From NCBI GenBank assembly GCA_038087875.1, contig CM075993.1, positions 5,520,001-5,584,000 on the forward strand: 64,000 nt of DNA, given 5' to 3'. The position numbers and the translations under genes were made by a program. The notes under the pieces were generated by a model. That model had not been told where the DNA came from, did not search any database, and was given only the letters and a program-made list of their open reading frames with translations. Shown here piece after piece: positions 1-64,000 of the stretch (position 1 is its first letter; every line of letters begins with the position of its first letter). The DNA is from Malacoraja senta. Lineage: Eukaryota.

Positions 1-548
1 GAAGGAGAAGTTAGTGGGGGAGTAAGTTTGGGGGACTGGGAGGGGCCACAGTGCTGAACATAAACGACAGCACTAACTAGATGTTTAAGGAAGAACTGCA
101 GATGCTGGAAAAATCGAAGGTAGACAAAAATGCTGGAGAAACTCAGCGGGTGAGGCAGCATCTATGGAGCGAAGGAATGGGTGACGTTTCGGGTCGAGAC
201 CCTTCAGACTGATGTGGGGGTGGGGGGGGTCGGGAAGAAAAGAGGCGGAGAGTGAGCACAGAGGGGGGGGCAGTGAGAGAGGAGGTTGTAAAACTGTCTT
301 CGGAGAGAGGAGGAAAACCTCTGCAAAGTAGGCATACCTTGAGGAGATTTCGACCCTGGACATATCGGACGTTTGCGGTAGAGAGTTCCCCACCTCTCCC
401 ACCCTCCGGCCCCTGAATTTTGCTCCTGAAAAGTCTTAGTGCATCAGGGCAACTTTGCATTTTGTGTGGTTCAACTTTAAAGTTAGCCCTATTCCAGTCA
501 ACTGGGGTTCCAGCCCGTTGTCAAACTTGTGCAAGATTGAAACGTTAC

Positions 549-673
549 CTGTAGGTGGCAAGCTCGAGATTCAGCCCCATCTTCACCTGCATCAACTTCT
601 GCTGCTCCCTGAGATTCAGGGCAATGGCTGATGCAAGATGTTGCTTCTCATCCTCCAGTACAGCAACTTGGCT
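549..673 (-). CDS. Internal exon of a type IV/VI intermediate filament gene (nestin/synemin-like), end of coil 2B
   Basis: tgtacAG acceptor and GTAACG donor bracket 125 nt reading SQVAVLEDEKQHLASAIALNLREQQKLMQVKMGLNLELATY(R), which matches the IF rod-end signature (..K.GL.LE.ATYR); phase 0 to phase 2. Confidence 0.85.
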
Positions 674-886
674 CTGTACACAACAACCGAGGCAAAGTTA
701 GTCAAACAGTTCCCTGTGTAGACTGTCACAGGTCATAATTCCCCATCTACTCCAGCACCAGAGGCGGATGACAAGATAATAAGACCTCGGAATGTATTTC
801 CAGCAAAGATGGATGCCTATAAGGAAATGTGAGCAGAACTAGGCCATTCAGCCCCTCGAGCCTGCTTTGTCAATATGGTCCATATT

Positions 887-1240
887 TCAAGATTGTTAAG
901 GGCTTGGACACGCTAGAGGCAGGAAACATGTTCCTGATGTTGCGGGAGTCCAGAACCAGTGGCCACAGTTTAAGAATAAGGAGTAAGCCATTTAGAACGG
1001 AGACGAGGAAACACTTTTTCTCACAGAGAGTGGTGAGTCTGTGGATTTCTCTGCCTCAGAGGGCGGTGGAGGCAGGTTCTCTGCATGCTTTCAAGAGGGA
1101 GCTAGATAGCTCTTAATAATAGCAGAGTCAGGGGAGAAGGCAGGAACGGGGTACTGATTGGGTATGATCAGCCATGATCACATTGAATGGCGGTGCTGGC
1201 ACGAAGGGCCAAATGGCCTGCTCCTGCACCTATTGTCTAT
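887..1240 (+). mobile_element. CR1-type LINE 3' fragment
   Basis: RT C-terminal peptide ..SRTSGHSLRIRSKPFRTETRKHFFSQRVVSLW.. plus 3' UTR shared with other copies in the window. Confidence 0.85.
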
Positions 1241-2292
1241 TTCCTCAAGGCTCTCCCTTCCCTCTCAATCCCCTTACTGATTGAACATCAATGTATCCCT
1301 TTGCCATCTCCTCCTCCCCAGCCAACAATGGACCATTGTGGGCTCCACCCTACCTTGGTCATCTGTTGCCGGCCCTGCTTTGTTCTGGCCTTTTCTTACC
1401 TCCAGTTCCCTCCACTCTACTTTCAGTCTGAAGAAGGGTCCCGACCCGAAACGTCACCCATCCTTTTTCCGCAGAGATGCTGCCTGACCCGCTGAGTTAC
1501 TCCAGCATTTTGTGTCTATCTTCAATTTGTGTCTCTCAGCTTTGATCATTTCGATCTTGTTGTCGGCTGGTGTACCATCCACTGATCTGCCTACCTGTCC
1601 TGCCCTGGTTATATCAGGGGTCCCCTTCTTCAGAACAGTCCATTACCCAAACAGACCAGCAGTCAGTAAATGCAACGCCCAACAATATATTTGAATGAAA
1701 ACATATATGCTAACCAAAAGAAAAACCTGTAGTTAAAACAGGGCATTCAACTCAACCATTCAGTAATTGCTGCCAACCACATTTCCACGCACGGCCAGCA
1801 AATCCACGTCTCCCAAATGATTGTCCGTATATAGGAGCTGTATATACGGATGTTCGTAACCTGGGAAGGATGTGTGCTTGAGAGGTCAGTGTCAAAATCC
1901 AACGGGTGGCGCTGTGATGGCAGCCTCGCCGACAGTCTGTCTGTCCTTTTCGTCTTTTTAAACATTTTTTTTAGTGTGTTTAAAAAGTTTGTGTGATCTG
2001 GTTTGTTTTATGTGCGGGGTGGGGGTGGGGGGGAGGGGGTCAGGGGAAACCTTTTTTTCCCCAATCTCTTACCTTGCCGGAGTTGCGGTTGTTTTCCGGG
2101 TCAGAACTCCGGTCGCTCTGCGGCCTAACATCGTGGAGCTGGCGGCCTTGCTCGGGACTGATTCTGAGCCCCACCGCGGAGGGGGGGGGGCGTGGACTCA
2201 ACGTCGGAGCCCATCCCTTGCCTGGGATCGATGCTAACTTTACGTCAGGAGCTCGCAGTCTCGGGTAAGAGACAGATGTCGGGAGCTCCAAC

Positions 2293-2492
2293 NNNNNNNN
2301 NNNNNNNNNNNNNNNNNNNNNNNNNNNNNNNNNNNNNNNNNNNNNNNNNNNNNNNNNNNNNNNNNNNNNNNNNNNNNNNNNNNNNNNNNNNNNNNNNNNN
2401 NNNNNNNNNNNNNNNNNNNNNNNNNNNNNNNNNNNNNNNNNNNNNNNNNNNNNNNNNNNNNNNNNNNNNNNNNNNNNNNNNNNNNNNNNNNN
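2293..2492. other. Assembly gap (200 N)
   Basis: Run of exactly 200 N. Confidence 1.
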
Positions 2493-2539
2493 TGTGCTAC
2501 AATGCTGAGACCTATATTCACCGCTCTGTAGGGGCGGCA

Positions 2540-2820
2540 GGGTGGCCCAGCGGTAGAGTCGCTGCCCTACAGTACCAGAGGCCACGGGTTCGATCCCGAC
2601 TACGGGTGCTGTCTGTACGGAGTTTGTACGTTCTCCTGCGTGGGCTTTCTCCGGGTTTGCTCCGGTTTCCTCCGCGCTCCAAAGGCGTGCAGGTCTGTCG
2701 GCTAATTGGCTTGGGACGTGAAGATGTGTAAAGTGTCCCTGCTGTGTCGTACAGTGTCGGCATGCGAGCACCGCTGGTGGGCCGAAGGGCCTGTTTCCGC
2801 GCTGTTTCGCTGACGTCTAA
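2540..2820 (+). mobile_element. HE1-like tRNA-derived V-SINE (representative; other copies about 10815-11055+, 13385-13678-, 16515-16780-, 26255-26515-, 29757-29975+, 41190-41472-, 44546-44825+, 45895-46062-, 49708-49972+, 52846-53115-, 54540-54833+, 60880-61181+, 62984-63270+)
   Basis: A box GGTGGCCCAGCGGTAGAG, B box GGTTCGATCC, V-domain-like GTGGG..CTCCGGTTTCCTCC and tail GGGCCGAAGGGCCTGTTTCC shared with the CR1 3' ends. Confidence 0.85.
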
Positions 2821-3057
2821 GGTGTATCTTCCCCTTTGCTCCACCTACTGTACATGAGTTTGGATTGATGGTACAGGCCCGCCACCGGTTTCCGACCCCC
2901 TTGGTTCCCGAGCCTTGCTGTATGATCCGTTGTGGCCGGGACCCAAGAGAGGTCACGACCTCTGGGAGGAGTACAAAGGTACTGGAAGTCAGCTATGGGA
3001 TCGGATCTCTCTACCTCCATTGACGACTGTTTGTGATCTCCCCAGCAGCAGGGCAAC

Positions 3058-3432
3058 AGACAATAGGTGCAGGAGTAGGCCATTTCGGCCCTTCGAGCCA
3101 GCACCGCCATTCAATGTGATCATGGCTGATCATCCCCAATCAGTACCCCGTTCCTGCCTTCTCCCCATATCCCCTGACTCCACTATCTTTAAGAGCCCTA
3201 TCTAGCTCTCTCTTGAAAGTATCCAGAGAACCCCGCCTCCACCGGCCTCTGAGGCAGAGAATTCCACAGACTCACCACTCTCTGTGAGAAAAAGTGTTTC
3301 CTTGTCTCCGTTCTAAATGGCTTACCCCTTATTCTTAAACTGTGTGGCCCCTGGTTCTGGACTCCCCCCAACATCGGGAACATGTTTCCTGCCTCTAGCG
3401 TGTCCAAACCCTTAACAATCTTATATGTTTCA
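3058..3432 (-). mobile_element. CR1-type LINE 3' fragment
   Basis: Same RT C-terminus and 3' UTR as 887-1240, reversed. Confidence 0.85.
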
Positions 3433-3565
3433 ATAATAATTTAAGTTTTAGTACCAACAATATTTTGGTGACTTTGTATTTGGTGGTGGGTGTGTTGGTA
3501 TTCGTTTTGTGAATATTAGTGTTGCAAAAAAAAAAAAATAATAATAATAACAGCGGGTCTTGCAG

Positions 3566-3790
3566 CCTCCCCAGCTCGGAGGGGGAGTCCGAGGAGGTTT
3601 GCGAAGAGAGGCTGAATTGGCAGCAGCACCAGCGGGCAAAGCAACACTCCCAGCGGCGATTCCCGGTGAGCCAGTCTCCACCAGAGGAGGATGAGGACGA
3701 GGAGGTCAGCGAGACCCCAGAGGAATCCATGCCCGACCCCGGCACCAGACAAGGCTTCGACCAAGGAGCCCAGAGGAGAGCGAGGAGGAG
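3566..3790 (+). CDS. TP53BP1: Probable TP53BP1 exon (acidic disordered region); one internal frameshift
   Basis: gtcttgcAG acceptor and GTGATA donor; reads LPSSEGESEE..SQSPPEEDEDEEVSETPEE.. then RPRSPEESEEE in another frame; position upstream of the clear TP53BP1 exons. Confidence 0.55.
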
Positions 3791-3879
3791 GTGATAGGCC
3801 AGCACATAATTGCCCCCTCTCTCCTCTGCCCTCTGCCCCCCCCCCCTCCATCCCCGGGATCCCCGCCACCAGCCGCATC

Positions 3880-4400
3880 TGCCCATCTCCACCCCTTTCC
3901 ACCGAGACCGTTCCCTCCGCAATATCCCCTGGTCAACTCGTCCCTTCCCACCCAAACCCCAGGTCCTTTCCCCTGCAACCGCAGGAGATGCAACACCTGT
4001 CCCTTACCTCCCCCCCCCCCCCCCCCCACCCACTCCTCGACTCCGTTCACGGACCCCCGACAGCCCTTTCAGGTGAGGCAGAGGTTCACTTGCGCCTCCT
4101 CCGACCTCGTCTACTGTATCTGCTGCTCCAGGTGTCGACTCCTGTACATCGGCGGGACAACGCAGGCTCGGCTACCGTTTCGCTGAACGCCTCCGCTCAG
4201 CCCGCCATAAACCTACCTGATCTCCCGGTTGCCAAACACTTTAACTCCTCTTTCCCATTCCCACACTGACCTTTCTGTCCTGGGGCCTCCTCCATTGTCA
4301 GAGTGAGGCCCAGCGCAAATTGGAGGAACAGCACCTCGTATTTCACTTGGGCAGCTTACACTCCAGCGGTATGAACATTGGCTTCTCTACTTTGAGTAGC
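3880..4400 (+). mobile_element. Penelope-like element fragment (GIY-YIG endonuclease end)
   Basis: FQVRQRFTCASSDLVYCICCSRCRLLYIG peptide; similar copies at 4555-5050+, 8030-8580+, 17450-17800-, 38370-38730+, 43270-43662+. Confidence 0.85.
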
Positions 4401-4554
4401 CCTTGCTTTCCCTCCCTCTCCATCCCCTCCCCCATCCTAGTTCTCCGACCAGTTCCACTATCCTCCTGATTAATGATTAGTCTGACCGCCTCGTTGTCAC
4501 CCTCCCCTCAGATAACAATGAACCATTCTATATTTACTGATCATCACCTGCTTT

Positions 4555-5050
4555 GATCTATTGCATCCGCTGCTCTAGATGTCAGCTGATCTACATCGGT
4601 GAGACCAAGCGGAGGCTTGGCGATCGTTTCGCGAACACCTCCGGTCGGTCCGCAATAACCAACCTGAACTCCCGGTGGCTCAGCACTTCAACTCCCCCTC
4701 CCATTCCGTATCTGACCTCTCTGTCCTGGGTCTCCTCCATGGCCCACAGCGAGCAACACCGGAAATTGGAGGAAATGCACCTCATATTCCGCTTGGGCAG
4801 TCTACATCCTGGTGGCCTGAACGTTGAATTCTCCCAATTCTGCTAGCCCTTGCTGTCCCCTCCCCTTCATCAGCCATCTGGTTGTCTCCTCCCCTCCCCC
4901 AGCTCTCGGGCTCCTCCTCCGCCTTTTTTCCTTTCTTCTCCCCACCCCCCTATCAGTCTGAAGAAGGGTTTCGGCCCGAAACGTTACCTATTTCCTTCGC
5001 TCCATAGATGCTGCTGCACCCGCTAAGTTTCTCCAGCATTTTTGTGTACC
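4555..5050 (+). mobile_element. Penelope-like element 3' fragment with terminal hammerhead-like motif
   Basis: IYCIRCSRCQLIYIGETKRRLGDRF..HLIFRLGSLHPGGLNVEFS; followed by CTGAAGAAGGGTTTCGGCCCGAAACGTT at 4958-4985. Confidence 0.85.
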
Positions 5051-5120
5051 TGCTTTGATCTGTCTGTTTCACAACTACCCCTTCCATATCTCTATCGTTG
5101 CTCTCCCCCCCCGACTCGGT

Positions 5121-5148
5121 CTGAAGAAGGGTCTCGACCCGAAACGTC
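5121..5148 (+). ncRNA. Minimal hammerhead ribozyme-like motif (Penelope-associated)
   Basis: ggt-CTGAAGA-A-GGGT(CTCG)ACCC-GAAAC-GTC-acc: catalytic core, stem II, minimal stem III, GUC triplet, 3-bp stem I. Confidence 0.6.
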
Positions 5149-5220
5149 ACCATTCCTTCTCCCCCCGGAGACGCTGCCCGTCCCGCTGAGTTCTACTCCA
5201 GCATTTTGTGTCTTGTCCAG

Positions 5221-5581
5221 GAGTTGATGGAGCTGGATCTGTGCAGCCAGGACCGACCAGCCGGCAGAGGGAAGGGAGCGGGGTCTCCGGAGAGCCGCCC
5301 CGGACCGCCGGAGCAGATGGTCTCGGCCGAGGGCGTGAACCCGGCGGACAGGGACGGGCGGCGCTGGGGGCCCGCGGTCCCTCCGCTCGTACACACGGGC
5401 ACCCAGACCGGCGGTATCGGCGGCAGCTCGGCCCGGCCGGGCGGCACCGACCTCCTGTCCCGGCGACGCGGTGGTCCAGACCGAGGACGCTCACAGGCAA
5501 GCCCCAGAGCGCTCCAGGAGCACGTCCTACCACGCGGGCCGGGGGCCGGGGGATCGGAACACGGAGTCGCTGCACAGTCAG
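5221..5581 (+). CDS. TP53BP1: TP53BP1 exon with LC8/DYNLL1-binding motifs; one frameshift
   Basis: ttgtccAG/GTATTG; contains VHTGTQT and DAVVQTE and ends TESLHSQ, like human DATVQTE..TESLHSQ; length 361 nt (3n+1). Confidence 0.85.
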
Positions 5582-6177
5582 GTATTGGGGACCACGCCGT
5601 ACCCCCCCCCCCCCCCCCGCCGATAGATAGCGACCATCAAGGGTAAACGGGGACCAAGTTACCTCATAACGACGGAGGGGGCCACACACCGAGTCCCTGC
5701 AGTGTCGTTCAGTTTTAGTTCGGAGATACGGCGCGGAAACAGGCCCTTCGTCCCACCACGTCCGCCCCAACCAGCAATCAGCCCGTACACTAACGCTATC
5801 CTACACACACTAGGGACATAGAAACATAGAAAATAGGTGCAGGAGGAGGCCATTTGGCCCTTCAAGCCGGCACTGCCATTCATTGTGATCATGGCTGATC
5901 ATCCACAAGTCAATGGGTGTTCTTCAAGCAGAGATGGACAGGTCTTGATTAGTCAGGGGTTAGTGGGAGAATGGGGTCAGAGAGGGTGAGATAGATCAGC
6001 CATGATTGAATGGCAGAGTAGACTTGACGGGCCGAATGGCCTCATTCTGCACCAATGACCTGTGACTTGGTGTCTTCTGTTGCCCACTGGCTGATGGCTT
6101 CATTAAGATCTTCGCTCTTCTCTCTTCCCACCACCGCTCGTCCCATTGCTTCTCCCCCCCCCAATCCTGTGGTGAAG

Positions 6178-6330
6178 GGGGAGGAGAGGACGGAGCTGCC
6201 GCCCCCTGCCCGGGGGCGGCACCTTCACCGGCGGGTGCGGACCATCAGGGAGGTGAGGACCGTGGTGACTCGGCTCATCACCGACGTCTTCTATGTGGAC
6301 GGCAAGGAGGTGGAGCGCAAGGTGTCTGAG
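6178..6330 (+). CDS. TP53BP1: TP53BP1 exon, oligomerisation domain
   Basis: GEERTELPPPARGRHLHRRVRTIREVRTVVTRLITDVFYVDGKEVERKVSE, AG/GT bounded, 153 nt. Confidence 0.97.
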
Positions 6331-6499
6331 GTGAGGGGGGGGGGGGGGATGTGGAGGAGGGGGGGTGAGGGCGGACGGTGCTGGGACCTGGGGTGGGGGT
6401 GGGGGTTGGGAGAGTGGGCTATGGTGCGGTGTGGTTGGGTTGGGTGTTGGAGGGTGTGAGAGTGCCCTCCAGCGCCAATGTGTACACGTAACTGACCCA

Positions 6500-6729
6500 C
6501 TGTGTGTGTGTGTGTGTGCGCGCCTGTGTGTGTGTGTGTAACTATGCGTGTGTGTGTGTGTAACTGTGTGCGCATGTGAATGTGTGTGCCTGTGTCTGTG
6601 TGTGCGCGTGTGTGTAACTATGTGTGTGTATGTGCCTGTGTGAATGTGTGTGTGTGTGTGTAACTGTGTGTAACTATATGTGTGTGTGTATGTGTGTGTG
6701 TAACTATGTGTGTGTGTGTGTGTGTGTAA

Positions 6730-6769
<40 letters not shown>

Positions 6770-7355
6770 CTGTGTGTGTGTGTGTGTGTAACTGTGTGTG
6801 TGTGTGTGTGTAACTGTGTGTGTGTGTGTGTGTGTGTAACTGTGTGTGTGTGTGTGTGTGTGTAACTGTGTGTGTGTGTGTGTAACTGTGTGTGTGTGTG
6901 TGTGTAACTGTGTGTGTGTGTGTGTGTAACTGTGTGTGTGTGTGTGTGTAACTGTGTGTGTGTGTGTGTGTAACTGTGTGTGTGTGTAGTGTGTGTGTGT
7001 AACTGTGTGTGTGTGTGTAACTGTGTGTGTGTGTGTGTAACTGTGTGTGTGTGTGTGTAACTGTGTGTGTGTGTGTGTGTAACTGTGTGTGTGTGTGTGT
7101 GTAACTGTGTGTGTGTGTGTGTGTAACTGTGTGTGTGTGTGTGTGTAACTTGTGTGTGTGTGTGTGTGTGTGTGTGTAACTGTGTGTGTGTGTGTGTGTG
7201 TGTAACTGTGTGTGTGTGTGTAACTGTGTGTGTGTGTGTGTAACTGTGTGTGTGTGTGTGTAACTGTGTGTGTGTGTGTGTAACTATGTGTGTGTGTAAC
7301 TATGTGTGTGTGTAACTGTGTGTGTGTAACTGTGTGTGTGTGTGTGTGTGTGTGT

Positions 7356-7393
<38 letters not shown>

Positions 7394-7565
7394 CGGTGTC
7401 TGTGTGTGTAACTGTGTGTGTGTGTGTGTGTGTAACTGTGTGTGTGTGTGTGTAACTGTGTCTGTGTGTGTACTGTGTGTGTGTGTGTGTGTGTGTACTG
7501 TGTGTGTGTGTGTAACTGTGTGTGTGTGTGTGTGTGTGTAACTGTGTGTGTGTGTGTGTGTGTTC
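6500..7565 (+). repeat. Compound microsatellite [TAAC(TG)n] array
   Basis: About 1 kb of TG runs punctuated by TAAC. Confidence 0.98.
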
Positions 7566-7569
7566 ACAG

Positions 7570-7882
7570 GAGCATGAGGACCAGTGCGTGAGGCGCAGGG
7601 AGTTTGAGGGTGAGGTGTCTCCGTCGCGAGCTGCCGGTTCCCTGTCGTCGGGAGACCTAGCGGACGTCAGCTCGATGTCGTCCAAGGCCTGCAGCCTGCT
7701 GCGTGTCTCCAGCAGCCTGTCCTCACTGGCCCACAGCAGCGGCAGCGGCAGCAGCAGCAACGCCGGGGCAACCGTGCAGCAGGAGCGCAGCCGGGGCACT
7801 GGCGCAGCGAGGGGCAGGAACGGCGGCCCCGACCCACGAGAGTTCGCCATGCCGTGGGCAGAGGCTCGCAGAGCAAACTCAG
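7570..7882 (+). CDS. TP53BP1: TP53BP1 exon; probable 1-nt deletion near the 3' end
   Basis: EVSPSRAAGSLSSGDLADVSSMSSKACSLLRVSSSLSSLAHSSGS..REFAMP; the shifted frame ends GRGSQSKL(S), like human RGGPGKLS. Confidence 0.93.
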
Positions 7883-8877
7883 GTGGGGCCCACATGTCGA
7901 CCACCCCGCCCCCTTTAATTTGACACCATTGCCCCTTTAATTTGGTCGCTTGCGGCCCCTTTAATTGAAGTGCTGATGGAACAGGGCCTCTTGGTTCACC
8001 CCTCCCGACCCCCCCACCCCCCCCCCCTCACCGTTTAACCATTCCACCGCTCCCTTTCCCACCCAAACCACCCCCTCCCCAAGTACTTTTCCCTGCGCCC
8101 GCAGAAGATGCAACACCTGTCCCTGTACCCCATCCCTCCCGGGACCCCGACCGTCCTTTCAGGCGCGGCAGAGGTTCACCTGCACCTCCTCCGACCTCGT
8201 CCACTGTCTCCGGTGTGGACTGCCGTACATCGGCGAGACCAGCAGCGCAGGCTCGGCGATCGTTGCGCTGAACGCCTCCGCTCAGTCCGCCTGAGCCTAC
8301 TGATCTCCCGGTTGCCAAACACTTAACTCCCCCCCCCCCTCCACCCCCATTCCCAGCACTGACCCTTTCTGTCCTGGGGCCTCCTCCATTGTCAGAGTGA
8401 GGCCCAGCGCAAATTGGAGGAACAACACCTCGTATTTCGCTTGGGCAGTTTACAAGGGTTTCGGCCCGAAACGTTACCTATTTCCTTCGCTCCATAGATG
8501 CTGCTGCACCCGCTGAGTTTCTCCATCACTTTTGTGTACCAGTGGTATCAACATTGACTTCTCTAACTTCAAGTAGCCCTTGCTTTCCCTCTCTCTCATC
8601 CCTTGTTCTCCAACTAGATCCACTGCCTTGATTAAATATTCCTGATTGTATACCTCGTTGTCACCTCCCCCTCAGCTAACCATGAACCAATTCTGCAGTT
8701 CCTTCATCATCGTCTGCTTGATCTGTCCTTTTCACACCTATCCCCACGCTTCTCCCTCTCTGTCTCCCCCTTCCCCCGGTGCCCCTCCCCCTCTGTTTGT
8801 GCTTCCATATCTCTCATTCCCCTCTCCCCTGACTCTCAGTCTGAAGAAGGGTCTCGACCGAAACGTCACCCATTCAA

Positions 8878-9328
8878 TAGACAATAGGTGCAGGAGTAGG
8901 CCATTTGGCCCTTCGAGCCAGCCGTCATCCATCAATCTCAGTACCCCGTTCCTGCCTTCTCCCCATATCCCCTGACTCCGCTATCTTTAAGAGCCCTATC
9001 TAGCTCTCTCTTGAAAGCAATCCAGAGAACCTGCCTCCACCGCCCTCTGAGGCAGAGAATTCCACAGACTCACCACTCTCTGTGAGAAAAAGTGTTTCCC
9101 TCGTCTCCGTGTCTAAATGGCTTACTCCTTATTCTTAAACTGTGGCCCCTGGTTCTGGACTCCCCCAACATCGGGAACATGTTTCCTGCCTCTAGCGTGT
9201 CCAAGCCCTTAACAATCTTACATGTTTCAATGAGATTCCCTCTCATCCTTCTAAACTCAGAGTGTACAAGCCCAGCTGCTCCATTCTCTCAGCATACGAC
9301 AGTCCCGCCATCCCGGCAATTAACCTCG
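8878..9328 (-). mobile_element. CR1-type LINE 3' fragment
   Basis: Matches the other CR1 copies. Confidence 0.85.
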
Positions 9329-9458
9329 TAATTCCTTTTGAGCTGAGTTGCGCTGAGTTACTCCAGCATTTTGTGTGTGTCTCGACGTCCATAACGCTTC
9401 ATACACTTATCTCAAATGACATCTGCCATTTGGGACAGCACCGTATTATGCAGAATGA

Positions 9459-9652
9459 AGGGCCTGTCCACTTAAGGGACTCTTTAGGCAACTGCCAGGG
9501 ACTAGTTTTAATGGAATTCACCTACGACACTGGCGACAACCTACGACACCTGGCGACAACCTACGACAGCAAAAATTGTCGATGAAGATTTTTCACATGT
9601 TGAACATTTTTGCGGTAGTCGCCCATAAAATCACCTAAGTGGGACAAGGCCT
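9459..9652. mobile_element. Harbinger-like MITE
   Basis: TIRs AGGGCCTGTCCACTTA / TAAGTGGGACAAGGCCT flanked by TGA on both sides; related to 48442-48769. Confidence 0.7.
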
Positions 9653-9887
9653 TGAAGGTCCCTGGACACTGCCCCATCACACACTGCCGGGGCAGAGACA
9701 GCGCGAACTTCATTAATTCTGCAGGTTTTTAGCCCTGTCGTGGCCCTGTGTAACCCTGTCACACGCTGTGGCCTGGAGGTCAGCCACCTTCTCAGGGAGA
9801 GTGTCCGATGTATCACAGACCAACTAGCGGCCGGCAGGTGTAGCTCCCTCACCTGCCGCTGAAGGTGGGTCCGTTCCACCTGCCCTC

Positions 9888-10250
9888 AAGTCAAGTCACT
9901 TTTATTTCTATAGCACATTTAAAAAACAACTCTCGTTGGCCAAAGTGCTTTACATTGGTGGAGATACTAACGTTATACAACAGTGGTTCATAGATTAAGT
10001 ACATACATAAATACATACATATATAGAAACATAGAAAATAGCTGCAGGAGGAGGCATTCAGCCCTTCGAGCCAGCACCGCCATTCATTGTGATCATGGCT
10101 GATCGTCCCAATCAATAACCCCGTGCCTGCCTTCTCCCCCAGAGGACGTCAACAAAGGCTTGAGTGTAAAGATGAGTTTTAAGTCTCGACTTAAAGGAGT
10201 CGATGGAGGGGGCAGTTCTGATGGGAGGAGGGATGCTGTTCCACAGCCTT
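9888..10250 (-). mobile_element. L2-type LINE 3' end interrupted by a CR1 tail
   Basis: LWNSIPPPIRTAPSIDSFKSRLKTHLYTQAF peptide and L2-like tail GTAAAGCACTTTG..GTGCTATAGAAATAAA. Confidence 0.75.
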
Positions 10251-10620
10251 GTCAGTGCGACTTTCAGAAGAGATAGGAGCAGAGTTGGGCCATTCAGCCC
10301 ATCGAGTCTAAACTGCATTCAATCTATGCTGACCCATCCCCTCTCACTCCATTCTCCTGCCTTCTCCCCATAAAGCCTGACACCCCCGACCAATCAAGAA
10401 TCTATTGATCAAAAATATCCACCGACTTGGCCCCCAATGAATCCCACAGATTCACCACCCTCTGAGTGAAGAAATTCCTCCTCATCTCCTTCCGAAAGGA
10501 AGTCCTTTAATTCTGAGGCTGTGCCCTCTGGTCCTAGACTCTCCCACTAGTGGAAACACCCCCCCCCCCGCATCCACTCTATCGGGCCGTTCACCATTTT
10601 GTTTTTGTTGTGTGTTGCAG

Positions 10621-10789
10621 CGTCAGTCCTCGGAGGGTCGGGCCCCACAACTGGTCGCCTTGCAAGCACCCGCTGTCCGGAGTGGCGGAGAGCGAGGAGG
10701 CTTCCCTGAACACCAGGCCGTTGCCAAGAAGCCCAGCTCCCCGGGGCAGGGGCAAGAGGGGCGGCCTCCAATCAGAGCCTCCTCGGGAG
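10621..10789 (+). CDS. TP53BP1: TP53BP1 exon with GAR motif; frameshifted in a G run
   Basis: SPRR..SPAPRGRGKRG/RPPIRASSG versus human SPRK..VTPRGRGRRGRPPSR; tgttgcAG/GTGAGT. Confidence 0.9.
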
Positions 10790-11339
10790 GTGAGTCTTCA
10801 GTTGTCACGGGGCGGCAGCGGTGGAGTCGCTGCTTCAGGGCGCCAGAGAACCAGGTTCGATCCCGACTACGGGTGCTTGTCAGTACCTCCTCCCCCGTGA
10901 CTCCTGAGACCTGCGGTTTCCCTCCCACTCTCCAAAGGACGTACTGGAGGTTAATTGGCTCGGCATGAATGTAAATTGTCCCCAGAGTGTGTAGGATAGT
11001 GTTCGTGCGCGGGGATCGCTGGTCGGCGCGGACGCGGTGGGCCGAAGGGCCTTTACCGACACAAAACGTCACCCATTCCTTCTCTCCAGAGATGCTGCCC
11101 TGTTACTCAGCATTCTGTGTCTATCTTTGGTTTAATCCAGCATCTGCAGTTCCTTCCGACACATCTGCCCCGTCCCATGGAGCTGGAACTGGTTAACGTC
11201 ACCCAGCCTGCCCAGGGTGCTGCTTCTGAGGGGGGGGAGGGTGAGAGGGGGGGGCTGATGTACAGTCAGTGGTCGTGGGGAGGGGGGGGAGAGGGAAGGG
11301 AGAAAAGTTCAGATTCATTCATTCCTTTATTCTTTTTCT

Positions 11340-12185
11340 ACATCCTTACCCCACCACCCGATCCCTCTCTCTCCCCGCACTCATCCCCCCCCCCCCCACA
11401 CCTCCCTCTGTCTCCCACCCCCATACCTAATCTGTCCCCCTCTGCCCTCCCATCTCCCTCCCCTCTCCTTCCTTCTCCCCCACCCTCCACTCGCGTCCGA
11501 ATCACTTTCCTCCCTCCCCCCACCTCCCCCCCCCCTCTCCCCTCTCCCCCCAACTCTCCCTCCTCCCTCTCCCCCCCTCTCCCTCCCCTCCTCCCCCCTC
11601 TCCTCCCCACTCTCCCTCTACCTCCCTCTTCCTCTACTCCCCCACTCTCCCTCTACCTCCCCTCTCCCTCTACCCCACCTCTCCCCCCACCTCTCCCTCC
11701 TCCCTCTCCCCCCCACCTCCCCCCCTCTCCCCCCCACCTCTCCCCCCCTCTCCCTCCCCTCCTCCCCCCCTCTACTCCCCCACTCTCCCTCTACCCTCCT
11801 CTCCCTCTACCTCCCCTCTCCCTCTACCCCCCTCTCCCTCTACCTCCCTCTCCCTCTACCTCCACTCTCCCTCTCCCCTCCTCTCCCTCTACCTCCCCTC
11901 TCCCTCTACCCCCCTCTCCCTCTACCTCCCCTCACCCTCTACCTCCCCTCTATCCCTCTACCCTCCTCTCCCTCTACCTCCCCTCTCCCTCTACCCCCCC
12001 TCTCCCTCTACCCCCCCACTCCCTCTACCCCCCTCTCTACCCCCCCTCTCCCTCTACCCCCCCTCTCTACCCCCCCTCTCCTCTACCCCCCTCTCTACCC
12101 ACCCTCTCCCTCTACTCCCCCCCTCTCCCTCTACTCCCCCTCACCTCCCCCCCCCTTTACCCCCCCCTCCCTCTGCCCCCCCCAG
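11340..12185 (+). repeat. C/T-rich low-complexity tract (CCTCTAC/CCCTCT variants)
   Basis: Almost G-free pyrimidine tract running into the next acceptor. Confidence 0.95.
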
Positions 12186-12616
12186 GGAGATGATGCCCCC
12201 TCTACCACGTGCCCGTGCTGACGACTGTTCCCACCACCCCCTCCCCAGACGAGGATCGCTTCACCCGCATCGCCGCCCGCCCCCCGACCGTGCTCCCCCG
12301 GGGCCCCCCTGCCCCGCCCGGCCTCGCCCGAGTTGGCGCCCCCACCCCGCATCCCCGCCCCACCCGGGACCCCCGGACCCCGGCCCCGGCGGCGGCGGCG
12401 GCGGCCAGCAGCTTCGTGGGGCTGCGCGTGGTGGCCAAGTGGTCCTCCAACGATACTTCTACTCGGGACCATCACCAGGACTCCTGCGACGGCAAGTACA
12501 AGGTCCTGTTCGACGACGGCTACGAGTGCGAGGTGCCGGCAGGACATCCTGCTGTGTGATCCCATCCCCGTACAGACGAGTCACCGCGCTCTCTGACGAT
12601 GAGTACTTCAGCGCAG
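12186..12616 (+). CDS. TP53BP1: TP53BP1 exon, tandem Tudor domain; several 1-nt deletions
   Basis: SFVGLRVVAKWSSN/YFYSG/GKYKVLFDDGYECEV/DILLCDPIP/VTALSDDEYFSA found across three frames; GTATGT donor. Confidence 0.97.
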
Positions 12617-14059
12617 GTATGTGTCTCAACCCCTCCCTCCCTCCTCTCCCCCTCCCCCACCTGCTGGTTCCATAAACCACTGGATTCACACAACAGAGTC
12701 CGATTCACTGAAGAAGGGTCTCGACCCGAATCGTCACCCATCCCTTCTCTCCAGAGATGACAATCGACAATAGACAATAGTTGCAGGAGTAGGCCATCCG
12801 GCCCTTCGAGCCAGCACCGCCATTCAATGTGATCATGGCTGATCATCCCCAATCAGTACCCCGTTCCTGCCTTCTCCCGTATCCCCTGACTCCGCTATCT
12901 TTAACAGCCCCATCTAGCTAGATGCTGCCTGTCCCGCTGAGTTACTCCAGCATTTTGTGTCTATCTTCAGTTTAAACCAACATCTGCAGTTCCTTCCCAC
13001 ATATTGATTCACTAAGTAATTTATTACACTGCCTCATACTTTGTTTGGGCAGCTTACAACCCAGTGGTATGAATATTGACTTCAAGTAACCCTTGCCTTT
13101 CCGTCGCTCTCCATCCTAGTTCCCCGATTAGTTTGACTGTCCCCCTGATTAAATGTTATCTTAGTGTGCCTTGTTGTCCACTTCCCCTCAGCTAGCAGTA
13201 ATCTATTCTACATATTCCTTGAACTTCATCCCCTTTGATCTCTCCTTTTCACACCTGACCCTTCCATATCTCTCTCTTTCTCCCCTGACTCTCAGTCTGA
13301 AGAAGGGTCTCCACCTGAAAGGTCACCCATTCCTTCTCCAGAGATGCCGCCTGTCCCGCTGAGTTACTCCAGCATTTTGTGTCTATCTTTAGTTTCGTCA
13401 GAGATACAGCGGGAAACAGGCCCTTCGGCCATGAAGTCCGCGCCGACCAGCGATCCCTGCACATTAACACTATCCCACACACACTGGGGGCAATCTACAA
13501 TTTGTACCAAAGCCAATTAACCTGCAGGCCTGCAGGGAGGAAACCGGAGCACCCGAGTAAACCCACGCAGGTCACAGGAAGAACGTACAAACTCCGTACA
13601 GACAGCCACCCCATAGTCGGGTTTTAAACCCGGGTCTCTGGTGCTGTCGGGCAGCAACTCTACCGCTGCGCCACCATGCCAGTGGTCTGTGGGTCGGGGC
13701 AACAGTGGGATAATGGCTCAGTGCCTCCAGAGGTCTTTCAATTTGCAAAAATGGGGACGAAAGCATCGGACAGTGCTGGAAACACTCAGCAGGTCGGGCA
13801 GCATCTGGGGAGTGAGAAGCCGAGCAATGTTTCAGGTCAACAACCCTTATATAGAACAGTGGAGTGGATGAAGGTGTGGGACTGAGTGGGTGGGGGGTTT
13901 GGGTCAGAGGGTGGGTGGGTGAGGATGTGGGTTTGGAACGGTGGGTGGGGGGATCGAGAGACATGCTCCCCCCTCCCCACTCCATTCTGTTGGGTCCTTG
14001 GCTGTTGCTGTCTTTACCAGACCTCCCTCCCACCCTCTCTCCCCGTGTTGTCACCGCAG

Positions 14060-14250
14060 GGATAGTCCGGGCCCATCGCAAGGAGCCTGACGAGTTCTTC
14101 TACTGCATCGGAAGGACGGCGTGCAGAAGTGGTACAAGCGGATGGCTGTCATCTTGTCCCTGGAGCAGGGAAACCGGCTGAGGGAACAGTTTGGCCTCGA
14201 CCCCGGCGAGCCCAACACCCCAGTGGCCATGGCTGCCGACATCAGCCTGG
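14060..14250 (+). CDS. TP53BP1: TP53BP1 exon, Tudor end and UDR start; one frameshift
   Basis: GIVRAHRKEPDEFFYCI/..QKWYKRMAVILSLEQGNRLREQFGLDPGEPNTPVAMAADISL. Confidence 0.97.
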
Positions 14251-14274
14251 GTAAGTGGGCCTGGGTAAGTGGCA

Positions 14275-14970
14275 AACCTCCCCCCCCCTCATCTCCCCCA
14301 CCTCTCCCCCACTCCCCTACTCTCCCCCACCCACCCCCACCTCTCCCCCACCTCTCCCCATTCCCCTGCCTCACACCACCCCCTCATCCCCACCCCCCCT
14401 CTCCTCACCTCCCCCTCTCTTCCCCACACCCCTCTCCCCACTCCCCTACCCCACCCCCCTCTCATCCCCATCCCCTCCCATCCCCGCCCCCCCCTCTCCT
14501 CACCTCCCCCTCTCTCCCTTCCCCTCTCCCCACCCCCCCTCTCTCCCCTACTCCACCCCACCCCCTCTCATCCCCACCCCCCCTCTCCTCACCCCCTCTC
14601 CCCACCCCTCCCTCTCCCCCCTCCCCACACCCACTCTCCCCACCCCCCTCCCCTGCCCCACCCTACCCCCACCTCTTCACCCCCCCTCTCCCCGTCCCCT
14701 CTCACACCCACCTCTCCCCACTCCCCTGCCCCACCCCTACCCCCACCCTCCCTCTCCCGTCCCCTCTCTCACCCACCTCTCCCCACTCCCCTGCCCCACC
14801 CCACCCCCCTCTCATCCCCACCCCCGTCACCCCACCTCCCCCATTCCCCTACCCAGCCCCTCTCCCCGCCCCCCCACCTCTCCTCTCCCCCCACCTCCCC
14901 ACTCCCCTACCCACCCCCTCTCATCCCCACTCTCCCCACTCCCCTGCCCACCCACCCACCCCCCCCATCG
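14275..14970 (+). repeat. C-rich low-complexity tract
   Basis: CCCCAC/CCCTCT variants. Confidence 0.95.
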
Positions 14971-14999
14971 GGCAAAAAGTATAAAAGTTCAGTAAAGAC

Positions 15000-15460
15000 T
15001 TCGGAGGATGTTGCCAGGACTAGAGGGTGTGAGCTATAGGGAGAGGTTGAGTAGGCTGGGTCTCTATTCCATGGAGCGCAGGAGGATGAGGGGATGTCTT
15101 GGTGTACAACATCATGAGGGGAATAGATCGGGTAGATGCACAGTGTCTCTTGCCCAGAGTAGGGGAATCGAGGACCAGAGGACACAGGTTCAAGGTGAAG
15201 AGGAAAAGATTTAATAGGAATCTGAGGGCTAACTTTTTCACACAAAGGGTGGTGGGTGTATGGAACAAGCTGCCAGAGGAGGTAGTCGAGGCTGGGACTA
15301 TCCCATCGTTTAAGAAACAGTTGGACAGGTACATGGATAGGACAGGTTTGGAGGGATATGGACCAAGCGCGGGCAAGTGGGACTAGTGTAGCTGGGGCAT
15401 TGTTGGCCGGTGTGGGCGAGTTGGGCCGAAGGGCCTGTTTCCACACTGTATCAGTCTATG
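15000..15460 (+). mobile_element. CR1-type LINE 3' fragment (second subfamily, SINE-partner tail)
   Basis: ESRTRGHRFKVKRKRFNRNLRANFFTQRVVGVWNKLP; tail GGGCCGAAGGGCCTGTTTCC. Confidence 0.85.
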
Positions 15461-15820
15461 ACACTAAGTTTGAAAACGCACATCTCCAGGTTCAGGCAGT
15501 TTCTAGCCAGCTGTTATCAGGCAACTGAACCATCCTCTCACAACCAGAGAGCGGTCCTGATTTACTATGTACCGCATTGGTGACGTTCAGACTATACTTG
15601 ACCTGGCTTAACCTGGCACTAAACGTTATTCCCTTATCGTGTATCGATATCCTGTCAATGGCTCGATTGTGATCAAGTATTGTCTTAATGGTGACTGGCT
15701 AGCACGCAACAAAATGCCTTTCACTTGCCCACAAGGCAATAATCTAACCTGAAGCCATGTGTGGCTGAAGGAAGATGCAGGGAGATGAGAGGGGGAGATG
15801 GGATGGTGGCTGGTGAGCGA

Positions 15821-16426
15821 TAGAAACATAGAAAATAGGTGCAGGAGTAGGCCATTCGGCCCTTCGAGCCTGCACCGCCATTCAATATGATCATGGCTGA
15901 TCATCCAACTCAGTATCCCATCCCTGCCTTCTCTCCATACCCCCTGATCCCTTTAGCCACAAGGGCCACATCTAACTCCCTCTTAAATATAGCCAATGAA
16001 CTGGCCTCAACTACCTTCTGTGGCAGAGAATTCCACAGATTCACCACTCTCTGTGTGAAAAATGATTTTCTCATCTCGGTCCTAAAAGACCTCCCCCTTA
16101 TCCTTAAACTGTGACCCCTTGTCCTGGACTTCCCCAACATCGGGAATAATCTTCCTGCATCCAGCCTGTCCAACCCCTTAAGAATCTTGTAAGTTTCTAT
16201 AAGATCCCCCCTCAATCTTCTAAATTCTAGCGAGTACAAGCCGAGTCTATCCAGTCTTTCTTCATATGAAAGTCCTGCCATCCCAGGAATCAGTCTGGTG
16301 AACCTTCTCTGTACTCCCTCTATGGCAAGAATGTCTTTCCTCAGATTTGGAGACCAAAACTGTACGCAATACTCCAGGTGTGGTCTCACCAAGACCCTGT
16401 ACAACTGCAATAGAACCTCCCTGCTC
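15821..16426 (-). mobile_element. Young CR1 LINE 3' fragment with open RT C-terminus
   Basis: LLQLYRVLVRPHLEYCVQFWSP..QRVVNLWNSLP; TTTCTATG tail. Confidence 0.92.
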
Positions 16427-17888
16427 TTAGGGAGGTGGGAACTGATCCTGATCTTGCTGCGCCGTTGGGGCCTGATGTAGGGTCCCGACCCACAACGCCA
16501 CTCACCTTTTAACGTAGACTTTAGAGATACAGCGTGGAAACAGGCCCTTCGGCCCACCGAGTCCGTGCCGACCAGCGATCCCCGCACACTACCACTAGTC
16601 CTACACACACTAGGGACAATTTACTATTTTGTCGAAGCCAATCGACCTAAGATCCTGCCCATTTTTGGAGTGTGGGTGGGAATCGGAGCACCTGGAGAAA
16701 ACCCACGCGGTTACGTGGAGATCGTGCAAACTCCGCACAGACAGCACCCCGAGGTCAGGATCTCTCGGCGCTGTAAGGCAGCAGAGTCTTGCCCCTTCCT
16801 CTCATCCCGTTAGACTGGCAGTCTTCCCTCGACGCTGCCCTCTGCAGAGGGGCACCAGGCCCAGGGAAGGTGATGCTGCCAGACCCGCTGAGTTACTCCA
16901 GCACTTTGTGTTTTTTTGTGCATTAACCAGCGCCTGCAGTTGTTTGTCTGCGCTCTCCGCAGCTCCATAGCACCGTTCCTGCAGCAGTCTCTGCCCTGAT
17001 GCCCTGACTAAGGTGCTAAATGAACACAATAGACAATAGGTGCAGGAGTAGGCCATTATGCCCTTCGAGCCAGCACCGCCATTCAATGTGATCATGGCTG
17101 ATCATCCCCAATCAGTACCCCGTTCCTGCCTTCTCCCCATATCCCCTGACACCGCTATTTTTAAGAGCCCTATCTAGCTCTCTCTTGAAAGCATCCATTG
17201 AACCTGCCTCCACCGCCCTCTGAGGCAGAGAATTCCACAGACTCACAACTCTCTGTGAGAAAAAGTGTTTCCTCGTCTCCGTTCTAAATGGCTTACTCCT
17301 TAAGTGGTGTCGTTTTTTAGTTTCGAGATACAGCATGGAAACAGGCCCTTCGGCCCGTCGAGTCCGTGCCGACCAGCGATCCCCGCACACTAACACTATC
17401 CTACACACACACTAGGGACAATTGACCATTATACCAAGAACTGCAGGTGCCGGTTTAAATCGAAGATAAGACACAAAGTGCTGGAGTAACTCAGCGGGAC
17501 AGGCAGCATCTCTGGGGAGACGGAACGGGTGACGTTTCAGGTCGAGACCCTTCGTCACACTGATGTCGGGGGAGTGGGTGGTACAGGGATAAGATGCAGT
17601 CGGAGACAGTAGGACTGGTGGGAGAACTGGGAAGGAGGAGGGGATGGAGAGAGAGGGCTACTTGAAGTTAGAGAAGTCAACGTTCATACCCCTGGGGTGT
17701 AAACTGCCCAAGCGAAATACGAGGTGCTGTTCCTCCAATTTGTGCTGGGCCTCACTCTGACAGTGGAGGAGGCCCCTGGACAGAAAGGTCAGTGTGGGAA
17801 GTTGTTGGTGAGGTGAGTGTGTTTGCCCGGCTGGTGGTGATGGTGGATTGGGACCATAGATAGAACCTGTCGGTGTTGCCCCCCACAG

Positions 17889-18065
17889 ACAACCTGGTGG
17901 AAGGCAAACGGAAGCGGAGGAGTAACGCTGGGCCCAGCACCCCCACCCGCAAACCAACGGACAGTCCCAGGACCCCCACCCTGTCGGGCAAGAGGAAGCT
18001 GCTCAGCTCCGACGAGGAACGGTCCCCGGCAAAGCGCGGTCGCAAGCCGGGCTCCGGCAAATCAG
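17889..18065 (+). CDS. TP53BP1: TP53BP1 exon, UDR end and NLS
   Basis: (D)NLVEGKRKRRS..GKRKLLSSDEERSPAKRGRKPGSGKS; 177 nt, phase 1-1. Confidence 0.97.
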
Positions 18066-18451
18066 GTAACGTCCGGCACTGCTGCAGTTTAGAGATACAG
18101 CGCGGAAACAGGCCCTTCGGCCCACCGAGTCCGTTCTGATCCTCACACATTAACGTCATTCTACACACACACTCACTAGGGACAATTTACATTGATACCA
18201 ATTAACCCACAGGCCTGCACGTCTCTGGAGTGTGGGAGGGTGTTGCCAGTGATCCCCGCACATTAACACCACACGCACACACACACTCACACACACATGC
18301 ACGCACACGCACACAGACACACGCACACAGACACACGCGCACACACACATACAAAAACACACCCACACACAGACACACACACAAACACACACACTCACAC
18401 CCACACACACGCACACAGACACACGCACACGATAAGTGGGGGTGGGATGTC

Positions 18452-19209
18452 ATAGAAACATAGAAACATAGAAATTAGGTGCAGGAGTAGGCCATTCGGC
18501 CCTTCGAGCCTGCACCGCCATTCAATATGATCATGGGTGATCATCCAACTCAGTATCCCGTACCTGCCTTCTCTCCATACCCCCTGATCCCTTTAGCCAC
18601 AAGGGCCACATCTAACTCCCTCTTAACTATAGCCAATGAACTGGCCTCGACTACCCTCTGTGGCAGAGAGTTCCAGAGATTCACCACTCTCTGTGTGAAA
18701 AAAGTTCTTCTCATCTCGGTTTTAAAGGATTTCCCCCTTATCCTTAAGCTGTGACCCCTTGTCCTGGACTTCCCCAACATCGGGAACAATCTTCCTGCAT
18801 CTAGCCTGTCCAACCCCTTAAGAATTTTGTACGTTTCTATAAGATCCCCTCTCAATCTCCTAAATTCTAGCGAGTATAAACCAAGTCTATCCAGTCTTTC
18901 TTCATAAGACAGTCCTGACATCCCAGGAATCAGTCTGGTGAACCTTCTCTGCACTCCCTCTATAGCTATAATGTCCTTCCTCAGATTTGGAGACCAAAAC
19001 TGTACGCAATACTCCAGGTGTGGTCTCACCAAGACCCTGTACAACTGCAGTAGAACCTCCCTGCTCCTATACTCAAATCCTTTTGCAATGAAAGCTAACA
19101 TACCATTCGCTTTCTTCACTGCCTGCTGCACCTGCATGCCTACTTTCAATGACTGGTGTACCATGACACCCAGGTCTCGCTGCATCTCCCCATTTCCTAA
19201 TCGGCCACC
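18452..19209 (-). mobile_element. Young CR1 LINE 3' fragment
   Basis: Open 211-aa RT C-terminus, (TTTCTATG)n tail; near-identical to 15821-16426 and 39504-40265. Confidence 0.92.
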
Positions 19210-19273
19210 GGAGGGAGGTCCAATTCCTGCTCTGGGTGGGGGTCTGTTCCATGTGGATCTGTGGTGTGGGCAT

Positions 19274-19420
19274 GTCCGATCCGTGTTGTTGCGTGTGCTG
19301 GGCGTGTCTGATCCATGTTGTTGCGTGTGCTGGGCGTGTCCGATCCATGTGTGTGCGAGGCGTGTCCGATCAGTGTTGTTGCGTGTGCTGGGCGTGTCCG
19401 ATCCGTGTTGTTGCGTGTTG
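19274..19420 (+). repeat. ~32-bp minisatellite
   Basis: GTCCGATCCGTGTTGTTGCGTGTGCTGGGCGT, about 4.5 copies. Confidence 0.9.
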
Positions 19421-19423
19421 CAG

Positions 19424-19633
19424 GCATGTGGAAGCCGGGCGTGTTAGCCAGCCCCCCGGAGCGGGAGGTGGGGTGCGGGGCCTCGGAGCCGCCGCTGGAG
19501 AGCCAGCACGGGCCCCTCCCCAAAAACCCCGCCCTCTTCGTGGGTTACGCCTTCATCCTCACGGCGGCCACGCAGACCGACCGGCAGAGCAACAAGCCCC
19601 CCGCCCCGCACGGCACCACCGGCAGTGACGAGG
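19424..19633 (+). CDS. TP53BP1: TP53BP1 exon, BRCT1 start
   Basis: ..HGPLPKNPALFVGYAFILTAAT..GSDE; 210 nt. Confidence 0.96.
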
Positions 19634-20147
19634 GTGAGTACCGCCCTCCCACCTCCCCCTCCCCGACTACCTCCTCCCCACTCCCACAAACTCTACCTTC
19701 CTCCCTCCCCCAAGGTGTCGCCCACCCCCACATCCTGAGCCCCCTCACATATTCCCCACCTCCCACATCCTGACCCCCCCTCCCCGCATTCCTCTACACA
19801 AACTCCCCCTCTCCAACTCCAGTCTCCCCAGCCACCCCCACCACACCCTGGCACCCCCCCTCCCTCTCCCACATCCCTCTACACAAACTCCCACTCTCCC
19901 CCTCCAGACTCCCCCCGTCCCCAGTCCCCACCCTGACCTCCTCACACATTTCCCCCTCCCTCTACACAAACTCCCACTCTCCAACTCCAGTCTTCCCCTC
20001 CCCCCCTCCTCCAGACTCCAGATCACAACTGATCTATCTCTCCCTCCTAACCCCATTCTCCTGCCTTTCCCCCCCGTAACCCCTGACCCCCGCCCGTACT
20101 GGCCCCGTGGTGGATGTGACCGTGCCTGCGCCTGTGCTTCACCCCAG

Positions 20148-20242
20148 AGTACGTGGAGACGGCCGCCTACAACAAACAGTACACTGAGGCCCAGCTCCGA
20201 GCCGGAGGCGGATACATCCTCCAGGATTTCAACGAAGCCCAG
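20148..20242 (+). CDS. TP53BP1: TP53BP1 exon, BRCT1
   Basis: (E)YVETAAYNKQYTEAQLRAGGGYILQDFNEAQ; 95 nt. Confidence 0.97.
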
Positions 20243-21406
20243 GTAAGAGCCTCTTGCCCAGAGCAGGGGAATCGAGGACCGCTGGGCATGGGTTCAAGGT
20301 GAGGGGAGGGGGGGGGGGGGGGTAGATTTAATCGGAACCCAAGCGGTAACGTTGTTACACAAAGGGTAGTGTGCATATGGAACGAGTTGCCGGAGGAGGT
20401 AGTTGACTATCGCAACGTTTAAGAAATATCTCAGCAGGTACTTGGATAGGACAGGTTTGGAGGGATATGGGCCACATGCAGCCAGGTGGGACTAGTGTAG
20501 ATGGGTGGCGTGGGCCAAAACAGCATCTGGAGAGCGTGGATTGGTGATGCTTCGGGTCAGGACCCTTCTTCGGAAGTCATTGCCTTCTCGCACGTTATGA
20601 GGCCATGTTAGACCAGAATTAGGCCATTCGGCCCGTCGAGTCTGCTTCGCCATTCAAACATGGCTGATCTATCTCCCCCTATCTCCCGTCACCTTTAACG
20701 CTCTTCCTAATCAAGACCCTATCAATCTCCGCTTTAAAAATAATACCCACTGACTTGTCCTCCACCGCTGTCTGTGGCAATGAATCCCACAGATTCACCA
20801 CCCTCCCACTGAAGAAACTGCTCCTCATCTCCTTTTATTCTGAGGCTGTGGCCTCTGGTCCTAGACTCTCCCACTAGTGGAAACATCCTCTCCACATCCA
20901 CTCTGTCCAGGCCTTTATCTGTTAGCTAAGTTTCAAGTCCCACCTCATTCTTCTAAACTCCAGCGAGTACAGGCCCACTGCCGTCAAACGCTCACAGTAT
21001 GTTAACCCAATTACCCCTGGAATAACTCGTAAACCTACCCTACTCCACCATTCAATCATGGCTGATCTATCTCTCCCTCCCAACCCCATTCTCCTGCCTT
21101 CTCCCCATAACCCCTGACACCTGCACTAATCAAGAATCTATCTATCTCTGCCCTAAAAATATCCACTGACTTGGCCTCCACAGCCGTCCGTGGCAAAGAA
21201 TTTCACAGATTCACCTCCGTCTCTGACTAAAGAAAGTGAAAGTGAAGCTCAAGCTTCATTTGCCCCCCTGGGTGACACAAATAGAAACATAGAAAAATCG
21301 GTGCAGGAGTAGGTCATTCGGCCCTTCGAGCCAGCACCGCCATTCAATATGATCATGGCTGAACATCTAAAATCCTGCTTTTTCCCCATATCACTTGAAT
21401 CGTTAA

Positions 21407-21643
21407 AGGGCCAGTCCCACTTTCACGACCTCATTCACGACCTCTGCCGAGTTTGCCCTTGACTCATACTCGCAGCATGGTCGTCACGAGGTCGTAGGAG
21501 GTCGTAGGTAGGCCGTAGCAGGCCGTGATGCTAGTCGTAGGTACTCGTGGCATCAAGTAGGTCGGGGCGTTTTTCTATCCTGATGAAAAATGTCCACGAG
21601 TAAAAAAGGTTGTGAATTAGGTCGTGAAAGTGGGACAGGCCCT
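21407..21643. mobile_element. Harbinger-like MITE
   Basis: TIR AGGGCCAGTCCCACTTTCACGACC; TWA flanks; near-identical to 61547-61762. Confidence 0.75.
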
Positions 21644-21707
21644 TTAGCCCTAAGAGCTAAATCAAACTCTCCTGAAAGATTGTATCCCTGGGCATTCTGC
21701 TGAGTTA

Positions 21708-22038
21708 TAGCCCTGTCCCACTGTACGAATCCATTCCAAGAGCTCTCCCGAGTTTTTAAAAAAATCGAGCTCGTGGTAAGCACGGAGAATGAACGTAGCG
21801 GGTACGTCGGAGCTCGGGGACGTCTCTTAGCGGCTCGTAACGCTAACGGCAGGTACTCGGGAAGACTCGCTAACGGCAGGTAAGCACGGGAAGTCTGGTG
21901 AAGATTTTTCAACACGTTGGAAAATGTCCACGAGAGCCCCGAGTACCGACGAGCGGCCATTACCGTAAATCTCCGAGTTCGAATCAGGGCAAACTCGGGA
22001 GAGCTCTTGGAATGAACTCGTAACGTGGGACAGGGCTT
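21708..22038. mobile_element. Harbinger-like MITE
   Basis: ~45-bp TIRs AGCCCTGTCCCAC..CAAGAGCTCTCCCGAGTTT; TTA/TAA flanks. Confidence 0.75.
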
Positions 22039-22084
22039 TAAGAGCAGGGAGCTAATCCAGAATGTGTTGCTTGTTGCGTTTCAG

Positions 22085-22284
22085 TGCAAGGCAGCCTACC
22101 AGTGTGTGTTGATCGCAGACCAGCACTGTCGGACCAAGAAGTACTTTCTGTGCATTGCCAGCGGGGTGCCGTGTGTGTCGAACCTGTGGGTCCGAGACAG
22201 CTGCCTCTCCAACCAGCTGCAGCCCTACAATAACTACATGTTGCCAGCGGGCTACAGTGTGGAGGCTGACCGCATCCTGGAGTG
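22085..22284 (+). CDS. TP53BP1: TP53BP1 exon, BRCT1
   Basis: CKAAYQCVLIADQHCRTKKYFLCIASGVPCVSNLWVRDSC..RILE(W); 200 nt. Confidence 0.98.
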
Positions 22285-22294
22285 GTGAGATGCC

Positions 22295-23030
22295 CCCCCC
22301 TCACCCTGCCCCTCCCCTCACTCTGCCCCTCCCCCTCACCCTGCCCCTCCCCCTCACCCTGCCCCTCCCCCTCACTCTGCCCCTCCCCCTCACTCTGCCC
22401 CTCCCCCTCACTCTGCCCCTCCCCCTCACTCTGCCCCTCCCCCTCCCCCTCACTGCCCCTCCCCCTCACTCTGCCCCTCCCCCTCACACTGCCCCTCCCC
22501 CTCACTCTGCCCCTCCCCCTCACTCTGCCCCTCCCCCTCACTCTGCCCCTCCCCCTCACACTGCCCCTCCCCCTCACTCTGCCCCTCCCCCTCACACTGC
22601 CCCTCCCCCTCACTCTGCCCCCCCCCTCACTCTGCCCCTCCCCCTCACACTGCCCCTCCCCCTCACTCTGCCCCTCCCCCTCACTCTGCCCCTCCCCCTC
22701 ACTCTGCCCCTCCCCCTCACACTGCCCCTCCCCCTCACTCTGCCCCTCCCCCTCACTCTGCCCCTCCCCCTCACTCAGCCCCTCCCCCTCACTCGGCCCC
22801 TCCCCCTCACTCTGCCACTCACTCTGCCCCTCCCCCTCACTCTGCCCCTCCCCCTCACTCACTCTGCCCCTCCCCCCTCACTCTGCCCCTCCCCCTCCCT
22901 CACTCTGCCCCTCCCCCCTCACTCTGCCCCTCCCCCCCTCCCTCACTCTGTCCTCCCCCTCACTCTGCCCCTCCCCCCCTCACTCACTCTGCCCCTCCCC
23001 CCTCACTGCCCCTCCCCCCCCCACTCTGCC
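22295..23030 (+). repeat. 18-bp minisatellite (CTCTGCCCCTCCCCCTCA)n
   Basis: Regular tandem array, seen as 6-aa repeats in the ORF track. Confidence 0.95.
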
Positions 23031-23449
23031 CTGGGTGCCACCCACAGCGAGCCGCCCCGTGCCGTTACCGCGCTGCCTGTGACCACCCCCCCCCCCCGCT
23101 CGCCGCCCCTCCCCCATCCCGCCTGGTCTCAAACCTGGATCAGCGCCTCAATTAAACTGAACCCCGTCGATCTCTGCTCCTGATCCCCCCTCCTTCCTCA
23201 TGCACCCCTCTCACAAATTGACTTTTCTCTCTCCCCCTCTCCCCTTCCCCTCTTCCCCTCTCTCCCCCTCCCTCTCCTATTCCCTCCATTCTCCCCTCCA
23301 TTCTCTCTCTCTCTCCCTCTCTCCCTCTCCCCTCCTCTCCTCCTCTCTCCATTCTCTCTCTCTCTCTCTCTCTCTCTCCATTCTCTCTCTCTCTCTCTCT
23401 CTCCATTCTCTCTCTCTCACTCTCTCTCTCTCTCTCTCCCCCCCCCCAG

Positions 23450-23595
23450 GCACCCACGGACCAGCCCGTTCAAGAACATGAAGCTGCTGCTGGTGTCGGA
23501 CAAACAGGAGACCTTCCTCGGACTCTGGCCCGAGATCCTCATGATGGGAGGGGCGACGTCAGTGAGGCAGCACAACCCCGGCACGCACAGCAAGG
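23450..23595 (+). CDS. TP53BP1: TP53BP1 exon, BRCT2
   Basis: HPRTSPFKNMKLLLVSDKQETFLGLWPEILMMGGATSVRQHNPGTHSK; 146 nt. Confidence 0.97.
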
Positions 23596-23846
23596 GTGAG
23601 AGGGGGGTGGGGGTGTGGGATCCCTGGGGAGGAGGGGGGGGGGGGGAAGGGGGGAAGATCCCTGGGGGTGTGGGGGGGAAATCTCCCTTTTGCAGCAACA
23701 GAGACTCGGACAAATGCTCAAATACAAATGATACCCGAATCACACAAATCTTATCAAAGAAAGAATACAGAGACAGAACACGATAAAATGGAAGGTAGAC
23801 GAAAAGAGCTGGAGAAACTCAGCGGGTGCGGCAGCATCTATGGAGC

Positions 23847-24153
23847 GAAGGAAATAGGCAACGTTTCGGGCCCGAAACCCTGAAGGAAATAGGCAACGTT
23901 TGGGACCGAAACCCTGAAGGAAATAGGCAACGTTTCGGGCCGAAACCCAGAAGGAAATAGGCAACGTTTCGGGCCGAAACCCAGAAGGAAATAGGCAACG
24001 TTTGGGACCGAAACCCTGAAGGAAATAGGCAACGTTTGGGACCGAAACCCTGAAGGAAATAGGCAACGTTTCGGGCCGAAACCCGGAAGGAAATAGGCAA
24101 CGTTTCGGGCCGAAACCCGGAAGGAAATGGGCAACGTTTCGGGCCGAAACCCG
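23847..24153. repeat. Nine tandem 34-bp units derived from the Penelope terminal repeat
   Basis: GAAGGAAATAGGCAACGTTTCGGGCCGAAACCCN x9, inside an inverted pair of Penelope ends. Confidence 0.93.
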
Positions 24154-25542
24154 GAAGGGTTTCGTCCCGAAACGTTGCCTATTTCCTTCGCTCCATAGAT
24201 GCTGCTGCACCCGCTGAGTTTCTCCAGCACTTTTTGTCTCCCTTCCATTTTCCAGCATCTGCAGTTCCCTCTTGAACGATAAAAGAGAATTCCAATTCGT
24301 AGTAATGCATGCTGAACGTGTGGTGGGGTTTGCGGGGGAAGGTGGTGGGGGGTTGGGGTGGAGAGGGGAGGAAGGGACTCTTCCCCATCACATGCTCAAT
24401 GGGTGGCTAAATGGGGAGAGAATCCCGGAAATCGGAGATGCAAAGGGACTTGGGAGCGCTGGTGCAGGATTCCCAGAAAGTTAATTTGCAAGTCAAACCG
24501 GTTTCGGTAAAGAAGGCAAATGCAATTTATTTCACGAGGGCTTGTATACAAAGACAGGGGATGCAATGCTGAGGCTGGCCAGGCCGCATGTGGAATATTG
24601 GGAGCCATTTTGGGCCCCGTATCTGAGGAAGGATGTGCTGGCTCTGGTGGAGGGTCCAGAGGAGGTTTACAAGAACGATCCCAGCAATGAGTGGGTTAAC
24701 CTATGATGAGCGTTTGTCGGCACTGGGCCTGTACTCGCTGGAGTTTAGAAGGATGAGGTGGGGGGGGTGGGGGGGGACCTCATTGAAACGTCCCGAATAG
24801 AGGTCGCGGCCTTAGAATTAAAGCACGTTCTTTTAGGAAGGAGATGAGGAGAGATTTCTCTAGTCAGAGGGTGGTGAATCTGTGGAATTCTTTGCCACAG
24901 AAGGCTGTGGAGGCCAAGTCAGTGGATATTCCTAATAGATACATAGATACATAGAAAATAGGTGCAGGAGTAGAGGCCATTCGGCCCTTTGAGCCTGCAC
25001 CGCCATTCAATATGATCATGGCTGATCATCCAACTCAGTATCCCGTACCTGCCTTCTCTCCATACCCCCTGATCCCTTTAGCCACAAGGGAAGGTCTTGA
25101 GATAGATTAAGGCAGAGATAGATAGATTCTTGATTAGTACGGGCGTCGGGGGGTTATGGGGAGAAGGCAGGAGGATGGGGTTAGGAGGGAGAGATAGATC
25201 AGCCATGATTGGGTGATCAGCCAACCAAGATAGAGGGAGCTGCACTCTGTGTCAAAGGTCCGAAGTGATAGGAATTGAATTAGGCCATTCGGCCCATCAA
25301 GACTTGGTGGAGTAGACTTGATGGGCCGAATGGCCTAATTCAATTCCTATCACTTCTGACCTTTGTCACCGAGTGCAGCCCCCTCTACCCTGTCCTTGCC
25401 GACCCCCTCCTTGTACCAGATGGGTTCAGGGTTTGGTGCTGTCCCGAGGCAGGGGGTCACTGCGCAGGCGGGGGGGGGGGGGTGAGGGGGGGCAGACTGT
25501 CCACCCGGCATTGTTGACAGCACCATCCTTTCTCCCCCGCAG

Positions 25543-25730
25543 ATGTCCCGATGGGGGTCTTCGACCTGGTGGTGACGGACCCCTCGTGCCCCCCGTCGCT
25601 CCTCAAGTGTGCGGAGGCCCTGTCGGTGCCCGTGGTCTCGCAGGAGTGGGTCATCCAGAGCCTGGTGACTGGGCAGAGGGCCGGTCACCACAGCCACCCC
25701 ACCTACAAACACACCTACAAGCCCAGCTAA
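25543..25730 (+). CDS. TP53BP1: TP53BP1 last coding exon (BRCT2 end, stop TAA)
   Basis: (D)[61 protein letters not shown]. Confidence 0.98.
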
Positions 25731-26041
25731 AAGGAAACTCCTCCCCCCCCCCTCCTCCTCCTCCCCCAGCTCCCCTTCCTCGATACCCAACCCCCCCCAT
25801 CTCCCACCCCATCTCCTCCCCTCTCCATCTTCCCTCTCTCCCTCACTCCCTCTCCCATCCCCCCTCCTCTCCTTCCCCTCCCCCCCCACTCCCACCTTGT
25901 TCCTCTCTCCCCCCCACCCCCCCCCCGCTTCAATTGTACTGTTGTTTGACATTTTAGAAGCTTTTAACCGTGTGTGTTTGTAACTGCATGTATGAAAATG
26001 TACATAGTTTTATCGGTTTCATTTTTATTAAAAAAGAACAG

Positions 26042-26047
26042 AATAAA
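26042..26047 (+). terminator. Likely TP53BP1 polyadenylation signal
   Basis: AATAAA ~310 nt after the stop, with upstream TGTA motifs and a downstream T-rich tract. Confidence 0.7.
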
Positions 26048-27251
26048 CTGGTTTCTTGGCCCCTTTTTGTCGGTTTTAAGTCTTTTATTTTAATTTTTTT
26101 TTAAACGCCTGCGTTTTTTATCGAAGGTTGCAAAGATCCCGCGTAAGTGTTTCCGCAGCTGCGTGCACCCTCTAGCTGCCACCAGGCCTTGTCCCCGCCC
26201 GCCCGCCCGCCCGCCCGCCCGCCCGCCCATGTCATTTGCCTCTTCAGTTTTAGTTGGGAGATACAGCACGGATACAGGCCCATTCGGCCCACAGTTCCAT
26301 GTTTTCCCACTTTCTCATCCACGCCCGGGGCGATGGTACCCGGGGCCAGTTGACCTGCAAACCCGCACGTCTTTGGGATGCGGGAGGAAACCAGAGCACC
26401 CGGAGAAAACCCACGCGGTCACGGGGAGAACGTGCAAACTCCGCACAGACAGCACCCGAGTTCAGGGTGGAACCCGGGTCTCTGGCGCTGGGAGGCAGCA
26501 GCTCTACCCGCTTGCGCCTACGTGCTGCTTCCTGCATTGCCACTTGCAGCCTTAGTTCACAAGTTAATCGTGCCAATGCTGGCTCTTTATATATAGAGTT
26601 CTGCAGCACAGAAACAGACTTCGGCCCATCACCTCCATGCTGGCCCTAACCAGGGACAAAACGTATAGAATTAGAGTGATGCAGAACAGAAACATTACAT
26701 AATGAAAAAGGAAGGGTCTCGACCCAAAACGTCACCCATTCCTGCTCTCCAGAGATGCTGCCTGTCCCGCTGATGCTGCCTGTCTCGCTTTTTGGGTCTA
26801 TCTGGTTTAAACCAGCATCTGCAGTTCCTTCCTGCAGAAATAGGCCCTTCAGCCCAAACGCCGACCAACTTGACCAACTTGCCTCATCCATGCTGGTCCC
26901 ATTTGTCCTTGCCTGGCCCGGTATCCCTCTAAAACATGATTGAATGGCGGAGTAGACTCGATGGGCCGATGGCCTTAATCTACTCCTAAATATTATGAAC
27001 TTGTAAACCCTTCCTAACCATGAACCTGCCCCAGCTGTATTTTAAATGCTGCTATAGTACTGGCCTCAACTCTGGAGGTCAAGAAAATGACACCAAGTGC
27101 TGGAGTAACTCAGCGGGTCAGGCAGCGTTGCTGGAGAATATGGATAGGTGACGTTTCCGGTCAGGGCTCTGTTTCAGGATGTGCAGCTCGTTCCATATAC
27201 CCGCCCCCCCCCCCCCCAGTGGAATAAGTTGCCCCCTCAGTTTCCTATTAA

Positions 27252-27591
27252 AGGGCCTGTCCTACGTTCCCGAGTTATTCACAAATTCTCCCGAGTTTTC
27301 CCCGTTGATTCAAACTCGCAGAATGTTCGTAACGAGTCCGTGGATATATCGTAGGGGCTCGTTATGCCAGCCGTGGGTACTCGAGGCATCAGGTAAGTCG
27401 GGACGATTTTTCCAGCCTGATAAAAATTGTCCACGAGTAAAATAATAGTCGGGAGGATGTCCCGAGTGCCTCCGGCTGGCATAACGAGCCGCTACGACAT
27501 ATCTACGGACTCGTTACGAACATTCTGCGAGTTTGAATCAAGGGAAAATTCGGGAGAATTCGTGAATAACTCGGAAAGTGGGACAGGCCCT
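27252..27591. mobile_element. Palindromic Harbinger-like MITE
   Basis: TAA target duplication; ~135-bp inverted arms. Confidence 0.8.
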
Positions 27592-28184
27592 TAAAAACTT
27601 TCGCCTCTCACCTTAATCCTGTGTCCTCACCTTAACCCTATGTTCCTGTTCTAACACCTCTACATCCTCAGAAGGCTAAGGATATTCGACACATCACCAA
27701 TAACTCCCCGCAGTTTCTACAGATTCACCGCAGAGGAATCCTGTGGACTAATCACAGCTTAGCAAGGCAATCGCTCTGCCCAAGGTCAAAATAAATTATA
27801 TATATTTTTAGTTTACAGATAAAGCATGGAAGCAGGCCCTTCAGCCCACCGAGTCCGAGCCCACTGATCTCCCGTTAGAAATAAAGGATGTTCTTTTAGT
27901 AAGGAGTTGAGAATTTCTTTAGTCAGAGGGTGGTGAATCTGGAATTCTTTGCCACAGGAGGCTGTGGAGGCCATCAATGGATATATTTAAGGCAGAGGTA
28001 GATTCTCGATTAGTACGGATGTCCGAGGTTATGGGGGGAAGGCAGGAGAATGGGGTTAGGAGGGAGAGATAGATCAAGCCATGATTGAATGGCGGAGTAG
28101 ACTTGATGGGCCGAATGGCCTAATTCTACTATTTATTCGCTGACCTATGTCAATTTCCCTACACATGAGGGGCAATTTACAAAC

Positions 28185-29243
28185 TAGGAGTGAACAGGGT
28201 CCTTTTCAGAATGGCAGGCAGTGGCGAGTGGAGTGCCGCAAGGCTCGGTGTTGGGGCCGCAACTGTTTACCATATATATTAATGATTTGGAAGAGGGAAT
28301 TAGGAGCAACACTAGCAAGATTGCGGATGACACAAAGCTGGGTGGCAGTGTGAACTGTGAAGAGGATGTTAGGAGGTTGCAGGGTGACCTGGACAGGTTG
28401 AGTGAGTGGCAGATGCGTGGCAGATGCAGTATAATATAGATAAATGTGAGGTTATCCACTTTGGCGGCAAAAACAAGGGGGCAGATTATTATCTCAATGG
28501 GGTTAGGTTAGGTAAGGGGGAGATGCAGCGAGACCTGGGTGTCCTTGTACACCAGTCACTGAAAGTTGGCGTGCAGGTACAGCAGGCAGTGAAGAAAGCT
28601 AATGGAATGTTGGCCTTCATAACAAGAGGATTTCAGTATAGGAGTAAAGAGGTTCTTCTGCAGTTGTATAGGGCTCTGGTGAGACCACATCTGGAGTATT
28701 GTGTACAGTTTTGGTCTCCTAATTTGAGGAAGGACATCCTTGTGATTGAGGCAGTAGGTTCACAAGATTGATCCCTGGGATGGCGGGACTGTCTTATGAG
28801 GAAAGATTGAAAAAGACTAGGCTTGTATTGACTGGAGTTTAGAAGGATGAGGGGGAATCTTATAGAAACATATAAAAATTATAAAAGGACTGGACAAGCT
28901 AGATGCAGGAAAATGTTCCCAATGTTGGGCGAGTCCAGAACCAGGGGCCACAGTCGTAGAATAAAGGGAGGTCGTTTAAGACTGGTGAGAAAAAACGTTT
29001 TCACCCAGAGAGTTGTGAATTTGTGGAATTCCCTGCCACAGAGGGCAGTGGAGGCCAAGTCACTGTATGGGATTTAAGAGAGAGTTAGATAGAGCTCTTG
29101 GGGCTAGTGGAGACAAGGGATATGGGGAGAAGGCAGGCACGGGTTATTGATTGGGGACGATCAGCCATGATCACAATGAATGGCGGTGCTGGCTCGAAGG
29201 GCCGAATGGCCTCCTCCTGCAACCGATTTTCTATGTTTCTATG
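28185..29243 (+). mobile_element. CR1 LINE 3' kilobase (RT domain, frameshifted)
   Basis: SGVPQGSVLGPQLFTIYINDL..IADDTKLGG..RPHLEYCVQFWSP. Confidence 0.92.
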
Positions 29244-30277
29244 ATAATCCCTTACTCGGTTACAGAGGACATGGGCATAAGGAACACCATTCCCCACTAT
29301 GGTGCGTTATAATGAGGGGTTACTGTATGTAAACTGTGTTTCACCTTCAATATCTACCTCTGGCCAAGGCCCAGGGTCAGATAGTTGTCAGCAAAGACCA
29401 TGGAGTGTTGCTGCCATCTGGTGTGAGAAGCAGGGACTGCAGTGGAAAGACTGAAGGGCCAATTTAATAGAGTAGTCAGAAAAAAGACATTCAAAGGGTT
29501 CCGACCAAAAACGTCACCTATTCCTTTTCTCCAGAGCTGCTGCCTGATCCGCCGAGTTATTCCAGCACTTTAGTCCCTCATATGAGCAGAGTTAGGTCAT
29601 TCGGCCCATCCGGTCTTATCCGCCATTCAATCATGGCTGATCTATTTGTTCCCTCTCAACCCCATTCTCCTGCCATCTCCCCATAACCTGTCTATAAATG
29701 CCCAATGACTTGGCCTCCACGGCCGTCTGTGGCAATGAATTCCACAGAGCTGCATGGTGGCGCAGCGGTAGAGTTGCTGCCTTACAGCGAATGCAGAGTC
29801 GAGACTACGGGTTCGATTCCGACTACGGTTGTATGGAGTTTGTACGTTCTCCCCGTGACCTGCGTGGGTTTCCCCCCGAGATCTTCGGTTTCCTCCCACA
29901 CTCCAAGACGTGCAGGTTTGTAGGTTAATTGGCTTTGGTGTAAATGTAAAAATTGTCCCTCGTGGGTGTAGGATAGATCGAACCCCCAATGTTCTGCCTG
30001 CTCCTCATGGGAATTAAACAGTTGGCCACGAGTTGTCCCAGAGGCAGATCTCTCTTCCAATGGTCTCTCCAAACCCCAGAGGCAGCGGGCTTTTCAACTG
30101 GGTACAGGCAATGTTGTCAATGTACCAGTGCCACCCACCTGCTCCGACCACTGGGTCTAAATACCCACCACCCATTTTGAAGCAAGGCGAGGGGGCGGAG
30201 GGGGGTGAGGTGGGGGGTGTTGTTCCAAAGTCTGCATTTAGCCCATTGTCAATGTTGCTAAAACAGATGATGTGATC

Positions 30278-30880
30278 TGTTACGGCCGCCAAAATTAAAT
30301 ACCTCAAAGGCCAATAACACAATACAAAACCAGGTTCAAATGGAAATATTATTTATTTTTCACTAACAAAAAGAACTAAAACCTGGATCAAACAAACAGG
30401 GGGGGGGTTGGATGGGCTACAAACAAAAGATAAAGGGTGCTCTGGCCGACCACTCAATGGGCCGTCGGACCAGAGACTCTAAACCTGCCTCAGTGTTAAA
30501 ATAAACCTGAAACAAAACCACGAAAACAATAATGCCAGTCCCATCCTTCCCAAGCAAAATAAGTTAATACAGAATGAAGAGTTACATAAAAACACTATGA
30601 ATCACACAAACTAAACCAACACCAGACTGCTGCCACCAGTCTGAGGGGGAAGAGAGAGACAGAGACTGCCAGTCACATGGTCTTTTTAAGCTGAGGCTCC
30701 GTCATCAGGCTCGCGTGATGCAGCTTGGCCAGGAGCTTCCAATCAGGTCAGGAAGCAGCAGACAGCAGGAGGTACTAATGGTAATCAGAGAAACAGGTTA
30801 GTACATAATTAAACAGCAGCAGAGGGAGCGCACAACAGGTCTTTGTGCCGTACTATTAGTGGGATCATCTAGCTGTCACA
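30278..30880 (-). mobile_element. Probable solo LTR
   Basis: TGTGAC..GTAACA termini on the minus strand, with CCAAT, TTAAAAAG, a CT-rich stretch and AATAAA in LTR order; no TSD found. Confidence 0.5.
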
Positions 30881-31859
30881 GGCTTGGTCCACAAATATGG
30901 GGGTGTCGGGGAAAGTGGGGGGGGTTGGAGAATGGGAGAAGGGAGGGGGAGAAGGGGATGTGAGGAGAGGGGGGGAGTGGAGAAAGGGGAGAAGAGTGGA
31001 GCGGGGAGAAGGGAGGAAGGAAAGTTGGGGGGAGAGGGTAGGGGAGAAGGGTAGGGGGGTAGTGGAGAAGGAGGGATGGGGGCAGGAGGGGGAGTTTAGT
31101 CTACACTCACTGAATCCATCCCTGTGAAAAGTTATAGAGACGGTGATTGGATCTGGAAGCGGACCAATACATCTATAAATAAAACTGAACGACTCGGACA
31201 TCCTTTCATTTGCACAATTGATTTTATTGTATTAATTTTAATATATTAATGTATGAAATCCATGCATTGAAGTAAGAATATTTTGCAGCCCATCTGTGGT
31301 CCCTAACCCCAACCCTAACCGGGCGTCACCCACAGGACAGGAGACGTCAGCGTGTGAACAGGGCGCACGACATGATGAGACACCCAAATGTCGCCCCTGG
31401 ATTGTGAACATTCCAAAATCCTGGGGCGACAGGGAGACACCGCGCGTCACGCCCCGACCACGACGCAACAACCTCTTTGTCGCAGAAAATGTCGCCCAAG
31501 TGGGACAGGCTCTTTAATGTGCGGGGATCGCTGGTCGGCGCGGACCCGGTGGGCCGAAAGGGCCTATTTCCGCGCTGTATCTCTAACAACTAAACCAGAA
31601 CACGTTCAATCCAACACTGCTTCGATGTCCCTGCTATAGGAAAGATGGCATTAAGTCGGAAAGAGCGCAGAAAAGATTTTCCGTTTTTTTAAAGAGATAC
31701 AGCATGGAAACAGGCCCTTTGGCCCACCGAGTCCTGCTGGCCATCAATCATTTGTCCAAACTAGTTCAATCATACTTTCAATGATACTTTAATGATACAG
31801 TGAAATCCTTTGCTTTCCATGCAACCCAGTAAAATGAATAGGTTTATTGGCCAAGTATG

Positions 31860-32794
31860 GAACAAGAGTTAGCTATTAAAATTTCAAAGGAAAGTTGGAA
31901 TGAATACTTATTAAACGTGCATAAATGTTCGATTAATGTAAGACACACTTTAATACAATTTAAAATTTTACATAGATTATATTATTCGAAAACTAAAATT
32001 CATAAAATGTTCCCAAATGTATCATCTATTTGTGATAAATGTCAATCCCAAGAAGCTACTATAGCGCACTCATTCGTTTTCTGTACAAAAATTCAAACAT
32101 TTTGGAATGAAATTTTTGAAATCTTTACAAAGTTATTTAAAATAAGACTGATACCCAAAGCAGAATGGATTATCTTCGGAATAACGGAAGATGGTCCAGA
32201 ACTAAATGTGTTTCAAAAGAAACTAATAGACTATGGGTTAATAACTGGAAAAAAGCTAATCCTAAAATTTTGGAAGAAGGCTCCAATACCAACTATAAAC
32301 ATGTGGATTTCAAATATGTTCGAAACATTACACCTAGAAGAGATAAGACTCCTCCTGGCAGGTAAACCAGATCACTTCCACCTGACGTGGTCTGCATTTA
32401 TAGAATTATTACAAATATAGGGTGCAAAGGTACCTTAAAAAAATTGAGGTCAGGTAATGGGGAATGATAGTTGAAGAGTTGGTATGTCCCATTTGCGTAA
32501 TGCTCATAAAAATATTTGTTTCTCTCTTTTTCCTCTTTCTCTTTCTCCTTCTTTTCTAGGGTCTATTTCTTAACTCTTTTTCTTTTGTTTTTAATTTTGC
32601 TCTTATAGGGTCTTCGTCCTTTTTTGTTGTCACATTTTCTACACTCTCACTTTTTCCTTCACTTTCTTCTTTCTTTCAATCTTTTCCTTTTACTAGTGTA
32701 AAAAATAAATGGAGTACATTAATTGTAAGAAGACATAAGTGACGAGTACTAATGTATGTGGTTGTAATGTAATGTACTTCTAATAAATAAAAAA
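31860..32794 (+). mobile_element. 5'-truncated L1-clade LINE with TSD
   Basis: Open ORF2 C-terminus with CCHC finger (CDKC..H..C), stop at 32420, T-rich 3' UTR, AATAAA and A tail; 18-bp TSD GTTTAWTGGCCAAGTATG at 31842-31859 and 32795-32812. Confidence 0.9.
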
Positions 32795-33219
32795 GTTTAA
32801 TGGCCAAGTATGTTCACATACAAGGAATTTGCCTTGGTGCTCCGCTCGCAGGTAACAACACCACATACAGTAACAATTAAGAATGACACATAAAATATTA
32901 ATAATAACATTATTAATAAAATAATAAAAACACATGTGAATGAAATAAAATACCAGAGCAAAAAGAGGCTACAGACTCCAGCTTTTTGTGTCTGTCTTCG
33001 GTTTAAACCAGCATCTGCAGTTCCTCCCTACTCCAAATACTACACCCCTGCTTCAGCACCCATTGTTACTCTGGTATATTTGGGACCTTCTTAGAACCTC
33101 CTCCTCGCACATGTTTTTTTCAATTGAACTACTAACTAATATTCAAAGTGGCCTAGAATTCCTTACAATCCACATGCAGGTATAACAAGCAATTGGGAAG
33201 CATTGCAAGGGGATGAATA

Positions 33220-33620
33220 TAAGATTCAAGAGAGTTTATTGTCATGTGTTGCAGATAGGACAATGAAATTCTTGCTTTGCTTCAGCACAACAGAATATTG
33301 TAGGCATAAATAAATACAGAACAGATCAGATAAATAAACAGATAAAGTGCAATAGGTTATTAATGTTCAGAGTTTTGTTTGAGTTGAGTTTAATAGCCTG
33401 ATGGCTGTGGGGAAGTAGCTATTCCTGAACCTGGATGTTGCAGATTTCAGGCTCCTGTACCTTCTACCTGAAGGTAGCGGGGAGATGAGTGTGTGGCCAG
33501 GATGGTGTGGGTCCTTGATGATGCTGCCAGCCGTTTTGAGGCGGCCACTGCGATAGATCCCCTCGATGGTAGGGAGGTCAGAGCCGATGATGGACTGGGC
33601 AGTGTTTACAACTTTTTTGC
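33220..33620 (-). mobile_element. Rex1/Babar-like LINE 3' fragment
   Basis: KKVVNTAQSIIGSDLP..PSGRRYRSLKSATSRFRNSYFPTAIRLLN. Confidence 0.8.
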
Positions 33621-34185
33621 AGTTGTTTGTGCTATACTGTACCTTATTAGAGGTGGGTGGGTGAGAATCACACCTGGAATGCTGTGGCAATTTTGGTCTT
33701 ACTTGTTGCCGCAAGTAAGAATTTCATTCGTCTATCTGGGACATATGACAATAAAACTCTTGACCATAAAACCTCTGTCAGAAGTGTGGCAAAAGAAATC
33801 ACAAGACCAATTCCAGGGGTGCCAAGTTTGCATTCTCTAGAATTTGAGAAGAATGGGAGATATCATTTAAGATTGCAAAGTCCAGCAGGGCTGAATGCAG
33901 ACAGGAAACGCCTTTGGCAAAGTCTAGAACCAGAAGCCTGTCTCCAAACTAGGCAAGGAACAAGCTTCTTCGGGGGAAATGGCAAAACTTTGGAATTATC
34001 TGCCTGAAGGCTGTTAAGAGTTCTCTCAAAACAATTTGGCAGGTTTACAGACCTTTTGAGCATTACGGGATATGGGTATGCGACGGGGAAATTAAACAGT
34101 GATTGATCCATAAACGATGCAGACTTTGCTACAAAAGTAAGTTGATTCACTTGTACAAAATGACATCGCTGTAGCTCGTTTTAGT

Positions 34186-34201
34186 GGCTCTTAAAAGAGC
34201 C
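34186..34201 (-). terminator. Histone-type 3' stem-loop (canonical loop) with HDE-like motif
   Basis: Minus strand AACAAC-GGCTCT-TTTA-AGAGCC-ACTAAAACGAGCTAC. Confidence 0.75.
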
Positions 34202-35372
34202 GTTGTTAGGCCCAGGGCGTGGATGGGGCTGAGGCAATAGGTACAGGAGTAGGCCATTTGGCCCTTCGAGCCAGCACCGCCATTCAATGTGATCATGGCT
34301 GATCAGTGGTGGGACATTGGAAGTCCAGTGGTGGGACTATGGAAGTCTTTGACCATGTTGGACAGCCAGGGGTCGGTGTCCTACCAGTGCCCGGCCCGGG
34401 TTAAACTGGCTGCCCCTCCGAGATCTTCGGTTTCCTCCCACATTCCAAAGGCGTACCTGTTTGTAGGTTAATTTAAAAATTGTCCTTAGTGTGTGTGGGA
34501 TAGCGTTAATATGCGGGGATCGCTGGTCGGCGCGGACCCGGTGGGCCGAAGGGCCTGTTTCCATGCTGTAACTAAACTAGGACTCGGCATCCTCAGGGTT
34601 AAACTCGCTGGTCGTCTCCGGCCAAGCGCTGGGGGCACAAGTCTGTCCTGAGGTCCTGTGCGATCTCCCGGCCACCGTGAGGGCGGTGCATTGTGGTAGC
34701 GCCTGGTCTCTCTACAAGGCATGGGACCATGGCTGCTGTGCTCGCCAGATGTTGGCCTTCTCTCCGCTCCACATGTTTGGCCCCGTCAACCACTCATTGA
34801 GACCGCCCGAGGTTGTAGCTATTTTCAGTGGCCCTGGCTTGTTGGGCCGACAGTGGGGGGGTTGAAGGGGCTTTCCCTGGATGCGATGGGACATCTGGAA
34901 AGCTCTGACCACATGATGTTGGGCCGCTTGCCGTGGTCCTCAGAGCTCGTCGACCCAATGGGACCACGACGGCCGGGCTCCGGCAGCGCAGGTCTGCTGC
35001 GGAGACAGAGAGGGGAGATCGCGGTGGCGCCAGATCTCTTTCGCTGCCGGGACCGGGACTGCGGCTGCTGCGCTCGCCAGCTACCTCTACCCCCCCACCT
35101 CCCCCACTGTTTGGCCCTCCTCCCATTCACTCCACGGTCCAGAGATGCACAGGTTTACAGGTTAATTGGCTGCTGTAAACCGTAAATTGTTCCGTGTGTG
35201 TGTGTGTGTGTGGGGGATATTGGTGGTGTACAAGGTGTTCGCTGGTCGGTGCGGAAACTGGACCTGTTCCCATGCTGCCAGGTCGCGTAAATGACGGCCA
35301 AGTGGGACAGGCCCTTAATGGTCCACCTTCATGAAGAGGAGGGGGGGAGGGGTGGTCGTACCTCATTTTACT

Positions 35373-35388
35373 GGCTCTAGAAAGAGCC
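35373..35388 (-). terminator. Histone-type 3' stem-loop (variant loop)
   Basis: CAAA-GGCTCT-TTCT-AGAGCC-AGTAAAATGAGGTAC. Confidence 0.65.
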
Positions 35389-35594
35389 TTTGAAGGGCCG
35401 AGGGTGAGGTTGGACGGCCAGGGGTCGGTGTCCTCCGAGCCCGGGTTAAGGTCACTGGCCCCGCGGGCCGAGCTCCGGGAGGTCAGTCCTCATTGATCTC
35501 CCGAGACACCGTGAGCGACGGGATCGCCGGACCTCCCTCAGGGCCAAACATCCAACGGACCAAGAGACTGCTTGAGGTTGTAGCTCTTTTCAAT

Positions 35595-35610
35595 GGCTCT
35601 TGAAAGAGCC
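35595..35610 (-). terminator. Histone-type 3' stem-loop with HDE-like motif
   Basis: GAAA-GGCTCT-TTCA-AGAGCC-ATTGAAAAGAGCTACAACCTC. Confidence 0.7.
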
Positions 35611-35834
35611 TTTCGTGGGGCTTCGTGCGGTCGTGATGGGACAGCGGTTGTCCACCTTGGTCGATGTCCCGAGTAATCTCCCGCTCACTGGGAAGACGGT
35701 GGCGGAGGATCTCCATCGAGAGCGGGTGGGGTGTGATCAATCTTCTTGCCTGGACTGTTGTGGTGGCCAGTTGTGGTGGCGGGAAACCTCGGCCTCCGGT
35801 CCAGCTGCCCTCCGGCTGCTTGGTTCGGTCCACC

Positions 35835-36600
35835 CCCACCCCAACCACCCCCCCCCTTCCCCCAACCCAACCTCTCAAACCCAAACCCAACCACCCCCCT
35901 CCCCAACCTCTCAAACTCAACCACCTCTCCCAAACCCAACCACCCCCCTCCCACCTCTCAAACCCAAACATCTCCCAAAACCCAACCACCCCCCCCAAAC
36001 CCAACCTCTCAAATCCAAACCTCTCCCAAACTCAACCACCCCCCTCCCACCTCTCAAACCCAAACATCTCCCAAAACCCAACCACCCCACCCCCAAACCC
36101 AACCTCTCAAATCCAAACCTCTCCCAAACTCAACCACTCCACCCCCCCAAACCCAACCTCTCCCAAACCCAAACACCCCCCACCCCCAACCTCTCAAATC
36201 CAAACCTCTCCCAAACTCAACCACCCCCCCCCAAACCCAACCTCTCCCAAACTCAACCACTCCCCACCCCCAAACCCAACCTCTCCCAAACCCAAACACC
36301 CCCCCAACCCAACATCTCAAACCCATTCCTTCCCCAAACCCAACCACCCCCCCCCCAAACCCAACCTCTCCCAAACCCAAACACCCCCCCAACCCAACAT
36401 CTCAAACCCATTCCTTCCCCAAACCCAACCACCCCCCCCCAAACCCAACCTCTCCCAAACCCAAACACCCCCCCAACCCAACATCTCAAACCCATTCCTT
36501 CCCCAAACCCAAACACCCCCCCAACCCAACATCTCAAACCCATTGCTTCCCCAAACCCAAACACCCACCCACACCCCCCCCCACACACACACACACACAC
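35835..36600. repeat. CCCAAA/CCCAAC-rich higher-order tandem repeat (G-rich on minus)
   Basis: Blocks of ~85 bp such as AAACCCAACCTCTCCCAAACCCAAACACCCCCCCAACCCAACATCTCAAACCCATTCC repeated. Confidence 0.9.
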
Positions 36601-36670
36601 CACTATTGACTCCACGGTCCAGGGAACGAAGAACATCTACAGAGAACAGGAGGTTGTAGCTCTTCACAGC

Positions 36671-36686
36671 GGCTCTTGAAAGAGCC
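36671..36686 (-). terminator. Histone-type 3' stem-loop with HDE-like motif
   Basis: CCCAACAAA-GGCTCT-TTCA-AGAGCC-GCTGTGAAGAGCTACAACCTC. Confidence 0.7.
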
Positions 36687-36943
36687 TTTGTTGGGCTTGA
36701 GGTGGGGGGAGAGAAGGTGAGGTAAGGGCAGGTGAGGATGAAGGGGTAAATGAGGGTTGAGGATGGCGGAGAGGTTACGGAGTGGTGGGAGATAAGGTTA
36801 CATGTAGGGTTGGTCATGGTGAGGGGGGTGGGGGGGGTTGGTGAAGGAGGGTGAGCGGGACATCCCCCGGCCGGCCGTCCCACCACCATCCGTCCCGCAC
36901 GACGCCGCCCCCGCTTGTCCACGCTGTCCCTCCACCGCTGCCC

Positions 36944-36999
36944 CTTATATACCCGCCCACTGACCCGCGCTCCGGCCAATCACCTGGACAATGACGCAA
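36944..36999 (-). promoter_or_regulatory. Pol II core promoter (TATA, GC box, CCAAT, CRE-like)
   Basis: TATATAAG 36951-36944, GGGCGG 36958-36953, CCAAT 36976-36980, TGACGCAA 36992-36999 in a CpG-rich patch. Confidence 0.7.
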
Positions 37000-37229
37000 C
37001 CAACCCTCTGGCGTCCTTTGTCTGAGCCCCACCGTGAAAAGCGCGCCAACCCCAGAAGCAGAGACACATTCCTTCTCTCCAGAGTTGTCCCACCCGCTGA
37101 GTTACTGACTCCAGCTTTTTTTTGTCATTCTATGCAAAACAATTAAAACACCTGCAGTTTCTTGTGTCTACAACATCTCTCACTTAGTGTCATTCACTGA
37201 TCCATAGCTTCCTACAGCAGCAGAGTCAT

Positions 37230-37880
37230 AGTGTGGAAACTCGCCCACACAGCCAACAATGTCCCAGCTACACTAGTCCCACTTGCCTGGGCTTGGTCCA
37301 TATCCCTCCAAACCTGTCCCATCCATCTACCTGTCCAACTGTTTCTTAAACGATGGGATAGTCCCAGCCTCAACTACCTCCTCTGGCAGCTTGTTCCATA
37401 CACCCACCACCCTCTGTGTGAAAAAGTTACCTCCCGGATTTTGGGGAAGTCCAGGACAAGGGGGTCACAGCTTAAGGATAAGGGGGCAATCCTTTAAGAC
37501 CGAGATGAGGAAAAACTTTTTCACACAGAGAGTGGTGAATCTCTGGAACTCTCTGCCACAGAGGGTAGTTGAGGCCAGTTCATTGGCTATATTTAAGAGG
37601 GAGTTAGATGTGGCCCTTGTGGCTAAAGGGATCAGGGGGTATGGAGAGAAGGCAGGTACGGGATACTGAGTTGGATGATCAGCCACGATCATATTGAATG
37701 GCGGTGCAGGCTCGAAGGGCCGAATGGCCTACTCCTGCATCTATTTTCTATGTATCTATGTATCTATTCCTATTAAATGTTTTCCCCTTCACCTAGAACC
37801 TCTGTCCTCTGGTCCTCGATTTCCCTACTCTGGGTAAAAGACTCTGTGCATCTACCCGATCCATTCCTCTCATGATTTTG
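37230..37880. mobile_element. CR1 fragment (+, ~37440-37768) nested in an opposite-strand CR1 of the second subfamily
   Basis: Host sequence ..GAAAAAGTTACCTCCCGGATT / CCTATTAAATG.. resumes after the insert tail. Confidence 0.75.
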
Positions 37881-38732
37881 TCGTCTGTCTGACAGCGATC
37901 CCTGTGCTACGGATTATTCAACAGACCAAGACAAACATGGCGTGTGTGAAGGAACAGCAGATGCTGGTTTAAAGACACACAATGCCGGAGTAACTCGGCG
38001 GGACAGGCAGCATCTCTGGAGAAAAGGAATGGGTGACGTTTCGGGTCGAGACCCTTCTTCAGACACATCATCATCAGTACAATCAGATTGAAAGTCAAAG
38101 CTAAAGGCCTGAAGGAAAAAAAGTCACATTTCTAAGCCTTTATATTTATGCCTGTTGCTTTGAAATGTAATGAAGATCCATTATTAACCAGTAACTCCAA
38201 CAGGATTGGAACATGCGATGGCAAATAACCAGAGTCAAAACTTAGACACAAGAAGCTGGAGGAACTCAGCAAGTCAGACATGCTGCTGCCTGTCCCGCTG
38301 AGTTACTCCAGATTTTTTTCCGTCTATCTTCGGTTTAAATCAGCATCTGCAGTTCCTTCCTACACAGAGTCAGTCCTGGGTCTCCTCCATTGTCAGAGTG
38401 AAGCTAAATGCAAATTGTGGAAACAGCATCTCATATTTCGCTTGGGCAGCTTACAGCCCAGCGGTATAAATTAGGTTTGTCACTTCAGGTCGCCACGGCA
38501 TGGCCTCTCTCTCTCTCTATCCCTCCCCCACCCAATTCGCACCAGCTTCTCGTTTTCACCCAACAAACAGCTAACAATGGCCTGTTTCCTTTATCATCGT
38601 TACTTTTTTGCATTTCTTTTATTCATTGTTCTTTATCTCTCTACATCATCTATATCTCTCGTTTCCCTTATCCCTAACCAGTCTGAATGGGACTCGACCC
38701 GAAACCTCACCCATTCCTTCTCTCCAGAGATG

Positions 38733-39325
38733 GATGGAGAGGAGACGTTTGCCCACCTCTTCGCAGAGTGTGGATTTGCAAAGAGAGTCTGGAGAGGTCT
38801 GCAAGGGTCCCTGTCACGGTTTATTCCAAACAGCTCCGTCACAGAGAACTCTGTGATTTACGGACTGTTCCCAGGGACGCATTCAGAGACGGACATCGAG
38901 TGCTGCTGGAAGGTCATCAACTCGGTGAAAGATGCTCTTTGGTCGGCCCGAGCGTTGTTTACCACCCAGCAGAGCGAGATGTCCGTCAGGGAATGTTACC
39001 GACTGGCCCGCTGCAGACTGCAGGAGTACGTGCTGAGGGACGCACTGAAGCTCGGTGCAGCCAACGCCAAGGCTCGGTGGGGGAGGGCCACAGTCTAGGG
39101 TCCTTCCGCTGTTGGACATGGGGGGCAGGGTGTGGTGGAGACGCCCCTCAAAACAAGGGAAAGCATTCCACGTCAGTAGACCTCATGAGTGGCAAGGGTG
39201 GGGGACAAATTTGCGAAATTTGAACAATGTATGTAGACTGTATTGAATAATTTGTATAGCCTCCGGAAATGTCGGATGAATGTTTGCACGGTTTATGTAT
39301 TGTATATTTATTACCTGAATAAAGT
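38733..39325 (+). mobile_element. Tx1-like (L1 clade) LINE 3' fragment
   Basis: EETFAHLFAECGFAKRVW..WKVINSVKDALWSAR..RWGRATV*, followed by a 3' UTR with AATAAA. Confidence 0.8.
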
Positions 39326-39503
39326 CTGCCTTCCAGTCAAAGCTTAAGCTGGTTTAAGGGTTGCTGTGCTCAACCCTTCATTTCAGCATTCCATGCCCTC
39401 TGGCGTCTCCATAATGCAACTGTTGTGGAGATTTAGAATCCCACACCAGGAACTTGAGCACAGGAATCACACCAGAGGGCAAACAATATTGGAAGACCTG
39501 TCC

Positions 39504-40265
39504 TAGAAACATAGAAAATAGGTGCAGGAGTAGGCCATTCGGCCCTTCGAGCCAGCACCGCCATTCAATGTGATCATGGCTGATCATCCAACTCAGTATC
39601 CCGTACCTGCCTTCTCTCCATACTCCCTGATCCCTTTAGCCACAAGGGCCACATCTAACTCCCTCTTAAGTATAGCCAATGAACTGGCCTCAACTACCCT
39701 CTGTGGCAGAGAGTTCCTGAGATTCACCACTCTCTGTGTGAAAAATGTTTTTCTCATCTCGGTCCTAAAGGATTTCCCCTTTATCCTTAAACTGTGACCC
39801 CTTGTCCTGGACTTCCCCAACATCGGGAACAATCTTCCTGCATCTAGCCTGTCCAACCCCTTAAGAATTTTGTACGTTTCTATAAGATCCCCTCTCAATC
39901 TCCTAAATTCTAGCGAGTATAAGCCAAGTCTATCCAGTCTTTCTTCATATGAAAGTCCTGACATCCCAGGAATCAGTCTGGTGAACCTTCTCTGTACTCC
40001 CTCTATGGCAAGAATGTCTTTCCTCAGATTTGGAGACCAAAACTGTACGCAATACTCCAGGTGTGGTCTCACCAAGACCCTGTACAACTGCAGTAGAACC
40101 TCCCTGCTCCTATACTCAAATCCTTTTGCTATGAATGCTAACATACCATTCGCTTTCTTCACTGCCTGCTGCACCTGCATGCCTACTTTCAATGACTGGT
40201 GTACCATGACACCCAGGTCTCGTTGCATCTCCCCTTTACCTAATCGGCCACCATTTAGATAATAT
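39504..40265 (-). mobile_element. Young CR1 LINE 3' fragment
   Basis: Open ~220-aa RT C-terminus, near-identical to 18452-19209. Confidence 0.92.
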
Positions 40266-40790
40266 CCTAGGATGTGGGACAAGAACCAAGACCCAGGCTC
40301 TCAGGCAGACGGTGAAGGCCCCACAGAGCTACCACTGTGTGGCCTGGATAGTGTGGATGTGGAGAGGATGTTTCCACTAGTGGGAGAGGCTAGAACCAGA
40401 AGCCTTAGCCTCGGAATAAAAGGACGTACCTTTAGAAAGGAGATGAGAAGGAACTTCTTTGGCCAGAGGGTGGAATTCATGGCCACAGACGGCTGTGGAG
40501 GCCAAGTCAATGGATATTTTTATGGCGGAGATTAGTACAGGTGTCTTGATTAGTACAGGTGTCAGGGGTTAAGAGGAGAAGCAGGAGAATGGGGTTGAGA
40601 GGGAAAGATAAATCAGCCATGATTGAATGGCGGAGTAGACTTGATGGGCCGAATGGCTTTATTCTGCTCCTAGAATTTACGAACTGGCAAGAGCTAGTAG
40701 ACTGTGTCACAGTCATAAAAAAGGACATTGACTCTTTTTCTGTGTACTAGCTGGTTTAATACAAGGTTCTCACAGCAGCACGAGTTTCAT

Positions 40791-40796
40791 TTTATT
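40791..40796 (-). terminator. Candidate TUBGCP4 polyadenylation signal
   Basis: First AATAAA I found on minus downstream of the stop; ATTAAA also at 40760-40755. Confidence 0.4.
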
Positions 40797-42681
40797 TAGC
40801 TCTGCTTACAAAACGGGATGAGCGTACACAGAAAAAACAATAGCTTCGCTTTCATCTGTAGGCACAATGGATTTAACACTGGATTGAGTGATAAGAGGAA
40901 CCAGCATATGGAATAATGGTGAAGAGAAACAAAATGATGAAGTAACTCAGCGGGACAGGCAGCATCTCTGGTGGTGACGATGAAGAGTCTGCAGAAGGGT
41001 CTGGACCCGAAACGTCACCCATTCCTTCTCTCCAGAGACGCTGTCTGTCCTGCTGAGTTACTCCAGCATTTTGTGTCCATCTTCGGTGTAAACCAGCATC
41101 TGCAGTTCTTTCCTACACAATGGAATAATGACTGTTGGCTGTGTGTGTGCTCCAGGAATCTCACCAAGTCAGGAGCTTCTCTGAACTTTAGACTTTAGAG
41201 ATACAGCGCGGAAACGGTCCCTTCAGCCCAGAGTCCGCGCCGACCAGCGATCCCCGCGTACACTAACACTATCGTACACACTGGGGATTTTTCAATTTTA
41301 ACCAAAGCCAGTTAACCTACCAACCTGTACGTCTTTGGAGGTGTGGGAGGAAACCGGAGAAACCCCATGCGGTCACAGGAAGAACGTACAAACTCTGCCT
41401 AGACAGCCCCTGTAGTCAGGATCGATCCCGGTCTCTGGAGCTGTAAGGGAACAACTCTACTGCTGCGCCACTGTGACGAACCAGTGGATGCCATAGCATG
41501 TGAACTGGCATTACACCACTTTCTCACACCTAGCACACTTGGCCATTTATAGCGGTGCCAGTGAAAGGAACAACGCTCCCTCCACTATGTGGCTTGGACC
41601 CAAAGCCCTGTTGGCTAAAGACCCAGGAGCATTGAGAGAGTCTTCAACGGTTGCATGCGATTCCCAAATCAGTATAACATCGTGTGATGGACAATTCATT
41701 GCAGTGGGGAGGTCGGCTGGATAGAGGAGACTCCATTGAACACCCAGGGCGGGTGAGTGGACACTTTGAGAACTGGGAACAGATCGCGTTTGAAGCAGCA
41801 CAAAGCACTGACATCAATGAGTTCAATTTAAGACCATGCCCTTTACAAATCCCACACACCTAGGACAGGAACAAGACGGAAGACATTCCCAATTAATCGA
41901 ACCAAGTTTGGGAAAGGTGCCTGGTGATTTCACAAGGAGGATTTTTCTAAGGGTCTTTGACAGACCAATCACAATGGGTAAAGGAGGCTGAAACTCTGGG
42001 AAGAGTCGATCTATTTGTTCTCATCATCTCAGTCCGTTCCCATCTCACCTGGGTCAGTCCGTTCATCTCACCTGGGTCAGTCCATTCATCTCACCTGGCA
42101 ATGCTCCTCCTTTGAGGTTGAGTGATGAGTTGACAGCAGCCCAAGACGAAAGGGAACCGAGATTGCTCAGAATCAGCAACAGCAGTCACACAGGCGCAGA
42201 ACTGTGCGGTGATTGTTTGTAAAATGGCAGGGAAAACTAAGACACAAAAAGCTGGAGTAACTCAGCGGGGCAAGGCAGCATCTCTGGAGAGAAGGAATGA
42301 GACCGAAGAAGGGTCTCGCCCCGAAACGTCACCTATTCCTTTTCTCCAGAGATGTCCCGCTGAGATCCTCCAGCTTTTTGTGTCTATCTTCGGTGTAAAC
42401 CAGCGTCTGCAGTTCCTTCCAACACTGACTCCAGGCCTGGATTCATCGAGTGTGTCGGTGGGAGTGGCATCGTGTCAGGAGACTCAGTCCCGGGTGTTAG
42501 TCTAGAGGAGCAGAGACTGCGACGTGAAGCCGTGCCCTCCGGTGTCGATTGGAGCAGCAGCTTCCCCAGAGATATGTGCAGGTGGCTCAGGTGTGGCCCG
42601 GCGAGGTCGCGTACACCGTCGACCTGTCAGCTGCACCGCAGACCAGTGAAGGCGAGGAGCCGACACCTCCAGAGGCTCTGG

Positions 42682-42694
42682 TCAGATGCCAAAA
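42682..42694 (-). CDS. TUBGCP4: TUBGCP4 last coding exon
   Basis: tttttcAG/T TTT GGC ATC TGA completes (S)FGI*, versus human SFGM*. Confidence 0.9.
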
Positions 42695-42821
42695 CTGAAA
42701 AAGAATGAAAGACATGGTCAGAGATAAACTTTGCAGTGGTAAATCTAATTTTAGTTTAGTTTAGAGATGCAGGCCCTTCACCTTCGAGTTAACGCCAACC
42801 AGCGATCACCTCGTACACTAA

Positions 42822-43170
42822 TAATAATAATAATAATGGATTGGATTTATATAGCGGCTTTCTAATACTCAAGACGCTTTACATCGCATTATTCATTCAC
42901 TCCTCAGTCACACTCGGTGGTGGTGAGCTACTTCTGTAGCCACAGCTGCCCTGGGGCAGACTGACGGAAGCGTGGCTGCTAATCTGCGCCTACGGCCCCT
43001 CCGACCACCACCAATCACTCACACACATTCACACACATTCACACGCAGGCAAAGGTGGGTGAAGTGTCTTGCCCAAGGACACAACGACAGTATGCACTCC
43101 AAGCGGGATTCGAACCGGCTACCTTCTGGTTGCCAGCCGAACACTTAGCCCATTGCGCCATCTGTCTTCC
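42822..43170 (-). mobile_element. tRNA-derived CORE-type SINE with L2 tail, nested in an HE1-like SINE
   Basis: A box GATGGCGCAATGG, B box GGTTCGAATCCC, CORE-like CCTTGGGCAAGACACTT, tail GTAAAGCGTCTTGAG..CGCTATATAAAT and (ATT)n. Confidence 0.75.
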
Positions 43171-44307
43171 TAGCACTAGCACTATCCTACACACACTAGG
43201 GATTTTGATCATTTTGACACTTGGTAAAATTTTACAATTTTAACAAACCAATTAACCCAATACCTCTGCTCAGTTCGCATTAGCCAACCTGATCTCTCCG
43301 ACCCGGTGGCTCAGCACTTCAACTCCTCCCCCCCATTCCGAATCCGACCTTTCTGTCCTGAGCCTCCTCCATGGCCAGGGTGAGTCCCACCGTAAATTGG
43401 AGCAGCACCACCTCATATTTCGCTTGGGTGGTTCACACCCCGGTGGTATGAACATTGACTTCTCCAATTTCTTGCTTTCCCCCTCCTTCCCCTCCCCTTC
43501 CCAGCTCTTCCACAGCCTACTGTCTCCGCCTCTTCCTTTCTTCTTCCCGCCCCACCCCCACATCAGTCTGAAGAAGGGTCTCGACCCGAAACGTCACCTA
43601 TTCCTTCGCTCCATAGATGCTGCCTCACCCGCTGAGTTTCTCCAGCACTTTTGTCAACCTGCAGTCAGTAAGTCAGTCCATTATAACCAAACTCCATTAC
43701 AATGGGATCCGTTTATAAAAAGGAATTACTGTACTGTATAACTGCAGTGCTGAATCCTACCAGACTGCATTTAATCCCAATTATCTAACAGCCCATAGAC
43801 TTGTACAGTACAGAAACAAATCTTTCATTCAGCCAACTACAAAATGTAGTTACAGATGTTGAAAGTCCATAAGAAGATCAGAGAAATGCTATCAGAAGAT
43901 CAGGCAGCAAGCATCCATAGAGAGAAAAACTGACCCTAAACATCGACCATTTCTCTCTGCACGGATGCTGCCTGATTCTAGACACAAAATGCTGGAGGAA
44001 CTCAGCGGGACAGGCAGCATCTCTGGAGAGAAAGAATGGGTGACGTTTCGGGCCGAGACCCTTCTTCAGATCTCGAGATGGGGCTCGACCTGAAATGTCA
44101 CCTTCTCTCCAGAGATGCTGGCTGTCCCGCCGAGTTACTCCAGCATTTTGTGTCTATCTTCGGTTTAAACCAGCATCTGCAGTTCCTTCCTACACATGCT
44201 GCCTGATTCTTCCAGCACTTTGTGTTTTGGAGGCAGGAATTGAACCCCACTGCATATTTAACCAGCGAGTTGCATTGACGTGGTACAGAGCCCACTGGCC
44301 ATCTTAC

Positions 44308-44447
44308 CTTCCGAGCGTGCCTCCTGACTGCGTGTAGTACTTGTTGTAGTCCAATCTCAGCAGGAGCTGGGCCAGGTCGGAGTTAATCTGGTGATTGCGA
44401 ACGCTCGACAGGATCTTGAAGAGGAGGGACGACTGGCGACTGAAACC
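44308..44447 (-). CDS. TUBGCP4: TUBGCP4 exon
   Basis: GFSRQSSLLFKILSSVRNHQINSDLAQLLLRLDYNKYYTQSGGTLG; 140 nt. Confidence 0.98.
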
Positions 44448-44976
44448 CTGGGAACCGCCCAAAACAACAAGCACATCAGCCTCGGTCAGCAGAAGGATCA
44501 GCCGTGCCTGTGAATGGAACATGCCCTCGCCTGCACAAGTAACAGTGGTGCAGCGGTAGATTTGCTGCCTTTACAGTGCCAGAGACCTGCATTCGATCCT
44601 GACCTCGGGTGCTGCCTGTATGGAGTTTGTACGTTCTCCCTGTGACTGCATGGGTTTTCTCTGGGTGCTCCGGTTTCCTCCCACACTACAAAGACGTGTA
44701 GGTTAATCGGCTCCGTAAATTGTCCCCAGTGTGTAGAATGGAACTAGTGTAAGGGTGATTGTTGGTCGATGCCGACCTGGTGGGCTGAAGGACCAGTTTC
44801 CACTCAGATTTTCTAAACTAAACTAAAACAGTAAAAACATTCAGCCACATCAACGCCAAGGTCATGCAGCTAACTAGAGCCGAGATCCTGACTTCGGGAG
44901 CCATCTGTGCGGAGTTTGCACGTTCTCCCTGTGAGGACATGTGTTTCTCCCGAGTGCTGTGGTTTCCTCCCACTTA

Positions 44977-45215
44977 AGGTCCTGTCCCATTTGGAGATTT
45001 TTTTGGCGTCTGCCGGCATAATTGACTGACGTATCAGGTCACCGAAACTTCGCAGCGTGACGCATCGGTGACGCGGCCTGATGACGTATTGACGCGCGGT
45101 GTTTTTTTCGAGTGTCGCAACGTTTTTTCTTGTCGTCTCTGGATTTTGAAATGTTCAAAATCTTTTGGCGACACTGATATGATGTCGAAAAAAATCGCCA
45201 AGTGGGACAGGCCCG
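44977..45215. mobile_element. Harbinger-like MITE
   Basis: TTA target duplication; inverted relative of 49973-50205. Confidence 0.8.
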
Positions 45216-45506
45216 TTAGAGATGTGTGGACTGATTCCTTTATGGGCTGCTATATATTGCTGCTAGTGTGGTGTTGAGTCATAGAAGGGAATTGATGAGA
45301 ATAAGCGGGAAGGTTAAAATATAGGATGAATGTATTGGTACATGGTCTATTATTGTTTCATGTACAGAGAAACAGTGAAAGCTTCATTTGCGTCTCATCC
45401 ATGTACATGAGTGATGTACAATCAAATCATGTACACGCACAACAGGTAGGGCAAAGAAAAAAATATTGTTCCTTTTGACAGGAAGTGCAGGTTGGTCACT
45501 ACTTAC

Positions 45507-45623
45507 CGTTACAAGAACGCCTAGTTGTGGAGCTCCTCGGTCATCCATGGGACCAGGATTCTGACTAACCAGGGAGCAGAAGTTGTGGCATAATTCCAGG
45601 ATCTCGGTCAGGCAGTGGAACAC
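45507..45623 (-). CDS. TUBGCP4: TUBGCP4 exon
   Basis: VFHCLTEILELCHNFCSLVSQNPGPMDDRGAPQLGVLVT; 117 nt. Confidence 0.97.
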
Positions 45624-46097
45624 CTGCAGAGGAAGGAAACAAACCTGATCAGACATCGTTGATTCATTGAAAAGCTACGCTGGGTCAGTATTAACTGGTG
45701 TGTGTGTGTGCACACAGACATATACATATGTACAATTCAGTACACACCGTGCGCGTGCGTGTGCGTGTCTCTGCGTGTACTGCAGGTGGTGATTTACAAC
45801 GAAGATAAACACAAAACGCTGGAGTAACTCAGCAGGTCACATATGTTTCTGTGTATATATATATATATATATATAAAACGTTTAGAGATTTAGAGAAGCC
45901 AATTACCTACAAGCCCACACGTCTTTGGTATGCGGGGGGAAGCCGGAGCACCCGGAGGAAACACACGCAGGTCATGGGGAGAACATGCAAACTCCACACA
46001 GACAGCGCCCAAGGTCAGGATCGAACCCTGAGAGGCAGCAGCTCTGCCAGCTGTGCCACCCCATGATTCCCGTGCCATGAAAGGGAGGTGTACTCAC

Positions 46098-46232
46098 CGG
46101 TTTGAGCAGGATGAACGACTGGGCCAGCAGGTTACTCAGGAAGTGATCGTGAGCCAGTCGTATGCTTTCAAAGTCCCGGATGGAGTTTATCCGCTGGAGG
46201 AGCTGAGAAAACTGAGACTCGAGGACATCCAC
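46098..46232 (-). CDS. TUBGCP4: TUBGCP4 exon
   Basis: VDVLESQFSQLLQRINSIRDFESIRLAHDHFLSNLLAQSFILLKP; 135 nt. Confidence 0.98.
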
Positions 46233-47776
46233 CTGGAATGGCACAAGGCGGCGTTCAGCATCCGAGGGGAAGAAACTCTGCAAGTACCACACTTGAGGGG
46301 CTTGGATCCCACCAGATGCTAGTGTGCTCTGGGCTAATGCTCACTTCAACTCAATTGCTGCAGATGGCTTTGCAAGGTTGTCATTTTTGCAAGTTTGAAG
46401 TCATAGCTTGGTTCAACATCCTCAGACCCCTGTGTATTGCTGGAGCAAGTAGCTAGTTGGCCATTCTCATCGGCTAGATTCGCACTAACTCTTGCACTTA
46501 GTTCATAAGTAATAGGAGCAGAATTAGGCCATTCGGCCCATCAAGTCTACTCCGCCATTCAATCATGGACGATCTATCTTTCCCTTTTAACCGTATTCTC
46601 CTGTTTTCTACCCATAACCCCTGATACCTGTAATAATCAAGAATATTGTACCCTTTATCTATCTCCTGTGGATGGTTGGATTGTATTGATGTATGGTCTT
46701 GTCTTTGACTGGATCGCATGCAAACAAATCCTTTTCACTGTACCTCGGTACACAAGGCAACAATAAACCCAAACTAAGCTTCCACTGGCCACAGTTGCCA
46801 GTAACTTTGGGCTGTGACTTGCATGAAATTCAGGCTCAGTGAAGACAAGGACGCGGATGAATGGTGGGACTGCCAATTTACCTCCGTAACCAGTGAGACT
46901 TAAGAGTGGACAGGGAACATGTATGGATACAATTTATGTAGAAAGACATTTTAAAGATACCTGAAAAACAAAAGAGGGAGAGGGCAGAAACACTCAAGGG
47001 TAAAGAAGTCAGCGAATGCAAGCAATGTACTAAACAAATACTTTGCATCAATATTTACCACGGAGAAGAACATGGAGATCAGTGTCGGGTAGACTTATAT
47101 GCTAGGACAATTTAAGAGCAAGGAGGTGGTAGTGCTGGGTCTTTAGAAATGCATGATGGCAGAAGGGTCCTCAGGGCCTGATGGGATCTATTATTATTAT
47201 TAAACTTTATTTCAGACTCAAGGTCCAGACAAGAGACGACATTACATACAATACATGTAAAAACACCACATCCCAGGTTATTGAGAGAGGCAAGAGAGGA
47301 GATTGCTGAGGCCTTGACAAATATTTTTGTATCCACTCTATCCATGGTGCGCGATTCTGGAGGACTGGAGAATAGCTAGTGTTGTCCCTTTGTTCAAGAA
47401 GGAAATAGGGACAATCTTAAAAGCCTCGCGTCAGTGGTGGCAAAGACATTGGAGAAGATGGTTTGGTTTAGGATTTACTCATGTTTAGAAGAGAGTAGCA
47501 GTGAAAAGGTGTCATTCTGGCTGAAGATGTGTAGCTAGTGAAGATATATAAATACTTGGATGGGTTGGCAGGTTAAGTTTGCAGGTGTGATGACAATTGG
47601 AGGAGTTGCAGACTGTGAGGAAGGCTGGCAAACGGCACAGCGGGATGTAGATCAGTTACAGAAATGGCAGATGGAGTTTCATCTGAGGGAATTGTGAGAT
47701 GTTGCATTTTGGGAGGTCAAATGTATGGGGTGGTCAAATGTATGATGGCAGAATCTTTAACGGCATCGAGCTGACC

Positions 47777-47855
47777 AACTCGTTGGTCTAGGGGTATGAT
47801 TCTCACTTTGGGTGCAAGAGGTCTCAGGTCCCAGGTTCAAATCCCAGAAGAGCCC
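47777..47855 (+). pseudogene. tRNA-Pro(TGG) pseudogene
   Basis: CTCGTTGGTCTAGGGGTATGATTCTCACTTTGGGTGCAAGAGGT..GGTTCAAATCCC..GAGCCC matches vertebrate tRNA-Pro, with a 7-nt duplication and CpG decay. Confidence 0.85.
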
Positions 47856-48441
47856 TTGTTTGCATGGATAAGACAGGTTTAGAGGGATATGGGCCAAACG
47901 GGGGCAAATGCTTGGATGGGGCATCTTGGTTAGCATAGACGTGTTGGGGTAAAGAGCCTGTTTCTGTGCTGTATAACTCTATTACTGCTCTTTGTGGCAG
48001 ATTTCAACCATCTCTTCAAGTGCTTACTGACCTCTCCTGAACAACCTGTCTCTCACTTTATGTTACGTGTACCTATACTGGATATCGATCCGCTCCGACA
48101 CCGATGTTTAGATTTCAGTTTATTATCGTCACGTGTACCAGCGGACAGTGAATGGCTATGTTTGGCAGGCTATCCAAACCTATCAGACACACAATAATAG
48201 CTACAATCAGTTCGAGCTTGAGTGCAATAGGTAGAGCAAAGGGTAAGATACAGAGTGCAGAATATAGTTCTCAGCATTGTAGAGCGTCAGTTCTAGAGAC
48301 AAACTCCAATGTCTACAATGGGGTAGAGGTGAATTAGGCAGTACCCTAGCTTATGGAAGGACTGTTCAAAAGCCTGATAACTGAGGGGAAGAAGCTGTTC
48401 CTGGGAATGGAGAAATGGTTTGATATCCTCACAACTCCTTA

Positions 48442-48769
48442 TGGGCCTGTCCCACTTGGCGATTTTTTAGGCAACTGCCAGCGACTGTCATAGTCGTAGC
48501 AGGTCGCCGAAAAACCGGCGACAACCTACGTCATCCTGGCGACAACCTACGGCAGCACCGGCGTCAGGAGAAGTCAAGCGACGCTCATTGGCGACAAACC
48601 CACTGTCGGCGAAATTTTTTCAACGTGTTGAAAATTTAGCGGCAACCAGAAAGACGCTACGACTTTTTGCGCAACTGAGGAGACGACTCCCGGCGACCAC
48701 TGGCGAACATGTGGCGACAAACTAGTCGCCTGTAGTTGCCTAAAAAATCACCTAAGTGGGACAGGCCCG
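48442..48769. mobile_element. Harbinger-like MITE
   Basis: TTA target duplication; TIR GGGCCTGTCCCACTT. Confidence 0.8.
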
Positions 48770-48877
48770 TTAGTTTGGACATCCCAGAGAATAAAAGGCC
48801 AGTGGTTGCCTCTCATAGTCTACACCCCGAGGCCAGGTTGCACGTGATGCTGAAGGTGACAGTTTATTCCAGGTTAC

Positions 48878-49055
48878 CTGTAGGTAGTACTGCAGGTTGT
48901 CCACAAGGAACGCCATGTGGTTCCTCACTCTCCACTTGACCACGTCCGTCTGGTTGTATTTGAGGCGCTTGCGCTGCATCTGCACGGCCCAGCAGTGCTG
49001 CAGCTCCGCCTGCACCCTCCGCACGCTCAGCAGGTACTTGAACACAATGTTGTAC
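48878..49055 (-). CDS. TUBGCP4: TUBGCP4 exon
   Basis: YNIVFKYLLSVRRVQAELQHCWAVQMQRKRLKYNQTDVVKWRVRNHMAFLVDNLQYYLQ; 178 nt. Confidence 0.98.
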
Positions 49056-49098
49056 CTGACGGAGGGAATGGGGTGAGAAACAATGTTGAAAACTGGAA

Positions 49099-49667
49099 AG
49101 GCTCTGTCTCACGGTGTTGCGGTCATCGGCGGTGAAGCGCGGCTTCGCCTGTAGAGGGGACCGCACGGCAACGGCGAGAGCGCCGAGCCTATGCCACGGG
49201 AGCGCCGCACGGGTGCTGCGCTGGGGCCGAGTGATTTAAATACGGCTGGTCCCACGAGCTTGCGGTAAGTAAAAGAAAAGGGCGGGCCGACTGCGATGAC
49301 GTCATTTTGGATCTGCGGGGCTGTGGCGGCGGCCGTCCTGATCGCAGCGCTGTAGCGGTGGCTATGGCGGCGGCCGTGCCGTACACGTGCCTCACTGGCG
49401 GAGGCTGTGGCGGTGCAAGTTCGACGCACGGCGCTCGAGCCACACTGGCGGCGGCCGTGCCGCACTCGTGCCTCACTGGCGGAGGCTGTGCGGTAGGGAC
49501 ATATTTTTGAACAGTGTTGGTTTTATTTTAGCACCGTGCGGTGTTGGGAACAACGCCGCACGGCCCCGGAATTGTGCGTTTGACCGAATGCGCGGTCTAT
49601 GGCGGCCCAGGAGCGGTAGATTCTTCCTGTTTCGCCGCCAATGACCGCAGACTCGTGAGACAGGCCT
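49099..49667. mobile_element. CpG-rich non-autonomous TIR element
   Basis: Imperfect TIRs GGCTCTGTCTCACG..TGCGGTCATCGGCGG / CCGCCAATGACCGCA..CGTGAGACAGGCC; internal ~44-bp direct repeat. Confidence 0.7.
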
Positions 49668-49972
49668 TGAACATAACCTGAGCTACCAGTCTCTCCCATC
49701 CACAAGCGCGGCACAGTGATAGTGCAACTGCCTTACTGCGCCAGAAATCCAGGTTCGATCCCGACTACGGGTGCTATCTGTACAGAGTTTGTACATTCTC
49801 CCTGTGACTGCGTGGGTTTTCTCCGATTTTCTCCCACACTCCAAAGACGCACAGGTTTGCAGGTTAACTGGCTTCAGTAAAATTGTAAATTGTCCCTGGT
49901 GTGTCGGATAGTGTTAGTGTACGGGGTGATCGCTGGTTGGCGCAGACTGGGTGGGCAGAATGGCCTGTTTCT

Positions 49973-50205
49973 GTGCCTGTCCCACTTGCCGATTTTTTCG
50001 GTGACTGCCGGCGTCATTGACTGACGTATCAGGGTCGCCGAAAGATTTTGAACATTTCAAAATCCAGCGGCGACAAAAAAAATGTTGCGACACTTGAGGA
50101 AACACCACGCGTCAATACGTCATCACGCCGCGTCACGCCGGTGACCTGATACGTCAGTGAATGATGCCGGCAGTCGCCGAAAAAATCGCCAAGTGGGACA
50201 GGCCC
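49973..50205. mobile_element. Harbinger-like MITE inserted in a SINE tail
   Basis: GCCTGTCCCACTTG / CAAGTGGGACAGGC TIRs. Confidence 0.75.
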
Positions 50206-50753
50206 ATATCTCTAAAGTCTAAAGGGCACAGATTCAATAGACAATAGACAATAGGTACAGGAGTAGGCCATTTGGCCCTTCGAGCCAGCACCGCCATTCA
50301 ATGTGATCATGGCTGATCATCCCCTGATTCGAACCTGAATGAGGCAAAGCTGCATCAACTCTTCTTTGCCTCTCCACAGATGCGGACTAACCTGCTGAGT
50401 CTTCCAGCTACTGTGCTGTGTTTGATTCACTGCCTGTACTGAGTGGTTCCTCTCAACTAGAGCACGGTACAAACTATAACACTGGCCAAGCTTGGAAGGA
50501 GAAGGAAGTCATGGTGGAAGGCACATGAATCAATGCTGGAAGAAGCTGGGCACAGAGTATCCACCAGGCACTCAACCACAAGACATGCTTGCCAACCTTG
50601 ATCAGCTTGGTCAGATACACTTGCGGGATTCCCAGCTTGGTTGAATACTGGATAGTTGCCAATCATGAGGATTGTGACCAACTTTACGGCTGTGCAGAAG
50701 GAGGAAAAGCAAGAGGGGAAAATAAACAGCAGCAATTCGTACGGTAAACTTAC

Positions 50754-50883
50754 TTTTCCAGCACAGCGGGGCTGAACAAGATGTGCAAAGGCCACTGCAC
50801 TTTGTACGAGAGACCCAGAGCTGACCAGCCTGACGTCGGGGCTTCACGAGGGGAAGCTGATGCATCACGACTCTGTGTTGAAT
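50754..50883 (-). CDS. TUBGCP4: TUBGCP4 exon
   Basis: (D)STQSRDASASPREAPTSGWSALGLSYKVQWPLHILFSPAVLE(K); 130 nt. Confidence 0.95.
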
Positions 50884-52264
50884 CTACATGTGAATGGGGT
50901 TGGGAGGAACATGCAAAAAGAAAGGGAAAAATCTATAATGACAACCAAAACTAGGCAAGCGGAATGAAAGCACAACAATATGCATCAGACAGGTTTAGAG
51001 GGATATGGGTCAAATGCAGGCAGGTGGGCCTAGTGTAGATGGGACATGTTGGTTGGTGTGGACAAGTTAGGCCGAAGGGCCTTTTTCCACACTGTATGAC
51101 TCTATGACCCTAATTAAATGTCTTGGGGGATGAGCAGAGGCGAGCATTAATAACCTATTGTTGTAAAAACTCTTCTGGGTCACCGATAACCTCTGAGGAA
51201 GGGAAGCGTTGACCATAACTGCTCGCTTACACGCAACACCAAACATTGATGACAGGGCAACAAATCAGCACAGCCTTCTCAGAGGCAATTATGAACAGAC
51301 ATTAAACATGGCTTACAACATAGCGGGTAGGAAGGAACTGCAAATGCTGGTTTAAACCGAAGATCGACACAAAATGCTGGAGTGACTCAGCGGGACAGAC
51401 AGCAATCTGAATCTGAAGAAGGGTCTCGACCCAAAACGTCACTTATTCCTTCTATCAAGAGATGCTGCCTGTCCCGCTGAGTTACCCCAGCATTTTGTGT
51501 CTATCATGGCTTACAACACAACCGTGTTCCACGAGAGAATATAAAAAAAATTAACAACCAACCCTCTTACATAATATCATAACTAATAATAACAATAATA
51601 ATATATTTTATTGTCATTGCACATAGGTGCAACGAGATTTGGTATTCCGCTTCCATCCGATGTCATAACTTAAACAACTAATAACATTTAGATAAAATTT
51701 AAACCTCCCTGTACAAGGTATGTGCCGTTTTAACTACAGTATTCAGTAAATTTGGTCGGAAATAGTTTCTTGGTTCAGTTGACACACAACAAATGTAAAA
51801 AAATAGTGCATTGATATTTATGTCAAGGTTACTGGCTGATTTATTATTGACACCTGCAGAAATATACACACAAGTGTAGAGAACCTCCAGAACAGGCACA
51901 GTGTGGATTAAACACCAACTGCATCAAGGAGATGCCACTAGCCCTAAAAGACAAGGATGCAAGGGATAGTTCCACCTTCCTTGCTTCATTGCAGCTTGCG
52001 TAACTTTTTTTTCTGGGGCAGGTAGGCAATTTGTGCCAGTCAAACAACACATGCTGTGGCTCAGGGCTGCGTTCAACGCACACAGTGGACAAAATGCGTA
52101 GGAAGGAACCGCAGATGCTGGTTTAAATCGAAGATAGACGCAAATTGCAGGAGTAACTCAGCGGGACGGGCAGCATCTCTGGAGCGAAGGAAAGGGATTG
52201 GGCAAGAACGGTGAATCACCACCAGCGACACTTGTTGCTGTGTTCTCTACAACTAGTGGCACAG

Positions 52265-52845
52265 AAGGCGGATGATATACTTGCCTTCATTGCTCGGGGC
52301 ATTGCATGTATGAGTCTGGAAGTACTGGTGCAGCTCTGAAGGCCGCATTCGAGTGCAGGTCTGGTCGCCCCATTACAGGAAAGATATAGAGGGTGTGAAG
52401 GAGGTTTACTAGAACGCTGACTGGATTAGAGGGTTTCACCTGCAAGAAGAGGTTGGATAAACTTGGAACACTGGAGGTTGAGGGGAGACTTTATAGAAGT
52501 ATATAAAATTCTGAGAGGCATAGATAGGGTAGACAGTCAGAATCTTTTTCCCAGGGAGGAAATGTCCAACATATCTGGAATAGCAATAAGGTGAGAGGGG
52601 GGAAACTTTAATGGAGATGTGGGGAGCAAGTTTTTTTTACACAGAGAGTGGTGGGGCCTGGAATGCATTAGCAGGGGTGGTGGTGGAGGCAGATATGATG
52701 GCGGCATTTATGAGACTGTTAGATAGGCACATGGAAGTGCAGGAATAGAGGGATATGGATCATGTACATGCAGATTAGATCAGTTTAACGGCATCATGTC
52801 GGCTCAAACATCGTGGGCTGAAGGGCCTGTTCCTTTGCTGTACAG
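52265..52845 (+). mobile_element. Old degenerate CR1 fragment (similar relics about 24393-25220, 47000-47980, 55600-56070, 56450-57530)
   Basis: Recognisable CR1 3' motifs with many indels. Confidence 0.7.
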
Positions 52846-53191
52846 TTTAGTTTAAGTTTAGAGATACAGCAGGGAAACAGGCCCTTCTGCCCACCGAGTC
52901 CGCACCGACCAGCTATCCCCGCACATTAACACTATCCTACACACTAGGGACAATTTACATTTCTACTAAGCCAATGAACCTACAAACCTGTACGTCTTTG
53001 GAGTGTGGGAGGGAACCGGAGATCTCAGAGAAAACCCACGCAGGTCACGGGGAGAACGTACAAACTCCGTACACACAAGCACCTGTAGTCAGGATCGAAC
53101 CTCTACGCCACCGTGCCCCCCCTCTTCTACGTACTATCCATTATGTAACATTTACATAGACAGAACACAAGAGACGTGTGAACCCATCTAC

Positions 53192-53299
53192 CTTTGGGGT
53201 TTTTCCCATGGTACTCAACAGTGAGGTGCAGGAGCGGGAGAAGATTGTCGTCATCCAACAGGACTCTGTGTGCGGATTTCTGGAACGCGACGTTAACAT
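53192..53299 (-). CDS. TUBGCP4: TUBGCP4 exon
   Basis: (D)VNVAFQKSAHRVLLDDDNLLPLLHLTVEYHGKNPK; 108 nt. Confidence 0.97.
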
Positions 53300-53594
53300 C
53301 TGTAATGTAGTCAGAGATGAGAGAGTTAGAGAGGCCAGAGAGGATAAAACAACGTAGATACGTTTTTTCTTTAAACTCTTCTTTTGCTGCGGTTATTTAA
53401 AAGGATTTAAATTACATATTTTAATAATATAACAGCATAAGAACATGAGAATAAGAAACCTCGTTCGTTCCACCTCCGCTCCAGTAGTTTAAGCACCCTT
53501 TCCCAAATAATCCCCATCTCCCACGAGTTGTTTTAACATCCTACTCCTCTATTAATAATTGGAGCCATTCCTTCCAATTATTCGCCTTATTTAC

Positions 53595-53700
53595 CATGTT
53601 CGGTGACTGCTGTTGGTGGAGTCTTTAATAAATGCTGTGCACTGTCGATGAAGGCCTGAAATAGTTCACCTCGACCCAGCAGGTAGAAATCTTTGATTAT
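53595..53700 (-). CDS. TUBGCP4: TUBGCP4 exon
   Basis: IIKDFYLLGRGELFQAFIDSAQHLLKTPPTAVTEH; 106 nt. Confidence 0.98.
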
Positions 53701-54987
53701 CTGGAATAGAGCACAGGATAAATACAAGATACATGATACATTTATTTGTCACATGTACCAATTGGTACAGTGAAATGTGTGGTCGCCATACAGCCATACG
53801 AATAATAAAGAGCACAGAACACGATAGTCTTTAACATAGACATCCCCACACAGCGGGATCAAAGTTTCCCCACTGTGAGGGAAGGCTCCAAATTTCAGTC
53901 ATCCTCCTCCGTTGTCCTCCCGTGGTCGTGGGGCTGCCGAACCCCCCGCTGTCGCCGCTACGGGCGGCCCGATGTTCAGGCCCGCTCGCCGTGGTGATGG
54001 AAGTCCGACGTCGGCACTGGAGGACATCCTCCGCGGCTTGGACATCCGAATCGGCCACCTCCTACCGGAGTCCGCAGTTCCCGGTCCACAGGCGGAGATT
54101 CAACGCTGGTGGCCCTCGGCAAAGGCCCCCAGGACTGCTCGATGTTGAAGTCAGCGCCGGCCGCGTTGGAAGCACTTCAAACCCCCAGCTCCGATGTTAA
54201 AGCAGCAGGCCCAACACTCCGGAGTTAAATGTAACAGCACTTGGTGCTAATCCATAGTTTTGAAGTCAATGGTTTTTACCATCAAGGCGTGGAAAAGATA
54301 AATGCTCCATTTTGATTTTAAGCCCTGCCCAAAGGACAAATGATTCTTGCTGAGAAACACAAAATGAAGACCCGAGGCACAGAGTAAAGAATAACTCGCG
54401 AGGGAAATATCTCTTATAAAGAGGGGAACCTAACATGGGAAATAAACCAGAATTAAACACATCCTTTGTGTAGGTCTTCATAGAGAACAGAATAAACCCT
54501 CAGGAATACAAAAGAACCAAGGGGTTTGTGGGTGGTTACGGTGGCACAGCGGTAGAGTTGCTGCCTTACAGCACCGGAGACCCAGGTTCGATCCTGACTA
54601 CGGGCGCTGTCTGTACAGAGTTTGTACGTTCTCCCCGTGACCTGCATGGGTTTTCTCCGAGATCTTCGGTTTCCTCCCACACTCCAAAGATGTACAGGTT
54701 TGTAGGTTGATTGGCTTGGTAAATATCCCTAGTGGGTGTAGGATACTGCTAATGTGCGGGGATCGCTGGTCGGCGCTGACCCGGTGGGCCAAAGGGCCTG
54801 TTTCTGCGCTGTATCTCTAAACTAAAAACTAAACTTGTGCAAATAACGAAAGGTATAGTAAAAATAACTACTAGAGATATTAATGGGCTTGAAAACTAAA
54901 AAATGTCATGACTTGATAATCTGCATCCCAGAGTTTTGAAAGAGGTGGCTAGAATTAATGGATGTACTGGATTACCTAAAAAGGGAT

Positions 54988-55548
54988 ATCAAGTCAAGTC
55001 AAGTCAAGTGAGTTTATTGTCATGTGTCCCTGGTAGGACAATGAAATTCTTGCTTTGCTTGAGCACAACAGAACATAGTAGGCATTTACTACAAGGCATT
55101 CTATAAATATATACACAATGGTCAATATACTGATAAAGTGCAAATAACAGTATTGGCTAGTAAAGTTCAGTGTTATGTCCGAGCCAGGTTTAATAGCCTG
55201 ATGGCTGTGGGGAAGTAGCTGTTCCTGAACCTGGTCGTTGCAGTCTTCAGGCTCCTGTACCTTCTACCTGAAGGTAGTAGGGAGATGAGTGTGTGGCCAG
55301 GATGGTGTGGGTCCTTGATGATGCTGCCAGCCTTTTTGAGGCAGCGACTGTGGTAGATCCCCTCGATGGAAGGGAGGTCAGAGCTGATGATGGACTGGGC
55401 AGTGTTTACTACTTTTTGTAGTCTTTTCCTCTCCAGGGCACTCAAGTTGCCGAACCAAGCCACGATGCAACCGGTCAGCATGCTCTCTACTGTGCACCTG
55501 TAGAAGTTAGAGAGAGTCCTCCTTGACAAACCGACTCTCCGTAATCTT
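54988..55548 (-). mobile_element. Rex1/Babar-like LINE 3' fragment
   Basis: LSNFYRCTVESMLTGCIVAWFG..FPTAIRLLN; (CTTGA)n tail. Confidence 0.85.
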
Positions 55549-58009
55549 ATCATATACTTGTTACAAAGGAAGTGTACCAAAGATATACTTGTTACAAAGG
55601 AAGTGTAGCAAAGATTTACCAGACTAGTTCCTGGAAGGCAGTGCGTCACATGAGGAGAGATCGAGGAGGTTGGGCCTCTCTTCGCTCTACCTCAGAAAAA
55701 TGGATGACCTCATTGAAATGTGCAAAAAGGACTTGACTGGGTAGATACAGGAAGGACTTCTCCTGGGTGAGGAGTCAGAAACTAGTGGTCAGCCTCTAAA
55801 ATAACGAGTAGGCCATTTAAGACCGAAATGTAAGAGGAATCTCTTCACCCAGTGTGGTGAGCCTTTGGCCTTCTTCACACCAGAGGAATGGGGAGACTCA
55901 GTCACTGTGATCAAAACTGAGATCAATAGATTTAATCAATGGGTCTTCCTGAAACTGTATGGATCTTAAAGGGACAGGGAAATAAAGCAGGAAAATGGGT
56001 GCTTGAGATAGAAGCTCACCATAATCCTGTCAAAGCCTCAAGGGGTCAAAAGGTTTAGATCTGCTCCTGTTTATATAAATGATTGAAAATGGTAAGAACA
56101 AATTGAGAGTTCTAAAGGGAAAACAGCTTTATCTCTTGTCATTTAGAGAGTGAACTATTAAGCCACAGTTACGATAGAATGATATCTGCTTGGCTTTTGA
56201 GAATCAAGTGGCAACCTGGTAGCTTTGAGAGAGACAGAAGTGGACTGGAGTTTAAACTTCCATTGTTGCTGCAACAAAGTGGAGCGTTCTCACTAGGCTT
56301 GGCCAGGATTAGACCTAGGTATGTGATGGTATCGTGGCCAAGCTTAGTCAGAACCCTGCACTGTGATGCAGCGCCAAAGACAGTTTAAGCTCCGAGCCAC
56401 AAAAACTCGGATAACTCGCAAAAACCTGGTAACTGCTTCAACGATGCTAACTGGTTGTAGAAGACATCGGTTAGGCTGCACTGGGATCATTGTGTTCAGT
56501 TTAGTCACCGTGTTATAAGAAAGAGCCCATTAGGGCTAGAAAGAGTGCAGAGAAGATTTACAAGGATGTGGCCACGAGGCGACACGAGGACCTGAACTAT
56601 AGGAAGAGTTGTTTAATAATAATAATAATAATGCATTTTATTTGCTGGCGCCTTTCTGGACACCCAAGGACACCTTACAGGAGATTAACAAATAAGAAAC
56701 ATATAATCGGAATAAAATAAATTATAAAGACATCACAATACACAAATTAAGGACAGAATTCATTCCAAAGGCACAAAAAAGAAAATCAGAAACACAATTT
56801 GAGGAGAGAGCAGCGGCAGCTAAACCGCGCCAGCGTCCACTCTCCCCTCCGTCCGCCATCTTGAACACAGACTAACAAAGACACAGCACACAAAAAGAAG
56901 GAACTGCAGATGCTGGAAAATCGAAGGTAGACAAAAATGCTGGAGAAACTCAGCGGGTGAGGCAGCATCTATGGAGTGAAGGAAATAGGCAACGTTTTGG
57001 GTCAAAACCCTTCGAAAAACTATAGGAAGAGGTTGGGTAGGCTAGGATTTTATTCCTTGGAGAGCAGGAGGCTGAGGAATCTTCTTGCATATGGCGTGCA
57101 CAGCCTAAAGTTGGAGGACAACTTGTTCCGTTTGATCTTATTTGATTGTGCACGCCGGGTTGATTGCATTCGTCGAAACAGGGCGGATTACGTGAAGGTT
57201 ACAATCTCCCACCCCAGCTGAGGGATGATCTTATAGAGGTGAATAAAATCACGAGGGGAATAGCTGGGGTGAATGCACACTTTTTCCCAGGGTACGGGAA
57301 TCAAGAACTAGAGGGTAACCTGAGGGGCAACTCTTTCACACAGAGGGTAGTGGGTAGATTGAACACGGTGCCAGAGGAAGTAGTTGCGGCATGTACAATA
57401 AACATTTTTTAAAAGGCATTTGGATGGGTACATGGAAAGAAAAACTGTAGGCAAATGGGATTAGCTTGGATCTTGGTTGGCATGGACGGACTGGGCCGGA
57501 GTCTATTTTTGTGCTGTGTGACACTATGACTATCACTTTAATTCTAATGCCTATGAACATTGTGGATAAAAAGAAAATTAATAAATGTTAACCATACTGG
57601 CATTAGGTTGAATCATTGACTCCCACATTAGATCAAATATAAAAAGTATCAGAATTTTTTTTAAATCAAGTAATAAAAGGTTTCACTGTAGGCGTGCACT
57701 CAGAGCGCAAGATCTATTTGGAAATTAGCTGTACCTACCCAGGAATCAACATTGAGTCACATTTATATAACTGTAAAGGTTTAGCAACATGTAAGCCTTG
57801 AAATAAACATTACATTCAGTGTAAATACAGTGGAAGCTTTTGGTTGCCGTGAGATATTAATAACCACGGGCCGTTCGTTACTGCATGCAGCAGCTCTTAT
57901 TCCACATGTATCTTACTTTGCAAATCTTAGCTCAATTAATGGAATCAGCTATTCTTCCATATTTAAAGACTTGTTTCTTTACATTTGGTACGTCAGGTGA
58001 TGGAGCTTA

Positions 58010-58225
58010 AGGGCCTGTCCCACTTGGCCGTCATTTGCGCGTAAATTACGCGACATCATTTACGCGTCACGACGCACGATGTGACACGCGCATGGTGCGC
58101 ATTACGCACGCATGGTGCGCGATGACATAGGCAGTGACGCGCAGCCGCGCAGGATTTTGTGATGTACAAAATCTTCGCGCGCCATATGCGTGATGCGCAA
58201 ATGACGGCCAAGTGGGACAGGCCCG
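58010..58225. mobile_element. Harbinger-like MITE
   Basis: TTA target duplication; ~30-bp TIRs GGGCCTGTCCCACTTGGCCGTCATTTGCGC. Confidence 0.8.
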
Positions 58226-58806
58226 TTAGTGCTGGAACTGAAGTCTGTAGAAGAACTGAAGTCTGTTGATCTCCCAGAAGAACTATAATGCATTTTTAAT
58301 GCAGAATAAAGGCCCGTCTATATGTCTTACTGCAACTGTGTTATTTTTCCATTCTTCCATCCACCAGCCTTTGATCTACTAAACGTTATTCCCTTATCAT
58401 GTAGCTGTACCCTGCGAACGTCTTGATTGTAATCATGTCTGGTCCTTCTGCTGGCTGCTGAGCTTGCAACAAAAGCTTTTCACTGTACCTCGGTACACGT
58501 GACAATAAAGTAAAATAAACCAAACCTTTTGTCTGTGTTGCCAATTCAAAACTCACTGATGAAAGAGTCAAACATTTGACCTTGGAGGGCAAAGGTTGGA
58601 GGGCAAAGGGGAATCCCACTGCCTCCAAGCCCCTCTCTTGACCATGCATCTTGCCAACGTGAAAATATACCAGCATGTCAACTGTGCCAAAGGCTCAAAG
58701 TTAAAATACTCACTAAAATCCAATTTCTGACCCAAAATCTGCAGATGCTGGAAACTTGAGCAAAACATAAAAGGCGGCACAGCTGGTAGAGCTGCTGCCT
58801 CACAGC

Positions 58807-59358
58807 TAATGTTCAAAGCAGCTAATCAGCAATTGCCTTGTAATATCCAGGGGTTCTTCCAACGGAGAGAAAGCAAACACAACCTAAGAGGAACCTATAT
58901 ATTCGAAAAACCGGCAATAAGAACTAATGCAAAACTCCATTGTGTTACAGCAAAGGGTGTTAGTCTCTGGAATAACTGCCATGATGAGCTGAAAAAATGT
59001 AAGACTCTATTCAAACTAAAAACACTCTTCAGAAACAAAAGATTGAATGGTTGTGAGCTGGACCAGTGATTTTCTTTTCTGTTTGGTTATTTCTTGTTTG
59101 TGGACTGTTCAACAAATTTTGGGTCCATTTGTTCCCATTATTTTGTTTTTCCATGAAAATGTATAGAAAATAAGAGGGGGTAGGACCAGAAAAGTTTTCG
59201 AACTTCTTCTTACCCCTTTTGAACATGAACGATATTATTTGTATTATTTGAGTCACTTATTTGTTTGTTTTCCTTTGTGTTTTATTTTCTTTTTTATTGC
59301 TTATAAGTTTATTTGTGTTTGTATTTTTTAACATGTTCAATAAAATAAGAACAAACAA
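58807..59358 (+). mobile_element. L2/Crack-like LINE 3' fragment nested in a SINE head
   Basis: HNLRG..RTNAKLHCVTAKGVSLWNN..KKCKTLFKLK; hairpin-bearing 3' UTR; ACAGC duplicated at both junctions. Confidence 0.7.
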
Positions 59359-59709
59359 ACAGCGCCAGAGATCTAGGTTTGATCCTGACCTCGGGTGCTG
59401 TCTGTGCGGAGTTTGCACGTTGTCCCTGTGACCGCGTGGGTTTCCTCCCACATTCAAAAGATGTGCGGGTTTGTAGGTGAATTGGCGTCTGTGAATTGCT
59501 GCTCGGGTGCAGGGAAGTGGGTGTGAAAGAGAGATAACATTGAACTCATGTGAACGGGTCATCGCTGGTCGGCGTGGACTCAGTGGCAGTATCTTTCATC
59601 CATCAACTCAACGGGTCAGGTAGCATTTGTGGACAAAGTGGGCAAGACTAGGTTTTGTGTCGGGACCCTTCATCAGACGGTCCAATTTCTGACCACTGTT
59701 CAGTCTCAC

Positions 59710-59760
59710 CTTAAGTTGTCCCAGCAGTCCTGCCTCTTCAACCACCAATTTCCACAGATG
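59710..59760 (-). CDS. TUBGCP4: TUBGCP4 exon
   Basis: HLWKLVVEEAGLLGQLK; 51 nt. Confidence 0.95.
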
Positions 59761-61546
59761 CTGGTGAAAAACAAAGAAAAGCAGAGTTACCTAAAGGCCT
59801 GATTAAAAATGGAACGTGGGAATGCTGTAACATCTGAACAAATGTGTCACAGCAACAGACTGTCTCCAAGAACTTGAATTACGTGCTTAAATTTTCCTAT
59901 CATTATATTCCAAGAGCTCCTAGTCCTTGAGCATCAGCAAACTCAGGCATTACTGGACAATGTTTAAGAAAGAAAGATGCTGGTAAAATCGAAGTTAGAC
60001 ACAAATTGTTGGAGAAACTCAGCAGGTGAGGCAGCATCTATGGAGAGAAGGAATTGGCGACGTTTCGGGTCGAGACCCTTCATTCATTCTGAAGAAGGGT
60101 CTCGACCCGAAACGTCGCCAATTCCTTCTCTCCATAGACGCTGCCTCACCCGCTGAGTTTCTCCAGCATTTTGTGTCTACATTAGTAGACAATCTTCCAT
60201 CACCCAAATGCAAAGATTCTTCAAAGCTGATAGTAACCCAGCCTATTTCCACACCCATCCAGACTATGTGGAAAGAAGACTTTACTGTCCATAGATCTTC
60301 CGATTGGAATGAAACACAAAACTTATCTCGTATTGCTATGCGTTCACCCAATCAACCTGGGCCAATTCATTGCAGTGTAGGAACTGCAGATGCTGGTTTA
60401 AACCGAAGATAGCCACAAAAAGCTGGAGTAACTCAATGGGACAGGCAGCATCTCTGGGGAGAAGGGATGGGTGATGTTTTGGGTCGAAACCTTTCTTCAG
60501 ACGATTCACTGCACTGCTGTGTCAATGCAACCCAGCAGGATTGGGAGACCACTTGACTAAACTGCTCAACAAAATAACAACAGAAAAATGCTAATCCCGC
60601 AGCAACTCACCTCAGTAAACTGCAGGTGCAAAAAAAAAAAGCAGGTTTTAAGGGAGATTGGAGTAGTGTAATTGTATCCTGCCAATTCTCAAAGATCAAA
60701 TATAATGTTGTCATAATCCTGAGCTAAAACTTCACTCTGAATATTCTAAACAAAAGAAAAATGCTGCTTTTCTTCTCTGTGCAATTAATTTGTTCTCATG
60801 ACATTTTCAATCATTTACATAAAACCTAAGAACATAAGGAATACTGGGAGTAGATCATTTGGCCCTTGAGTCTGGGCACTGTGGCGCAGCAATAGAGCTA
60901 CTGCCTTACAATGCCAGACCCAGGTTCGATCCCGACTACGGTGCTGTCTGTACGGAGTCTGTACGTTCTCCCCGTGACCTGCGTGGGTTTTCTCCAAGAT
61001 CTTTGGTTTCCTTTCACACTCCAAAGGCGTGCAAGTTTGTAGGTAATTTGGCCTGGTGTCAATGTAAAATTGACCCTAGTGTGTGCGTAGTGTAGTGTTA
61101 GTGTGCGGGGATTGCTGGTCGATGCGTGCTCGGTGGGCCGAAAGGTCTGTTTCCGCACTGTATCTCGAAACTAAACTAAACTGTACTTCAAGATATTTTT
61201 TTACTTCAAACACTATTTTTCTTCCCTCTCCCCATATTCCTTCCCAACAGTTTACAATGAAAAGATCCAGATGGTAATGCTAAATCTTTGCCTGGTCCCT
61301 GAATGTTCCCCGTGTTTGATTTTTGACATTAGATGCACATTGTGCTTTGTTCATTAAACCATCTGAGCATGAGGTAGGTCGTAGGTAGGTCGTGATGCTA
61401 GTCGTAGGTACTCGTGGTATGTAAGTACTCAGTTAAAATGACATTAAAGTAAATACTGAATACTGATACTGAATGTTCAGTTCAGCAGACTCAATGCACA
61501 CTGGTAAATGCTATGGAAAACAAAATTGTTATGTCAGCCACAGTGT

Positions 61547-61762
61547 AGGGCCTGTCCCACTTTCACGACCTCTGCCGAGTTTGCCCTTGACTCATACTCG
61601 CAGCATGGGCGTCACGAGGTCGTAGGAGGTCGTAGGTAGGTCGTGATGCCAGTCGTAGGTACTCGTGGCATCAAGTAGGTCGGGGCATTTTTTCTAGCCT
61701 GATGAAAAATGTCCACGAGTAAAAAAGGTCGTGAATTAGGTCGTGAAAGTGGGACAGGCCCT
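61547..61762. mobile_element. Harbinger-like MITE
   Basis: Near-identical to 21407-21643. Confidence 0.78.
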
Positions 61763-61806
61763 TTCAACTATTTCCATATAAACTCGTCGATTAAACTCTC
61801 TCTCAC

Positions 61807-61931
61807 CTCAGCCACCGTACTTCTGATCCTGTCAATTAGATTTTCAAAATCCACGAGATTGAAAAGGGGTTGCTGTTTGAGCATATGAAGCTCTGCCGCA
61901 AAGATATCTTCCTGGTTCTTCAAAATGGACC
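61807..61931 (-). CDS. TUBGCP4: TUBGCP4 exon
   Basis: (G)SILKNQEDIFAAELHMLKQQPLFNLVDFENLIDRIRSTVAE; 125 nt. Confidence 0.97.
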
Positions 61932-62702
61932 CTGCAGCACACACACAGAAAGTAGAGAGCGTTGAGAGGCTTGGTGTGCAGGGACAGACACCGACAGTGG
62001 TCCTGACAGTGGGTTAGCCCGAACATAGACACAATACGGTGGAGTAACTCAGCGGGTCAGGCGGCATCTCTGGAGAAAAAGGAATAGGTGACGTTTCGGG
62101 TCGTGGCCCTTCTTCGGTCAAGAACATGTCGTGAGAACATGACCACAAATCCCAAGAGTTATTTATTTAGAATTTAAATAGAAAAGGTAGGCAGAAAGTC
62201 ACTAACATTAAAAAATAATAACATGCTACCGATATCCTTAGGACAAGAAAGGCTGCGGCTCTTAATCAGTTGGGGTTCCCAAGAGTGAATGTTCCCAAGA
62301 ATAGTTGTCTTCTGGATGACTTATCCAGCTATCCAGTTGTATTAAACAGCTATTAACTCCCTCAAGAAGGACTAATTTTCACGATTCAATCTAGACCAGT
62401 ATGTTTTGGCATACTATTCAATTAGATAAGGTATCACAGTTAATCCTGCTTCTGCCCCATCTCCAAGTTTCTAAGAAGGCTTATATTGTCCAAGACAATA
62501 TGAATACATATCTCTGCTTTTATTGTTTCCCTCCCCCTCCCCAATATCCATCAGTCCAGTGGTAGAGAAGATGAACACAGACCTCCTCAGCTGGGGACCA
62601 AATACCCTGATGGACTTCTACGGCCTGATGTAGTTTGGCTACACCACGAGCATCGAGACAAGCCATGGAGGGGTCAGGCAGGTGTCAAACACTGAGCCCT
62701 AC

Positions 62703-62868
62703 CTGCACGAGTGTGATTCACGTTCTGATTCTCAAACATCTGCACGGACTCCCCCACAAACAGGATCTTCTCTGCCACCCTCACCGGGATGTATGAGGGC
62801 AGCATCTCAGCTCGCAGTGAAAACTGCTTCAGGGATGTGGCCAACATGTCCTCCTCTTCAATTAACCG
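62703..62868 (-). CDS. TUBGCP4: TUBGCP4 exon (gene continues beyond the window)
   Basis: RLIEEEDMLATSLKQFSLRAEMLPSYIPVRVAEKILFVGESVQMFENQNVNHTRA; 166 nt. Confidence 0.98.
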
Positions 62869-64000
62869 CTGTGGGAAATATACAAAAATATTGATAACAG
62901 GGCCATCTATATCTTTCCCAAATATTATCACTACTTACAGACATAATTCTCCTTCTCATCCCTCATAAAACAATTTGCATTCAGGGTGGCACAGCGGAAG
63001 AGTTGCTGCCTCACAGCGCCAGAGACCTCAGGTTCGATCCTGACTACAGGTGTTGTCTGTACAGTTTTTGTATGTTCTCCTTGTGACCACGTGGGTTTTC
63101 TCTGGGTGCGGTGGTTTCCTCCCACACTTCAAAGCTGTGCAGGTTTGTAGGTTAATTGGCTTCGGTATGTTGTAAAATTGTCCCTTGTCTGTGTAGCTTA
63201 GTGTACAGGGTGATCGCTGGTGGGTGCGGACTTGGGCCTGTTTCCACGCTGTATCTTTAAAGTCTAACGTCTATAAGGATCTTTCTGCACCTCCGGATAA
63301 TGTGGGTCATAATCAAAGGTATAATTTATGGACAGGTTGACCTGAAAAGTATAAGACTTCAGTAATTGTGAACTGTTGTCAACCAAAGTAACAAGAGAAG
63401 TTTTGAGCAAAGCAACATCGCACTAACACTGTTGAAGCTCATACAATATTGCTGTGGCATCTTTAGCAAGTGGGTCTCAAAGGTTTATCGCAAATAACCC
63501 AAAAGAGAACTTGCAAAAGAGAACAACTATTTATTTATTTCTGTGTTGCTTCCTGTGACAAAATGCACTGCATTTCAATACATAAACTCTCTTGTGTAAA
63601 GTGAAGCAACACACTGAGAAACAGATTTTCTCATTTCTGAGTAATCATTGTTTCCAGTAACTAAATTTCTTTTCATTTCATTACCAGTAACTTCATTTCA
63701 ATAACTTCAATAGTTCTTCATTGGGCGTGAATTACGTTGTGATGATCTGGTCAGGGAGTCCTACAGCACTGAAACAGGTCCTTCAGCCCAAATTATCCAT
63801 ACCAACCAAGACAATATACAAAAGACATTAGACAATAGGTGCAGGAGTAGGCCATTTGGCCCTTCGAGCCAGCACCGTCATTCAATGTGATCATGGCTGA
63901 TCATCCCCAATCAGTACCCCGTTCCTGCCTTCTCCCCATATCCCCTGACTCCGCTATTTTTAAGAGCCCTATCTAGCTCTCTCTTGAAAGCATCCAGAGA

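What the first reader, a model, noticed from the sequence alone, without database searches (positions are those of the whole stretch)
34160..37000. Promoter-driven array of histone 3' stem-loop/HDE cassettes with no histone gene
Seen: on minus, a TATA promoter (start about 36920) is followed by GGCTCT-N4-AGAGCC hairpins at 36686, 35610, 35388 and 34201, plus a broken one near 34835. The intact hairpins are preceded by A/C-rich bases, and each cassette is followed by an AAAGAGCTAC-like motif; no histone ORF exists in any frame. Known: this 6-bp stem/4-nt loop plus purine-rich HDE is the SLBP/U7 snRNP signal, essentially restricted to replication-dependent histone mRNAs. Only the most distal loop (TTTA) has the canonical UYUN; the others (TTCA, TTCT) lack U3. 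The HDE lies only ~4-8 nt from the stem, shorter than usual. Inference: a candidate non-polyadenylated ncRNA or small-ORF gene using histone-type 3' ends, with nested products of ~0.25, 1.3, 1.5 and 2.7 kb, or an SLBP/U7 decoy. A decayed histone cluster is the alternative.
Basis: partly seen in the sequence, partly recalled or inferred. Interest (0 to 1): 0.85.

Follow-up and report, generated by a model that had tools for sequence, protein, structure and literature searches.

The report
Histone-derived RNA bait arrays in skates
A promoter is followed by a row of ruined histone H3 gene copies whose message-end signals stayed intact but sit 11 bases too close together, a layout repeated at several places in this skate-like genome; it is likely a non-coding RNA that would hold the histone-message cutting machinery without being cut normally, though no transcript has been seen.

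Summary
The feature is real. Minus strand: CCAAT/GC/TATA promoter, four perfect histone stem-loops (chance 0.24) and a broken fifth. (1) The spacers are decayed histone H3 coding sequence, about 72-75% identical to modern H3, with many indels. (2) The downstream element (HDE) starts 6 nt after the stem, against 17 nt in 21 of 24 scorable histone-cluster ends. The 11 nt where U7/CPSF73 measures its cut are missing. Related arrays lie on C17, C16 and C11, a pair on C1, and dozens of dispersed, often decayed copies elsewhere; pieces occur in three other organisms. HDE cores not used to find the cassettes are 106/112 conserved against a 72-79% baseline (P 1e-9 to 6e-6), which points to selection. 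Best reading (0.45): an H3-derived non-coding RNA that binds U7 snRNP, probably SLBP too, and cannot be cut at the normal site. Nested normal 3' ends are unlikely. No RNA evidence; skate U7 not found. The scan has non-histone coding genes with such ends on other DNA, but not this arrangement.

The parts
37041..37049 (-). E2F-like site TTGGCGCGC (consensus recalled; weak)
   Evidence: Sequence. Similar octamers lie near the TATA boxes of paralogues L015, L164 and L028.
36944..36980 (-). Pol II core promoter: reverse CCAAT 36980-36976, GC box 36958-36953, TATATAAG 36951-36944; start inferred near 36920
   Evidence: The same CCAAT-GC-TATA order occurs in L015, L164, L109, L028, L104, L105 and L031; CpG observed/expected is 0.99.
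36650..36698 (-). Cassette 1: CCAACAAA, stem-loop 36686-36671 (loop TTCA), 5-nt tail, HDE 36665-36650
   Evidence: (71.4 bits; part of the model's training set)
35859..36601 (.). G-rich simple tandem repeat inserted between units; not shared with paralogues
35757..35832 (-). Decayed H3 5' coding sequence (H3 nt 2-74), start codon lost; the frame reads RTKQ...TGG...QLAT
   Evidence: (E 0.037)
35574..35622 (-). Cassette 2: stem-loop 35610-35595 (loop TTCA), 5-nt tail, HDE AAAGAGCTACAACCTC 35589-35574
35419..35546 (-). Decayed H3 coding sequence (about H3 nt 140-332)
   Evidence: E 0.086 for 35504-35419
35352..35400 (-). Cassette 3: stem-loop 35388-35373 (loop TTCT), 5-nt tail, weaker HDE (6 of 8 core bases)
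34870..34996 (-). Decayed H3 3' coding sequence (H3 nt 242-403)
   Evidence: E 3.8e-7
34809..34849 (-). Cassette 4: stem largely deleted; tail and HDE kept in register. The one HDE core mismatch (34821) is the consensus base in three other organisms.
34594..34729 (-). Decayed H3 coding sequence (H3 nt 132-304)
   Evidence: E 6.6e-10
34340..34415 (-). Decayed H3 3' coding sequence (H3 nt 285-377), cut off from the preceding part by a common short repeat at about 34416-34573
   Evidence: (E 0.9, weak)
34165..34213 (-). Cassette 5: stem-loop 34201-34186 (canonical loop TTTA), 5-nt tail, HDE 7 of 8 core bases
   Evidence: (Histone3 33.3 bits)

Best explanation
The locus is a tandem row of decayed histone H3 copies behind one Pol II-type promoter, and it is likely a non-coding RNA gene whose stem-loop/HDE cassettes would bind U7 snRNP, and probably SLBP, without being cut at the normal site. 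Shown: H3 origin; loss of coding capacity; HDE 11 nt closer to the stem than in this genome's histone genes; cassettes and their spacing better kept than the H3 sequence around them; the same layout at several loci. [quoted passage not shown] By the fixed-distance rule the cut would fall at the loop/3'-arm junction inside the hairpin, so processing is predicted to stall. A multivalent RNA made from a CCAAT/E2F-type promoter would then hold or concentrate U7 snRNP and SLBP, as a buffer or scaffold for histone mRNA processing. Transcription, binding and any effect on histone mRNA are untested.
For: Spacing: the HDE core starts at +17 in 21 of 24 scorable histone-cluster ends (+15 twice, +18 once; 6 more of the 30 scored low, none at +6). 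It starts at +6 in 10 of 10 cassettes from the window, L015 and L012. It is also at +6 in 4 of 4 cassettes of L164; that locus was found by a hairpin-only pattern. Origin: H3-profile hits in all families, none in reversed controls or the rest of the window. Selection: HDE cores in cassettes not found by an HDE pattern match 106 of 112 bases, against 72-79% for H3 remnants, including non-CpG and purine-only baselines (P 6e-10 to 6e-6). Indels fall in 3 of 19 cassettes where about 66% are expected (P 1e-5; 0.017 at half the rate). The 5-nt tail drifts in sequence (43-57% between families) while its length holds. Four of 6 stem pairs show changes on both sides (2 of 500 shuffles reach this). CpG sites in the window's H3 remnants are not decayed (75% against 75% for non-CpG; 43% at C1), as expected of unmethylated DNA. 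Pieces of the array are present in organisms B, C and D. Fixed-distance cleavage is described in PMC7026596.
Against: Many dispersed copies carry damaged cassettes: a C-A mismatch in the stem, or a lost HDE in 9 of the 17 promoter-linked first hairpins. Three of 4 stems at L164, 2 of 5 at L015 and 1 of 5 here are damaged. Stems not found by a hairpin pattern are only 85/108 identical to the consensus, not above baseline; pairing is kept only marginally more often than expected (41/48 against 37, P 0.047). Three of the four intact window loops have C instead of the conserved U at loop position 3 (bioRxiv 10.64898/2026.10.14.759114), so SLBP binding may be weak. Predicted pairing with human-type U7 is moderate: cassette median -11.4 kcal/mol, histone ends -13.3, random -6.75; cassettes 3-5 only -5 to -9. 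The C1 pair has no matching promoter and looks methylated, yet its cassettes are intact. The covariation rests on few, related copies in an alignment fitted to the model. Fully decayed sister arrays would have been missed by my motif searches.
Confidence: 0.45

Rival explanations
1. Relic: tandem H3 pseudogene arrays whose cassettes were under selection in the past, or only look conserved because of how they were found, and which do nothing now.
For: Clear H3 pseudogene origin. Damaged cassettes in every multi-unit array and in most dispersed copies. The 11-nt deletion could be one inherited event. Stem sequence in cassettes not found by a hairpin pattern is at baseline.
Against: Units within the window array are old (62-72% identity to each other with many gaps), yet 4 of 5 stems are perfect and 5 of 5 HDEs are in register. 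The HDE core excess survives CpG and purine controls. The promoter order is kept across families whose flanks no longer align.
Confidence: 0.2
2. Self-cutting unit: U7 docks and CPSF73 cuts 11 nt upstream of the HDE, at the loop/3'-arm junction. This would destroy the hairpin and give unstable pieces or early termination, making the locus a U7-sensing switch.
For: The ruler position falls right after loop base 4. Loops with C at position 3 put a CA there and are found only in this family: 7 of 10 non-cluster hits and 0 of 37 hits on histone-cluster contigs. The HDE is better kept than the stem. Strong U7 pairing can allow cleavage without SLBP (PMC7026596 passage). The CA preference of CPSF73 is recalled.
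Against: The stem is predicted stable in most cassettes (pair probability 0.94-0.98 in 6 of 10 folded). Cho et al. 1995 report that shortening this distance interferes with processing (title only). The C1 and dispersed copies keep TTTA loops.
Confidence: 0.15
3. One reading: non-polyadenylated RNAs ending just after each hairpin. This would need a variant U7 or another nuclease that tolerates the short spacing.
For: Hairpin, A/C-rich 5' flank and a 5-nt tail are exactly a mature histone end. There is no minus-strand AATAAA between 33240 and 38618. Altering U7 length can move the cut.
Against: No linker is left between the cut and the U7 duplex. A 3-nt U7 deletion shifted the cut only partly. 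The genome's histone genes use +17, so its ordinary U7 machinery is tuned to normal spacing.
Confidence: 0.1
4. DNA-level or co-transcriptional element, for example a brake on read-through between the converging TUBGCP4 and TP53BP1 genes, rather than a free RNA.
For: The array lies about 7 kb below the last TUBGCP4 exon detected, on the same strand, facing the end of TP53BP1.
Against: Paralogues sit in unrelated surroundings and carry their own promoters.
Confidence: 0.07

Closest known systems
Replication-dependent histone H3 genes (stem-loop Rfam RF00032 + HDE; SLBP/U7 snRNP/CPSF73)
   Same: 6-bp/4-nt hairpin, A/C-rich 5' flank, AAAGAGCT core, H3-derived sequence, TATA promoter
   Different: No intact ORF; several 3' ends behind one promoter; HDE 11 nt closer; loop U3 often C; GC-box/E2F-type promoter unlike the 21 histone upstream regions examined; outside the histone clusters
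Human LTR12 lincRNAs with repeated HDE-like motifs repressed by U7 through NF-Y (PMC11417402)
   Same: Non-coding Pol II units with CCAAT promoters and several U7-complementary motifs
   Different: Those are retroviral LTRs; in the passages read no histone hairpin is described beside the motif. Here each HDE is fixed to a hairpin and derives from H3.
NORAD-type decoy lncRNAs built of repeated protein-binding units (recalled, no call)
   Same: Repeated units in which only the binding element is conserved; proposed titration of an RNA-binding factor
   Different: Different target (U7 snRNP/SLBP), pseudogene origin, expression unproven
Y3** RNA (PMC4604341, abstract only)
   Same: Non-coding RNA acting on histone 3' processing
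   Different: A small Y RNA that binds CPSF and promotes processing; not a substrate mimic
Engineered histone pre-mRNAs with a shortened stem-to-HDE distance (Cho, Scharl, Steitz 1995; title only)
   Same: Same geometry change; the title states that it interferes with processing
   Different: Laboratory mutants; here a natural, conserved, multi-copy version

Membership tests
Replication-dependent histone gene | Intact intronless histone ORF | tested here: not met
   No Pfam histone hit; H3 remnants with frameshifts and a lost start codon
Replication-dependent histone gene | Conserved 16-nt stem-loop | tested here: met
   Four perfect stems; Histone3 33.3 bits against gathering 34 for cassette 5
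Replication-dependent histone gene | U at loop position 3 | tested here: not met
   Met in 1 of 4 intact window loops
Replication-dependent histone gene | HDE at the normal distance (core at +15 to +18 in this genome) | tested here: not met
   Core at +6 in all five cassettes
Replication-dependent histone gene | HDE complementary to the species' U7 5' end | tested here: inconclusive
   U7 gene not found; moderate pairing with human-type U7
Replication-dependent histone gene | U7-dependent cleavage 4-5 nt after the stem | not testable with these tools
   No RNA holder listed
Neutral histone pseudogene array | All parts decay at the same rate | tested here: not met
   HDE core 95% against 72-79%; fewer indels in cassettes
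Decoy lncRNA with repeated binding units | Repeated conserved elements in non-conserved spacers | tested here: met
Decoy lncRNA with repeated binding units | Transcribed, binds and titrates its factor | not testable with these tools
   No RNA or binding data available
Transposable element | Transposase/RT ORF, terminal repeats or common ends | tested here: inconclusive
   No Pfam hit in the long ORFs of cassette-bearing loci tested, apart from one LINE-type endonuclease ORF in flanking locus L013. Homology ends of dispersed copies vary. Target-site duplications were not examined. The window array shares only cassettes and common short repeats with the dispersed copies.

The most novel reading that the evidence does not exclude
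Skates carry a family of S-phase non-coding RNAs, recycled from histone H3 genes, whose tandem cleavage-proof histone ends capture U7 snRNP and SLBP. They would be a natural inhibitor or scaffold of histone mRNA 3' processing, and cellular RNAs other than histone messages built to load the whole histone end-processing complex.
Probability: 0.35. Interest if true: 0.88.

Novelty: new variant of a known kind. Interest (0 to 1): 0.72.

Why it matters
In human cells SLBP was found bound to no RNAs other than histone messages (PMC4604434), and the stem-loop/HDE pair is treated as exclusive to histone genes. A conserved non-coding family that keeps both signals but removes exactly the linker needed for cutting would be a natural substrate mimic. 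It would point to an RNA-based control of histone supply or of histone-locus-body assembly, and would show pseudogene 3' ends being recycled into a regulator. The geometry makes sharp, cheap predictions: read-through, a cut at the loop/arm junction, or a cut after the stem.

Tried and rejected
U7 gene: not found by the Rfam family search (uninformative control), by Rfam scans and motif search of 30 kb around C12orf57, or by five pattern searches with candidate inspection (114/115). The best candidate, L126, has only a U7-like 5' half (18.9 bits against 34) and was not accepted. Expression: no RNA holder listed for 34600-35850; run X13 (kind unknown) covered only common repeats; neither is evidence. 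The tables were cut (56 substitution rows and 19 indel rows not shown), so cassette-versus-spacer conservation between species, and whether stem 4 is whole in relatives, could not be scored. Protein searches with the H3-like window frame and the longest L015 frame found nothing. Viral contigs: 0 matches. Metagenomes: 2 matches, both chance hits between bacterial ORFs. A Helitron 3' end was considered (hairpin then CTAG in dispersed copies) and rejected because homology runs on for hundreds of bases. A U7-like RNA on the opposite strand was rejected: no Sm site follows, and the promoters are directional. The first part (remnants against H3) was out of register and was redone. One search's ungapped HDE score misread two +7 cassettes; one search corrects this, drops one as a duplicate and adds window cassette 4. 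The bacterial promoter scan is irrelevant. Papers not held: Cho 1995, Scharl 1994, Yang 2009, Sun 2020.
Full report
Setting. The window is G000:C17:5520001-5584000 of a 1.94-Gb genome. The array lies between the 3' ends of TP53BP1 (plus strand; Tudor and BRCT exons) and TUBGCP4 (minus strand). The best TUBGCP4 match belongs to a cluster whose named members are skates, so I call the genome skate-like. The histone clusters are on other contigs (C21, C1545, C4152).

Observation. All read in the histone sense on the minus strand, below a reverse CCAAT, a GC box and a TATA box. No ORF among the 134 window frames scanned hits a histone family.

Spacing. Of 30 stem-loops taken from histone-cluster loci, 24 had a scorable AAAGAGCT-type core: it starts at +17 after the stem in 21, +15 in 2 and +18 in 1. 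The six low scorers were best placed at +8 to +18. In the window all five cassettes have it at +6. [quoted passage not shown] The 11 nt that normally separate the cut from the HDE are therefore exactly what is absent. One modern H3 end reads ACTAATCCGGCAGTAG before AAAGAG; dispersed cassettes read ACTAG. By the ruler, a cut would land between loop base 4 and the 3' arm (inference). A 1995 paper's title says that shortening this distance interferes with processing; I saw only the title in two reference lists. PMC1635294 states that the distance is critical.

Origin. H3 coding DNA from this genome aligns to the spacers. A DNA profile of H3 genes finds remnants at 35832-35757, 35504-35419, 34996-34870 (E 4e-7), 34729-34594 (E 7e-10) and 34415-34340, all in cassette orientation. 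It finds none in reversed controls or in the other 60 kb of the window. Pooled remnants are 72% identical to modern H3, with 0.03 indel events per base; window units are 62-72% identical to each other. The array is an old tandem of H3 copies, not a histone-free invention. No H3 trace was detected before cassette 1.

Family. A hairpin-plus-HDE pattern gave 38 hits and a looser one 46. Loci examined fall into these groups. L015 (C17:1.37 Mb): promoter plus five cassettes. L164 (C16:5.66 Mb): promoter plus four, found by a hairpin-only pattern, all at +6. L109 (C11:27.79 Mb): promoter plus five, partly a local duplication. L012 (C1:355.2 Mb): two cassettes among H3 remnants, no matching promoter. 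Dispersed copies within multi-kilobase duplications, many near contig ends, with 24 promoter hits; their spacing is +6 in 13, +8 in 4 and +9 in 10 of 27, and many are damaged. Between families the flanks fall to about 25-30% ungapped identity, and no ORF is shared between TATA and the first hairpin in six copies compared. E2F-like octamers lie near the TATA in four families (consensus recalled) and in 1 of 21 histone upstream regions (the patterns differed slightly between calls).

Selection. Between families, H3 remnants are 58% identical with 0.26 gap columns per base, stems 94-100%, the 14-nt HDE 80-90% and the 5-nt tail 43-57%. Stems and part of the HDE were search criteria, so I also scored 14 cassettes not found through an HDE pattern: core 106/112, 14-mer 173/196. 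Baselines were 72% (all sites), 74-75% (non-CpG, including invariant first and second codon positions) and 79% (purines only); P for the core runs from 6e-10 to 6e-6. Indels occur in 3 of 19 cassettes against about two thirds expected. Four of six stem pairs show changes on both sides among 29 aligned copies. Limits: several of the 14 were detected with a model that includes the HDE; copies are related; the alignment was fitted to the structure; stems not found by a hairpin pattern are no better than baseline in sequence (85/108) and only marginally so in pairing (P 0.047). The HDE and its spacing are the best-kept features. CpG sites in the window's remnants have not decayed (49/65), unlike C1 (23/54), which fits an unmethylated locus but does not show transcription.

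Other organisms. Contigs from runs of organisms B, C and D align over parts of 34544-35842 with roughly 6-8% substitutions plus gaps. All three carry the consensus HDE base at 34821, where the window's cassette 4 deviates. In organism C the listed indels across cassettes 2 and 3 avoid the hairpins and HDE, but the lists were cut and this alone is not significant. The array is thus older than these lineages.

Partners. The U7 gene was not found (see Tried and rejected); PMC5054213 (first quarter read) notes how fast U7 evolves. With a human-type guide (motif from PMC11417402), 17 cassettes pair at a median -11.4 kcal/mol, 30 histone-cluster ends at -13.3 and random 40-mers at -6.75. C at loop position 3 occurs in 7 of 10 non-cluster hairpins and 0 of 37 on cluster contigs; U there is described as conserved for SLBP binding (bioRxiv 10.64898/2026.10.14.759114, passages). 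SLBP binding is therefore less certain than U7 binding.

Mechanism. I commit to a multivalent, poorly cleavable bait or scaffold RNA (0.45). The rivals are a relic (0.2), U7 cutting inside the hairpin (0.15), normal-type ends (0.1) and a DNA-level element (0.07). Origin, geometry and conservation are shown; transcription, binding, lack of cleavage and function are inferred.

Comparison and novelty. It fails membership of the histone genes (no ORF, wrong spacing) and of neutral pseudogenes (uneven decay). It would work like a repeat-unit decoy RNA (NORAD, recalled) and resembles the U7-bound LTR12 lincRNAs (PMC11417402, abstract and passages). Ten full-text searches listed no paper on such arrays. 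The library lacks most subscription journals, I read listings rather than all hits, and no supplements were read; genome annotations may list these loci as unnamed lncRNAs. PMC9756948, PMC9744234 and PMC10388802 were seen as passages only, PMC4604341 as abstract only. The scan's own notes hold non-histone protein-coding genes with histone-type ends in other genomes and nothing matching this sequence or genome.

Verdict. A real and unusual family with good sequence evidence of selection on an altered histone 3' signal, and no direct evidence of expression. Interest 0.72.

Noticed in passing
L164:1736-6730 (G000:C16:5.662-5.667 Mb, minus): Sister array: CCAAT/GC/TATA promoter, four cassettes at +6 and the best-scoring H3 remnant seen (E 1.5e-29); three of four stems carry one mismatch.
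   Followed up: yes
L109:1429-5310 (G000:C11:27.79 Mb, minus): Promoter plus five cassettes; three have strongly changed but still paired stems that keep the second G-C pair, two of them with +7 spacing.
   Followed up: partly
L017-L033, L104-L112, L146-L163: Dispersed multi-kilobase duplicated family, often near contig ends, carrying the same promoter type (several E2F-like sites, two CCAAT boxes) 0.7-20 kb upstream of cassettes, with some H3 pieces inverted; how it spreads was not determined.
   Followed up: partly
L012:146-315 (G000:C1:355.236 Mb): Two intact cassettes 121 nt apart in AT-rich, CpG-decayed DNA with no matching promoter; why they are kept is unexplained.
   Followed up: partly
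L005:1501 and L006:1516 (G000:C18:10.05-10.06 Mb): Two divergent H2B variants outside the clusters, each with a perfect stem-loop but no clear HDE in the next 40 nt.
   Followed up: no
window 12194-25727 (+) and 44307-62934 (-): TP53BP1 and TUBGCP4 exons in tail-to-tail arrangement around the array.
   Followed up: partly
L090 and L094 (G000:C4152): Two histone-cluster 3' ends (L090 is an H2B gene) have GCTACA in their downstream element, like the cassettes; a hint that skate U7 may read UGUAGC at that place.
   Followed up: partly
L126:1494-1529 (G000:C2:117.4 Mb, minus): U7-like guide and Sm-site sequence without the model's 3' hairpin (18.9 bits); probably chance or a fragment.
   Followed up: partly
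window 6499-7563, 11436-12183, 14245-14953, 22296-23447: Long simple and C-rich repeats in the TP53BP1 half of the window, with a strong C-over-G skew on the plus strand.
   Followed up: no
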